The position numbers and the translations under genes were made by a program. The notes beneath the pieces were generated by a model. It was not told where the DNA came from and did not search any database. It saw only the letters and a list, made by a program, of their open reading frames with translations. From assembly GCF_020745735.1 (NCBI RefSeq), contig NC_083449.1:9398923-9462922 (forward strand): 64,000 nucleotides of DNA, written 5' to 3'. The stretch is from Hemiscyllium ocellatum. Its lineage: Eukaryota. This document shows positions 1 to 64,000 of the stretch, in pieces (positions within the stretch are counted from its first letter, which is position 1; the number at the start of each line of letters is the position of its first letter).

Positions 1-275
1 TTCCCTCAACTCAGCACCGCCCTCCTAACCTGCAATCTTCTTCCTGACCTCTCCGCCCCCACCCCACTCCGGCCTATTACCCTCACCTTGACCTCCTTCC
101 ACCTATCACATCTCCATCGCCCCTCCCCCAAGTCCCTCCTCCCTTCCTTTTATCTTAGCCTGCTTGGCACACTCTCCTCATTCCTGATGAAGGGCTTATG
201 CCCGAAACGTCGAATTTCCTGTTCCTTGGATGCTGCCTGACCTGCTGTGCTTTAACCAGCAACACATTTTCAGCG
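1..275 (+). mobile_element. Penelope-like element pLTR fragment (family 1)
   Basis: Same sequence as the pLTRs of the GIY-YIG-bearing element at 26042-27423; contains a hammerhead. Confidence 0.8.
180..215 (+). ncRNA. Minimal type I hammerhead ribozyme (family 1), intact core
   Basis: ATTC-CTGATGA-A-GGGC(TTAT)GCCC-GAAA-CG-TC-GAAT: stem I ATTC/GAAT, stem II, palindromic ACGT stem III. Confidence 0.85.
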
Positions 276-960
276 GCAACTGTTCTGGTTTGATCTCGGT
301 TCATTTTGAAAGCTTCTAACCGCAGCAGAAAGCCCCATTTACAACATTCTGCCACCCAACAGAACCCCGCGGAGTTTTGAAAGTTGAGAAATCAGTGTGC
401 AATATGTCTACCCATGGGTCTGTAAGAAAAGGGGAACGTATGATGAAACTCAGGGCTTATACCCCAACCGGGGCTTGTAGCTCCCGGAATAATCAAACAG
501 GGAGTAACTTGAGCAAATAGCGGCAAACAAAAAGAAGTTTAATATGTTCCCAAGAGAGGGCACGTCCTCTTCTCTCGAAGCCAACGAGAGTATGGCTCTC
601 AACAAATCATCAACAGCTTTCTTTCCAATTTGAAAAGCCCGCCGATTCACAGATAACGAAGTATGTTTTGCATAAAAGAATGATGTATGAGAAAGGAGGA
701 CGTTGTTCAGATGAGAAATCACCAATACCTGTTAATTAGGTTACAAATGTATATTTCAGGCAATCTTTCTCGCTCATTCATTTGCCGAACCGCATCTGTT
801 TCTTTCTACCCTTTTTTCTTAAAAAAAATCTTTTCTGGACCTGAAGAATTGGCAGAAACAAAACCAAGCGTCAAGTATTGCAATCTGCAATTAATCTCTT
901 CATTTCACATTTCAAAAGCATCCCGATATGTTAATGAAACATCTCATACCTTCTCTCACG
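276..960 (-). pseudogene. Inverted H2A-locus remnant: upstream and downstream flanks joined, gene body absent
   Basis: Reverse complement of 604-645 matches the H2A distal promoter (18056-18097). Reverse complement of 276-500 matches the H2A downstream flank (~18990-19200). Reverse complement of 720-945 matches the H2B-H2A spacer (~17805-17860, 42715-42895). Confidence 0.75.
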
Positions 961-1164
961 GAGTAAACCACAGTCACAGAGAATGTTAGTGGCTGCCAGA
1001 GAATTAAGTCAAATTGGCCCACAAGAGTACAAAGTGGTTAGTACAGATTAAGGACTTTACCTCTCACTGCCACACAGCAGAAACTGACTAAACTGCTCTC
1101 ACATATTCACATTGCAGAGGCTGACAGGGAGAGAATGGTAGTCACACATATACTCTCATTGCTG

Positions 1165-1900
1165 AAAACAGGGCAAGACTTACATTGTTAATGGTAGGAC
1201 CCTGGCGAGTGTTGCCAAACAATAAAACCTACAGGTGCATATGAATAACTGGTTGAAAGTGGAGTGGCAGGTATAAAAGATTGAGGAAAAAAGGTGTTTG
1301 GCATGCTTGCCTTCTTTGGTAAGCATATCGAATATAGGAGCTGGGGTATCGTGTTAGGGCTGCACAGGACATTGGTTAGGGCACTTTTAGCGGAGTGCAT
1401 ACAGTTCTGGTCACGCGGCTATTGGAAAAATGTTGTTAGTCTTAAGAGGGTGCAAACAATATTGAAAGAGATGTTACCAGGTCTAGAAGGTTTGAACTAT
1501 CAGGAGAGGCTGAATACGCTGGGGCATTTTTTTTTCTGTGGAGGATCGGAAGCTGAGGGTGATTTTTATAGCTGCTTATAAAATCATAAGGGACATTGGT
1601 AGAATGAAAAGCCAAGGTCTTTCTCCTCGAATGGGGGAGCATAGAGGGCATAGGTTTAAGGTGGGAGGGCAAAGATTTAAAATGACCTAAGGGACAACCT
1701 TTCATGCAGGGGATGATGTCCATATGGAATGAGCTTCCAGAGGAAGTGATGAAGGTTGGGAACAATTACAACGTTCAAAAGTGCATGAACAGGAAGGATA
1801 TGAAGGGATATGAGCCAAATGCTAGCAAATGATATTTGGTCAGTTTCGGATATCTGCTCAGAGTGGAGCAGTTGAATCAAAGCCTGTATGATAACTAGAT
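1165..1900 (+). mobile_element. Old CR1 3' fragment (others: 2130-2560-, 10105-10260+, 19225-19415-, 34430-34800+, 34805-35760-, 37140-37770+, 51400-52140+, 54310-54605-, 63210-63980+)
   Basis: Degenerate similarity to the C-terminal ORF2 and 3' UTR of the element at 11470-13212. Confidence 0.75.
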
Positions 1901-2679
1901 TCTCACATATACATTACAAAAGCTTGACATGTGGTGTATGATAAATGCAATTACACAGTAATAAACCAGAGGCTGACAGGTACAGATTAATAATTACACT
2001 CTGAGATACACAGAACAAAAGCTGACACTATATTCCTGATGAAGGGCTTTTGCCCGAAACATCGATTTTCCTGCTCTGGTGCTGCCTGAACTGTTGTGCT
2101 TTTCCAGCACCACTCTAATCTAGACACAGATATACTCATACAGCACAGAAAAGCCCTTCAGCCAACGAGTCTACACCCACGATAGCTACCACTGAAGGGG
2201 TGCTCATTTCCTGCACTTGTCCCATATCTTTAAATATTATGACAATTAAAGGTTAAGGGTTCTGGCCTCTACTTCCTTCCCAGGCAGTGTCTTCCAGATT
2301 CCCACCACTTGCTGAGTGAAAAAGATTTTTCTGAAATTCCCTCTATATCTTTACCCCTTACACTCCATCATAGTGAGAATCCTTATCCTTTCCAAATCCT
2401 AACCCAATCACTATTTGTGATTGATCGCTCAAACAAGGGAAACAGCTTCTCTTTATTCACCCTGTTCATACGCTTCATAACCTTTTACACGAAAATTATG
2501 TGCCCCCTTTCAGTCATCTCTGCTCCAGAGAAAACAATCCAAGCTGATTTAGTCTCTCCTTTTCTTTTGGAAGTAATATTTGTGCTATGATCCTAATCCC
2601 CCATACTCGGTGTGGGTTCTACACTGCTGTTGTCACTGTCGGTTTTATATGAATGATTTATTTTTGCAACCTGAAGCAG

Positions 2680-3118
2680 CGCATGCGCGCCGCTGCCCCT
2701 TCCCCAAAGCTGACCATTTGTGCCTAGAGGAGCGCATGCGTGAGACCCTCCCCCAGCGCTGCCATTGAGGAGCATTTACTCAGTGAGTGCAAGAGGTTTG
2801 TTTGAAACTGACCGCAATGGAGAGATCAGCGCCCAGGGAAGCGAGGGAACAGCAGACTCTTTCCAGCAGCACATCGGGATGGGAGCCTGGGACACAGAGG
2901 GGGCTCCGAGACCGGGATTGATTCGGGGTGAGTTCAGGGAGAACCGGGGGCTGTTTGTAAGAGGCCGAGCGGAGCAGGACCTGGTCCCGGAACTTGGAGT
3001 GAGCGGGCTGGGGGGAAGAGAGAGGCCTTTCTCGGGCTGTGTGTGGGCCTGCTGAGGGAGGCAGAGCGGGAAGAAGCTGCTGTGGGACATTCTTGTGGTT
3101 TGCAATCCTCTAAACATT
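2680..3118 (+). promoter_or_regulatory. Conserved GC-rich promoter / putative first exon, copy 1 (donor GT at 2928)
   Basis: Two NRF1-like GCGCATGCG sites, YY1-like GCCATT, retained CpGs, GGG|GTGAGT donor; three near-identical copies in the window. Confidence 0.65.
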
Positions 3119-5014
3119 GATAGAATTAATTGTTAGGCTTCTGTTTCACGTTGTTTGTTGATGTTGGGCAGTGAAGAATGGAAACACCGACCATAATTTT
3201 GTGACAATCTTGTAAAGAACACGCAGTAGAGTGAACAGATTTGAAGTTTCGAGTAAAACATTAGACATAGCGTCCCTTGTTCTTTCCTTCAACATTTAGT
3301 GTATTGTCAGCTTGCTATTGATATAATAGCTATTCGACAATATATATATAATTACAATTGCTATTGTCAGCTTGCTTCGGGAACTTCCATTCATGGAGGT
3401 GTACAGATGTTAGTTCTGGATCTCACCCAATTGTCACAAAGTTGCAAACAGAAGAAAAGATGACGAGGAGCAACTCAGGGCAAGAGTGGAATCAAAACCT
3501 GGTTCTGTTTGAATTGCTAGGTTTAATGATTATTAACTGACTGCCACACTGATCGGTTTAATCTTACGTGGCTTATGTTGATTTACAGCTGAAAATTCTT
3601 CTGTCTTCCTCCAAGGAAATATTTGAATGCTGAAGTCAATGTCATATTTCCTCAGTACAATGCCACGTGTGACAAGTTGCTTCTAACAAACAGCATGTTA
3701 CCACTGTCAAAGCAGAGTGCATCTTTTCCACAGGCACAGAACAGATTGGATCAGACTTAGCTTGAGCTCTATTTTGCAGAGATATATCCAAACAAACAGT
3801 CAGACACAACTGCGGAAAGACAGTTTATTTTCCTCTGCATTCTCCACAGAAATCTTGCAAGTTTCAATTAATATGATTCATGCGCCATTAACATTCACAC
3901 CATGTTTGAAATTGACTGGTTGTCTAAAGTAAGCAGTGGTGTACTAAATCAAGTTTACATTTAATAGGGCATTTTAAATGTCACAAACCAAATAAACAAT
4001 GACATTGTGCTTTTACATAGTTTCAACAAGTAGTGAATCATTACTGAGCACAAACACACATACACAAAAGGTATAGACTGATTCTGATTGAGTCGCAAAT
4101 ACACTTACCATATCGGCACACAAGATGCAGAGACGAACAGCAACGGACAAACAAATACACTGCAGGAAACAGAAGTGTATATATACAAAATGTTTATACA
4201 AAAACAAACAATGAATCCCATTCAGCCAACATTTCATTTTAATAAGTGTGTCATGGCAGCAGAAGAGATACCAAAATAATTGTCAGCATATTCACCTTGC
4301 CGGAATAGAACTGAATTTTCACTCTGCTGAGTATTAGTTTTTTATTTAATAAATGTGGGTAAATTTGTCTCCAAATTCACTTTAATATTCCGCAAAGAAT
4401 CCTATTTGCCCCACCCAATGAAATATTACATAAAGCAAGAAAATACAGTCATATCCTCAATTTAGCAATATAATCAAATAAACACCGTTTTAATTCAACA
4501 AAGTGATTTAGCCGAATCTTGTAATTCATAAATCCTCACTTTTTTTTGCAAGATGAGGTCAATCATGTTCAATAAATTGCCTGAGTGATTTAAATCTTCT
4601 CCACTGTATGACAAAAATACAAGACTTTTCACTTTCCTCATTCCCACCATTGAGCATCAGGAAAGTACTGCTAATGGCTTGCACCATCACACCACAGAGC
4701 AGGATTATGTAATACAATAGAATGTTGAAGTGAATTAGCCAATTCTCTTTCCCATAGCAGGAACATGGTGGTCAGTTGGCTAAAATACAATTTATTTGTT
4801 TGTTCCCCTTTCCTTTCGACACAAACAAAGGAATGTAACACCTATTAATTTCTCAGCATTATTCACAAAAGTATGTAGCTATGCACTGAGAAAATCTGAT
4901 GGCATCCTGAAGAACAGCCCGTGATATTATTCCTTCCAGTCAGAGCCTGCATTATAGGATTTGAAAAACCTTTGATTTTCTATTACACAATCCATGACAC
5001 AAAACAAATGCACT

Positions 5015-8000
5015 GAGCAGAAACTGACAGGTACAGATTGTATTCCCACAGTAGAAACTGACAGGCATAGATCGATAACTAAATTCACAGAGTTACAAAG
5101 GAGAAGCTGGCATGTACAGATTAATGACTGTACACATACATTCACAGAGCAGTCAGATTGGTAGCTATATTCTGATATTCATATTGCAATAAAGTGTATG
5201 TGCAGATTGCTAATTGCACGCTCTAACACATATAGCAGAAATCGACAAGAAGAAATTCAGAACTATATTTACATACCAGAATGGGCAGCTACAAATTGCT
5301 AAGCATATTCACAACATAGAAGCTGATAGGGAAAGATTGATAAATGCACTCACACATTCACATGGCAGACACTGACAGTTACAGATTAACAACTGTACAC
5401 TCAGATACACAGAGCTGAAACTGACAGGGGCAATTGGTAAATACACTCAGACATTCACATTGTAGTTACTGACAGAGAAAGTTTGATAACAAATCTATCA
5501 TATCGACAAAGCAGAAACTGACAGGAAGAGATTAGTAATAACACTCTCAGTTTCATATTGCATGAACTGACAAATATAGTTTGATAACTGATCTCACAGT
5601 TTCACAGAGCAGAATCTGACAAGTACAGATTGAAATCAATATTCAGTTTGACAAGCAAAAAATGACAGGTGTAGAATGACAATGATCCTCTCACATTCAA
5701 CATTAGAACCTGAAGGTATAGATGCATATCTATACTCATATTCACAAGGCAGAAACAGTTACAGCTTGATAACTACAGTTGTTTATTCACGTTGCAGTAA
5801 CTGACTGGGATAGATTAATGATGATACTGACACATTCATATGACAGAAACTGATCGATAACTAAAATATTGCAATAAATGACAGGAACTGGTTGGCCCTC
5901 CCTATGATATATTACAGAAAATGTGAACAAATTATCAATGCAGCTTCCCAACACCCTGGGATATACTTGATGCAGTCCCAGAGTTTGGGACATCTTTCTG
6001 TTTTTTTAATTACCTCTCGCACCTCCTCTTTTGGTATTTGGACTGTTTTCAAGATATCAATATTTATTTCCCCAAGTTTCCTAGTCTTCATAGGGACAGA
6101 ATGATAAGCAAATTCATATATACAACTAGGGGGAAACTAGCAGGGAGAGAATGGTAATTACACACATTCACAAACAAGAAACTGACAAGTGCAGATTAAT
6201 AACTGCTCTCTCAGATTTACAGAACAGAATTCAATGGAGACAGCAATGTAACTGCTTTCCCATATTCACAGAGTAGAATCTGATAGTTACATATTCATAA
6301 CAAATCTCAAATATTCACTTTGCAGAAACTGATAGGTATGGATTAACAACTACACTCGCAGATTCAGAAAGCAGAAACTGAAGGAACAATTTGCTAACCA
6401 TAGTCACTTAGCAGAAACTGACAGGTACAGATTTACTCTCCCATATTGACATTGCAAACAGAAATTGATTGGCACAGATTAATAACTGCAGTCATATTGG
6501 CATTGCAGAAATTGACAGGTATGGACTGATAAATTTACTCCCATTCACAAAGCAGAAACTGGCAGGAACAGATTGATAACTGTATTCCCACATGTTTCTT
6601 TTTCTTATTTCTGGGATGTGTGCATTGCTGAGTCTCCCTAATTGTCTGGAGGCACTTAAGTGCCAGCCACATTGCTGTGGGTTTGGAATTACATGTAGGC
6701 CTCACCAGGTAAGGATGGCAGCTTTTGTTCCCTGAAGGATGTCAGTGAATCAGAAGTTTTTTTTCCCCTGAGAATTGGCATTAAACTCTTATTTTTAGAT
6801 TATATTGAATTAAAATGCCACCATCTCCATTAATGGGATTTGAACCTGGGTCCACAGAATAATAGTCCACAGGCTCTCTGGACAAATAGCCTAGTGATAA
6901 TACGATGAGATGGTTGCCTTCCCTATTCACATTCACTTAGCTGAACCTGACAGGTATAAACTGATAAATACACTCTCAAATTGATAGAGTTGAAAGTGAC
7001 AGGCATAGAATGATAACTGCACTCACATATTCATATTGCAAAAACTGGCAGATTCAGATTGAAAAATGCATTTATACATTAGCAAATAAACTGATGGGGA
7101 GAGATTAATAACTAATAAATTTATATTTAATAACACATATAGCAGATACTTTCTGGTCTCGTCTTTTTAGTTAGAATTAGAATCCATACAGTGTGAAACA
7201 GACCTTAAGCCCAGCAAGTCCACACCAACCCTCCGAAGAGTATCCCACCCAAAGCCATTTCCTTATCACTCTACATTTACCTGTGATGAATGCACTTACC
7301 CTACACGTCCCTGAACACTATGGGCAATTTAGCATGGCCAATTCACCTAATCTGCACATCATTGAACTGTGGGAGGACACTCACACAGACACAGGGAGAA
7401 TGTGCAAACTCCACCAAGTCGCCCAAGGCAGGAAACAAATCTGGGTCCCTGGCACTGTGAGGCAACAGCGCCAACCACTGAGCTACTGTGTCATATAATG
7501 TGCTGCATTATACAAGAACATTCACATCCCAGAAACTGACCAGTACAGATGGATTACAACACTCATATGTTCACGGAACAGAAACTGTTAGTTACAGATT
7601 GATAACCACATTTTCATATTTACATTGCAGAAAATGATGGGTTTGATTTAATGAATATATTTGCATTTTTACAAGCAGAAACATTCAGGGATATATTAAT
7701 AATTGCATTCATACATTTACACATCTGAAACTGACAGGTACAAATCAAAAACTAAACTCATTTTGTCACAGAAACTGAGACACATAGATTGATACTTGCA
7801 CTCATACATTCAGATAGCAGAAACTGACAGGCACAGATGGATAACTGCATTCACTTAGCAGAAATTGACAAGCACTTTCCCATGGCATATCCTAACAGGT
7901 AAAGGTTTATAACTACACTTTCAAATTCAGAGGAAAAAACACACTGTCATGTACAGTTTGACAACGATACTCAAAAACAACAAAGCCGAATCTCACAGGT

Positions 8001-10100
8001 ACAAATTGGTAACTATGCTCTCTCATTGACCCAGCAGAAATTGACAGATGCAAACTGATAACTACACTGACACATTCACAGCACAAATTGACAGGAACAG
8101 GTTGACAACTATCCTCATTCATTCACGTAGCAGAAACAAACAGGTACAGATGATAACCACTACTTACCTATTCACAGAACAGAATGTTACAGTCATAAAT
8201 TGATAACTGGACTCATAACATGTACATTATGGAAACTGACATACATTTTGATAAAGGCATTCAGACATTGCCAAACCATATCAAAACACACACATACACA
8301 CACACACAAGAAACGCTCAGGGACAGGTTGGGAAATACACACACATATGCGCATCAATATGTCCATATTGATGACTATATTTGGATGTTCACAAAGCAAA
8401 GAGATTGATAACTGCATCATGTTCACAGAGCAGAATCTAACAGGTAGAGATTAATAACTATATTTCCATATGCACATTGTTGAAACTGACAGGTTTACAA
8501 ATTCATAACCTTATTCACAACACAGATACTAACAAGGAATGATTGTTATATGCACTCACATATTCACCAAGCAGAAACTGACTGGTACAGATTTATAACT
8601 AAACTCACATGTTGAAATAACAGGAACTGAAAGGTACAGACTGATAGCAACACTCTCATTCTCATAGCTCATACTGCCAGATATTGGTTGATACCTACAC
8701 TCTCATTCATATAGCAAAAACTGGCAGGTATAACTTAATTACTTCCTCGGATATATGAAGCAGACACTGACAGGGATAAATTACACTCTTCTAATCACAT
8801 AACAGAAAACCTCAGGTACAAAGTGATAAGAACACTTCCACTTTCACATAACATAAACTCGCCGATACAGTTTGATAAGTACAGTCAATTTCACACAGAA
8901 TCTGACAGGTAGAGATTGAAAACTGCGCTCTCATATTGACTTGGCAGGAACAGATAGGCATAGATTCAAACCTGTGCCCACATATTCACATTGACGAAAC
9001 TGACTGCTAAACTTCTGTATATGCAGAGAAAATTTTCTGACAAGTATAATTTGATAAAGACACTCAAATATTCATCGGGCAGAATATATGGATCACAACA
9101 CTGTCTCACTGAGCAGAAACTGACAGGGAAATGTTGATAAAACACTCACATATTCACATTACACTCACATATTCACATTGCAGAGACTGACAGGAAGAGT
9201 TGCTTTTGAATTTCTCATATTCACACAGCAGAATTGGTCAGGGATAGACTGACAATTTCACACAAGTATTCAGCCAGAAAAAACTGACAGGTATGGATTG
9301 GTAACTACATTTACAGATACACATACATTCTGACAGGGACAGATCAAAACTAAACTCTCTGGAAAACTCAAAGCAGAATATGACAGATACAGAATGATTA
9401 ATGCATTTACACATTCACAAATCCAAAAGTGACAGTTACAGATTAATAACTAAACACTCTGATTCAGAGAACAGAAACTAACGAGGAAAGGTTGATCAAT
9501 TCACTTTCACATTGCAAAGACAGACAGCAATAGATTGATAAATAAGCCACAGATACAGAGCAGAAACTGAACGGTGCAGATTGTAAAATACATACATGCA
9601 TGGACATAGCAGAAAGTGACATGACAGATTGATAATTACAGTCACACATTCTCATTGCAACAACTGACAGCGACACATTGATTGACAATCACTTGCCCAT
9701 TTCACAAAACTGACAGGTAGAGACTGAAAATGACAGTCACATTCACACAGCAGAATCTGACAGGCACAGCTGGATAACAGCACTCTCACATTCACATTGA
9801 TTAAAACTGACAGGTTTATGTTGATAAATGCATTCACCTATTAACAAACCACAGTCTCACAGGGACAGGTTATTACTGACATTCTCAGATTAACAGAACA
9901 AAATCTGACAGGGATAGGCTGGCCAATAAATTCACTCATTCACATTGTGAAGACTGACAAATACATACTAATAATTGTATTTTGATATTTACAAGTCGAG
10001 ATGGATAAATCCATTCAAATATTCATTCAGAAGCAATTGATAAATACATTTACATATCTACGAAACAGAGACTGACAGGAACAAACTGAGAAATACATTC
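5015..10100 (+). repeat. Degenerate ~47-49-bp minisatellite (consensus approximately CACATTCACANAGCAGAAACTGACAGGTACAGATTGATAACTACACT)
   Basis: CTGA core recurs at 5323, 5372, 5421, 5469, 5518, 5567, 5616. Further tracts at ~1040-1150, 1900-2030, 11090-11450, 13240-13700, 14720-14830, 23520-24000, 24740-25070, 25840-26040, 27430-27570, 29330-29490, 30240-30450 and 60050-60650. Confidence 0.85.
6606..6923 (-). mobile_element. tRNA-derived SINE (SacSINE1/Deu-domain-like); second partial copy at 23230-23450
   Basis: B-box-like GGTTCAAATCC on the minus strand; two homologous copies. Confidence 0.6.
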
Positions 10101-11195
10101 AGATTGCAGAAAAGGGCTCTCAGCTGCAGGGTTATGGGCTAGTTGCAGGAAGGTGGAATTAGAATGGCCATCTGGTGTCTTTGGGTTGGAATGGACATGA
10201 TATGACAAATGGACCTCTTATGTGCAATGTCATGTCAATGGATCTGTAGTTCTATGTTAATTTGTCCCTGTGAGTCACTGCTATGTGAATACATAAGTAA
10301 TTTCAGAAAGGCTTAGAAGGACAGAATGTGAGAGTGTGGTTGTCATTCACAAAGTAGGAATGTCAATGAATAGTTCAAAAACGAAACTGATTCCCAGTTC
10401 CACTTGCATTGGATAGCCCCATTCTTGGAGCTGTACCGTTATTGCTTAGTTTCTGGACCTCACTCAATTGGTATTGAATTAACAAAAAGAAAAATCACCA
10501 GACATGGATCAAGGGTAGAATCAGACATATTTGAATTCCTGGCTTTAAATACAATATCCTTATGATTATTAACAGAATGTTTCATTGATCAGTTAAAGAT
10601 GGTCAAACTTGGCTGATTGGGTGATTTACAGGAGATTTCTGTTCTGTCTTCTTCCAGGCAAATACTTGAAGGACCAAGACAATGTAATATTCCCTCGGTA
10701 CAAAGCCAGGTGTGACCAGCTGCTTTGAACAAACAGCAGGTATGTTACCGTTGTCAGAGCAAAGAACATACTTTGCACAGTCAAAGCAGATTGGATGAGC
10801 TACTCGTGGAGCTTAATTTGAGAGAGATGTTCAAACAACAGAGAAAATATAAGTTTGTTTTGTTTCTCACAATTCACAACGCAAATGTGTCCAGTTTGAA
10901 CAAATGTCACCATTCATAGCTCATTGACATTTGCACAATTTTGAAACTGGAAAGTCTGAATTCTTGTCCAAAACATACACACAAGAACGGAAACAAATAT
11001 ATCTAAAATAACCCTCATAGCAAGTATTGCATAATGAATCACACCCTCACAGAAAATATTCGTGGCTGCCAGAGAATTACGTCCCTTTGACAAATAGAAA
11101 CTGACAAGTATGCATTGATACCTCTGATCACTCGTTCAATTGGCAGAAACAGGCAAAACGACATTGATGATGACACACACATTGACAGGGCATTT

Positions 11196-11199
<4 letters not shown>

Positions 11200-11275
<76 letters not shown>
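11200..11275 (+). repeat. (CA)n microsatellite
   Basis: Perfect ~38-unit run. Confidence 0.97.
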
Positions 11276-11277
<2 letters not shown>

Positions 11278-11469
11278 CTTCTGGGAACTGTCATGGATAG
11301 ATTCATGATGCTCAGATGTTCATATGATAGAAAGTGACACACATTCTCATATTTTCATTGCACATACCAACAGGAACGGTTTGACAACTACACTTCCATA
11401 TTCAGATATCAGTAAGTATCAGACACAGATGAATAATTGTGCTCAAATGTTCATCCAATCAGAAACTGA

Positions 11470-13212
11470 TCGGTAGGTCCGATCAAGGACAGTAGTGGGA
11501 GACTGTGTATTGAGTCGGAAGAGATAGGAAAGGTCTTGAATGAGTACTTTTCTTCAGTATTTACGAACGAGAGGGACCGTATTGTTGAAGAGGACAGTCT
11601 GAAACGGACTGGTAAGCTAAAAGAGATACTTGTTAGGAAGGAAGATGTGTTGGACATTTTGAACAACTTGAGGATAGACAAGTCCCCCAGGCCTGACGGG
11701 ATATATCCTAGGATTATGTGGGAAGCAAGAGAGGAAGTTGCAGTACCGTTGGCAATGATCTTTTCGTCTTCACTGTCAACGGAGGTGGTACCAGGGGACT
11801 GGAGAGTAGCGAATGTTGTGCCCCTGTTCAAAAAAGGGAATATGGATAACCCCGGGAATTACAGGCCAGTTAGTCTTACTTCTGTGGTAGGCAAAGTAAT
11901 GGAAAGGGTACTGAGGGATAGGATTTATGAGTATCTGGAAAGACACTGCTTGATTAGGGACAGCCAGCATGGATTTGTGAAGGGTAGGTCTTGCCTTACA
12001 AGTCTTATTGAATTCTTTGAGGAGGTGACCAAGCATGTGGATGAGGGTAGAGCAGTGGATGTAGTAGTGTACATGGATTTTAGTAAGGCATTTGATAATG
12101 TTCCCCATGGTAGGCTTATACAGAAAGTCAGGAAGCATGGGATAGAGGGAAATTTGGCCAATTGGATAGAAAACTGGCTAACCGGTCAAAGTCAGAGAGT
12201 GGTGGTAGATGGTAAATATTCAGCCTGGAGTCCAGTTACAAGTGGAGTTCCGCAGGGATCAGTTCTGGGTCCTCTGCTGTTTGTAATTTTTATTAATGAC
12301 TTGGATGAGGGAGTCGAAGGGTGGGTCAGTAAATTTGCAGATGATACAAAGATTGGTGGAGTTGTGGACAGTGAGGAGGGCTGTTGTCGGCTGCAAAGGG
12401 ACTTAGATATGATGCAGAGCTGGGCTGAGGAGTGGCAGATGGAGTTCAACCCTGCCAAGTGTGAGGTTGTCCATTTTGGAAGAACAAATAAGAATGCGGA
12501 ATACAGGGTTAACAGGGTTCTTAGTCAGGTGGAGGAACAGAGGGATCTTGGGGTCTATGTACATAGATCTTTGAAAGTTGCCACTCAGGTGGATAGAGTT
12601 TGTAAGAAGGCCTCTGGTGTATTAGCGTTCATTAGCAAAGGGATTGAATTCAAGAGTCGTGAAGTGATGTTGCAGCTGTACAGGACTTTGGTTAGGCCAC
12701 ATTTGGAGTACTGTGTGCAGTTCTGGTCGCCTCACTATAGGAAAGATGTGGAAGCTTTGGAGAGGGTGCAGAGAAGATTTACCAGGATGTTGCCTGGAAT
12801 GGAGAATAGGTCGTATGAGGATAGGTTGAGGGTTCTCGGCCTTTTCTCGTTGGAACGGCGAAGGATGAGGGGTGACTTGATAGAGGTTTATAAGATGATC
12901 AGAGGAATAGATAGAGTAGACAGTCAGAAACTTTTTCCCCGGGTACAACAGAGTGTTACAAGGGGACATAAATTTAAGGTGAAGGGTGGAAGGTATAGGG
13001 GAGATGTCAGGGGTGGGTTCTTTATCCAGAGAGTGGTGGGGGCATGGAATGCGCTGCCCATGGGAGTGGTGGAGTCAGAATCATTGGCGACCTTTAAGCG
13101 GCAATTGGATAGGTACATGGATGGGTGCTTAATCTAGGTTAGATGTTCGGCACAACATCGTGGGCCGAAGGGCCTGTTCTGTGCTGTATTGTTCTATGTT
13201 CTATGTTCTATG
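11470..13212 (+). mobile_element. 5'-truncated CR1-clade (HER1-like) LINE, young, with uninterrupted RT frame 11536-13137
   Basis: KSPRPDGIYPR, NYRPVSLTS, DFSKAFD, GVPQGSVLGPLLF and FADDTK motifs; (GTTCTAT)n 3' tail. Confidence 0.93.
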
Positions 13213-13758
13213 ATATTTCAGATCAATAATCAAACTCAACCACTGTCAGGTAGAGACTGAAGGTCGCAGAGATTAAAAAAACTGACAGGTACGTTATGAT
13301 AACTAACATTACATTCATATATTGGAAACTAGCACGGAAAGATTGGTAAATACACTCACATTTTTACACAATAGTAACTATCCAAGAAAGATTAATAAGT
13401 GCACTGCCATATTCACAATGCAGAAACTGACAGGAACAAGTTGATAACACTCGAATTTCACAGAACATGAACTGACAGGTACAGTTTGATAACTATTCAA
13501 GAACAAAGTCTGACAACCATATATTGAGAATGACACTTTTACACTGAGCAGAAATTGACAGACACAGATTGATAACTAAACTCACATTCACACAGCAGAA
13601 ACTGAGAGGGTAGATTTATAACAACAGTCACGCGCTTGAATTGCAATAACTAACAGGGACACATTAATTACAACGTTTACATGATCATGTGACAAGAATG
13701 GATCGGTCAATAAATGAATTTTCGTATTCGCAATGCCGGAAATGAGAGATGGAGACTC

Positions 13759-14713
13759 TGTGATGGTACTGTGGATTTAAGAGGTTTACTTTGTCCTTTT
13801 GTTCTTGATGAGCAAATTTAAGGTAGAGAATCCGAGCCATGAGAGCAAACAATTTGAAGCCTATTGGGTATCTTTACAGAAAGCTGAAGACTCATCAACA
13901 GAAATACTTCATGTTTGAGAAGGAGACCTTGAGTTTGTTACTTTTGGAGAAATTTAACAACCAAAATTACAGGCTGCTTAGATGAAGCTTATTATCACAA
14001 TCATTCAATTTGCTAATTAAGTACATGGCAGGATGAGAGAACCTAATCACCAAGGTCTTGTTGTGACTTGGATGAAAAAAGATGGAAGCGTTTCACAGCA
14101 GGAAACATTGGATGTCATAGTGAGTGTTTGCATGCTTAGAGTCAACAAAATGTACATGTATTGTGTACTAATAGTGTATGGCTAAACAACTTTTAAAAAT
14201 TATGCCATCCCTGTATATAGATGGGTTCCCTTTAAGAGGGGTGGAAGGTTTGATGATATTGTGGCTTTAAGATATTTCTTCTGTCTTTTCTTTCTTGTCG
14301 AGGAGAGATTTTATGGCAGAAGTGTGGAGAAGACACTAGAGTAAACAGTTTGAGGTTCTTTTTAAAGTTGGAACAACAGAAGCAGCCTGAATGGGTGTGG
14401 TCAAGCTCTCACAGAATGACATTTTTACTTTTGGCTTTCAGGAAAACTGTTGGTGTCAAGACAGGAAAGCTAGTTTTCCCCTCTCAGTTACAGTCAGAAG
14501 CTGCAGATTCTCTTCCTACTACTGGAGTTGGAGGTGACACTATCTATTTTATTGAATTTGCTTTTTGCCAAAGATGTTTATGGGATATTACTGTATTAGA
14601 ATACAGTAAATAGGAAGAGTTACTGTATGCATTATTCTGTTAAGTATTCCAACAGATTCAGTTGTTCCAATTCCTTCTTTATCGTGTTGTATGTGAACTA
14701 TTGTGGACATGAC
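13759..14713. mobile_element. Probable LTR-derived segment(s)
   Basis: TGTGATG...CATGACA ends with an internal repeat of the 5' end at ~14251; no clear TSD. Confidence 0.4.
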
Positions 14714-14864
14714 AAAATACACCTTTTAAAACAACACTATCACTCTCAGTGATTGCTACACTCATATTCACATAACAGAAATGGACTAGTACAGATAGAT
14801 AACTACACTGCCATATTTGCACCACATTAGAGCTAGACTGGCTGTAATGTAATGAGGGTTACGT

Positions 14865-15510
14865 CAGGTTCCACGCAATCAATTGTGTTAGGGGTCCCTC
14901 TACTCAGAGGCACAGACAGACATTTCTGCAGCCAGCAGCGAAAAATCAGAATGGTGTATTGTCTCCAATGGTGCCAGAATAAAGGATATCGCAAGGACGG
15001 TGCAGAATATTCTCAAAGGGAAGAGGGACCAGCAGGAAGTGAGTGCACACATTAGAACTAATAACATGGGAAGGGAAAGGATGAGATTCTGAAGGGAGAA
15101 TATAGAAATTTAGGCAGGAATTTAAGCTTGATGTCCTCGAGGGTACTAATATCTGGACAACTTCTGTTGCTCTGAGCTAGTGAGAGTAGGGATTGGATGA
15201 TAGAGCAGATGAATGTGTGATTGAGGTGCTAGCATAAAGGAGATGGGTTCACATTTTAGGATCACTGAAATCTCTTGTGGGATAGAAATGACCTGTACAA
15301 GAAGGACAGATTTCACCTGAATTGGAAAGGAACTAATATAATGGTAGGGAGATTTGCTAGAGCTGCTTGGAAGGATTTAAACTAGTAAGGTGGGGGACCC
15401 AGGGAAAAAGTGAGGAAAGAGATCAATGTGAGACTGGTATAGCTGGGAAAAGGAGTGAGTCAAACAGTCAGGGCAGGCAGGAACAAAACAGAGAATAAGG
15501 TAGGACTGAA
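14865..15510 (+). mobile_element. Degenerate CR1 ORF1 (SGNH esterase-like) fragment
   Basis: LLRGTDRHFC..RMVYCL segment; homologous to the 5' part of the CR1 at ~49250-49565(-). Confidence 0.6.
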
Positions 15511-15522
15511 GTTTTCCCCAAC

Positions 15523-16708
15523 TGTGACTCGGCCAACGTTGCCTATCTCGTACGCTGCAGGCAAGGATACCCCAAGGATTGGTACATTGGTGAGACTGAG
15601 CAGACACTATGACAATGGGTGACGGACACTGTACAACAATCACCAGGCAAGGGTGTTACCCTCAAGTCGGGGAACACTTCATCTGTTCAAGATATTCGGC
15701 CTAGGCCTTTCGGGTAACTATCCTCCAAGGCGGACTTCGGGACAAGCAACAACGCAAAGTGGCCTAGCAGAGGCTGATAGCCCAGTTTGGTAGCGATGAG
15801 GATGGACTCAAGTGGGATCTTGGGTTCATGTCACGCTACAGGTGACCCCAATGAACTACACACTCCATCACAGACCCAGACGCACATCCCCACATGCGCA
15901 CACACTCCTACATATTCTCACACTAACATAGACCCTCTCTCATCTCCAAGCTCAATCTCATATGCACACACACACATCCCCCACACTCACCCACGCATGC
16001 ACCCTCTCACAGGGTTATATCCCATCACACCTACACACTACTTTACCAAGCTTACTCTTTCCCTTTGTCTGTCTGTCTGTCTCTCTTTCTTTCTGCCTCT
16101 CTGTCTCTCGTTCTCTGTCTCTCGTTCTCTGTCTCTCGTTCTCTGTCTCTCGTTCTCTGTCTCTCGTTCTCTGTCTCCCTCTCCCTCCCTCTGTCTCCCT
16201 CTCCTTTTGTCTCCCTCTCTCTGTCTGCCAAGTACACACATATAAGTTTATGCAGTGAACCTGTATTTGCAGAATTTTATTTTGTTCAAAAATGCATAAC
16301 CTACAGTCAATCCATGCAAGATTCTGTAAATCCCACTTTACAAATAGAATCAGTCTGTCTCCAGATTAGGACACAAACAGACTTTAGCCTCACACCTTGA
16401 AAGCATTGCCTGGGCCGAGATGACACATTTTCTTAGAACACCTGAAGTTATCTTGAGAATGTGACTATGACTTAACAGGAATTCTGGGGTATACGTATTA
16501 AATAGTCAAAGCCATTTAAAAAGATGAAACACTTAATCTCAGATTGTTGAAGATGTATCAGCCTCACGAATCTGTAATCTTTTGCTATAAATTCTGTACT
16601 TTATTGGTCTTGCGTCACAACCACCTGACGAAAAAGCGGCACTATGAAAGCTAAGTCCTTCCAAATAAACCTGTTGGACTATAACCTGGTGTTGTGTGAG
16701 TTTTAACT
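15523..16708 (+). mobile_element. Penelope-like element family 2, 3' part (degenerate GIY-YIG + 3' region + decayed hammerhead ~16622-16657)
   Basis: CDSANVAYLVRCRQGYPKDWYIGETEQTL. Related pieces at 37505-37690, 41641-41723, 42190-42660, 45010-45100, 52390-52477 and 53122-53850. Confidence 0.75.
16066..16228 (+). repeat. Pyrimidine-rich tandem repeat including a 14-bp unit TCTCTGTCTCTCGT
   Basis: Direct inspection; lies inside the family-2 PLE. Confidence 0.9.
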
Positions 16709-16771
16709 CTGAAGATTCACATTGAGTCCCAACCTAACCATTCATAGTGAAGTTAACGTTCCTGCAAACAA

Positions 16772-16838
16772 ACCAATCAGGAACCAGGCTTTCCCCCATC
16801 CTGTATTAGCATTGTGACGCCCTCACTGTATCAAAACC
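16772..16838 (+). promoter_or_regulatory. H2B promoter: CCAAT, octamer-like ATTAGCAT, half-CRE, degenerate TATA (GTATCAAAA)
   Basis: Aligns with the second H2B promoter, which has the intact motifs. Confidence 0.7.
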
Positions 16839-16888
16839 GAGCTCCGAGCCCACTTTCCCTTATTCTGTTTCTGACATTGAACGGGACG

Positions 16889-17269
16889 ATGGCAGAGGAA
16901 AAGAAAGCGCAGCAACCCTCCAAGAAGGGCGCTAAGAAAGCGGTGAAGAGGGCGCCAGCGAAGGGCGCCAAGAAACGGAAAAGGTCCAGGAAAGAAAGTT
17001 ACTCCATCTACATCTACAAAGTGATGAAGCAGGTTCACCCTGACACCGGCATCTCTTCCAAGGCCATGAGCATCATGAACTCGTTCGTCAAAGATATTTT
17101 CGAGCGCATCGCGGGGGAGGCTTCCCGCCTGGCCCATTACAACAAGCGCAGCACCATCAGCTCCCGGGAGATCCAGACCGCCGTGCGGCTGCTGCTGCCC
17201 GGGGAGCTGGCCAAGCACGCCGTGTCGGAGGGCACAAAGGCGGTGACCAAGTACACCAGCTCCAAGTGA
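16889..17269 (+). CDS. H2B: Histone H2B (replication-dependent type), 126 aa; carries K at canonical N67
   Basis: ATG at 16889 (MAEEKK...). Canonical core [27 protein letters not shown]...TKYTSSK, intronless, with a downstream stem-loop. The ORF-track upstream GTG extension is not a eukaryotic start. Confidence 0.97.
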
Positions 17270-17322
17270 ATGTGCACTGAAACATGTCCACTGCACTGAA
17301 ACAAACACATCCACAACCCAAA

Positions 17323-17338
17323 GGCTCTTTTAAGAGCC
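17323..17338 (+). terminator. Histone 3' stem-loop (SLBP site), followed by an HDE-like GAAGCGGCTG
   Basis: CCAAA-GGCTCT-TTTA-AGAGCC-ACC. Confidence 0.95.
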
Positions 17339-18055
17339 ACCTACAACTTCCCTGAAGCGGCTGAACCATTGTTTCTGGGTATGTACAATTAATGTCTCTG
17401 CGACAGTTGTGTTTATAAATATTTATAAATTGAGTGATCGCTGATCCTGTGCGCGCCTTATTCTCGGACGTATATCCTGTACCCACTGCCTGAGACAGAG
17501 ATCACGTTAAATCCCGCCCACAATCAAAAGAAACATTTCCCTCCAAGTTCTATTTTACTTTATTTTTCATTTCCAAATCCCCACAGAAATATTGTCCGGA
17601 TGCTGATTGTGGTAAATGAGGCTTTCTGCTGTTGGTGAGAGATATTCAAAATGAGCCGAAATAAAACTAGAACACCTACAGAAATGGCACAGTAAATGTG
17701 GAGCTTTGACTGATCTATGAACGTGTGCTGTAGGGAATGCAACGTTAAAATATTCTCGAAAGACTGCGTTCGCTATTGATCCGCTCATTCGGGAGAACGT
17801 AATCTCATGTTTTATCAGTAACTCGGGGTGCTTTGCAATGTGAAATAAATTATTAGTTCTGGAGTTAATGGTTTCGTGCCTTTTCTGTTTAATGTACAGA
17901 AAATTCCATTCGAGATCAGAAATGGGCAGATTCAAGTAGGCTTGGGTATGAGGTGAAGGGAGATAATGTAAAGTGTACACGTTTAATGTTGAAGTAAATT
18001 AACTCGAGTATTTGTCTATTCCTTAGTATAAAACTACCTCCTTGTCCGTACATAT

Positions 18056-18247
18056 TGGCGGGCTTTTCAAATTGGAAATAAGCAGTTGATGATTTGGCGC
18101 CGGTACTTTCCGCCCTCCTCCCTGTGCCCTCTCCGGATTGGGGAATGAGGCAGATATCTGATTGGGAATTGAAACAACATTAGGAGGGGCTGAACAATGG
18201 GACCAATCAGAAATGGCCGTCCCACCATTCCTCCCGAAGGTATAAGA
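18056..18247 (+). promoter_or_regulatory. H2A promoter: E2F-like TTTGGCGC, two CCAAT boxes (one per strand), TATAAGA
   Basis: Motifs are visible in the sequence; near-identical block upstream of the H2A pseudogene at ~43070-43265. Confidence 0.8.
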
Positions 18248-18264
18248 GGCCGCAATGTGTATAA

Positions 18265-18687
<423 letters not shown>

Positions 18688-18715
18688 AGTGTATTCTTGA
18701 ATCTGACAACCCAAA

Positions 18716-18731
18716 GGCTCTTTTAAGAGCC
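18716..18731 (+). terminator. Histone 3' stem-loop with a purine-rich HDE (GAAAGGAGCT) downstream
   Basis: GGCTCTTTTAAGAGCC. Confidence 0.95.
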
Positions 18732-19429
18732 ACTCACAGCATCTGTGAAAGGAGCTCTCCCTTCCATCGGATTGAATTACCTTCCTGTGGCCACTTGTCT
18801 TGTACGTTATACTGTATTTAGGAAGAGCTGAATTGCCACTGTGCTGTAAGTTTTGAGTGGTCGCTGACCCTCTGTTTTATTGTGTTCGTGTGTAAGATCC
18901 TTTGCCTGGCCGTAGAGAGGGAGCATAATAGAAGCTACAGTCTCTTTCAGCTTCTTCCAGTTGTTTCAGTTCTTTAATAGTCAAATCAGTTCGGTAGCAA
19001 CACGCCCCCATGGGGTATGAGCCTGAGTTTGATCTCCGGCAAGCAGAACAAGTGCCCTCTCTTTGAATTCCACGGATAGATTCATTAACGCTTTTTAGAT
19101 TTCAGAATACCGATGGTGTTGTCTGATTGCAGAAGGCTCTGAAAGAGGTGGTTTGCTGTCAAAACTTTTAAAATGAAGAGGTCAAACCAGAGCAGTTGCC
19201 TCACTGTAAGAGTCGGTCAAGCAGCATAGATACAGACCCTATTGGTCCAACCAGACCATACCCACTATAATCTCAAACTAGACTAGTTCCAATTGCCTGT
19301 TCTTGTCCCATAACCCTTTGAAACTTTCCTTATCATGTACTTATCCAAATGCCTTTTAAATATTGTGACTGTATCCACGTCCATCACCTGCTTTGGAAGT
19401 TAATTCACACAAACCACATCAGCTCCCCA

Positions 19430-19822
19430 TATGAGCACATGCGTGAGGCCCCCACCCTTCACTGCTGCCATTGAGGAGCATTTACTCAGTGAGTGCAAGA
19501 GGTTTGTTTGAAACAGACCGCAATGGAGAGATCAGCGCCCAGGAAAGCGACGGAACAGCAGGCCCCTTCCAGCAGCACATCGGGATGGGAGCCTGGGACA
19601 CAGAGGGGGCTCCGAGACCGGGATTGATTCGGGGTGAGTTCAGGGAGAACCGGGGGCTGTTTGTAAGAGGCCGAGCGGAGCAGGAACTGGTCCCGGAATT
19701 TGGAGTGAGCGGGCTGGGGGGAAGAGAGAGGCCTTTCTCGGGCTGTGTGTGGGCCTGCTGAGGGAGGCAGAGCGGGAAGAAGCTGCTGTGGGACATTCTT
19801 GTGGTTTTTAATTCCCTAAATA
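19430..19822 (+). promoter_or_regulatory. Conserved GC-rich promoter / putative first exon, copy 2 (donor GT at 19634)
   Basis: Near-identical to 2725-3118; ~0.7 kb downstream of the H2A stem-loop. Confidence 0.65.
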
Positions 19823-22800
19823 CGGATGGAAATTTATTGTTTGGCTTCTGTTTCCTGCTATTTGTTGCGAATAGACATTGAATTGTTGGGAAATACAGGA
19901 GTTATCTAAATGTGACAGTAGTGCCCGTTGTTCGTTCTTCTACAGTTAGTGTATTGGGAGCTGAATATTGAACTGGGTAATCATTCTACTTATGAAACTA
20001 TGCAGATGTTGGTTAGTTTTTGTACCATAGTAAACTGTTTTAGAATTTCTCAAATAGAAAAACACTGGGAGGGGCGCAGTGCTGGAGCGTAGCCGGGCCT
20101 TGCTCTGTTCACCTTGCCCTGTTCAAAAACGAAGAATTGTCATGATCATCTGAATGTGGCATTGATCAATTGATGTCTTTCCTCTCAGCTGATGGTGATT
20201 TACAGGAGATATCTCTCTTGTCTTCCTCCAGGCAAATGATTGGACCAAGATAATGCACGTTCCCTCAGTACAAAGACAAGTGTGACCAGCTGCTTCTAAC
20301 AACTAACAGGTATGTTACTGTTGGATTGGAGAACGGCCTTTCCTCTGTGTGGATTGAGTCAGACACACCTTGAGCTGCATTTTCTAGAAGTACACGTTCA
20401 ACCCAAGAGTCAAACACAACTGATGAAATTTTTTTAAAAAATTTCACCCTGTACTAAACGCACAACAGATCAGTTTCAATATAAGTGCCATTATGCATAG
20501 TCTATTATCATTTGCAATATCAGAAGAGAGATAGACATTCAGGAACTGCATTAACTCGTAGTAAAGGCCATTTTAAAGTTACAATCAAGGTGAACAAACA
20601 GATCATGCTGTCACATTGTTACAGCAAGGATTTCTGAAGGAGATATTGAGTGCAGACATAGAATGAAATTTTGGCATTATCAATAACTGAGAAGGACATT
20701 GTTCTTGATAAATAGAAGTCCTATGCTAAAGGTACAACAATTAAACTGTGTAAATTCCAGATGAACCTCTGAGCCAAAACCTGATGTAGAGAGAATGCTG
20801 CCTACATCTATATACACATAGACAACCACCATCTCCAACCTGCCCTTCATGTCTGTGCTTGCATGCATATACACACACCATTCTCTCTGTTAATTGATTT
20901 TAAGTAGTTGCAAATTTGTACACCATCTTGAAATATGCATTCCAACATCTAACAGTAATGAAAATCCATATACACAGCAACTAGCAGAAAACATTACATC
21001 AAACTGATTTCTACTCTCATGTCAAGTCAAATATACAGCACCGAATAAGTCTCTTCAAATTATTAAACGTGACTAATCAAAGACAGTCCATAACAACATA
21101 ACAGTTGACTGAGCTAACTATTCTAATCTGTTTCAACCAGCATTCATTTTCCATAAAACAGAGAAGTTGTCATCCCCATGTGTATCGGAATGTGATTCTC
21201 CATTTCATTATTTTGTAGTTATTTTCTTTTTCTGCCAGCAAGAGCATTTTTTATTATTCTATATGTATTTCAAAATTCCTTTTGATTTTCTATGAAGAGC
21301 CCTGCATTCCTCTTGACACTCCCTTCATTATAGTACAAAAAAAAAGCAAGGAAGCAGGATATAGTTTTGTGAAGGAATCATTGGAATTGGATCATTATTT
21401 AAAGCATTGCTGGGTTGATATTTAAAGCAACAAGAGTTGATAAATTGTCAAATTCAAATTAATGAACCATTTAAATATTCTTTGCAGAATGGTGGAAAAT
21501 AAGTCCTTTTCATTTCCCCCTCCCTACTATAGAGCAACGCAAGAGTCTGCTAATGGCTTGCACCAGATCATGTCCATATGCGTAAGTAAAATAGAATTGG
21601 CCAATTCTCTTTCCTGTACAAGGAACACTGTGGTCAGTCAGCTGCAATGCAGTTGAAGTGTTCCCTTAGTTGCAAGTGGGTTTGGTTAATACTGATTATT
21701 AATTCATGGGTTAAAATGTCACTGTGCAAAAATTAATAGCATCCTGAAAACCAGACCTTGATATCCCCATTGTTCCCAGTTAGATGCTGCACTATAGGAG
21801 TTACAAAAGTCCATTGCTTTCAACTGTTGATTCTGAAGAAAAACCAGCAGCTTTTCTGCTGCAATGTGATGCATGCTCACCTGTCCATGGATCCTCTCAG
21901 CACTAAAGATAAAGAACATTGGTTGTGGACATTATCAAACTAAATGTGCAGTGCCAGAGATTAACAGATATACAAACACATCCACTTTCACTGACAGGAG
22001 TTGACTCCAGTGACAGTAGATAGTACCTCCTTCATGTCAAGTAGTAGAAGTTTGAACAATGGAAGTACTCTTGCAGTTCCTAAAAGGGACGTGTTTCAAT
22101 TTGAATGACACGGAAGCACTGTGAAACGCAATAACCAAGTATAAGGAGCTCATTGATATCTAGTATCAGAGAGTGAATGAAACCCATTCTCACACTGAGC
22201 CTGGTGCTGATGAACACACACTTTCTCCACACTCATTCCAGTTGAGGGACTGAGTAATGCAGAAGTATTTCCATACTTTTTAATACATGAAACACTGATT
22301 TATAAGGTGTTAAACCTACCTCATAAAATGTATCAGATCATGACCTGCAGAACGGGAAACAAGGCAACATTCAAAAAGTGTCAGTGTGATATAGACCAAT
22401 GCCATTCCTTTAAAGTGATACAGATTGGCAGCACAACAGAAAACTCACTCTCACACAGCCAGTTAATGCTGAAAGGGGAAAAAAAAATGGAATTTAGGCC
22501 CAGGTATTTACCAATATGGACAGTTATAAATTGATTCACCAAACCATTAATTACTTCAGTTAGTGTCTGATGTTACATCTTGCAGTATCCAGCAGCAACT
22601 GATAACGACTCCTGCAAACACAACATATTAAAAAAAAAAGTCTGAATGGAATAAATTTCAGATTCATGGCAAAGATAAATATTAAGAGCTGAAAATGTGT
22701 TGCTGGTTAAAGCACAGCAGGTCAGGCGGCATCCAAGGAACAGGAAATTCGACGTTTCGGGCCAGAGCCCTCCTTCATGAATGAGCTGAATGAGAAAGAT

Positions 22801-23999
22801 AAATATTAAACCAATATTAATCACTCAATCACAAAAGGTTAGTGAATATTGAGAGTTTATCCTGTGCTCAGACCAAAAAAACACAACTGAACATGGAAAG
22901 AGAATGAGATCCACATACTCTACCTGGTGTTGTTGCATACAAACAAAACTGGCACGATAGTTATCAAAGACAGGTAACTACAGAAATAATCTCTAATTTG
23001 CATTTAGATAGAGATACAGGCAGTGAGTGGATAAAGTTCAGAATCCCAACAGTTAGTTGAAACTCTTTTGGAGAACAGGTGAAGAACAGACTGGGCTGAA
23101 TGGCTGTACCAATTCTGTGACTCTGTCATAAATGACATGATGCAGAAGAGATTCAGGCCCAATCACAACACCCGAAAATCAACTATCACAGAATCAATTT
23201 CAGTCACCAACAATTCTGTTTCCTAAATTCATTCATGGGGTGAGGGCATCACTGGCTAGGCCAGCATTTATTGCCCATCCCTAACTGCCCAGGGGGTAGT
23301 TATGTGTCAGCCACATTGCTGTGGGTCTGGAGACACATGTCGGCTAGACCAGGTAAGGATGGCAGCTTCCTTCCTTAAAGGACATTAGTGAACCAGATGG
23401 GTTTTTCAGGCAAGCAAGAATAGATCCGTTGTCATCATTGGACTCTTAGAATATTATTGGCTGTCAGCAAATTAAGCAACTGTGCCTGAGAGTTGAAAGT
23501 GGCTGGTACTGATTGAGCACTTGACTCAGTCACACAGCACAAACTGATGAGGACAGAGATTCCTGAACTCTCATGTGGACACAACGGGAACTGACAGGTA
23601 TAGATTGATAGCTGCTCTCACATATTCACTCTGCAGAAACTGAAAGAGAGAGCATGATACTTAAACACACACCACTCCCCGCATGTACTTTACAAACACT
23701 GGCAGGTACAATCTGATAAATGCATTTGCACATTTATAAACTAGACGTTGACAGATACGGATTCATAGTTACATCCTGAGATACACAGAGCAGAATATAA
23801 CAGGGACAGATTGAACAATCACACTCATTTGCACATGACAGGACATTTCAGAGGATGACTGAAAACTGCATTCTCATTCACAAAGCAGAGACTGACAGGA
23901 GCAGATTGATACCACTCTCTGTTTCAAATTACTTGTATGGTTTGCTAATGACACTGGCATATTTACGGGAGAAACTGACAGGTTGAGATTGATGACAAA

Positions 24000-24732
24000 A
24001 GAAATCTGAGTTACATTTGGAGGTCTAGTGACCCTTCCTCAGAGCTGATTGTCTGCATTTTCCTAGCTGCTGTGTGGTCTTCTGTATTCTGGGGAAACAG
24101 AGTGTAGATTGGGTGTCCACAATGCAGAGCACCTATATTCTGTCCAGAAAAAAAAGACTCTGAGCTTCCAATTGCCTGCCACTTCAACACACCACCCTGT
24201 TCCCTGGCCAACATCTCTGTCTCAGACTTGCTGTATTGCTCCAGTGAAGCTCAGTGCAAGCTGGAAGAACTGCACCTCATTTTCTGCTTGGGAACTCGAC
24301 AGCCTTCTGCACTCGATATTGGGTTCAACGCCTTTAGAACCAGAGCTCTCCCGTGTCATTACCCGAATTCCCCCACACCTGGCAGTGTTATCACATAGTA
24401 TACTATTATACACCAACAATTACTAACAGTCCTTATTAACAGCTATTCATCCTCCTCGTCTGACCGTGATCCACTCCTTTGTCTGTGCAACTGTTCTTCC
24501 CTGTCTATGGATTCTATCTCCATATATCATTTACTCCATACCCTTCAACACACCCTATCTTCTGCACAGAAACTAATATTTTCCTGGCTACCATCAGTTC
24601 TCAGGAAGGGTTACTTGATTGGAAATTTTTATGTCTAATTTTCTCCACAAGCTCTATCAGACCTGCTGAGCTTTTCCAGCAATTTAGTTTTGTTTCTGAT
24701 TTCCAGCATTTGCAGTTCTTTTGTTTTTTATT
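24000..24732 (+). mobile_element. Penelope-like element family 4, 3' fragment with inverted 5' piece
   Basis: LPIACHFNTPPCSLANISV...KLEELHLIFCLGTRQP (GIY-YIG C-terminal); decayed hammerheads at ~24007-24047(-) and ~24597-24635(+). Confidence 0.65.
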
Positions 24733-26041
24733 TAGAGATTAAGAACTACATTTTCACGTTCTCAGAGCAGAAACTATCGGAAAAAATTGATAACCACATC
24801 CATATGTTCACAAAAGAACTTCTAGATTCAAGTGGTGCTGGAAAAGCACAGCTCGTCAGGCAGCATCTAAGGAGCAGGAAAATTGATGCTTTGGGCAAAA
24901 GCCCTTCGACAAATATTGATAAATACACTCACATTTTATTACAGAGCCTGATGGGGAAGGAACCTAATTAAATCATCACAAAGCAGGGTTGTGACAGGGA
25001 CTGTGAAGAACTAAATCCTCACATTCACAAATCAGAAACTGGCAGTCTTAGATTGACAATTACCTAAACACAGCAGGTCAGGCAGCATCTGAGGAGCAGG
25101 AAAATCAACATTTTTGGCAAAAAACCCTTCATCAGAATGGGCTTTTGCCTGAAACGTTGATTTTCCTGCTCCTTGGATGCTCCCTGATCTGTGCTTTTCC
25201 AGCACCACTCTGATCTCAACTCTGGTTTCCAGCATCTGCAGTCCTCACTTTTGCCTAATTACCTAATCATATTCACCAAGCAGATTTCATCAGCAGGCTA
25301 AGGAAAAATTCAGCATGTCTACAAAGACTCTTCCAAATCATCCCACAGAAAGCATCTTATCTGGGTGTATTGCAGTGTGGTATGGCTACTGTGCTGCCCA
25401 AGACCACAAGAAACTGCAGAGAGTGTGAACACGGCTCTGTCCATCACAGAAACCAACCATCCATCCAATGACTGCATTTCCACCTCCCCCCTGACTCGGG
25501 TAAGCAACCAACATAATCAAAGACCAATCTGACCCTGGTTATACTCTCCTCCACCCTCTTCTGTCAGGGAGAAAACACCTGAAGTTTGAATACACCATCA
25601 AACAGATTCAAGAACAGTTTCCCTGCTGTCATCAGACTTTTGAGTGGACCACTCAAATTTTAATGTTAATTTCTCTCTCTCTCTCTGCACCTTCTCTGCA
25701 GCATTAACACTATATTCCGGATTCTGTTCTATTACCCTGATGCACTTTGTACAATATGATCTGCCTGTAAAGCGCACAGATCAATACTTTTCATTGCAAC
25801 TCGTGCATGTGCCAATAACAAGTCAGATCAAATCAAGTAGATAACTACAGCCTCATTCAACAGAATCTGAGAATTACATGTTGACAACTACAATCACAAA
25901 AACTGACAGGAAAAGATGAATAAATACACTGAAATATCGGCATTTCAGACCCTGACATGGAAAGATTGATAACTTGAACTCTCACATTCACAAGACTGAA
26001 ACTGACAGTGACAGATGGAAACTCAGCTCACACATTCTCTT

Positions 26042-27423
26042 CAAAGCACAGCAGGCCAGGCAGCATCTCAGGAATAGAGAATTCGACGTTTCGAGCATAA
26101 GCCCTTCATCAGGAATAAGAGAGAGAGAGCCAAGCAGGCTAAGATAAAAGGTAGGGAGGAGGGACTAGGGGGAGGGGCGATGGAGGTGGGATAGGTGGAA
26201 GGAGGTCAAGGTGAGGGTGATAGGCCGGAGTGGGGTGGGGGCGGAGAGGTCAGGAAGAGGATTGCAGGTTAGGAGGGCGGTGCTGAGTTGAGGGAACCGA
26301 CTGAGACAAGGTGGGGGGAGGGGAAATGAGGAAACTGGAGAAATCTGAATTCATACCTTGTGGTTGGAGGGTTTCCAGGCGGAAGATGAGGCGCTCCTCC
26401 TCCAGCCGTCGTGTAGTTGTGTTCTGCCGGTGGAGGAGTCCAAGGACCTGCATGTCCTCGGTGGAGTGGGAGGGGGAGTTAAAGTGTTGAGCCACGGGGT
26501 GATTGGGTTGGTTGGTTCGGGCGGCTGGAGGCTTCGGATTTGTTGTAGGTACAGGTTGTCCTGGTTGGGTCCAAATTTTGTTGGTTGGAATGTAGTTCGG
26601 AGTCCGTGTGGGATCAGTCGGTTCCTTAGGCAGGTGCTGAGGAAGGAGATGTGGCTGTGGTGGCTGAAGAGCTTCTGTGCAGAGGAGATGACCTGGGGGG
26701 TGCAGTGAGAGAGAGACTTACTGAAATCCTTGTAGAGGGAGGAAGAGAGCTTCTTCAAGGAAGGCATCCTTGCAAGAGGATTTGCAGTAGGTTAAAATCT
26801 TCGAGTAAAAAATGAGGTCTGCAGATGCTGGAGATCACAGCTGCAAATGTGTTGCTGGTCAAAGCACAGCAGGCCAGGCAGCATCTCAGGAATAGAGAAT
26901 TCGATGTTTTGAGCATAAGCCCTTCATCAGGAATAAGAGAGAGAGAGCCAAGCAGGCTAAGATAAAAGGTAGGGAGGAGGGACTAGGGGGAGGGGCGATG
27001 GAGGTGGGATAGGTGGAAGGAGGTCAAGGTGAGGGTGATAGGCCGGAGTGGGGTGGGGGCGGAGAGGTCAGGAAGAGGATTGCAGGTTAGGAGGGCGGTG
27101 CTGAGTTGAGGGAACCGACTGAGACAAGGTGGGGGGAGGGGAAATGTGGAAACTTTCCTGACCTCTCCGCCCCCACCCCACTCCGGCCTATCACCCTCAC
27201 CTTGACCTCCTTCCACCTATCCCACCTCCATCGCCCCTCCCCCTAGTCCCTCCTCCCTACCTTTTATCTTAGCCTGCTTGGCTCTCTCTCTCTTATTCCT
27301 GATGAAGGGCTTATGCTCGAAACGTCGAATTCTCTATTCCTGAGATGCTGCCTGGCCTGCTGTGCTTTGACCAGCAACACATTTGCAGCTGTGATCTCCA
27401 GCATCTGCAGACCTCATTTTTTA
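26042..27423 (-). mobile_element. Internally deleted Penelope-like element: two direct pLTRs plus one inverted pLTR, N-terminal fragment fused to GIY-YIG C-terminus, 15-bp flanking duplication
   Basis: HISFLSTCLRNRLIPHGL (N-terminal) and AQHFNSPSHS...EEERLIFRLETLQPQGMN (endonuclease C-terminal). Hammerheads at 26081-26116(-), 26899-26934(-) and 27295-27330(+). CTCACACATTCTCTT at 26027-26041 and 27424-27438. Confidence 0.85.
27295..27330 (+). ncRNA. Minimal hammerhead ribozyme (family 1), intact core
   Basis: ATTC CTGATGA A GGGC TTAT GCTC GAAA CG TC GAAT. Confidence 0.8.
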
Positions 27424-27574
27424 CTCACACATTCTCTTTGCAGGGATAGATTGACAATTACACAAACCTATTCAGCGAGCAGAAACTGACAGCTACAGAT
27501 TGTTAACTATCTCTATCTATGTATTCACACGGCAGAGTCTGAAAGGTACAGATTGACAATTATACTCACTTTGA

Positions 27575-29328
27575 CAAGGAGGAAATAAAGATCAGCAAGG
27601 CGGCCTTTGTGCGGAGCAGGAGAAAATTGGGGCGATACTAAATAAGTATTTTGCATCAGTATTTACTGTGGAAAAGGATATGGAAGATATAGACTGTAGG
27701 GAAATAGATGGTGACATCTTGCAAAATTTCCAGATTATAGAGGATGAAGTGCTGGATGCCTTGAAATGGGTAAAGGTGGATAAATCCCCAGGACCTGATC
27801 AGGTGTTCCTGAGAACTCTGGAAAGCAAGAGAAGTTATTGCTAGGCCTCTTGCTGAGATATTTGTATCATCAGTAGTCACAGGTGAGGTGCCGGAAGACG
27901 GGAGGTTGGCAAACGTGGTGCCACTGTTTAAGAAGGGCGGTAAGGACAAGCCAGGGAACTATAAACCAGTGAGCCTGACCTCAGTGATGGGCAAGTTGTT
28001 GGAGGGAATCCTGAGGGGACAGGCTGTACATGTATTTGGAAAGGCAAGGACTGATTCGGGATAGTCAACACGGCTTCGTGCGTGGGAAATCATGTCTCAC
28101 AAACTTGATTGAGTTTTTTGAGCAAGTAACAAAGAGGATTGATGAGGGCAAAGCAGTAGATGTGATCTATATGGACTTCAGTAAGGCTTTTGATAAGGTT
28201 CCCCATGGGAGACTGATCAGCAAGGTTAGATCTCATGGAATACAGGAAGAACTAGCCATTTGGATACAGAACTGGCTCAAAGGTAGAAGACAGAGGGTGG
28301 TGTTGGAGGGTTGTTTTTCAGACTGGAGGCCTGTGACCAGTGGGGTGCCACAAGGATTGGTGCTGGGTCCTCTACGTTTTGTCATTTACACAAATGATTT
28401 GGATGCAAGCATAAGAGGTACAGTTAGTAAGTTTGCAGATGACACCAAAATTGGAGGTGTAGTGGACAGCGAAGAGTGTTACGTCAGATTACAACAGGAT
28501 CTTGACCAGATGGGCCAATGAGCTGAGAAGTGGCAGATGGAGTTTAATTCAGATAAATGCGAGGTGCTGCATTTTGGGAAAGAAAATCTTATCAGGACTT
28601 ATCAACTTAATGGTAAGGTCCTAGGGAGTGTTGTTGAACAAAGTGCAGGTCATAGCTCCTTGAAAATTGAGTCGCAGGTAGATAGGATAGTGAAGAAGGC
28701 GTTTGGTATGCTTTCCTTTATTGGTCAGAGTATTGAGTACAGGATTTGGGAGGTCATTTGCAGCTGTACAGGACATTGGTTAGGCCACTGTTGGATTATT
28801 GCATGCAATTCTGGTCTCCTTTCTATCAGAAAGATGTCGTGAAACTTGAAAGGGTTCAGAAAAGATTTACAAGGATGTTGCCAGGGTTGGAGGATTTGAG
28901 CTATAGGGAGAGGCTGAACAGGCTGGGGCTGTTTTCCCTGGTGCATCGGAGGTTGAGGGATGAACTTACAGAGGTTTACAAATTACGAGGGACATGGATA
29001 GGGTACATAGGCAAAGTCTATGGGGTGGGGAGTCCAGAACTAGAGGGCATAGGTTTAGGGTGAGAGGGGAAAGATATAAAAGAGACCAAAGGTGCAACAT
29101 TTTCATACAAGAGGGTGGTATGTGTATGGAATGATCTGCCAGAGTTGTGGTAGAGGCTGGTACAATTGCAACATTTAAGAGGCATTTGGATGGATATATG
29201 AATAGGAAGGTTTGGAGGGATATGAGCCGGGTGCTGGCAGGTGGGACTAGATTGGGTTGGGATATCTGGTCGGCATGGACGATTTTGACTGAAGTGTCTG
29301 TTCCATGCTGTACATCTCTATGACTCTA
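27575..29328 (+). mobile_element. CR1-clade LINE, 5'-truncated, frameshifted
   Basis: RT motifs in ORFs 28030-28521 and 28537-29063; CTCTATGACTCTA tail. Confidence 0.9.
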
Positions 29329-29498
29329 GGTACAGAATAATAACTGTACTCCCACATTCACATCGCTGAAACTGATGGATACAGTTTGATTAATACATCC
29401 ATATTCATAGAACATAATCTGATGTGTACTGATCAATAACTATATTTGCATACTGACAGGGTCGGATTCCTACCTACACTCTCATCTTGACCTATTAG

Positions 29499-30234
29499 TG
29501 TTATGACACAGTGATAAATCCCTCTGCTAATTAAACCAGACACAGAAAAGCTCACCTCGCTTAATAATCTGTTAAAATGAGTGACAGAGAAAGACCCAAA
29601 TTCCAGTATCTAACAAGAGCATCAATTATATTCTTTAATGCTGAAAGTGAACATTAAACAACAACTATTTACAACACTCCGCCTCCTTTCGCTTGAAGAT
29701 TTGTTATCTACCTCCCACTCTTTAACAATATGCTGATTCAATAAACCCCCTATTAAATTTATAGCAACTTAATTTTCAAAACCATTGGGGGCTGTCATCC
29801 CCAACGTCGATCTTCCTCTGTTTGTAAATCTCTCAGGGTCATCTTTGGTCTTTGGCTGCAAAGATGTTTCATATGAAAATGGTACCTTTGATCGAGAGTG
29901 TTGTGAATAACAGTCTTTCAATGGAAGTTCATTCTTTTTTCTGGCCAATTGTCCAAAAGGCATCCTTTTGTGTTAATACCCCAAGCATCAGATCATCTCC
30001 TTGGTTTGATAATGTCAAAACAGTAAAATACCAATTCAATTGGATTTTAGTAGCTTGAGGCATAATTTAAATGGATTGGTTAAATGTGAAATACGAACGA
30101 AGGTATCTAGGTAACAGCCAAATGGTACATCTTTCAATTTTCCACCACACTCTGTGACTGCTAGTCAGTCACAAGACAGGTGCTTACCAGCTTTCTCTCT
30201 TAAAGGTACAGTACATACCTTCAACTTCATAACA
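29499..30234. mobile_element. Solo LTR (probably Gypsy type)
   Basis: TGTTATGA...TCATAACA termini, flanked by TTAG/ATAG (4-bp TSD, one mismatch); interrupts the minisatellite. Confidence 0.7.
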
Positions 30235-30736
30235 ATAGAAACAGTTTGATCACGATGCTCAGGTGTCAAATAGCAAAACCTGATAGCAGTGTATGGTATT
30301 TGCACTCCGATATTGATATAGCTAAAACTGACAGGTAGAGATCAATATGTACAATCACATGGAAGAAACTGAAGGGTACAAATTGATGCGTGCATGTTTA
30401 TAGTCAGGCAGCCGGAACTGACAGTTATAGATAGATAAGTAAGCTCTCATATCTAGACATGCACTCGCATCAGGTAGTCCCATGTGTGGCGCTGGAGAGG
30501 TATTGGTTAGGATCTGGGTCTCGGTGAATTGGTATAGATTTTGTTTTTTGTTATAATGACCAGACAAAGAGCAGCTGAGGCCAAGAATAGAATCAGCTCT
30601 GAGGTTCTGTTGGAATTACTGGCTTGAAAGAAAAACAGCCTAATGATTATTAAATAAATATTACATTGAAAGGTTTGATACTGTCAAACACACGTAATGT
30701 TGAGTTATAGGAGATGTCTCCTCTCTCTTCCTTCAG

Positions 30737-30818
30737 ATAAATGCTTGAAGGACCAAGAGAATGTAATATTATCTCGGTATGGAGTCAAGTGTGATCGGTT
30801 CCTTCTGACGAACAGCAG
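30737..30818 (+). other. Putative 82-nt internal exon 'A', best-preserved copy (paralogues 3615-3696, 10658-10739, 20232-20309, 45311-45390, 52797-52878)
   Basis: Polypyrimidine CTCTCTCTTCCTTCAG acceptor and CAG|GTAAGT donor; six paralogous copies with largely retained splice signals. Confidence 0.55.
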
Positions 30819-31007
30819 GTAAGTTACCATTCTCCGACTGAAGGGCAGCCTTTCCGTAGTCACAGAGCAGTTTGAATTGAGCTCAATTTCCAGAGAGGAA
30901 TTTTCAAACCAGGAATCAAATATTACCAAGCAATTACAATTTTTTTTTACCCCTCTCCATTCTCAATGCACATCACCCTAATTCCATAGATTTTAACATT
31001 CACAGCC

Positions 31008-33120
31008 ATAGAGTCACAGAGATGAACAACACAGAAACAGACCCTTTGGTCTGAATTATCCATGCCAACCAAATATTTGCCAGAACTTGGCCCATATCCC
31101 TCTAAACCCATCCTATTCATATACCCATCCAGATGCCTTTTAAGTTTGTAATTAACCCAGCATTCAACACTTACTCTGGCAGCTCATTCCATACACACAC
31201 CACCTTAAACGTGAAGAGGTTGCCCCTTTTAAATTTTTCCACTTTCCCCTTTCACCTTACACCTATGCCCTCTAGTTTTGGACTCACCCACCCCAGGGAA
31301 AAGACATTGTCTATTAATCCTATCCATGCCCCTCATGGTTTTATAAACCCACAATAAAGTCACCCTGCAGCCTCCAATGCTCCTGGGAAACAGCCTCTTT
31401 ATTCAGCCTCTCCCTATATCTCAAATCCTCCAACCCTGGCAAGGTCTTTGTAAATCTTTTCTGAACTCTTTCAAGTTTCACAGTATCACAGTATAGAAGG
31501 GAGACCAGAATTGTATGCAGTATTCCAAAAATGGCCTAAACCATGATCTGTACAGCTACAACATGACCTCTCAACTTCTACACTCAATGCTCTGACCAAT
31601 AAAGGAAAACATACTAAATGTTTCTTTACTATCCTATCTACCCGCGACTCCACTTTCATGGAACTATCGACCTGTATTTCAAGGTTTATTTCTTCAGCAA
31701 CATTCCCCACAACCTCACCATGAAGTGTATAAGTCTTCCTCTGGTTTGCTTTTCCTAAATGCAGCACCTCACATTGATCTGAATTAAACTCTATCTGCCA
31801 GTCTTCAGCCCATTGGTCCATCTGATCCAGATCCTGTTGTACTCTGAAGTAACCTTCTTTGCTGTCCACCTCCAATTTTGGTGCAATCTGCAAACCTACT
31901 AACTATACTTCCTGTGTTCACATCCAAATCATTTTCATAAATGATGAAAAGCTGTGGACTCAGCACTGATCCTTGTAACAGACCACTGTTCACAGGTCTT
32001 CGGTCTGAAAAGCAACCCTCCACCACCATCCTCTGTCTTCTACTCTTCAAGCCAGTTCTGTTTTCAAATGGCTAGTTCTTCCTGATCTAATCTTGCTAAC
32101 CAGTCTACCATGAGGAACTTTGTCAGACGCCTTACTGAAGCCCATAAAGATCAAGTCTACCGGTCTGCCCTCATGAATCCTCTTTGTTACTCCTACAAAA
32201 AACTCAATCAAATTAGTGAGATATGATTTGCCCCACACACAACCATGTTGCCTTTCCCTAATCAGTCTTTGCCTTTCCAAATACATATAAATTCTGTCCC
32301 TCAGGATTCCCTGCAACAGCTTGCCCACCATCAATGTCAGGATAACCAGCCTATAGTTCCCTGGCTTGTCCTTGCCACCTTTCTTAAATCGTGGAACCAC
32401 ATTAGCCACCCTCCAGTCTTCCAGCACCCCACCTGTGACTATCGATGATACAAAAATCTCAGCAAGGGGCCCAGCAATCACTTCCCTAGTTTCCCACCGA
32501 GTTCTCGAATGCACCTGATCAGGTCCTGGGGAGTTAACGCGTTTGCGTTTTAAGACATCCAACACCACCACCTCAGTAATATGGACATTTCTCAAGATGT
32601 TACTATCCATTTCCCCACATTCTGTATTCTCCATGTGCTTCTCCACAATAAACACTGATGCAAGATAGTCATTTCTTATCTCTCCCATCTCCTGCGGTTC
32701 CACACATAGGCTGCCTTGCAAATCTTTGAGGTGCCTCATTTTCACCCTAGTTATCATTTTGTCCTTAATGTATTTCTAGACTTCCTTAGGATTCTCCTTA
32801 ACTCTATTTGCCAAATATATCTCATGACCCCTTTTTTGCCTTCTTGATTTCTCTCTTAAAGATACGCCAACTGCCTTTGTACTTTCCTAAGGATTCACTC
32901 TATCTTTGCTGTCTATACCTGACATATGCTGCCTTCATTTTCTTGACCATAACTTCAACTTCTCTCATCATCCAGCATTGCCTACACCTACCAGGCTTTC
33001 CTTTCACCCTCTCTGGATTCTTGTTATCTCATTTTTGAGAGCTACTTATTTTCCAGCCGTCCCTTTACCTGTGAATATCCACCCCCAATGAACATTTGAA
33101 AGTTCTTGCATAATACCTTC
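31008..33120 (-). mobile_element. CR1-clade LINE, degenerate
   Basis: ORFs 32047-32757 and 31486-32050 with CR1 RT motifs. Confidence 0.88.
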
Positions 33121-34299
33121 AAGCCCATTGACATTGACACCATTTTCCAAGACTGTTACTCTGAATTCTTGTCTGAAATGCACACTTGGGAATGACATTG
33201 AATCTACAGTGAATGACATTTTTAAAATTAAAAGCAAGATGGGGAAAAAAGTCAGTCTGTAACATAATTTCAAAAACCATACATAACATCCATGTTAAAT
33301 GTAGACATACGAGGAAACTAAACAAAAGTCACCAATTTACAGGATGAAACAGTTATTGAATTTATTAGTGATTGGGCGGGACAGAATTAATCCTTTAATA
33401 CAGCTGTCATATTAAAAAATGTGAATTCCAAACACATTCTGTGCCAAAGCCTGGCAAATAAAACTGTAAATGACAGAAACCAGAAACAAAGTAATAATTG
33501 CTGGAAAAACTCAGCACATCTGGCAACATCTGTTGAGAGAAAGCAGAGTTAAAGCTTTGTGACCAGTGATTGTTGTTCAGAACGGAGTTTCTCCAGGAAT
33601 CTATGTCTTTGTTCCTGACAAATGGAGAATAATTACTACAGACACACAGCAACTGACTCATTCAGAACTTGTCTGAAATGCTAGCATCATAACTACAGAC
33701 AATGACTAACGGTTATGGAATTCCATATATACTGCAGGCAACAGAAAAAGATTACAATCAAAATGAATTTCACTCTCATGAATTCATTGTGGTCTGCAGC
33801 AGTCAGAAACATCCAGCTAACAATTCTACTCCCATTCAGACAGCATTCCATTTCCATAAATGTATCATGGTGGCACAGGAGCTGCCATCCCCACCTTTAT
33901 CACAATATCATTTTCCATTTCTCCAAATTGCAGGAACAGATTTTCTTTTTAACTCTACCTGCATCAAAAAGACGTCTCATGCATTTGTTTCAAACGAAAT
34001 TAAATTTTCGACATATAATCCTGTGTTCCACTTGACCCTCCCTCTGAAGTCTGATGTAAAACGCAAGAAAACTTGGTGCCATTTTCTCAAATGTTCAATG
34101 TGATCACATAATCATATTTTGAAACAGTGGAGTAGGAAAGATTTAGTGAGATAAGGCAGATAGGTAAAGATGCTCAAATTTCTTTTTGCGACAGGAGTTC
34201 AAGAGTTTCATTCTTCAATAAATTTACTTTGACCGTTCCAATTTCCTCCACTGCACGAGAGAAAATCAAAGTCCTTCTGCCTTCCTCCTCCCCTGATAG

Positions 34300-34350
34300 A
34301 ACCACACATGTATCCCAATGATGGTGAGCACCATCACAATACAGAGCAGG
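34300..34350 (+). other. Putative ~50-nt exon 'B' (paralogues 4653-4703, 21533-~21565, 58548-58596)
   Basis: Long pyrimidine tract + ATAG acceptor and CAGG|GTAATG donor; four copies. Confidence 0.45.
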
Positions 34351-37300
34351 GTAATGAACATCTACCTTTACTTCAACAGTGTTCAAATAGTTATATCACT
34401 GTGCACTGAGAACACTTACTGGTTATGACCTTGATTAGGAGGGACAATGAGCTGAGGAGTGGCAGATGGAGTTTACTTCAGATACATGTGAGGTTTTACG
34501 TTTTGGTAACACAAATCAGGGCAGGAATCATACACTTAGTGGTGAGGCCTTGGCGAGTGTTGCTGAACAGAGATCGAGGGGTGCAGCTGCATATTTCCTT
34601 GAAAGTAGAGTCACAAGGAGGCATTTGGCAAGCTTGCCTTCATTGGTCAGAACATTGAGTGTAGTAGTTGGGATGTCATGTGGTGGATGTAAAGGACATT
34701 GGTGAGACCACTTTTGGAGTTTATACAGTTCTCATCAACCTGCTACAGGAAGGATGTTGTTAAACTTGAGATAGTGCAGGGAAGATTTACAAGGATTGTT
34801 ATAAGGGATATAGAGTTGTATAGCAGAGAATCAGGCTCTTCAGCATACCATGTCCAACAAACACCGAACTGCAATCTACCTGCATTTGGCCCATAGCCGA
34901 CTATACCCTGGCATATCCAGATGCTGCTTAAATGTTGCGAGAGTATTCCACCACCCTCTCAGGCAGCACGTTCCAAACTTTGCCCACACTCTAGATCAAA
35001 ATATTTATCTCTGGTATCTTCTAAACTGCATTCTCCGCACCTTCAACTTGTAACCTTTGGTCTTAGACACATCTGCCATGGGGAGAAAGATTCTCACGAT
35101 CTACTTTGTCTGTCTGCACCTCTCACAATTTGGTATACTTCAGCCAGATCCTCTCTCCTCCTCCTCTGCTCCAACAAAACTAAACCTGGCCTATCCAGCC
35201 TCTCCTCACAATGGAAAATTTCCAACCCACTGCACCCTCTCCAGTACAATCACATCTTCTGATAGGGTGGTAACCAAAACTGCACATTCCAGTATTCTAT
35301 CTGTGGCCGAGCCAATATTTTGTAAATTTGTTCGAAGACTTCCTTGCTGTTATATTGTACAGCACAGGTAATTCTGCATGCCTCCTTCAGCAGCCTGTCT
35401 GCCTGTGCTGATGCCTTCTGGGATCTATAGACTTGTATACCATGGTCCCCTTCTTTCTCAGTATTCCCTAGGGACCACCCCTTCATTGTGATTAAATTCT
35501 GTCTGCCATTGCCCTGCCCAGTGTACCCGTACTGAAGCCTGAGACCATCCCCCCTACTGTCAATCACAACCCTAATTTTCATATCATTGAACAAAGAACA
35601 GTACAGCACAGGAACAGGCCCATCACCATCCAAACCTGCACTGATACTTCTTGCACTTCGGCATGAAAAGCTCATCTACAGGTAATTAATTATATGTTCT
35701 ACATTCACATCCAAGTCGTTAATGTACATAACAAATAGCAAGGTTCCCAGCACTGATCCCGGTGGCTGTTGTGGTGGCCTGTATCTGGCCAGAGTAGACT
35801 GGCCCATGTCTGTTAACACAAACTGGTGTGCAAGTGAAAGTAGAATTAAACAGCAGGATGTGAAACAGAACGGCAGGCAGAAACTAAGCTAAACAACCTA
35901 CTTACACTCAGTGGGGCATAATGATACCATTGAACAAGCCACTGCAAGGACAGTAAAAAGGACAAGACGACCTAAGGTCCAATAAATGAGTAACTCCAGC
36001 TACATTAAATGAAAGGGTAATTGTCCCAGTTAATGAACAGACACCAGGCGCTAGTTACAGCCCATTAATGCCCTAAAACAGCTGAGGATGCAACAGCTAA
36101 AGTTATCTTATAGTACTCAGTTTCTTGAAATCTGTTAGAATATTATGACAAAGATAATCACAAAGAGTAGTTTTCAACATAAAAAATAGGTGCATAATAC
36201 CAAAGCATAAAGAGGAAAAGAAGCATTTAAACCTGGAAGTGAAGGTTAGTTAGCTTTAGGTAACGCCTTCTTTTACACCCAGAACACAATAGATTGCTCA
36301 CAGCCCATTAATCACAAAGTGCTAACATTACCTTACACTTTGTAACTAAGTTTTTATAACAAATTAAAATTACAAGTTAATAGCAATTCAGTCAAAACAG
36401 ACTTTGTTTTTTCTTCATATATAATTAGGACCATTGGGAATATAAGAAGAGCAATTGAATTTTTTAAAAAATGGCATACAATGAATACCAGCATTCAAGC
36501 TGTCCCTAGAGACAAGCTAGCCTCAGAGAAACCTGAAGGTGTTCAGCAAATAACTTTGGAATGTGAATGAATAGGATGCACAGAAAGATCGCAAGGCCTA
36601 GAGATTACATTTATCTCTATTTATCCCCATTTGTCTTTCCACCCTGGAGGCTTCCTGTCTCTATTCCTGATGAAGAGCTTTTGCCCGAAACGTGATTTTC
36701 CTGCTCCTCAGATACTGCCTGACCTGCTGTGCTTTGCCAGCACCACCATGATCTAAACTCCGGTTTCCAGCAACTGCAGTCATCACTTTTGCTGAGAGAT
36801 TACAGTGTCCACTAAATTCTGAGGGGTCAGGGAATCCTGGGGCTGTCCATAGAAATACCAATCATTGGTTGGGTGTCTCATAGAATAGAATATGCAAAGT
36901 AAGGGGGAGGAACATGACAATCACATACAATGTGATTACAATGTGATCATTTGGCCCTCTCCCTTCACTAACTAGTTTCTGCTTGAATAAATACCAACCA
37001 CTTGCATGAATCTTGCCTGCCTGCTGAGTCTTTCATCCCCAGTCGTGGGTTATGTTCTGACAAAGGCCATACAGAAGTCCATGTATACCACGTCAACTGC
37101 ACTACTCTCATCAGGATGTTTTTTTGAATGAACTGGAAGTTTTGAGTTAGAGGGAGAGGCTGAACAGGCTGTTGCTTTGTTTCCTAGACTGTCACAAAAC
37201 GAGCTGTGACCTTTGTACAGGTTGAGAAAATCATGAGGGGCATGATGGGGTGAATAGCCACTGTCTTTTTCCAAAGGTGGGTGAGTGCAATAATAGAGGG

Positions 37301-38452
37301 CACATGTTTGAATTGTGGAAAATAGATTTTAAAAGGGCCTGTGGGGTTACTCTATCGCATAGAGGGTGGTGCTTGTATGGAATGAGCTACCAGAGGAAGT
37401 GGAGGTGGTGGGTACAATTAGAACCTTATATAGGCACCTGGATATATCCAAGAATAGGAACAGTTTGGAAGGGTATGCGCCAAATGCTGGCAAATGTGAC
37501 TAGCCATGATGTGGAGGTGAGGTGTTGGACTGGGGTGGACAAAGTTAAGAATCTCACAACACCAGTTTCTTGTACAGCAGGTTTATTTGGAAGCACTAGC
37601 TTTCAGTGCACTGCTCCTTCTTCACGCTGAAAGCTGGTGCTTCCACATAAACCTATTGTACTACAACCTGGTGTTGAGATTTTTAACTTAAATGGGACAA
37701 AGTCAGATTAGGATCTCAGGTCAGCACTAACTGCTTGCACCAAAGGATTTGTTTCCATGCTGTATAACTGTATGACTCTCTGAAGCCCGGACCTTGATAT
37801 CACTAGTCCCAGTTAGACACTGCACTATCAGAGTTGCAATGGTCAATTGCCTTTACCTCCTTGACTCTGAAGAACAGCACTGTTCTGAATAGATCTGTTG
37901 GGATTTCATTTGTCTGTGAATTCTACAGGTGCAAACAGTCAAAGAAAATAAAGTCTTTCCCATTCACTTTAGGAAACATGAACTGAAAACTCTCTCCTTT
38001 GCTAACTGGCTGTCCATTTAACAGCAATCATTTAAACTGCTCAGTAACACAATGCAAGAAGATTGAAGCAGGATCAATCGAGTGTGGGCATCCTTCCTGT
38101 ATCATAACAACTGTTTCTTTCAAAAATCTTTTTTTATACATAAAATCAGTGCATGTACACAACAGCCCAAGTAGTCAACTTTAAATTTTAGTTTCCAAAT
38201 TTTTCACGAGGCAACATGGTTCTAATCTGTTCAGTCTGTCATATCTGAGCAGAGTTTTGAAGGACAATAAAGCGTATTATCAGTCCCATTGAATAGCACA
38301 GATTGACAGGTACAAAGTACTTGGAGAAAGTGAGGACTGCAGATGCTGGAGATCAGAGCTGAAAATGTGTTGCTGGAAAAGCGCAGCAAGTCAGGCAGCA
38401 TCCAAGAAGCAGGAGAATTGATGTTTCGGGCATGAGCCCTTGTTCAGGGCTC

Positions 38453-40167
38453 ATAACAAGACCAGTGTGAGAGTTTTTTCATTGTGTCCAATAATCTCTG
38501 GATATCTGTTTAAATGTGTACCTTTTCATGTCAATGTTTGATTTCCCTTTGGACTCCTGAAAACAAAGTATTTATTCAGTCATTCGTCTGAGATGTGTTC
38601 TGTTTTCGTCTTGTGGAAACAAATTAAATTGTAATATTTGTTTCAATCTGGCACTTGGCCTGCTATTTAATTCCTCCAGTTTGGACAACAAGAATTGACA
38701 CATGAATTACATACAGTCAGAGTCAGACAGCATGTTTAAGCCATGGTGAGATAACTGGATGAATAATTAGTCTGGGTTTTTATTTCCTTCTTTCCCTACT
38801 TAAGTGGAATACATTGTGAATGTGCATTAAGTTCAGTATTTTCTAATAAACAAGTAGAATTTACTTTTTGACCAAGGTGATACTATGCATTTAACATCTA
38901 TAGGAAGTTCACTTGTACACAGGGGCTGACACACTCTCACACTGTTCTGGATAACTTGTTTAATGAAATGCTAGTTCTCCCAACTGCGAGATCTTTGAGG
39001 TCATGACTTTTCCATTTTTGCCAATTGTTCTACTAACTTGACAGTATTTCTGTATGTTGCAAATTATTCTTTACCCACTATGTATTGACACCATCTCATT
39101 CTTTGGTATGTCCAGAAATTATCAGTTTCCTTCAAGTCCTTCCTTACATGAATAAGGACAATAACTGGTACAGTCTGCAACTGTTTGTTCTTCCGAGTGC
39201 AGAACTCATCTCGTTTCTTCCATTCACTTACACGGTTTGTGTACTTGGGAAGTACTCTGTACCTGAATGAGGAAAGTGCGCCAAGCAAAGATAAAAAGGT
39301 AGGGAGGAGGGACTTAGGGGAGGGGCGTTGGAAATGCGATAGGTGGAAGGAGGTTAAGGTGAGGGTGATAAGGTGAGGGTGATAGGCCGGAGTGGGGATG
39401 GGGGTGGGGGTGGAGAGGTCACGAAGAAGATTGCAGGTTAGGAAGGTGGTGCTGAGTTCGAGAGTTGGGACTGAGACAAGGTGGGGGGAAGGGAAATGAG
39501 GAAACTGGAGAAATCTGAGTTCATTCCTTGTGGTTGGTGAGATGGTGCCAATACAGAGTGGGTAAAGAATAATTTGCAACATACAGAAATACTGTCAGGT
39601 TAGTAGAACAATGGGCAAAAATGGAAAAGTCATGACTTCAAAGATCTCGTAGTTGGGAGAACTAGCATTTCATTAAACAAGTTATCCAGAACAGTGTGAG
39701 TGTGTGTCAGCCCCTGTGTACAAGTGAACTTCCTATAGATTTTAAATGCGTAGTATCACCTTTGTCAAAAAGTAAATTCTACTTGTTTATTAGAAAATAC
39801 TGAACCTATTACATGTTCACAATGTATTCCACCTAAGTAGGGAAAGAAGTAAATAAAAACCCAGTTCATCCAGTTATCTCACCATGGTTTAAACATGCTG
39901 TCTGACTCTCTCACTGTATGTAATTCTTGTTGTCCAAATTGGAGGAATTAAATAGCAGACCAAGTGCCAGATTGAAACAAATATTGCAATTTAATTCGTT
40001 TCCAAAAGGCAAAGCAAGAACACATCTCAGATGAAATGACTGAATAAATACTTTGTTTTCAAGTAGTCCAAAGGGAAATCAAACATTGACATGAAAAGTA
40101 CACCTTTAAACAGATAGCCAGAGATAATTGGACACAATGGAAAAAACTCTCATACGGGTCTTGTTAT
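38453..40167. repeat. Long inverted repeat, arms 38453-39098 and 39538-40167
   Basis: Colinear reverse-complement match over ~640 bp with scattered substitutions and small indels. Confidence 0.9.
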
Positions 40168-40778
40168 AAACATGGGAACAATAAATTCAAAGTACACATG
40201 CCGGTAGAGACTGGCCAATCCAGAAAATACCTCACAATCATAAACTTACCATCGAATAAAAGTTGCGGAAGTTATCCAGCCCTATTCCCCGTTATTTTGC
40301 ATTTATCCCTGATTGATGCACCTAACCTACACATCCCAGAACATTATGGGCAGTTAGCATGGCCAATTCACCTCCCTGCATGTCTTTGAATTGTGAGAGA
40401 AAAACTGAGCACCCGGAGGAAACCCACTCAGACAAGGAGAGAATGTGCAAAGTCCACACAGACAGTCGCCCGAAACTGGATTCGAACCAGTGTCCCTGGC
40501 TCGGTGAGGCAGCAGTGCTAACGACTGAGAAAAATAGCAAGCTCAGTGTTAATTCCAGTCCAGAGAGAGGACCAGAAACAGACATGCGGAACTAGAAACA
40601 CACCCTTCCACTCCCACATCATCACAACAACGAGCAGAAGGAAACCGAGCCAATACCACAGTCACTTTCTGTGTCACAAGACAAAAAATCTCCCTCAGTC
40701 AGACTGACAGTAACAGAATCACTACCACGTCACATTTCGTTGCAGATTTTGACAGATCCACATTAGATCCCGCATAAA

Positions 40779-40888
40779 CCAATCACAAAGACAGAGTGTT
40801 TGAGCATGATTCTGTGAAAACTACCCAATCAGAAATTGGATTTTTCCCATCCCTCATTAGCATTGATGACGTCACCAGTCTATAAAAA
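40779..40888 (+). promoter_or_regulatory. H2B promoter: two CCAAT, ATTAGCAT octamer-like, perfect CRE TGACGTCA, TATAAAA
   Basis: Motifs are in the typical order upstream of ATG 40941. Confidence 0.8.
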
Positions 40889-40940
40889 GCGAGCTCCGAG
40901 CCCACTTTCCCTTATTCTGTGTCTGAAAGTGAGCGGCGCT

Positions 40941-41321
40941 ATGGCTGATGAGAAAAAAGGACAGCAAGCATCCAAGAAGGGCGCGAAGAAAATCATCAAG
41001 AAAGCGCCAGCGAAGGGCGGCAGAAAGAGGAAAAGGTCCAGGAAAGAAAGTTACTCCATCTACATCTACAAAGTGATGAAGCAGGTTCACCCCGACACCG
41101 GCATCTCCTCCAAGGCCATGAGCATCATGAACTCGTTCGTTAACGATATTTTCGAGCGCATCGCGGGGGAGGCTTCCCGCCTGGCCCATTACAACAAGCG
41201 CAGCACCATCAGCTCCCGGGAGATCCAGACCGCCGTGCGGCTGCTGCTGCCCGGGGAGCTGGCCAAGCACGCCGTGTCGGAGGGCACAAAAGCGGTGACC
41301 AAGTACACCAGCTCCAAGTGA
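40941..41321 (+). CDS. H2B: Histone H2B, 126 aa
   Basis: MADEKK... with canonical core including FVNDIFER; intronless. Confidence 0.97.
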
Positions 41322-41362
41322 AGGACTGCACTGCACTGAAATAACCACATCCACAACCCAAA

Positions 41363-41378
41363 GGCTCTTATAAGAGCC
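41363..41378 (+). terminator. Histone 3' stem-loop with variant loop TATA
   Basis: GGCTCT-TATA-AGAGCC-ACCCA. Confidence 0.9.
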
Positions 41379-42276
41379 ACCCACAACTTCCCAGAGCGAG
41401 CTGAATCGTTTTTCTTAGTTTGTTTTGTTTTAGTTTACATATGATTGTTCGCATTATAATTTTATTTTTATATATTTGTTTATATAAGACATTTGCAAAT
41501 TAATGAGGTACGCTGCGTGGAAGATTGCATAAACAGCCTCTCCCCTGTCTGTTGGGAGTGGGCAGATAAAACGTCAGTGAGTCATCTTGTTTATTTGACG
41601 TTGGTAAAAGCCCTGGTGGAATGTTAATACTTATTTTCACACTTTGCAAACAACCACCTAATGAAGGAGCAGCGCTTCGAAAGCTAGTGCTTCCAAATCA
41701 GCTTCTTGGATTATAACCTGGTGACTGATTGTGGAGTTTGCACATTCTCCCCGTGGGTTTCGTCCGGGTTCTGTGGTTTCCTCCCACAGTCCAAAAATGC
41801 GCAGGTTAGGTGAATTGGCCATGCTAAATTGCCCGTAGTGTTAGGTGAAGGGGTAAATGTAGGGGAATGGGTCTGGGTGGGTTGCGCTTGGCGGGGCAGT
41901 GTGGACTTTTTGGGCCTAAGGGCCAGTTATCACACTAAGTAATCTAATCATACACGTCCATATCTTTCATCACATGCATTTTCATCTGATTTTTTTCAAA
42001 ATTGCAATGCACGGGTATAATCCGATTTTTCAGAGTGTAAAAACCTAAGCACTTTCTGCTGTCGGTAAGAGGCTTTCAAAGGGAATCGAGAGAACGCCAA
42101 AAAAGGTGCCAGATAGAAATGTGATGATTTTGCTGAATCTGAGAGCGAGCGCAATAACGATGACAGCTTTAAAATATCGTCTAAACAACATGATTTGGAG
42201 ATGCCGGTGATGGACTGGTGTGTACAAAGTTGAAAATCACAATACCAGGTTATAGTCCAACAGGTTTAATTGGAAG

Positions 42277-42400
42277 GTAAAAACAATGACTGCAGATGCT
42301 GGAAACCAGATTTTGGATGAGTGGTGCTGGAAGAGCACAGCAGTTAAGGCAGCATCCGAGGAGCAGCAAAATCGACGTTCCGGGCAAAAGCCCTTCATCA
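42277..42400 (-). mobile_element. 124-bp family-1 hammerhead mini-element nested in a family-2 PLE fragment (~42190-42660), 11-bp TSD
   Basis: TTAATTGGAAG at 42266-42276 and 42401-42411. Similar short copies at 2032-2125(+), 22686-22780(-), 24822-24908(-), 25068-25256 (inverted pair), 36663-36793(+), 38323-38452(-), 42956-43042(+), 43903-44216(+), 48183-48280(-) and 50585-50712(+). Confidence 0.8.
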
Positions 42401-43312
42401 TTAATTGGAAGCATACAAGCTTTCGGAGCCTCGCTCCTTCAGGTGGTAGTGGAGGGCTCAATCCTAACAGAATTTATAGCAAATAATCAGTGTGATGTAA
42501 CTGAAATTATGCATTGAAAAATTGATTCTGTCAAACCTTTCATCTGTTAGAATACCATGATACTTTCACTTCTTTCATGTATAAATCTCAAAACCTTTTT
42601 TTTTAAAAAAGCTGCGTTCTCAGGTTAGCTTTTAACAATGGTGATAGCTGGGCAATATGTTGTCTAAACATCGTGTTCGACATCGATACTGAGCCGGAAG
42701 AATGTTGTGTGCTGCTTTATCAGGATGCCGGGGTGCTACTGAAATGTGAAGCGAGAAGTCGACTGCAGTGTTTGGCCTGGTTCGTTTCAGCTTCTTAAGA
42801 CTGAGAAAATTACCCACTCGAGATCACAAATGGACGGATACAGGTCGGCAAATGAGGGAGAGACAGATCGAGTGAAGTATACATTTGTAAACTAAAATTA
42901 AATTATGATACGAGTATTTTATAAAAGTTCCTCCGTTTCTTTGTACTTCATTTGTTGAAGGGCTTATGCCCGAAACATCGAATTTCCTATTCCTTGGATG
43001 CTGCCTGACCTGCTGTGCTTTAACCAGCAACACATTTTCAACTAGAGCACACACACCTTTGTTTGTAAATTGGCGGGATTTTCAAATTTGGAAAGAAAGC
43101 GGTTGATGATTTGGCGCCGGTATTTTCCGCCCTCCTCCCTGGGCCCTCTCCGGATTGGGGAATGAGGCAGATATCTGATTGGGAATTGAAACAACATTAG
43201 GCGGGGCTGAACAATGGGACCAATCAGAAATGGCCGCCCCACCATTCCTCCCGAAGGTATAAGAGGCCGCAATGTGGGTGGGGTATAGTACTCTCTGCGA
43301 AAGTGTTGGTAA

Positions 43313-43662
<350 letters not shown>

Positions 43663-44317
43663 AGAGACCATTCTTGAATCCGACAATCTTAAAGGCTCTT
43701 TTAAGAGCCACTCACATCTATGAAAGAAACTTCCCTCCGTCAGATTGAATAACCTTCCTTTAATTATTTATCGGGCTCAGTCCCTTCCATGTTCGATACT
43801 GTACTATCATTGGATGTATGTGATCTACTGTAAAACCTTTCTTGATGGCTGTGAGACAAGTGTGAAATATATACCGGTATTGTAACAATGGTGAGAGTGC
43901 ACCTCACCCTAGCTCCAAACGTCCAGCTCAGCACTGTCCCCATGACTTGTCCTACCTGCCTGTCTCCTTTTCCACCTATCACCTTCATCCCTTCCCCCAC
44001 TCACCTATTGTACTCCATGCTACTTTCTCCCCAGCCCCCACCCTCCTCTAGCTTATCTCTCCACGCTTCAGGCTCTCTGCCTTTATTCCTAATGAAGGGC
44101 TTTTGCCCGAAACGTCGACTTTGCTGCTCCTTGGATGCTGCCTGAACTGCTGTGCTCTTCCAGCACCACTAATCCAAAATCTGGTTTCCAGCATCTGCAG
44201 TCATTGTTTTTACCTGACTGACAGAGTGAGAGGCGGGTCCGGAGAGCAAACTGAGTGAGCAGGGAAATTACTTTGTTCATCCTGCTCTCTCCAGCCCCAA
44301 CTGTATCTGGGACTGAA

Positions 44318-44712
44318 CCTTTTCTCCCCAAAGCTGATTGTTCCTGACCAGAGGAGCGCATGCGTGAGGCCCTCCCCCAGCGCTGCCATTGAGGAGCATT
44401 TACTCAGTGAGTGCAAGAGGTTTGTTTGAAACAGACCGCAATGGAGAGATCAGCGCCCAGGGAAGCGAGGGAACAGCAGGCTCCTTCCAGCAGCACATCG
44501 GGATGGGAGCCTGGGACACAGAGGGGGCTCCGAGACCGAGATTGATTCGGGGTGAGTTCAGGGAGAACCGGGGGCTGTTTGTAAGAGGCCGAGCGGAGCA
44601 GGAACTGGGGGGGTGGTGTGGAAAAGAGAGAGGCCTTTCTCGGGCTGTGTGTGGGCCTGCTGAGGGAGACAGAGCGGGAAGAAGCTACTATGGGACATTT
44701 TTGTGGTTTACA
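44318..44712 (+). promoter_or_regulatory. Conserved GC-rich promoter / putative first exon, copy 3 (donor GT at 44552)
   Basis: Near-identical to copies 1 and 2; ~0.6 kb downstream of the H2A pseudogene stem-loop. Confidence 0.65.
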
Positions 44713-46565
44713 ATTATCGGAACCCTGTTTTAACTTCATTCTTTTCCCTGCTGTTTGTTGAGGCTGCACAGACCAACTGTAGGAATACTCTTGTACTTTG
44801 TCCTTTGATACTCTTGTAAAAGGACATACACTGGGGTCTTGGCAAAAACGCGAGAAATAGTGCTGTTTTCCTCTTTCCATCAGATAACGTAATGGGATTT
44901 GGGTATTGAGCTGTGTAAGCATTCTGGTGGTGAGTAGTCCCATTCGTGTTGCTGGGCAGTTGTTGCTCAGTTTCTGGATCACATTCAATTTTGGTATCAA
45001 GTTCAAAAAAAATCACAGAACACCAGGTTATTGTCCAACAGGTTTATTTGGAAGCACCCGATGTGTGATTTTTAACATTGCACCAGCATCTCCAAATCAA
45101 TTGGTATTAAATCACATGAAAAACAAACACAATCCACAGACAAGGAGCAGCTCAGGGAATCAGATCCATGGTTCTGTTTATGTTGTTGGCTTTAAAGAAA
45201 AAACAACACACATCCTAATGAAGATGCAATGAATGTGATGTTGATCAGTTCAATATTGCCAGACTAGCCTCGTGTTGATTTAAAGGTGGTGTCCCTGTGT
45301 CTTCCTCCAGACAAATACCTGAGGGACTAAAACACTAATATTTTTGCGGTTGAAAGCAAAGTGTGACCAGCTGCTTCTAACAAACAGCAGGTATGTAGCC
45401 TATTGACGTTTACACAACAGTTTTGAAGATAGATAAAATGAATCCTCATCCAAAATAGACATTCAGGAACAGGATTAAAATCCTTAAAATAATTAAGGAT
45501 ATTTTCAAAGTTACATTGTAAACAGACAAATAGACTACATTGTTACAGTGTTTTGATACCCATCTGTGAAAGAGGAGTTAAGTACACAGATGGAGGGAAA
45601 CTGTCCTCACCGACAGAGCAAGAGTTACCAAAGAGTCACCGAGTCATAGAGATGTAGAGCACGGAAACGTCTTCAGTCCAACTTGTCCATGCCGACCAGA
45701 TATCCTTTCCTAATCCATTTGCCAGCATGTAGCCCATCACTCTCCAAACCCTTCCTGTTCGTATTGCTAAAGTACAGATTTGAGGCAGCCCAGGGAATCC
45801 CTTGTGGACTCAGACCTGTAAGCTTCTATTGGTTAGTCCTGGAGATCTTTGGTAGTCTGGAATACTTACAAACAGTTTAGTTTAATTTTAGCCTTCCCTT
45901 TTATTTACCAATAGCATCACTGTTACAACATAACATTGACACCTATAAGCCAGACTAGCTGAGATTCTAAAAACTTATAAAACTAGGATACCAGCTCTTC
46001 TTTTAAGAGCCCTTGCAGGCTACTCCACAATTCCATTACATACAGGCTTCCTTTTTTACAAAATTTTACAATAACACTGCATGTTCTTAATGAGACAGAC
46101 AACAATGGAAAGGTAATCATTTGTAAGAAAACAAAGTTAATTAACTGGTCTGTGTGCACTTAACTGATCACTCCTACAGCCCCTCAGGTGAGAAAAACAG
46201 ATCCAGCCGAGTCAGGTGAATTTTGGTAAGGTAAGTCCCTACCATGAAGAGGTATCAGTCTAAAAAAGTGGGAGAGTTTATAAGGTATCCTTGCACAGCA
46301 CACGTGTCAATATATACATGTATTTGGAAAGACTTGGACTAATTATGGATAGTTAACATGGCTTTGTGCATGGGAAATCATGTCTCACAAACTTGATTGA
46401 GTTTTTTGAAGTAACAAAGAAGATTGAGGGCAGAGTAGTAGATGTGACCTATATGGACTTCAGTAAGGCATTCAACAAGGTTCCCCATGGGAGACTGATG
46501 AGCAAGGTTAGATATCATGGAATACAGGGAGAGTGAGCCATTTGGATACAGATCTGGCTCAAAGG

Positions 46566-49565
46566 CTCTAGTTCTGGACTCCCCGACCCCAGGGAAAAGG
46601 CTTTGTTTATTTATCCTATCCATGTCCGTCATAATTTTGTAAACCTGTATAAGGTCACCCCTCATCATCTGATGCTCCATGGAAAACAGCCCCAGCCTGT
46701 TCAGTGTCTCCCTATAGCTCAAATCCTCCAACCCTGGCAACATCCTTGTAAATCTGTTCTGAACCCTTGCAAGTTTCACAACATCTTTCCGATAGGAAGG
46801 AGACCAGAACTGCACAACAGTGGCCTAACCAATGTCCTGTACAGCCGCAACATGAACTCCCAATTATTGTACTCAGTAGTCTGACCAATAAAGGAAAGCA
46901 TACCAAATACAGCCTTCACTATCCTATCTATCTGCGACTCCACTTTCAAGGAGCTTTGAACCTGCACTCCAAGGTCTCTTTGTTCAGCAACACTCCCTAG
47001 GACATTACCATTAAGTGTATAAGTCCTGCTAAGATTTTCTTTCCCAAAATGTAGCACTTTATTTATTTGAATTAAACTCCATCTATCACTTCCAAGCCCA
47101 TTGGTCCATCTGGTCAAGATCCTGTGGTAATCTGAAGTAACCTTCTTCGCTGTCCACTCCATCTCCAATTTTGGTGTCATCTGCAAACTTACTAACTGTA
47201 GCTCTTATGCTCACATCAAAATCATTTATATAAATGACAAAAAGTAGAGGATCCAGCACCAATACTTGTGGCACTCCACTGGTCACAGGCCTCCAGTCTG
47301 AAAAACAACCCTCCAACACCACCCTCTGTGTTCTACTTTTGAACCACTTCTCTATCCAAATGGCTAGTTCTCCCTGTATTCTGTGAAATCTAGCCTTGCT
47401 AATCAGTCTTCCATGAGGAACCACGAGAATGCCTTACTGAAGTCCATATAGATCACATCTATTGCTCTGCCCTCATCAATCCTCTTTGTTACTTCCTCAA
47501 AAAACTCAATCAAGTTTGTGAGACATGATTTCCCACGCACAAAGCCATGTTGACTATTCCTAATCAGTCCTTATCTTTCCAAATACATGTACATCCTATC
47601 CCTCAGGATTCCCTCCAACAACTTGCCTACCACTGAGGTCAGGCTCACTGGTCTATAGTTCCCTGGCTTGTCCTTAGCACCCTTCTTAAACAGTGGCACC
47701 ACATTTGCCAACCTCCAGTCTTCTGGCACCTCACCTGTGACTATCGATGATACAAATATCTCAGCAAGAGGCCTAGCAATCACTTCTCTAGCTTCCCACA
47801 GAGTTCTCAGGAACACCTGATCAGGTCCTGGGGATTTATCCACTTTTACCTGTTTCAAGACATCAGCACTTCCTCCTCCATTTTGCAAGATGTCATCATC
47901 TATTTCCCTACAGTCTATATCTTCCATATCCTTTTCCACAGTAAATACTGGCCCAAAATACTAATTTAGTATCCCCCATTTTCTGCGGCTCCACACAAAA
48001 GCTTCTTTGCTGATCTTTGAAGGGTCCATATTCTCTCCCTAGTTACTCTTTTGTCCTCAATGTACTTGTAAAACCCTTTGGATTTTCCTTAATTCTATTT
48101 GCCAAAGCTATCTATGTTCCCTTTTTACCCTCCTGATTTCCCTCTTAAGTATACTTCGACTTCCTTTATACTCTAAGGATTCAGAGCTGAAAATGTGTTG
48201 CTGGAAAGGTGCAGCAGTTCAGGCAGCATCCAAGGAACAGGAGAATCGACGTTTCGGGCATAAGCCCTTCTTCAGGAATTCACTCAATCTATCCTGTCTA
48301 TACCTTACATATGCTTCCTTCTTTTACTTAACCAAACCCTCAATTTATTTAGTCATCCAGCATTTCCCATACCTACCAGCCTTTCCTTTCACCCAAGTAG
48401 GAATACTCTTCCTCTAGATTCTAGTTATCTCATTTCTGAAGGCTTCCCATTTTCCAGCCGTCCCTTTACCTGTGAACATCTTCCCTCAATCAGCTTTTGA
48501 AAGTTCTTGCCTAATACTGTCAAAATTGGCCTTTCTCCAATTTAGAACTTCAACTTTTAGATCTGATCTATCCTTTTCGATCATTATTTTAAATCCAACA
48601 GAATTATGGTCACTGGCCCCAAAGTGTTCCTCCACTGACACCTCAGTCACCTGTGCTGCTTTATTTCCCAAGAGTAGGTCAAGAGTAAGATACCTTCTCT
48701 CATAGGTACATCCACATACTGAATCAGAAAATTGTCTTGTACACGCTTAATAAATTTCTCCAACTAAATCCTGAACACTATGGCAGTCCCTATCTATATT
48801 TGGAAAGTTAAAATCCATACAGATATCTGAGATCTGCTCACAAAATTTGTTTCTCAATTTCTCTCTGACTATTAAGGGGCCTATAATACAATCCCAATAA
48901 GGTGATCAGCCCTTTCTTATTTCTCAGTTCCACCCAAATAAGTTTCCTGGGTGTATTTCTGGGAATATCCTCACTCAGCACAGCTGTAATGCTATCCCTT
49001 ATCAAAAATGCAACCCCCCTCCTCTCTTGCCTCCCTTTCTGTCCTTCCTGTAGCATTTGTATCCTGGAACATTAACCTGCTAGTCCTGCCTATCCCTGAG
49101 CCATGTTTCTGTAATTGCTATGATATCCTAGTCCATGTTCCTAACCATGCCCTGAGTTCATCTGCCTTCTCTATTAGGCTCCTTGTTTTGAAATAAATGC
49201 AGTTTAATTTATTAGTCCTATCTTATCCCTACCTGCCCTGACTGTTTGACGAACTTCTGTTCTCAACTGTACCCCAGTCTCAGACTGATCTCTTCCCTCA
49301 CTATCTCCCTGGGTCCCAACCTTCCCCATCCCCCACTCTCCCCCAACCTGAGTAAGTCCTCCCGAGCAGCTCTAGCAAATATCCTTGCCAGTATATTAGT
49401 CCCTTTCAATTTTGGTGCAATCCATCCTTCTGGTACAGATCACTTCTACCCCAAAAGAGATACCAACGATCCAAAAATGTGATTCCTTCTCCCATACACC
49501 AGCTCCTCAGCCATGCATTTATCTGCTCTATCTTCCTATTCCTGCCCTCACTAGCTCATAGCACT
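46566..49565 (-). mobile_element. CR1-clade LINE including endonuclease region and ORF1 end; detached 3' end at ~45638-45760; inverted RT piece at ~46315-46565
   Basis: RGVAFLIRDSI, LLGLYYRP, GASDHNSV (APE endonuclease) and RT motifs. Confidence 0.88.
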
Positions 49566-49569
49566 TACT

Positions 49570-51360
49570 CGTACGTTTTCTGGCAATACTCCTTCAGAGG
49601 TACATATATCCTCATCTTTTAGCATCGCAGATTGAGAGAATCCTTGTATTTCTTAATATTGGAACCTCTTAACATGCTGCTCCTGGTCTATGTGAGTAAA
49701 CTTTACCTTCATGGTGTATGGTTTAAGGAGATCTGGCACTTCCTCTCTAAACAACATCCGGCCAGCTTGTACATTCTGGTACAGCTTTCTAGTCTCCACA
49801 GTACTTTCTGTTACCATTCCAACAAAATTCCCTGGCTTATCCTGTTTTCCTACATTCGGCTCTTCAGCGCTTTTCCTAACCCATCAACACCGATTTCATG
49901 TGGCCGACCTTATTTTTTCACTTTTTCACTTCTCTTTCCCCTTCAAGGATTTCCTTTTTACCCTGTAGTAAATCACCCTTATGATCTTCACCGAGATCTA
50001 CTTTTCCTTTTCCATGTGAGAATTTCTCTTACCCACAATTATTGTCCCTCATGAATTGAAATTGATTTTGGCAGCCCAATTTTGATTTATTGATCAACTC
50101 AATCCTCAGCCATTTCTGATGCCAGTCTTGCTGTTTTTACTCTCTGCTCTTCCACATGAGTTCTCATTACTTCGGGAAGTGAATCTTTGAACGCCTATCT
50201 CAGTGCCAACTTCCAAAGTTCAAACTCCCTCTTTTTTTCCTTTTCTCTCTGTTTTCCTTCTTTTTCTGCTTTTAATTGTACTTCAAACTGTTTACGTTTC
50301 TATTGTCCTTTCCTTGACTTTTGCCTCTAACTTGAGTTGCTTCATTTTCAATTGAATGTTAGCCATCTCTAAAGATTCTGATGGCGTTTCCAGCAAATTT
50401 AAATGTTGAGCTATTGCTGTAATTATCACCCTTTTCCTCGTGGAAGGAGGTAGTTGAGCTCCAGCTTGTCTGCTAATTCCAGCAGCATGGCATTAATCAC
50501 TTTTTGCAAAAATTTGAAGTCACTTCTTCAACCCCCAGAAAACTCTTGATCACTCAAAGAGCCATTGCTATCCCAAACACTGTTTCCTGATGAAGGGCTG
50601 ATGCCCAAAACATTGATTCTCCTACTCCTCAGATGCTGTCTGACCTGCTGTGCTATTTCGGCACCACACTCTTGTCACCAATCTCCAGCATCTGCAGTCC
50701 TCCCTTTTTCCAAGCACTGTTAAAACCAATTAAATTTAGCACCCAGAACAAAAGACGCTAAGACTTACCACTCACTATCTTAGAGTCCAACAACCTGAAT
50801 CCCAAATCAGAACTACAGAATAAAACTCTGCAAACAGACCCCCTTCAAACATTGAGAAAGTAACCCAGACCCTAAATTTGCTAGTTGTTTTAAGCAGGTG
50901 TAACAAAGATGTTCCAGGAGGGATGCAGCTGGTCAAACGACATAGTTTTAAACAAAACAGTATTGGTTTCCAAAATTACCAAATGATACACAAAAGAGAA
51001 CAGAATATTGAATAACTTAACAAATCCAAAAACCCAACAGATTATAACAACTTAATGATGGTGTTTCCAAAATTTAAAACAATCCCCATAAACACCCCTT
51101 GGCACAAAAGGTAAAATCAAACACACGGTCTTACAAGAGAGATGTCAGGGAGAGAGTATCATCATGGACCTGCTTCTTTGGGTTCAGCAGCTTTTCAACT
51201 GCCTGACTGCTTTCAGTCAATAGCCAGACAGCCAAAAACCAAATCAAACCAGAGAAAAGCTGAGCCGGGAAAACTGAGCCACTTTTTAAAAATGTGGAAA
51301 CTTTTTGTATGAGGCTTTACCTGTCAGCTATAATCAAAATAGCCCTAAAACCCATCGACT
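49570..51360 (-). mobile_element. Degenerate Gypsy-like LTR retrotransposon 5' part (gag remnant + leader/LTR)
   Basis: Minus-strand remnants KSFLGVEEVT..LLELADKLEL, a K/E-rich coil and a knuckle-like NKVGHMKS. Confidence 0.5.
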
Positions 51361-52154
51361 CAGACCTTTTGGAGCCTGTGTCTTTTACAAGCTTGTTAAA
51401 GGAGCAGCATCACAGCAGACTGGTCCAAGAAGTAAAAGACCATGGGATACAGGGGAACATGTTGAATTGGATCGAGTTGGGTCAGTCACAGGAAAGAAAG
51501 GATAATGGACAATGATGGCCATTGTGAATGGAAAGCTGTTACAAGCAGTAGTCTGCATGGCTCAGTGTTGGAACAGCTGCCATTTGTTTTAGACATTAAT
51601 GATTTAGAGTTGTATATATGGTGGGCAGATTTGTGAAATTTGTAGATGACACAAAAATTGGCCATATAGAGGATAACTGTAAGCTCCAAAACTCTATAGA
51701 TGGTTTGGTGGAGTGGGCAGGAAAGTGGCAGATGGAGTTGTGTCTGATAAGTGTCAGGGAATGCATTTTTGGAAGTCAGACAATAAATGGGAATAGACTG
51801 AGGGGACAGGTTAAGTGAGAGATCTTGGTGTGCAAGTGCACAGGTTCCTAAAGTGGATAGGGTTGTATGGAAGGCACATGGAATGCTCTCCTTGATTGGC
51901 AAGGAGAATGCTCTCCTTGATTGGAACAGAAATGTAGGGAAATAACAATGAAAGTGTATAAGGCACTGGTGGCTACAACAGGAGTACTGTGTGCAGTTGG
52001 GTCACCACATCACAGGAAGGACGTCATTGCTCTGGAGAGAGTGCAGAGGAGATTTACTAGAATGTTGCCAGGGCTGATGAATTCTGGCTATCAGGAGACA
52101 TTGGAGAGGTTGGGGTTGTGTTCCTTGGAACAGTGGTGCCATGATTAAGGAATA

Positions 52155-52375
52155 CAGGGTGGTCCCCGTATCCCCAGGTCCGGTTATCCCAGTTTCACTG
52201 ACCTGTGGTTTACTGTTGTCCGAGCATATAAAAGGGAATGTTCCAGAACCAGGGACCAGGTGCCTGCCGGGAAGGTATATTTCCATTTAAATTAATGGGT
52301 TCACACCTATCTACAGTTTTGGGCTTCCTCCATAGGTCCTGGAACGTATCCCCCATGGGTACCGGGGATCTACAA
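52155..52375. mobile_element. Tigger/pogo-type MITE resembling MER44
   Basis: TA-flanked with imperfect TIRs; subterminal GGTCCTGGAACGTATCCCCC as in MER44/Tigger7 ends (recalled, not searched). Confidence 0.55.
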
Positions 52376-53169
52376 TACTAAATAGTGAGCTAGCTGATGA
52401 AGGAGCAGCACTCTGAAAGCGTGCACTTCCAAATAAACCTGTTGAACTATAACCTGGTATTGAGTGATTTTTAACTAACTAGTGAGAGGGAGACATTAGA
52501 ATAGTCAGGAGGAACCTATTTCCTTTGGCAGAGAGTTCAGAAACCAGGGATCACAGATTCAAGCTAAGTGGCTGTAGGACTAGATGATATGAGGAAAAAT
52601 GTTGTTCATGCAGACAGTGGTGGGTATCTGGAATTTGCTGCCTAATTTGGTGTTGCGATAGAGACCCTTTTTTTTTAAACAAACATTCCCTGGAATTGCA
52701 AAAAATCATAATGATCATTAACTGAATGTTACATTAATGTTGTCAATCACAACTGATGCTGCTTTACTAGGAGGTATCGCCTCTGTCTTCCTCCAGGCAA
52801 GTACTCAAAGGACCAAGACAAAGTAATATTCCCTCGGTACAGAGCCAAGTGTGACCAGCTGCTTCGAACAAACAACAGATATGTTACTGCTGTCAGAGCG
52901 AAGAACATCCTTTCCACAGTCACAGAGTGGACTGAGTCAGACTTACATTGAGCTCCATTTCCAGGGATATGTTCAAACCAAGAGTCAAACACCACCAAGG
53001 AAATAGAAGTTTATATATTTTTAATCTATATTCTCAATAAATGCTACTCAGTTCCAATCAATTTGAAAAGAATCCTCAGCCGAAATATACACGTCCTTCC
53101 TGTAATGTGGCGACCATAATTGAAAAATCACGCAACACCAGATTATAATCCAACAAGTTCATTTGGAAG

Positions 53170-53204
53170 TACTAGCTTTCAGAGTGCTGCTCCTTCATCA
53201 GGTA
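53170..53204 (-). ncRNA. Minimal hammerhead ribozyme (family 2)
   Basis: TAC CTGATGA A GGAGC AGC ACTCT GAAA GC TA GTA. The copy at 41655-41689 has a CAC/GTG stem I and a GGAGC/GCTTC stem II. Confidence 0.7.
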
Positions 53205-53994
53205 ACTGTGAAACCAGATCATGAGACACAGAATTTATAGCTAAAGGTTACAATGTTATGCGTCTGAAATTATATATTGAATAAGTTGTTTCATCTTTTA
53301 GAATGGGTTGCAGGTTTCAGTTAATTAATATATACATCCCATAACTTTTATGTCTCATTCTCAAGATGACTTCAGGTTTTATTTAAAAAGGGTGACATCT
53401 CAGTTCAGATAATGTATTAAAGGTATGAGGTAAGAGTCTGTCTGTATCCCAATCTTGAGTCAGACTGGTTCTATCATCAAAGTAGGAATTTATAAAGTAC
53501 TACATTGATTGGCTGCCTGCAGGTTATGCTCTTTTTGAGCAAAATAGAATGTATCTGCAAATGCAAATTTACCCCTTAGACGTGTGTGTGTGAGTGTGTG
53601 CGTGCGCGCATGACTACATCTACGTTTGTGTGTGTGCACACTTGATAAAGTGTGTGTATGCGTGTGGTGGTGTCACCCGTGAGTGGGTATGTGCATTGGT
53701 CTGAGTGTGGGAGTTGTATGCATGTGTGTATGTGGGGAAGTGTGTGGATGAGGGAGGGTCTGCATGAGTGTGTGCGTGTGAGTGAGTGAGTGTGTAGTGT
53801 GACAGGAACCAAAAGGTCTCGATTCGAGGCTGTACTCATGGGTTCTGAACTTTAGTAAGGATACTTTTCACGTTATAATAGAGGTGAACAAATAGACAAT
53901 GCTGTTAGTTTGAACAACCATACACGAATTAGATCGTGAGTACAGATATTGAAGGAAACATTTCAGCTATCAATAACTGAGAAGGACAGAATTA

Positions 53995-54309
53995 AGGGCG
54001 GCACGGTGGCACAGTGGTTAGCACTGCTGCCTCACAGCACCAGAGACCTGGGTTCAATTCCCGACTCAGGCGACTGACTGTGTGGAGTTTGCACGTTCTC
54101 CCCGTGTCTGCGTGGGTTTCCTCTGGGTGCTCCGGTTTCCTCCCACAGTCACAAAGATGTGCGGGTCAGGTGAATTGGCCATGCTAAATTGCCCGTAGTG
54201 TTAGGTAAGGGGTAAATGTAAGGGTATGGGTGGGTTGCGCTTCGGCGGGTCGGTGTGGACTTGTTGGGCCGAAGGGCCTGTTTCCACACTGTAAGTCTAA
54301 GTCTAATCT
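53995..54309 (+). mobile_element. Full-length tRNA-derived V-SINE (HE1-like); other copies at 7168-7492(-), 40290-40525(-), 41722-41949(+) and 61797-62047(-)
   Basis: A box TGGCACAGTGG, B box GGTTCAATTCC, central TGTGTGGAGTTTGCACGTTCTCCCCGTG domain, LINE-like 3' tail. Confidence 0.85.
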
Positions 54310-55095
54310 TTTGTCACAATACTCTTAAGTATGACCTAACCAAAGTCTTATAAAGCTGCAATGTGACATCCTGACTCTTGTACTCAATTCCCCAACAAAT
54401 AAGGCAAGCATGCCACACACCTTCCTTCAGATACCACCATATCTACTTGCATGGCAACTTTCAGGGAGCTATAGACTGGATCCCCAAGATCCTTCTGTAC
54501 ATTAACTACTTTCAGAGTCCAGCCATTTACTGTATACCTTTCCTTAATATTTGATCTCCCAAAGTCCAGCATCTTACACTTTACCAGATTAAACTCATCG
54601 GCCATTAGTGAGTTTTGAGAAGATTTGTAGCTCAGGTTGAAGTTTTGGTTGTAGGTTTGCTCACTGAGCTGCAAGGTTCATTTCCAGACATTTCATTACC
54701 CTACTAGGTACTTCTTCAGTGGGCCTCAGGTGAAGCAATGCTGAAAATTCCTGCTTTCGATTTATATGTTTGGGAGTCTTTGGGTTGGTGATGTCATTTC
54801 CTGTTCCTTTTATCAGGGGATGGTAGATAGGGTTCAACTCTGTGTGTTTGTTGATTTCCAGTTGGAATGCCATGCTTCTAGGAATTCTTGTGCGTGTCTT
54901 TGTTTGGCTTGTCCAATGGTTGTGTTGTCCCAGCTGAAGTGGTGCCCTTCCTCCTCTGTATGTGAGGATACTAATGAGAGAGGGTCATGTCTTTTTGTGG
55001 CTAGTTGTGTTCATGTATCCCGGTGGCTAGTTTTCTGCCTGCTTGTCCAATGTAGTGATTGTTAGTCCTTGCATGGTATTTTGTAACTGACATTA

Positions 55096-55912
55096 TGGAG
55101 TCATAGAGATGTAAAGCATGGAAACAGACCCTTCGGTTCAACCCATCCATGCTGACCAGATATCCCAACCCAATGTAGTCCCATCTGCCAGAACCCAGCT
55201 CATATCACTCCAAACTCTACCTATTCATACACCCATCCAAATAACTCTTAAATGTTGCAATTGTACCAGCCTTCACCACTTTCTCTGCCAGCTCATTCCC
55301 CTTAGGTCTCTTTGCTGAAAATGTGTTGCTGGTTAAAGCACAGCAGGTTAGAGTTGCCCCTTAGGTCTCTTTGCTGAAAATGTGTTGCTGGTTAAAGCAC
55401 AGCAGGTTAGGCAGCATCTCAGGAATAGGGAATTCGATGTTTCGAGCATAAGCCCTTCATCAGGAATCCTGATGAAGGGCTTATGCTCGAAACGTCGAAT
55501 TCCCTATTCCTGAGATGCTGCCTAACCTGCTGTGCTTTAACCAGCAACACATTTTCAGCTGTGATCTCCAGCATCTGCAGACCTCATTTTTTACCCTTAG
55601 GTCTCTTTTATGTCTTTCCCCTCTCACCCTAAACCTATGCCCTCTAGTTCTGGACTCCTTGACCCCAGGAAAAAGACTTTGCCTATTTACCATATCCATG
55701 TCCCTCATAATTTTGTAAACCTCTATACGGTCACCCCTCAGCCTCTGACGCTCCAGGGAAAACAGCCCCGGCCTGTTAACCCTCTCCCCATAGCTCAAAT
55801 CCTCCAACCCTGGCAACATCTTTGTAAATTGTTTCTGAACCCTTTTAAGTTTCAAGTTTCACAACATTTTTCTGATAGGAAGGAGACCAGAATTGCAGCG
55901 ATATTCCAACAG
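55096..55912 (-). mobile_element. CR1 3' fragment nested in the family-3 PLE
   Basis: KLKRVQKQFTKMLPGLEDLSY...TRGHRFRV. Confidence 0.8.
55373..55593. mobile_element. Palindromic family-1 PLE mini-element with back-to-back hammerheads, inserted in a CR1
   Basis: 93-bp arms (55373-55465 / 55467-55559); TSD CCCTTAGGTCTCTTT at 55358-55372 and 55594-55608. Confidence 0.85.
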
Positions 55913-57822
55913 TATTAGTTTTGCTTGTTGTCTGTATAAAGTCTTTCAAGTTCATTAGCTGCTGTTTTAGTGTGTTGTATTTGTGGGCTACCATGATGCC
56001 AAGGAGTCTACATAGTCTGGCAGTAATTTCTGAGATATCTTTGATGTAGGAGACAGTGGGTAGGGTTTCTGGACGTGTTTTGTCTGCTTGTTTGGGTTAG
56101 TTGCTGAGAAATTGGCGGACTGTGTTCATTGGGTACCCATTCTTTTTGAACGATATCGGTGATTTTCCTCTACTCTGCGTAGTTCCTCTGTGCTGCAGTG
56201 TGTTTTGGCTCATTGTTCTGATGCAGCTTCGTTTGTGGGTGTTGGGATGATTGCTTCTGTAGTTCAATATTTGGTCTGCACATGTTTTCCTGCAGACGCT
56301 GGTTTGAAGTTCCCCATTGGCTGTTCGCTCTACTGTGACATCTAGGAATGGCAGATTGTTGTTATTTTCTTCCTCTTTAGTGAATTTTATGCCAGTAGAG
56401 GTATTATTGATGGTCTTGAAGGTTTCCTCTAACTTGTTTCATTTATTGATGACAAAGGTGTCATCCACGTAGCGGACTCAAAGTTTGGGTTGGATGATTG
56501 GCAGAGCTGTTTGCTCAAGTCACTGCAATTCTGCCTCTGATAGGAACCCTGATATTGGAGATCCCATGGGTGTTCCATTGGTTTGTCTGTAGGGTTGTTG
56601 TTGTTGTTGAAGGTGAAGTGGGTGGTTTGGCATAGGTCCACTAGCTTGATGATATTCTCCTTGTTGATGAAGTTAGTGGTGTTTGGTGTATGTGTTTTTG
56701 TGTCTTCTAATAGTGTAGTCAGTGTTTCCCTGTCCAGGTTAATGTTGATTGAAGTAAACAGGGCTGTTACATCAAAGGAGGCCATTATTTCATCCACTTC
56801 TTTAATGCTCTTCAGGAGTTCTTGAGTGGAGTGGTGAGAGTCTTCTACTAAGTGTTTTAGACTTTGGTGTAGCTCTTTGGCCAGTCTGTAAGTTGGCGTT
56901 CCAGGTAGTGAGACTATGGGTCTGAGGGGGGGCTCCTGGTTTGTCAATTTTGGGTAATCCGTAGAATCGTGGTGTGTGGAATTTGTCTGGTTCCATTTTT
57001 TTTTGGAAGTCTGTCTTATTTATTTCTCCAGATTTCTGGAGTTTTTTTGAGTAGGGCTGTGATTCAGTTCTCCAGTTGTGGAGTCGGGTCTATCGCCATT
57101 TTTTAGTAAGTGTTGGTATCTGTAAGTAGTGCGTTTGCTTTTTCAATGTAGTCTCTTTGGTTTAGAATGATTGTCAAGTGCTCTTTGTCTGCAGGTAGGA
57201 TAACAATGTTTTTATCTTTTTTTAGTCTTTCCAATCCTTTCCTTTCTTGTGTATTGAGTGCGTTTTCTTCCTTTTTCCTACCACTCCCTGAGAAAAGGAA
57301 CAGGAAGTGACTTCACCAGAGGAAATGGCATCACCAACTTAAAGAAACCCAAACATATAAATAGAAAGCAGGAACTTTCAGCATTGCTTTGCCTGAGGCC
57401 CAATGAAGATGTTACCTATTAGGATAATGAAATCTTGCAGCTCAGTGAGCAAAGCTCCATCAATCTGCTGTTTTTCCGGCCATATCCTCCTGCATCCTTT
57501 GACAAGCTTCTACACTACCCACAAGTCCATCAATCTTTATGTCGTCTGCATTTAGTAACGATAATTTTAATGTTTCAATTGAGGCAAACAAATAGCTGAT
57601 GTAATTACTTTGAGCAACCATATGTAAAATAAATATTAAGTACAACTTTATATTGAAGGAAACATTTCAGCTTTCAGGAATTGACAGCGACGGAATTAAT
57701 CTTTTGTCATGTACAGAGACACAGCAATCAAATAATATGAATTCTAAGTGCACATTCTCTGCAAAGCCTGACATAGAATGATTACTGTGTAGGTATGTAA
57801 CCAATTGTCGCCCCCCACCCCA

Positions 57823-57823
<1 letters not shown>

Positions 57824-57861
<38 letters not shown>
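57824..57861 (+). repeat. (CA)n microsatellite
   Basis: Direct inspection. Confidence 0.95.
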
Positions 57862-57863
<2 letters not shown>

Positions 57864-58656
57864 CTCTATCTCTCTGACTTACTTTCCAATGTCTAACTGC
57901 CTTGCAGTTCCAATGATATTGCAAGTAACAGAAAATGATTGACATTCAAAATGATTTCTACCTACAGATCCTTTGTCAGAGAGAGAGAGAGGCTGACAGC
58001 ACAGAATCAGGCCCTTCAAAACTTTTGAGTCTGCACTGATCAGAAACAACCAGCTAACAATTTTCATCCTGATCAGCCAGCATCAATTTGCATAAATGTA
58101 TCATGGTAGCAGAGGAGCTGCCATCCCCATCTTTATCACAACATCATTCTCCATTTCTTCATATTGCAGTAGAAGACTTTGTTTTGTCTGTTTCAGTCCA
58201 ACCAAAAACTTTTTTAAAGATAATTATGAACTACATTTAAAATTAGTTGCAATTATCTACAAAGATTTCTGCATTTGCTCTATCCCTCCCGAGGATGTAT
58301 CACAAAAAAGCATGAAATCTGGTTGCAATTTCACAATTCATCAATGGAATCTAATAACCACCCTTCAAAGCAGTGGAGAAAGGGGGAAAAAAGTGCCAAA
58401 ATTGGTAGGTTTGTAAAACTGCTCATTTTATTTTCAAGCAGAGTTGAACAGTGTTGATTATTCCATAAGTTGAATTTGATAATTTACATATTCTGCACTG
58501 CATGACAAAAAATAAAAATCCTTTTCCTTTCCTCCTTCCTACGATAGAGTAACACAAGAGTACTGTTAATGGTACATCATCACACTACAGAGCAGGGTAA
58601 TGTTCTGTCTACATCAGAAAAACAGTTAATTAGCCAATTGTTTTTTTCTGTACCAG

Positions 58657-58693
58657 GAACATTATGGTCAGTCAGCTCCAATACAATTGAAAG
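58657..58693 (+). other. Putative 37-nt exon 'C' (paralogues from 4761 and 21623)
   Basis: TTTTTTTCTGTACCAG acceptor and AAG|GTTTGT donor. Confidence 0.35.
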
Positions 58694-60711
58694 GTTTGTC
58701 ACCCTTTCACTTAGTTGCAAATGGATTCAGTTTACATTGATTGTTAGTTCAGCAATGTTCAGAAAAGTAAATCAATATGCACTGACACAAAAACTAATGG
58801 CATTCTGAAGACAAACATTTTATACCAATACTGCTGTTAGATTCTGCATTATACAAGTTACGAACGGTTCATTGTGTATCCTACCTTGACTCTGAAGAAC
58901 AGCACAGAATAGTTTCTGTTGCAGTGTGTTACGTTTTCACTTACACATGATTCCTACCGACACTAACAATTAAAGAACTTTGGCTGTTTTCCATCCACTA
59001 CAGGAGACATGAACGGAGTTACAGAGTGGCAGCATAAGAGCAAACTCACTCTCACTCAGCCACTGGATGCTGAAAGGAAAAGAATAAAATTAGGCCTGAA
59101 TTATTTCCAGATATGAATTGACTCTCAACATCACTTATCACAGCTGAGGATATGCAGCGCCTCATAAAATCTATTATACAGACATGCACACGCAATGTAA
59201 CAATAATCTGAGACTGAAATGCAATACAATTAAGCATCATTGAAAAGAGTTTATTTGCAGAGTTTATGCTACACTCAGACACAAACCCATAACTGAACAT
59301 AAATGAACGAGATCAAGTAAATCTCCAATGAACCCTCTCCAGAGCTTGAGAATCCTCCCTTAAAAAAAGTGCCAAGAACTGAACACAAATGTTGTCTGAC
59401 CAATGATCTGTCATTGAGATTGTGGGATATATATCTAAACTAGCACTATAGTTATTAAAAGTCAGATGACAGCAGAACTGATGCTGAATTGTCCTTTCCA
59501 TACAGATGCTGACAATGAGTGGATGAAGTTCACATTCCCAACAATTGCTGCAGAACTGATGCATAACAAGATGTCCCCATACAGACACAATAGGCTGAAT
59601 GGTCTGCTTCTGAGCTGTACCATATCAGTAACTCTGATTTTGATGAGAAAGGAGATGACATGCTGTTGTGTTGCATATTGGTATGAAAATGATCAGACAG
59701 AAATGGACCGACATGTCGAATAACACTCTTTCACAAAATAAACACCAACAATGTCTAGGTACAAATGAAACCTAAATGTCTCAGTGATACCACTGATCCC
59801 AGACACTCTACCCAAACAGGAAATGCGTACCACAGAACCCTTCAGAATGGTTCTCAGAATAAAGCAGTTTCCCTTCTGCCATCACCCTTTCTCCTCTCTC
59901 TTCCACCCACCCCGACAGACTGACAGTCAACTAAAAAAAATCAGAAAATGCGGAAAAGATTAAGATCCAGTCTCAACACCCTCATAACAAATATCACAGA
60001 ATATATCACATAGACACAGAGAATATTACAAGCTTCCACTTTGATACACAAGAGTGGAACCTGACAAGTGCAGGCTGATAACTGCACACTCACTATTCAT
60101 GTTGCAGAAATAGACAAACAAATGATGATGATACAGTTACTGTGATGCAAATCTGTGACTAATAGTCTCCATTGGTCAGTTTCTCTCAACTTAAGTCTCA
60201 CACTCCCATTGCAGTAACTGTCAGGGACAGATTAATAACTACACTCTCATTCTCGAAGCTAAAACTGACAGAAACAGAATGATAACTACACGTCCAGTTT
60301 CACAGAGCATAAACTGACAAGTAAACTCTGACAACGACACTCCTATTCATAGAGCAGTCTCACAGGTACATATTAGTATCTGCACTGTTCACATTCATCA
60401 AACAGGATGTGACAGGTAGAAATCTATATTTAAGTTCACATATTGATAAGGCAGAGATTGAGGGGCATAGACTGGTAACTGCATTCACATATTGATAGGA
60501 GAAATTGACAAGTACAGGTTAATATTGACAGTCTCAATTCACAGAGCAGGAACAGACTGGTAAATACACTCACATTGACATCAGGGAAACGGATAGGAAG
60601 AGATTGATAGTTATATGCATATAGAAGTAACTGACATTGATAACTACATCGAGCTTTTTGACGTACTGTTTGTATCAGGACCTGGAGATCTGCTTCGGAT
60701 AATCTGATATA

Positions 60712-61704
60712 CAGAGGAACCTCGAGTATTCGAATACCAATTGTCTGAAAAATCAGATTGTCCGAAGGAGATCTCGAGGTCCAGAAAGAAACATTACACC
60801 AAAGGCGTGTTTCCAACAGTGATCATGTATTTTGTTTACAGTTAATAAACAGGCACCGTCTCCAAATGACTGACCTCCCGCCCTCTCTCTCTCCCTCTCC
60901 ACATTTTCCCTGGAGTTCTGCAGAAGGGTGCACCCTAGACCCCTCCCCCCTTTTCCAGATAATGTCTGCAACATTGTCCTATACAAGGCAAACATAGAAC
61001 CTGTCAAAACGGTGCAGTAAAAAGGTTTGTGTGTGTGTGCGCGCTATTTGGAGGTTTACCCGACAAAGGCAGCTGCAGCAGCAGTTCTTATTGTTGGTAT
61101 CCAGTTCAGATGGCCCGGGGGTGGGGGGGGGGGGGGGGGGGGGGGGGGAAGGGGGTAAACTGGAACTGCACAGTAGTCCTGGATGGGGGGGGGGCAGCGT
61201 TGGAGAGGGTTGGGGGCAGACGGGAATGTACGGGGCCATCAGGGGGCGGTGTTGGATGAGGTTGGGGGTGGATTGGGATGGAAAGGGCAATGGGCGGGGC
61301 GGCAGTGTTGGATGGGGTTAGGTGTGGGCAGGGGAGATGTTAGTGGTTTTGGATGGAGGCTGGTGGGGGTGGACGGGGGCGCGGGTAGGAGGCAGTGTTG
61401 GATAGGGGAAGGGGGTGGTGTTGGATGGGGGCAGGGGTGGGAAGGGGGTGGTGTTGGATGGGGGCAGGGTGCGGGCAGTGTTGGACGGGGGAGGAGGCGG
61501 TTTGGGGGCGGGCAGGGTCAGTGTTGGACGAGGTTGTGGGCGGGATGGGGTCCAGTGTTGGGGGCGGGGCTCGTGCGTGGTATGCTGCTGCAGTCTCCTG
61601 AACGGGGAGCAGAGGAAAGACATTTAGTCAACTAACCGAATAATCAATTATCTGAACAAAATAGTGCCCGCCCAGCTTGTTCGGATAATTGAAGCTCGAG
61701 TGTG
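60712..61704. mobile_element. Tc1/mariner (Tigger-like) non-autonomous element with an internal G-rich tandem array
   Basis: TA|CAGAGGAACCTCGAGTATTCGAA ... TTCGGATAATTGAAGCTC...TG|TA; imperfect TIRs. Confidence 0.45.
61117..61570 (+). repeat. Poly-G plus degenerate GGCAGTGTTGGATGGGGG repeats (G-quadruplex prone)
   Basis: Run of ~26 G and many GGG+ tracts. Confidence 0.85.
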
Positions 61705-62872
61705 TATAACGATATACATGGTTAGGGTATACAGGAGGAAATGTTTCCCTCTTGACAGAGGGATTAATGACCGGGGTTGGGGAACAAAGATTGATGATTA
61801 GATTAGATTAGATTACTTAGTGTGGAAACAGGCCCTTCGGCCCAATAAATCCACACCGACCCGCCGAAGCGCAACCCACCCATACCCCTATATTTACCCC
61901 TTACCTAACACTACGGGCAATTTAGCATAGCCAATTCACCTGACCCGCACATCTTTGGACTGTGGGAGGAAACCCACGCAGACATGGGGAGAACGTGCAA
62001 ACTCCACACAGTCAGTCGCCTGAGGCGGGAATTGAACCCGGGTCTCATGTGGCAGCAAGTTAAGAGGGTGGTGGAAGGAAAACACTGAAGAAAAATTCAG
62101 ATGACAACCTGTGATTTCAAATCTGTGGACCAAATGCTGGGAAAGAAATGGGTTTAGAGAATAGTGAGGAGGCTGTTTTTGATGAGCGCAGACTTGAATG
62201 GTCAATAGGCCTTTTTCAGAAATGTGCCCTTCTTCGGTTCTGACTTTAGATTGAAGAAAGTCCTAGTTCCCTTGTGAAGTGACTTAACATGTAGCAGAAG
62301 TTGCGCAAACATATGGAAACGTTTCAAATATGTTCCAAGGGGAGCCCTGCTGAAACACAGCCTCTTGTCTCTGAATTAGAAGCTTCAGTGTGAAGGTCAT
62401 TGGTAAGTCTTGGCTGACTTTGGGGATTTCTAAGAATCTCGCTGAGGCAAAAAACACAAAGCCATAGAAACTTGATTCCTTTTGCAATAATCTTCCCAAA
62501 CGTGTTTTTTAAAAGAAAAATCTTCTTAACTAATAAGAATGGCACAGGAAATGGCAAACTAAGCGAAGGGAAACAGGAGGGGCAAATAAAGGGATAAATG
62601 GTAGGTAGAAATTTACAAAGCAAAATCTGCAGTTGGAATGATACATGAATGAGAAACCAATAGGGTCATCATGCACTTCATATCAACTTATATTCTGCCT
62701 TTACTTCGATAGGATGGAACAGTCAACAGTTCCCATTGAGTTACAGACAGGACACGTGCTGCTTCTCTGCTGTTTTTCCTCTTACATTGCTTTGACGTCG
62801 TATTTACTTCGCAACTTCTAGGACACTGGCAAAAATAATTACATTTATTTCCATTCCCTTTTTGTTTTCCAG

Positions 62873-62902
62873 TGAATCTTGCTCTCTTTGGGATCACCCA
62901 AG
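62873..62902 (+). other. Candidate 30-nt micro-exon
   Basis: TTCCATTCCCTTTTTGTTTTCCAG acceptor and AAG|GTAAGA donor; open in phase 1 (xNLALFGITQx). Confidence 0.35.
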
Positions 62903-64000
62903 GTAAGAGGGAACTGTAATTTTTGGATAAACATTTATAACAAGTCTTGTTATGCACGTTCTTTGTGAACTTTTCCAAACATGCATCAAATTCGAATTGA
63001 TCCCAGTCTTCCTGATCAGGAATTAGGGATATCCTTTGAACTGGAATCATTTTCAATCCTTCTCCCATATGGGTGCCCCACTAGTTATGATGAAAACTAA
63101 TGACCATTTTTTTTGACTTAATCACATCCGACAGAATCCATTCAGTAAATCTGTACCAGAGTTTAACTTCATCACAATACTTCAAATGAGCATGAGATTT
63201 CAAACAGGATGTTTGTGAAGTACAAAGTTAAGATGACTTTGGAGGAGAGAACAGACTATTATTTGAATGGAGAGAAACTACAGAGAGCTGCACCAGAAAT
63301 TGACTTGGTGGGGGCTAGCATTTGTGTATTAAAACCAGAATGCGAACACACATCAGGTAATCAGGAAGTGCAAAGGGAATCTTGGCCCTTATTTCAAAGG
63401 GATTGAAGGAGAATAGGGAACTCTTTCTGCAAATGTACAAGGTGCTTGTGAGACCATTTTTTTTGAGTACTGGGAGCTGTTTTGTTTCTCTTAGAAAATG
63501 AAATATATCACTTCATCGGAGGCAATTCAGCAAAGATTCACTATAATGATTCCCTGTATGCAGGGTTTGTTTCACGCATAAAGGCTAAAGAGGTTGGTAC
63601 TCTACTCATTCGAATTTAGAAGAATGAGTGGCGATCTCATTGAAACTTATCAGGACTTGACAGGGTCAATACTGAGAGGATGTTTCTTCATCATAGGCGA
63701 GTCTAGGACCAGAGGGTGCAGTCTCAGAATAACGGGGCACCAATTAAAAAGTGATATCTTTTAGACAATTGCGGGTTTTTGGAACTACTTGCCACAGAAA
63801 GCTGTGTGTATGTGTGCAAGAGTTCTTGTATACATTGAAGATCTACATAAATAAGTTCTCAATCAACTGAAAAATCAAGAGAAAGGGCAAGAAAATGGAT
63901 GTGAGGAATGTTATATCAGTCATAAGAAAATGGATGGCAGAGCAGGTTTGAGGGGCCAATGGCCTGCTCCTATCCTTATAGTTTAAAATATGAGTAGGAA

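Follow-up and report, generated by a model that had tools for sequence, protein, structure and literature searches.

Repeated blocks in the histone-repeat spacers of the epaulette shark: a conserved CpG-rich element and a probably non-coding, putatively spliced unit

The spacers of a histone repeat of Hemiscyllium ocellatum, known as the epaulette shark, contain a set of small, mutually similar blocks, which recur in three units within the 64 kb of DNA analysed here (referred to as the window). The question raised by this locus is whether these blocks are the exons of a small protein gene, parts of a non-coding transcript, a stand-alone element of the histone cluster or pieces of a mobile repeat. 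The answer that we favour, with a probability of roughly 0.6, is that each histone-repeat spacer bears one copy of a spliced unit transcribed by RNA polymerase II, in all likelihood a non-coding one.

Layout of the repeated blocks

Each unit has a copy of a GC-rich block of approximately 370 bp, E1, the first part of which closes in GGG|GTGAGT. Together with six copies of an 82-nt exon A and four copies of an exon B of about 50 nt, the three E1 copies (aligning within the window over 2730-3160, 19433-19867 and 44325-44714, with 89-93% overall identity and a near-identical core) all lie on the plus strand, in constant order and with roughly constant spacing per unit (table 1). In a BLAST comparison with their consensus, E-values for the exon A copies range from 1e-9 to 1e-36, and minus-strand matches are absent from the window. 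An earlier, sequence-only reading had described this arrangement correctly, including the stops, frameshifts and splice-site losses among the exon A copies. Its proposal that the family was co-duplicated with the H2B-H2A pair is correct for two units, 2 and 3, in both of which E1 follows H2A at the equivalent place, but not for unit 1, where the 2.7 kb upstream within the window lack a histone gene. Likewise, the small exons that it saw as dispersed are real as blocks, but similarity extends beyond them into the entire A-to-B segments, which are collinear old segmental duplications (e.g. 20183-23194 with 52747-60002). As to a 37-nt exon C, which had been reported without coordinates, there are several collinear islands downstream of B, none of which can be equated with such an exon.

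Table 1. Positions of E1, exon A, exon B and associated features in the window.
Feature	Unit	Position	Strand	Remarks
E1	1	2730..3097	+	
E1, promoter-like first-exon block	2	19436..19803	+	GC 60%, CpG o/e 0.52
E1	3	44348..44715	+	17-nt deletion in variable linker
Proposed start codon to donor	2	19585..19633	+	MGAWDTEGAPRPGLIR + 1 nt, then GTGAGT
Start-to-donor segment	1	2879-2927	+	
Start-to-donor segment	3	44503-44551	+	
Upstream ORF overlapping proposed start, other frame	2	19523..19627	+	34 codons, GCAATGG context
Exon A, proximal	1	3615..3694	+	donor deleted, acceptor shifted
Exon A, distal	1	10658..10739	+	splice sites intact, in-frame TGA
Exon A, proximal	2	20232..20309	+	78 nt, frameshifted with stops, splice sites kept
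Exon A, distal	2	30737..30818	+	open frame, AG acceptor, GT donor
Exon A, proximal	3	45311..45390	+	80 nt, frameshift, stop
Exon A, distal	3	52797..52878	+	frame open, donor GT>AT
Exon B	1	4653..4701	+	AG and GT both lost
Exon B, proximal	2	21533..21581	+	internal deletion; end coordinate tentative
Exon B, distal	2	34300..34348	+	AG acceptor, G|GTAATG donor
Exon B	3	58548..58596	+	both splice sites intact
Candidate terminal exon	3	59020..59096	+	island downstream of B, then AATAAA; paralogue at 22419-22500

This layout bears on the idea of a transposable element or other selfish repeat, of which the blocks would be fragments that happen to contain splice-like motifs. The window is indeed rich in LINE, SINE and satellite copies, and exon A is multi-copy both here and in Chiloscyllium punctatum. 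However, the constancy of order, strand and rough spacing in each unit, the conserved position of E1 after H2A in units 2 and 3, duplicates that are long and collinear rather than discrete insertions with unrelated flanks, and A-B segments without a TE-type ORF (as judged from layout and ORFs) make a mobile origin hardly credible. The blocks behave like a gene unit undergoing birth and death, with a promoter-like first exon and splice-flanked small exons that are duplicated along with the histone spacers. Preservation is uneven, with the exon A copy at 30737 being the only one in the window that combines an open frame, an AG acceptor and a GT donor. A path that can be spliced throughout is left in one unit only, so that some or all of the units in the window may be dead, which speaks against the favoured reading.

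Gene models and the case for a small protein

In the related shark C. punctatum, two independent annotations connect precisely this E1 donor with copies of exon A. The RefSeq entry XP_072422816.1 (P0004), an 'uncharacterized protein isoform X2', begins with MGAWDTEGAPRPGLIR at the same ATG and continues through A, a second copy A' and another exon; its gene extends over 21.1 kb between H2A and H2B. In chiPu_0020654 (P0001), E1 is joined to a distal exon A with the proximal copy skipped (L001, 3179-3295 to 10800-10881), in the frame and by the path that the sequence-only reading had predicted for H. ocellatum from the E1 donor past the damaged proximal copy. A further model, P0002, joins E1 to a proximal A via an upstream AG. 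Altogether, XP_072422816.1, chiPu_0020654, chiPu_0022556, chiPu_0020637, chiPu_0018755, chiPu_0018757, chiPu_0020992 and chiPu_0022751 share with our units the E1 first exon, its donor, 82-nt exons of the A family and a location between H2A and H2B. They differ in belonging to another species, in being annotated as proteins and in having ORFs that are mutually discordant after E1. The annotation of the genome that the window comes from lists no protein gene here, as had been supposed, and a literature search found no description of the E1/exon A element. NCBI Gnomon models that lack protein homologues, as well as alternative isoforms, normally require transcript evidence. The gene models may also be prediction artefacts, which counts against the spliced unit that we favour.

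Does this family encode a protein? The reading at issue is that of a small protein (about 50-90 aa), possibly N-myristoylated, which runs from the E1 ATG through exon A. The 50-aa path proposed for unit 2, which is closed by the TGA at 34319-34321 in the distal exon B, does translate as claimed. Its ATG is invariant, with G at -3 and +4, in six copies from two species, the start-to-donor segment is identical in the three units save for one G>A in unit 3, and the peptide MGAWDTEGAPRPGLIR also opens P0004, P0001 and P0002. Moreover, the phase of E1 leads into the one frame of exon A that is open, the same frame was chosen by both RefSeq and the 2018 annotation, with RefSeq labelling the gene as protein, and some pairs of paralogues have a dN/dS of 0.3-0.4. 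The N-terminus MGAWDT fits the N-myristoylation pattern M-G-x-x-x-S/T as well as the loose form G-{EDRKHPFYW}-x(2)-[STAGCN]-{P}; this is, however, a pattern of low information content in a peptide whose translation is unsupported.

Against this stands the way in which the copies have evolved. For the only intact path, the closest cross-species comparison (exon A at 30737 with its C. punctatum counterpart) gives a dN/dS of 1.07, with 65/82 positions (79%) identical, the same as in the flanks, and the copy at 52797 shows no synonymous and two to three non-synonymous changes towards C. punctatum. Changes in exon A fall on codon positions 1, 2 and 3 in numbers of 14, 22 and 26, i.e. there is no codon periodicity and the second position is about as variable as the third. 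The frame is open in four of nine copies and broken in the other five, and of the window's three units only one has the path intact. Downstream, the C-termini of P0001, P0002, P0004 and the proposed path are all unrelated, and in model P0012 each of three consecutive copies of A is read in a frame of its own. Within E1, the few private changes in the ORF are almost all non-synonymous and the non-ORF parts are equally conserved, and the overlapping upstream ATG in strong context, which had been pointed out earlier and lies at 19523, with equivalents at 2817 and 44441, opens a uORF across the proposed start. Pfam searches with four peptides returned no match, and an exhaustive phmmer search with P0001 among 1.84 billion representatives yielded only small hypothetical proteins of C. 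punctatum, apart from a few weak matches to long proteins near E=1e-4, which we take to be spurious. A dN/dS of about 1 combined with random loss of frame had been named in advance as the outcome that would refute coding, and this is what the copies present.

The hidden myristoylated microprotein thus fails the evolutionary tests, and we regard a protein of this kind as highly unlikely. Genes for small ORFs inside annotated lncRNAs resemble this family in that a spliced transcript, here a putative one, contains a short ORF whose start context is favourable. Such genes are recognized, however, by conservation of the ORF together with a low dN/dS, and here neither a frame preserved across copies nor low dN/dS or a third-position excess is found. 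Two other ORFs of E1 were considered and set aside. The plus-strand unspliced ORF through E1 shows nearly exclusively non-synonymous differences and is broken by the 17-nt deletion in unit 3, and the minus-strand ORF of 104 aa, which has no homologues and no exact record, is crossed by E1 indels whose lengths are not multiples of three. The suggestion that the blocks are a decaying 5' region of a larger gene finds no backing either, with the RefSeq gene ending before the next H2B and the P0001 search yielding only the matches mentioned above. The other fallback, a lncRNA, is a better reading than the microprotein: splice sites are kept beyond the neutral level, and neither a conserved ORF nor a protein homologue is present.

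Constraint on E1 and on the putative exons

The most striking property of the family is the conservation of E1. All ten pairs among five copies from H. ocellatum and C. punctatum are 94-96% identical, the core has no species-diagnostic columns, and the donor GTGAGT is invariant across the five full copies. Outside E1, identity between species falls to about 80-87%, and the flanks of paralogues can hardly be aligned; for unit 2 compared with C. punctatum, 93-100% in E1 stands against a background of 79-87%. E1 is in this respect like the non-histone elements that are co-repeated in tandem histone repeats, since it is kept about as well as histone coding sequence (E1 cores 94%, H2B coding sequences of units 2 and 3 93.2% identical). 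It differs from them by its star-like pattern, with identity equal within and between species, which suggests that selection acts on every copy and not that the copies are homogenized within a species. In composition, E1 has a promoter signature at its 5' end, i.e. a GC content of 60%, a CpG o/e of about 0.5 (0.33 for the whole window), a GC skew that goes from -0.25 to +0.49 across 19450-19800, with the switch at about 19450-19500, and, at the 5' edge, the NRF1-like motif GCGCATGCG.

Conservation of E1 does not stop at the proposed donor but continues evenly across it (97.6% over +1..+170 in unit 2), which one would not ordinarily expect of a simple first exon and which may mean that E1 has another primary role. 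One could therefore argue that the histone cluster has in E1 a conserved element that mainly stands alone, acting as regulatory or architectural DNA or as an unspliced RNA of approximately 370 nt, with A and B being relics of an ancient gene whose splicing has ceased and the C. punctatum models artefacts. In line with this, damage is seen in most of the window's exon A copies, which also change no more slowly than their flanks (between species this applies to three copies), in C. punctatum 50 kb of the locus L005 contain six copies of A without any E1, and RNA-like sequencing runs from several organisms contain the part downstream of the E1 donor. However, among old paralogues exon A and its splice sites are better kept than their surroundings (exon 76%, acceptor 76%, donor 81%, flanks 56-61%), and one type of exon A is also better kept between species: the copy at 52797, the only one of which this is true, has 79-80/82 positions identical to three C. 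punctatum copies, with flanks at 81-93%. Similar tendencies are seen for the exon B at 58548 (45/50, flanks 85-87%) and the candidate terminal exon (74/77, flanks about 88%). In addition, the E1 donor is used independently by two annotation pipelines, conservation downstream of it is weaker in unit 3 (88%), and a structured RNA finds no backing in E1: Rfam covariance models gave no match on 19350-19900 up to E=10, and folding showed no stability beyond shuffled sequences (MFE z-scores 0.23 and 0.12). A tRNA scan found no tRNA. We consider a primarily stand-alone role of E1 unlikely.

The sequencing runs themselves were also considered as a possible trace of the transcript. Runs that share part of 19430-20330, none of which is on record as RNA, share mostly E1 including its 'intronic' part; in run X2, about 12 of roughly 20 shared words fall within 19637-19840. 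These shares reflect DNA or else RNA that has not been spliced, and shares of about 0.2 in other organisms were rejected as spliced exons on the same grounds. Lying mostly in conserved E1, including the part after the donor, they are uninformative on splicing.

A proposed spliced non-coding unit in the histone spacer

Transcription and splicing in H. ocellatum, as well as the site of the transcription start, are what gene models of the related species and signals in the DNA suggest. In the spliced non-coding unit that we favour, E1 would comprise a CpG-rich promoter, the first exon and the start of the first intron, and would be kept almost unchanged by purifying selection. Transcription would proceed on the plus strand, and the donor of E1 would be joined to one or more copies of the cassette exon A, followed further downstream by small exons, namely B and a terminal one. 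Segmental duplication would have multiplied the cassette exons, which would decay one copy at a time. As 82 is not a multiple of three, each added A copy shifts the frame, so that short ORFs, including the 50-aa path, would be by-products. One may speculate that the RNA or the act of its transcription has a cis role in the chromatin of the spacer between histone genes. A bolder proposal, which we regard as quite doubtful, is that E1 is a hemiscylliid histone-cluster element, kept over its approximately 370 bp as tightly as histone coding sequence in every repeat over several megabases, whose transcript or transcription organizes or regulates the locus, i.e. a histone-locus-specific family of non-coding RNAs co-amplified with the histone genes.

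Those vertebrate lncRNA genes in which promoter and first exon are conserved while the downstream exons evolve fast offer a parallel in their CpG-rich constrained block, canonical splice sites, small exons and lack of a conserved ORF. In contrast to the usual vertebrate lncRNAs, the shark family, known here from sequence and models, exists in multiple copies that recur with every histone spacer, and the constraint on E1 (about 95% identical across old paralogues over about 370 bp) by far exceeds that on an ordinary lncRNA promoter.

For C. punctatum, the RefSeq and GenBank entries of this family that are listed as 'uncharacterized' or 'hypothetical' proteins are probably non-coding. If transcribed as proposed, the family would represent a second, non-histone gene in each histone repeat of these sharks, with a start region constrained like histone coding sequence. 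It would then provide a clear case of birth and death of cassette exons as well as a new candidate component for the biology of the histone locus.

Repeated blocks among the histone genes

The repeated blocks are real. Their best interpretation is a spliced gene, present in several copies in the spacers between histone genes and probably non-coding. The sequence-only reading had counted three, six and four copies of the blocks called E1, A and B, and all of these were found in the window. E1, a GC-rich block of ~370 bp whose first part runs up to a proposed splice donor (GGG|GTGAGT), is present in three + strand copies with 89–93% identity overall in a self-comparison, and every copy reads ATGGGAGCC...ATTCGGG followed by GTGAGT. 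A, an exon-like block of 82 nt, has six + strand copies, each where it had been reported, most of them with a pyrimidine tract and AG in front and GTATGT or GTAAGT behind, and B, an exon-like block of ~50 nt, lies at 4653, 21533, 34300 and 58548. The damage listed for individual copies was correct on re-inspection; the donor of the A copy at 52797 is mutated to AT. For the third proposed exon, C, which had been listed without coordinates, no certain match emerged. Similarity also extends past these small blocks, i.e. entire A-to-B segments are collinear old duplications (e.g. 20183-23194 with 52747-60002). Within these segments, a 77-nt island at 59020-59096 (paralogue 22419-22500) is 96% identical to Chiloscyllium punctatum vs ~88% in its flanks and is followed by AATAAA; it may be the unit's terminal exon.

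Positions of E1 copies, histone gene pairs and three A copies in the window (identities are with C. punctatum)
Feature	Position	Strand	Details
E1, unit 1	2730-3160	+	self-comparison; start-to-donor segment 2879-2927
E1, unit 2	19433-19867	+	self-comparison; start-to-donor segment 19585-19633
E1, unit 3	44325-44714	+	self-comparison; start-to-donor segment 44503-44551
H2B-H2A pair, first	16889-17269 with 18298-18687	both +	unit 2; H2B protein encoded 16889-17266
H2B-H2A pair, second	40941-41321 with 43323-43662	both +	unit 3; H2B protein encoded 40941-41318
A copy	20232	+	exon 88%, flanks 86%
A copy	30737	+	exon 79%, flanks 79%
A copy	45311	+	exon 83%, flanks 85-91%

Co-duplication with an H2B-H2A pair, as had been proposed, fits units 2 and 3 but not unit 1, where no histone gene occurs in the 2.7 kb back to the window start. 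Both H2B proteins have fully identical counterparts on a single 16.2-Mb record of GCA_020745735.1, an assembly of the paternal haplotype of Hemiscyllium ocellatum, the epaulette shark (PMC10587355), and the spacing from the first H2B to its H2A is 1,029 nt in both the window and this record. Histone 3' stem-loops (Rfam) follow both H2A copies. The H2A of unit 3 has deletions of 22, 2 and 26 nt and is a pseudogene, but it keeps its stem-loop (43689-43733) and, where the two can be aligned, is still ~97% identical to the intact gene, suggesting recent decay or gene conversion. In the source-genome annotation (GCA_020745735.1 gene table), a minus-strand model of 328 aa, with Pfam matches to the histone fold, extends over window positions ~6889-51321; as it covers both of the 20-kb loci inspected, its extent within the cluster exceeds 44 kb, and it is probably a chimera joining distant histone genes.

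The window also contains an apparently intact LINE reverse transcriptase open reading frame of 533 aa (11536-13137), with more decayed relatives at 27587-29328, 31009-32897 (-) and 46566-48183 (-), and a satellite-like repeat of ~49 bp (consensus around ...CAGAAACTGACAGGTACAGATTGATAAC...), whose arrays at 5053-10007, 13259-13631, 23586-23911 and 60188-60531 occupy much of the unit 1 spacer.

Predicted splicing and turnover of exon A

The support for a gene is indirect: with an open reading frame across E1 as query, a protein database search matched three C. punctatum proteins, and an exhaustive search with one of these as query added further ones. In the model chiPu_0020654 (scaffold BEZZ01002789), E1 (3179-3295 of the locus) is joined to a distal A copy (10800-10881) and the proximal one at ~3864 is skipped, which is exactly the equivalent of the predicted join 19633^30737. 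A second protein connects E1 to the proximal A via an upstream AG and in a different frame. Another, XP_072422816.1 (RefSeq, ‘uncharacterized protein isoform X2’), starts with MGAWDTEGAPRPGLIR, runs on through two copies of A into one more exon, and derives from a 21.1-kb gene that is flanked by genes for H2A and H2B. Models of the NCBI pipeline that have alternative isoforms and lack protein homologues are normally based on transcript alignments. ‘Unannotated’ applies to the window's own genome, whose protein gene table has no + strand protein gene at the block positions, but not to C. punctatum, where uncharacterized or hypothetical proteins are annotated. A literature search found no paper describing the E1-A-B unit.

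Among the six old A paralogues, identity is 76% in the exon, 76% at the acceptor and 81% at the donor vs 56–61% in the flanks, a pattern that fits selection for a spliced exon, past or present. Between species, three copies diverge like their own flanks (see table), whereas the 52797 type is 96–98% identical vs 81–93% in its flanks, yet has lost its donor in the window; the pattern is one of birth and death, as had been proposed. Another C. punctatum locus (BEZZ01002770) carries five + strand A copies within 50 kb (10233, 18261, 21927, 38576 and 40731), one additional partial minus-strand match and no E1 block, and A copies therefore outnumber promoters.

An unlikely microprotein

The proposed ~50-aa microprotein is unlikely, and none of the tests favoured a coding role. 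Its path (19585-19633 + 30737-30818 + 34300-34321) is the only intact one in the window, and the frame is open in four of nine A copies. Compared with its C. punctatum counterpart, the 30737 exon has 17 changed nucleotides out of 82 and 12 changed residues out of 26 (dN/dS 1.07), and in the 52797 type all two to three changes are non-synonymous. Minimum changes in A at codon positions 1, 2 and 3 number 14, 22 and 26, i.e. position 2 varies as freely as position 3. The annotated C. punctatum proteins have nothing in common beyond E1 and exon A, and one of them (chiPu_0020637) passes through three consecutive A copies of the BEZZ01002770 locus, each in a different frame, which is what joining exons of 82 nt should produce. 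Neither Pfam nor either of two large protein searches yielded relatives besides the small C. punctatum entries. The MGxxxT pattern is present at the proposed N-terminus and is low in information; the overlapping upstream ATG is also there (19523), in an equally good context, and opens a 34-codon ORF.

Promoter-like signals and constraint in E1

E1 has a GC content of 60%, a CpG o/e of ~0.5 vs 0.33 for the window and an NRF1-like GCGCATGCG at its 5' edge, and GC skew rises from -0.25 to +0.49 across 19450-19800; these signals agree with a + strand promoter. E1 is non-coding: indels of 17, 1 and 1 nt leave no frame intact, and nearly all of the few substitutions that fall in the MGAWD frame are non-synonymous. 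It matched no Rfam family, and its fold is no more stable than that of shuffled sequence.

Outside the blocks, the C. punctatum loci are 79–87% identical to the window. Unit 2 E1, compared with the BEZZ01002789 locus, reaches 93% (19471-19584), 100% (19585-19633) and 97.6% over 170 nt past the donor. All 10 pairs among three window and two C. punctatum copies are 94–96% identical in the E1 core, at the level of the H2B coding sequence (93.2%, unit 2 vs unit 3), and none of the 353 aligned positions separates the species. The pattern is star-like and favours selection acting copy by copy over species-specific homogenization. In BEZZ01002789, the DNA upstream of E1 is unit 1-like and that downstream unit 2-like (2669-3531 and 3099-7642 align with window 2246-3160 and 19433-24154), suggesting E1 as a past site of exchange between repeat units.

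The main rival explanation treats E1 as a regulatory element in its own right or as a short unspliced RNA, and the exons as relics; this would account for conservation running past the donor as well as for RNA-like sequencing runs containing the ‘intronic’ part. One run sharing words with 19430-20330 contains 0.67 of 19637-19840, i.e. beyond the proposed donor, corresponding to ~12 of its ~20 shared words. Shares of ~0.2 in runs from other organisms are the conserved E1 block itself, and none of the runs containing E1-region sequence is recorded as RNA in the index. The reading as a spliced, probably non-coding gene is preferred, and its start block, E1, is under strong constraint.
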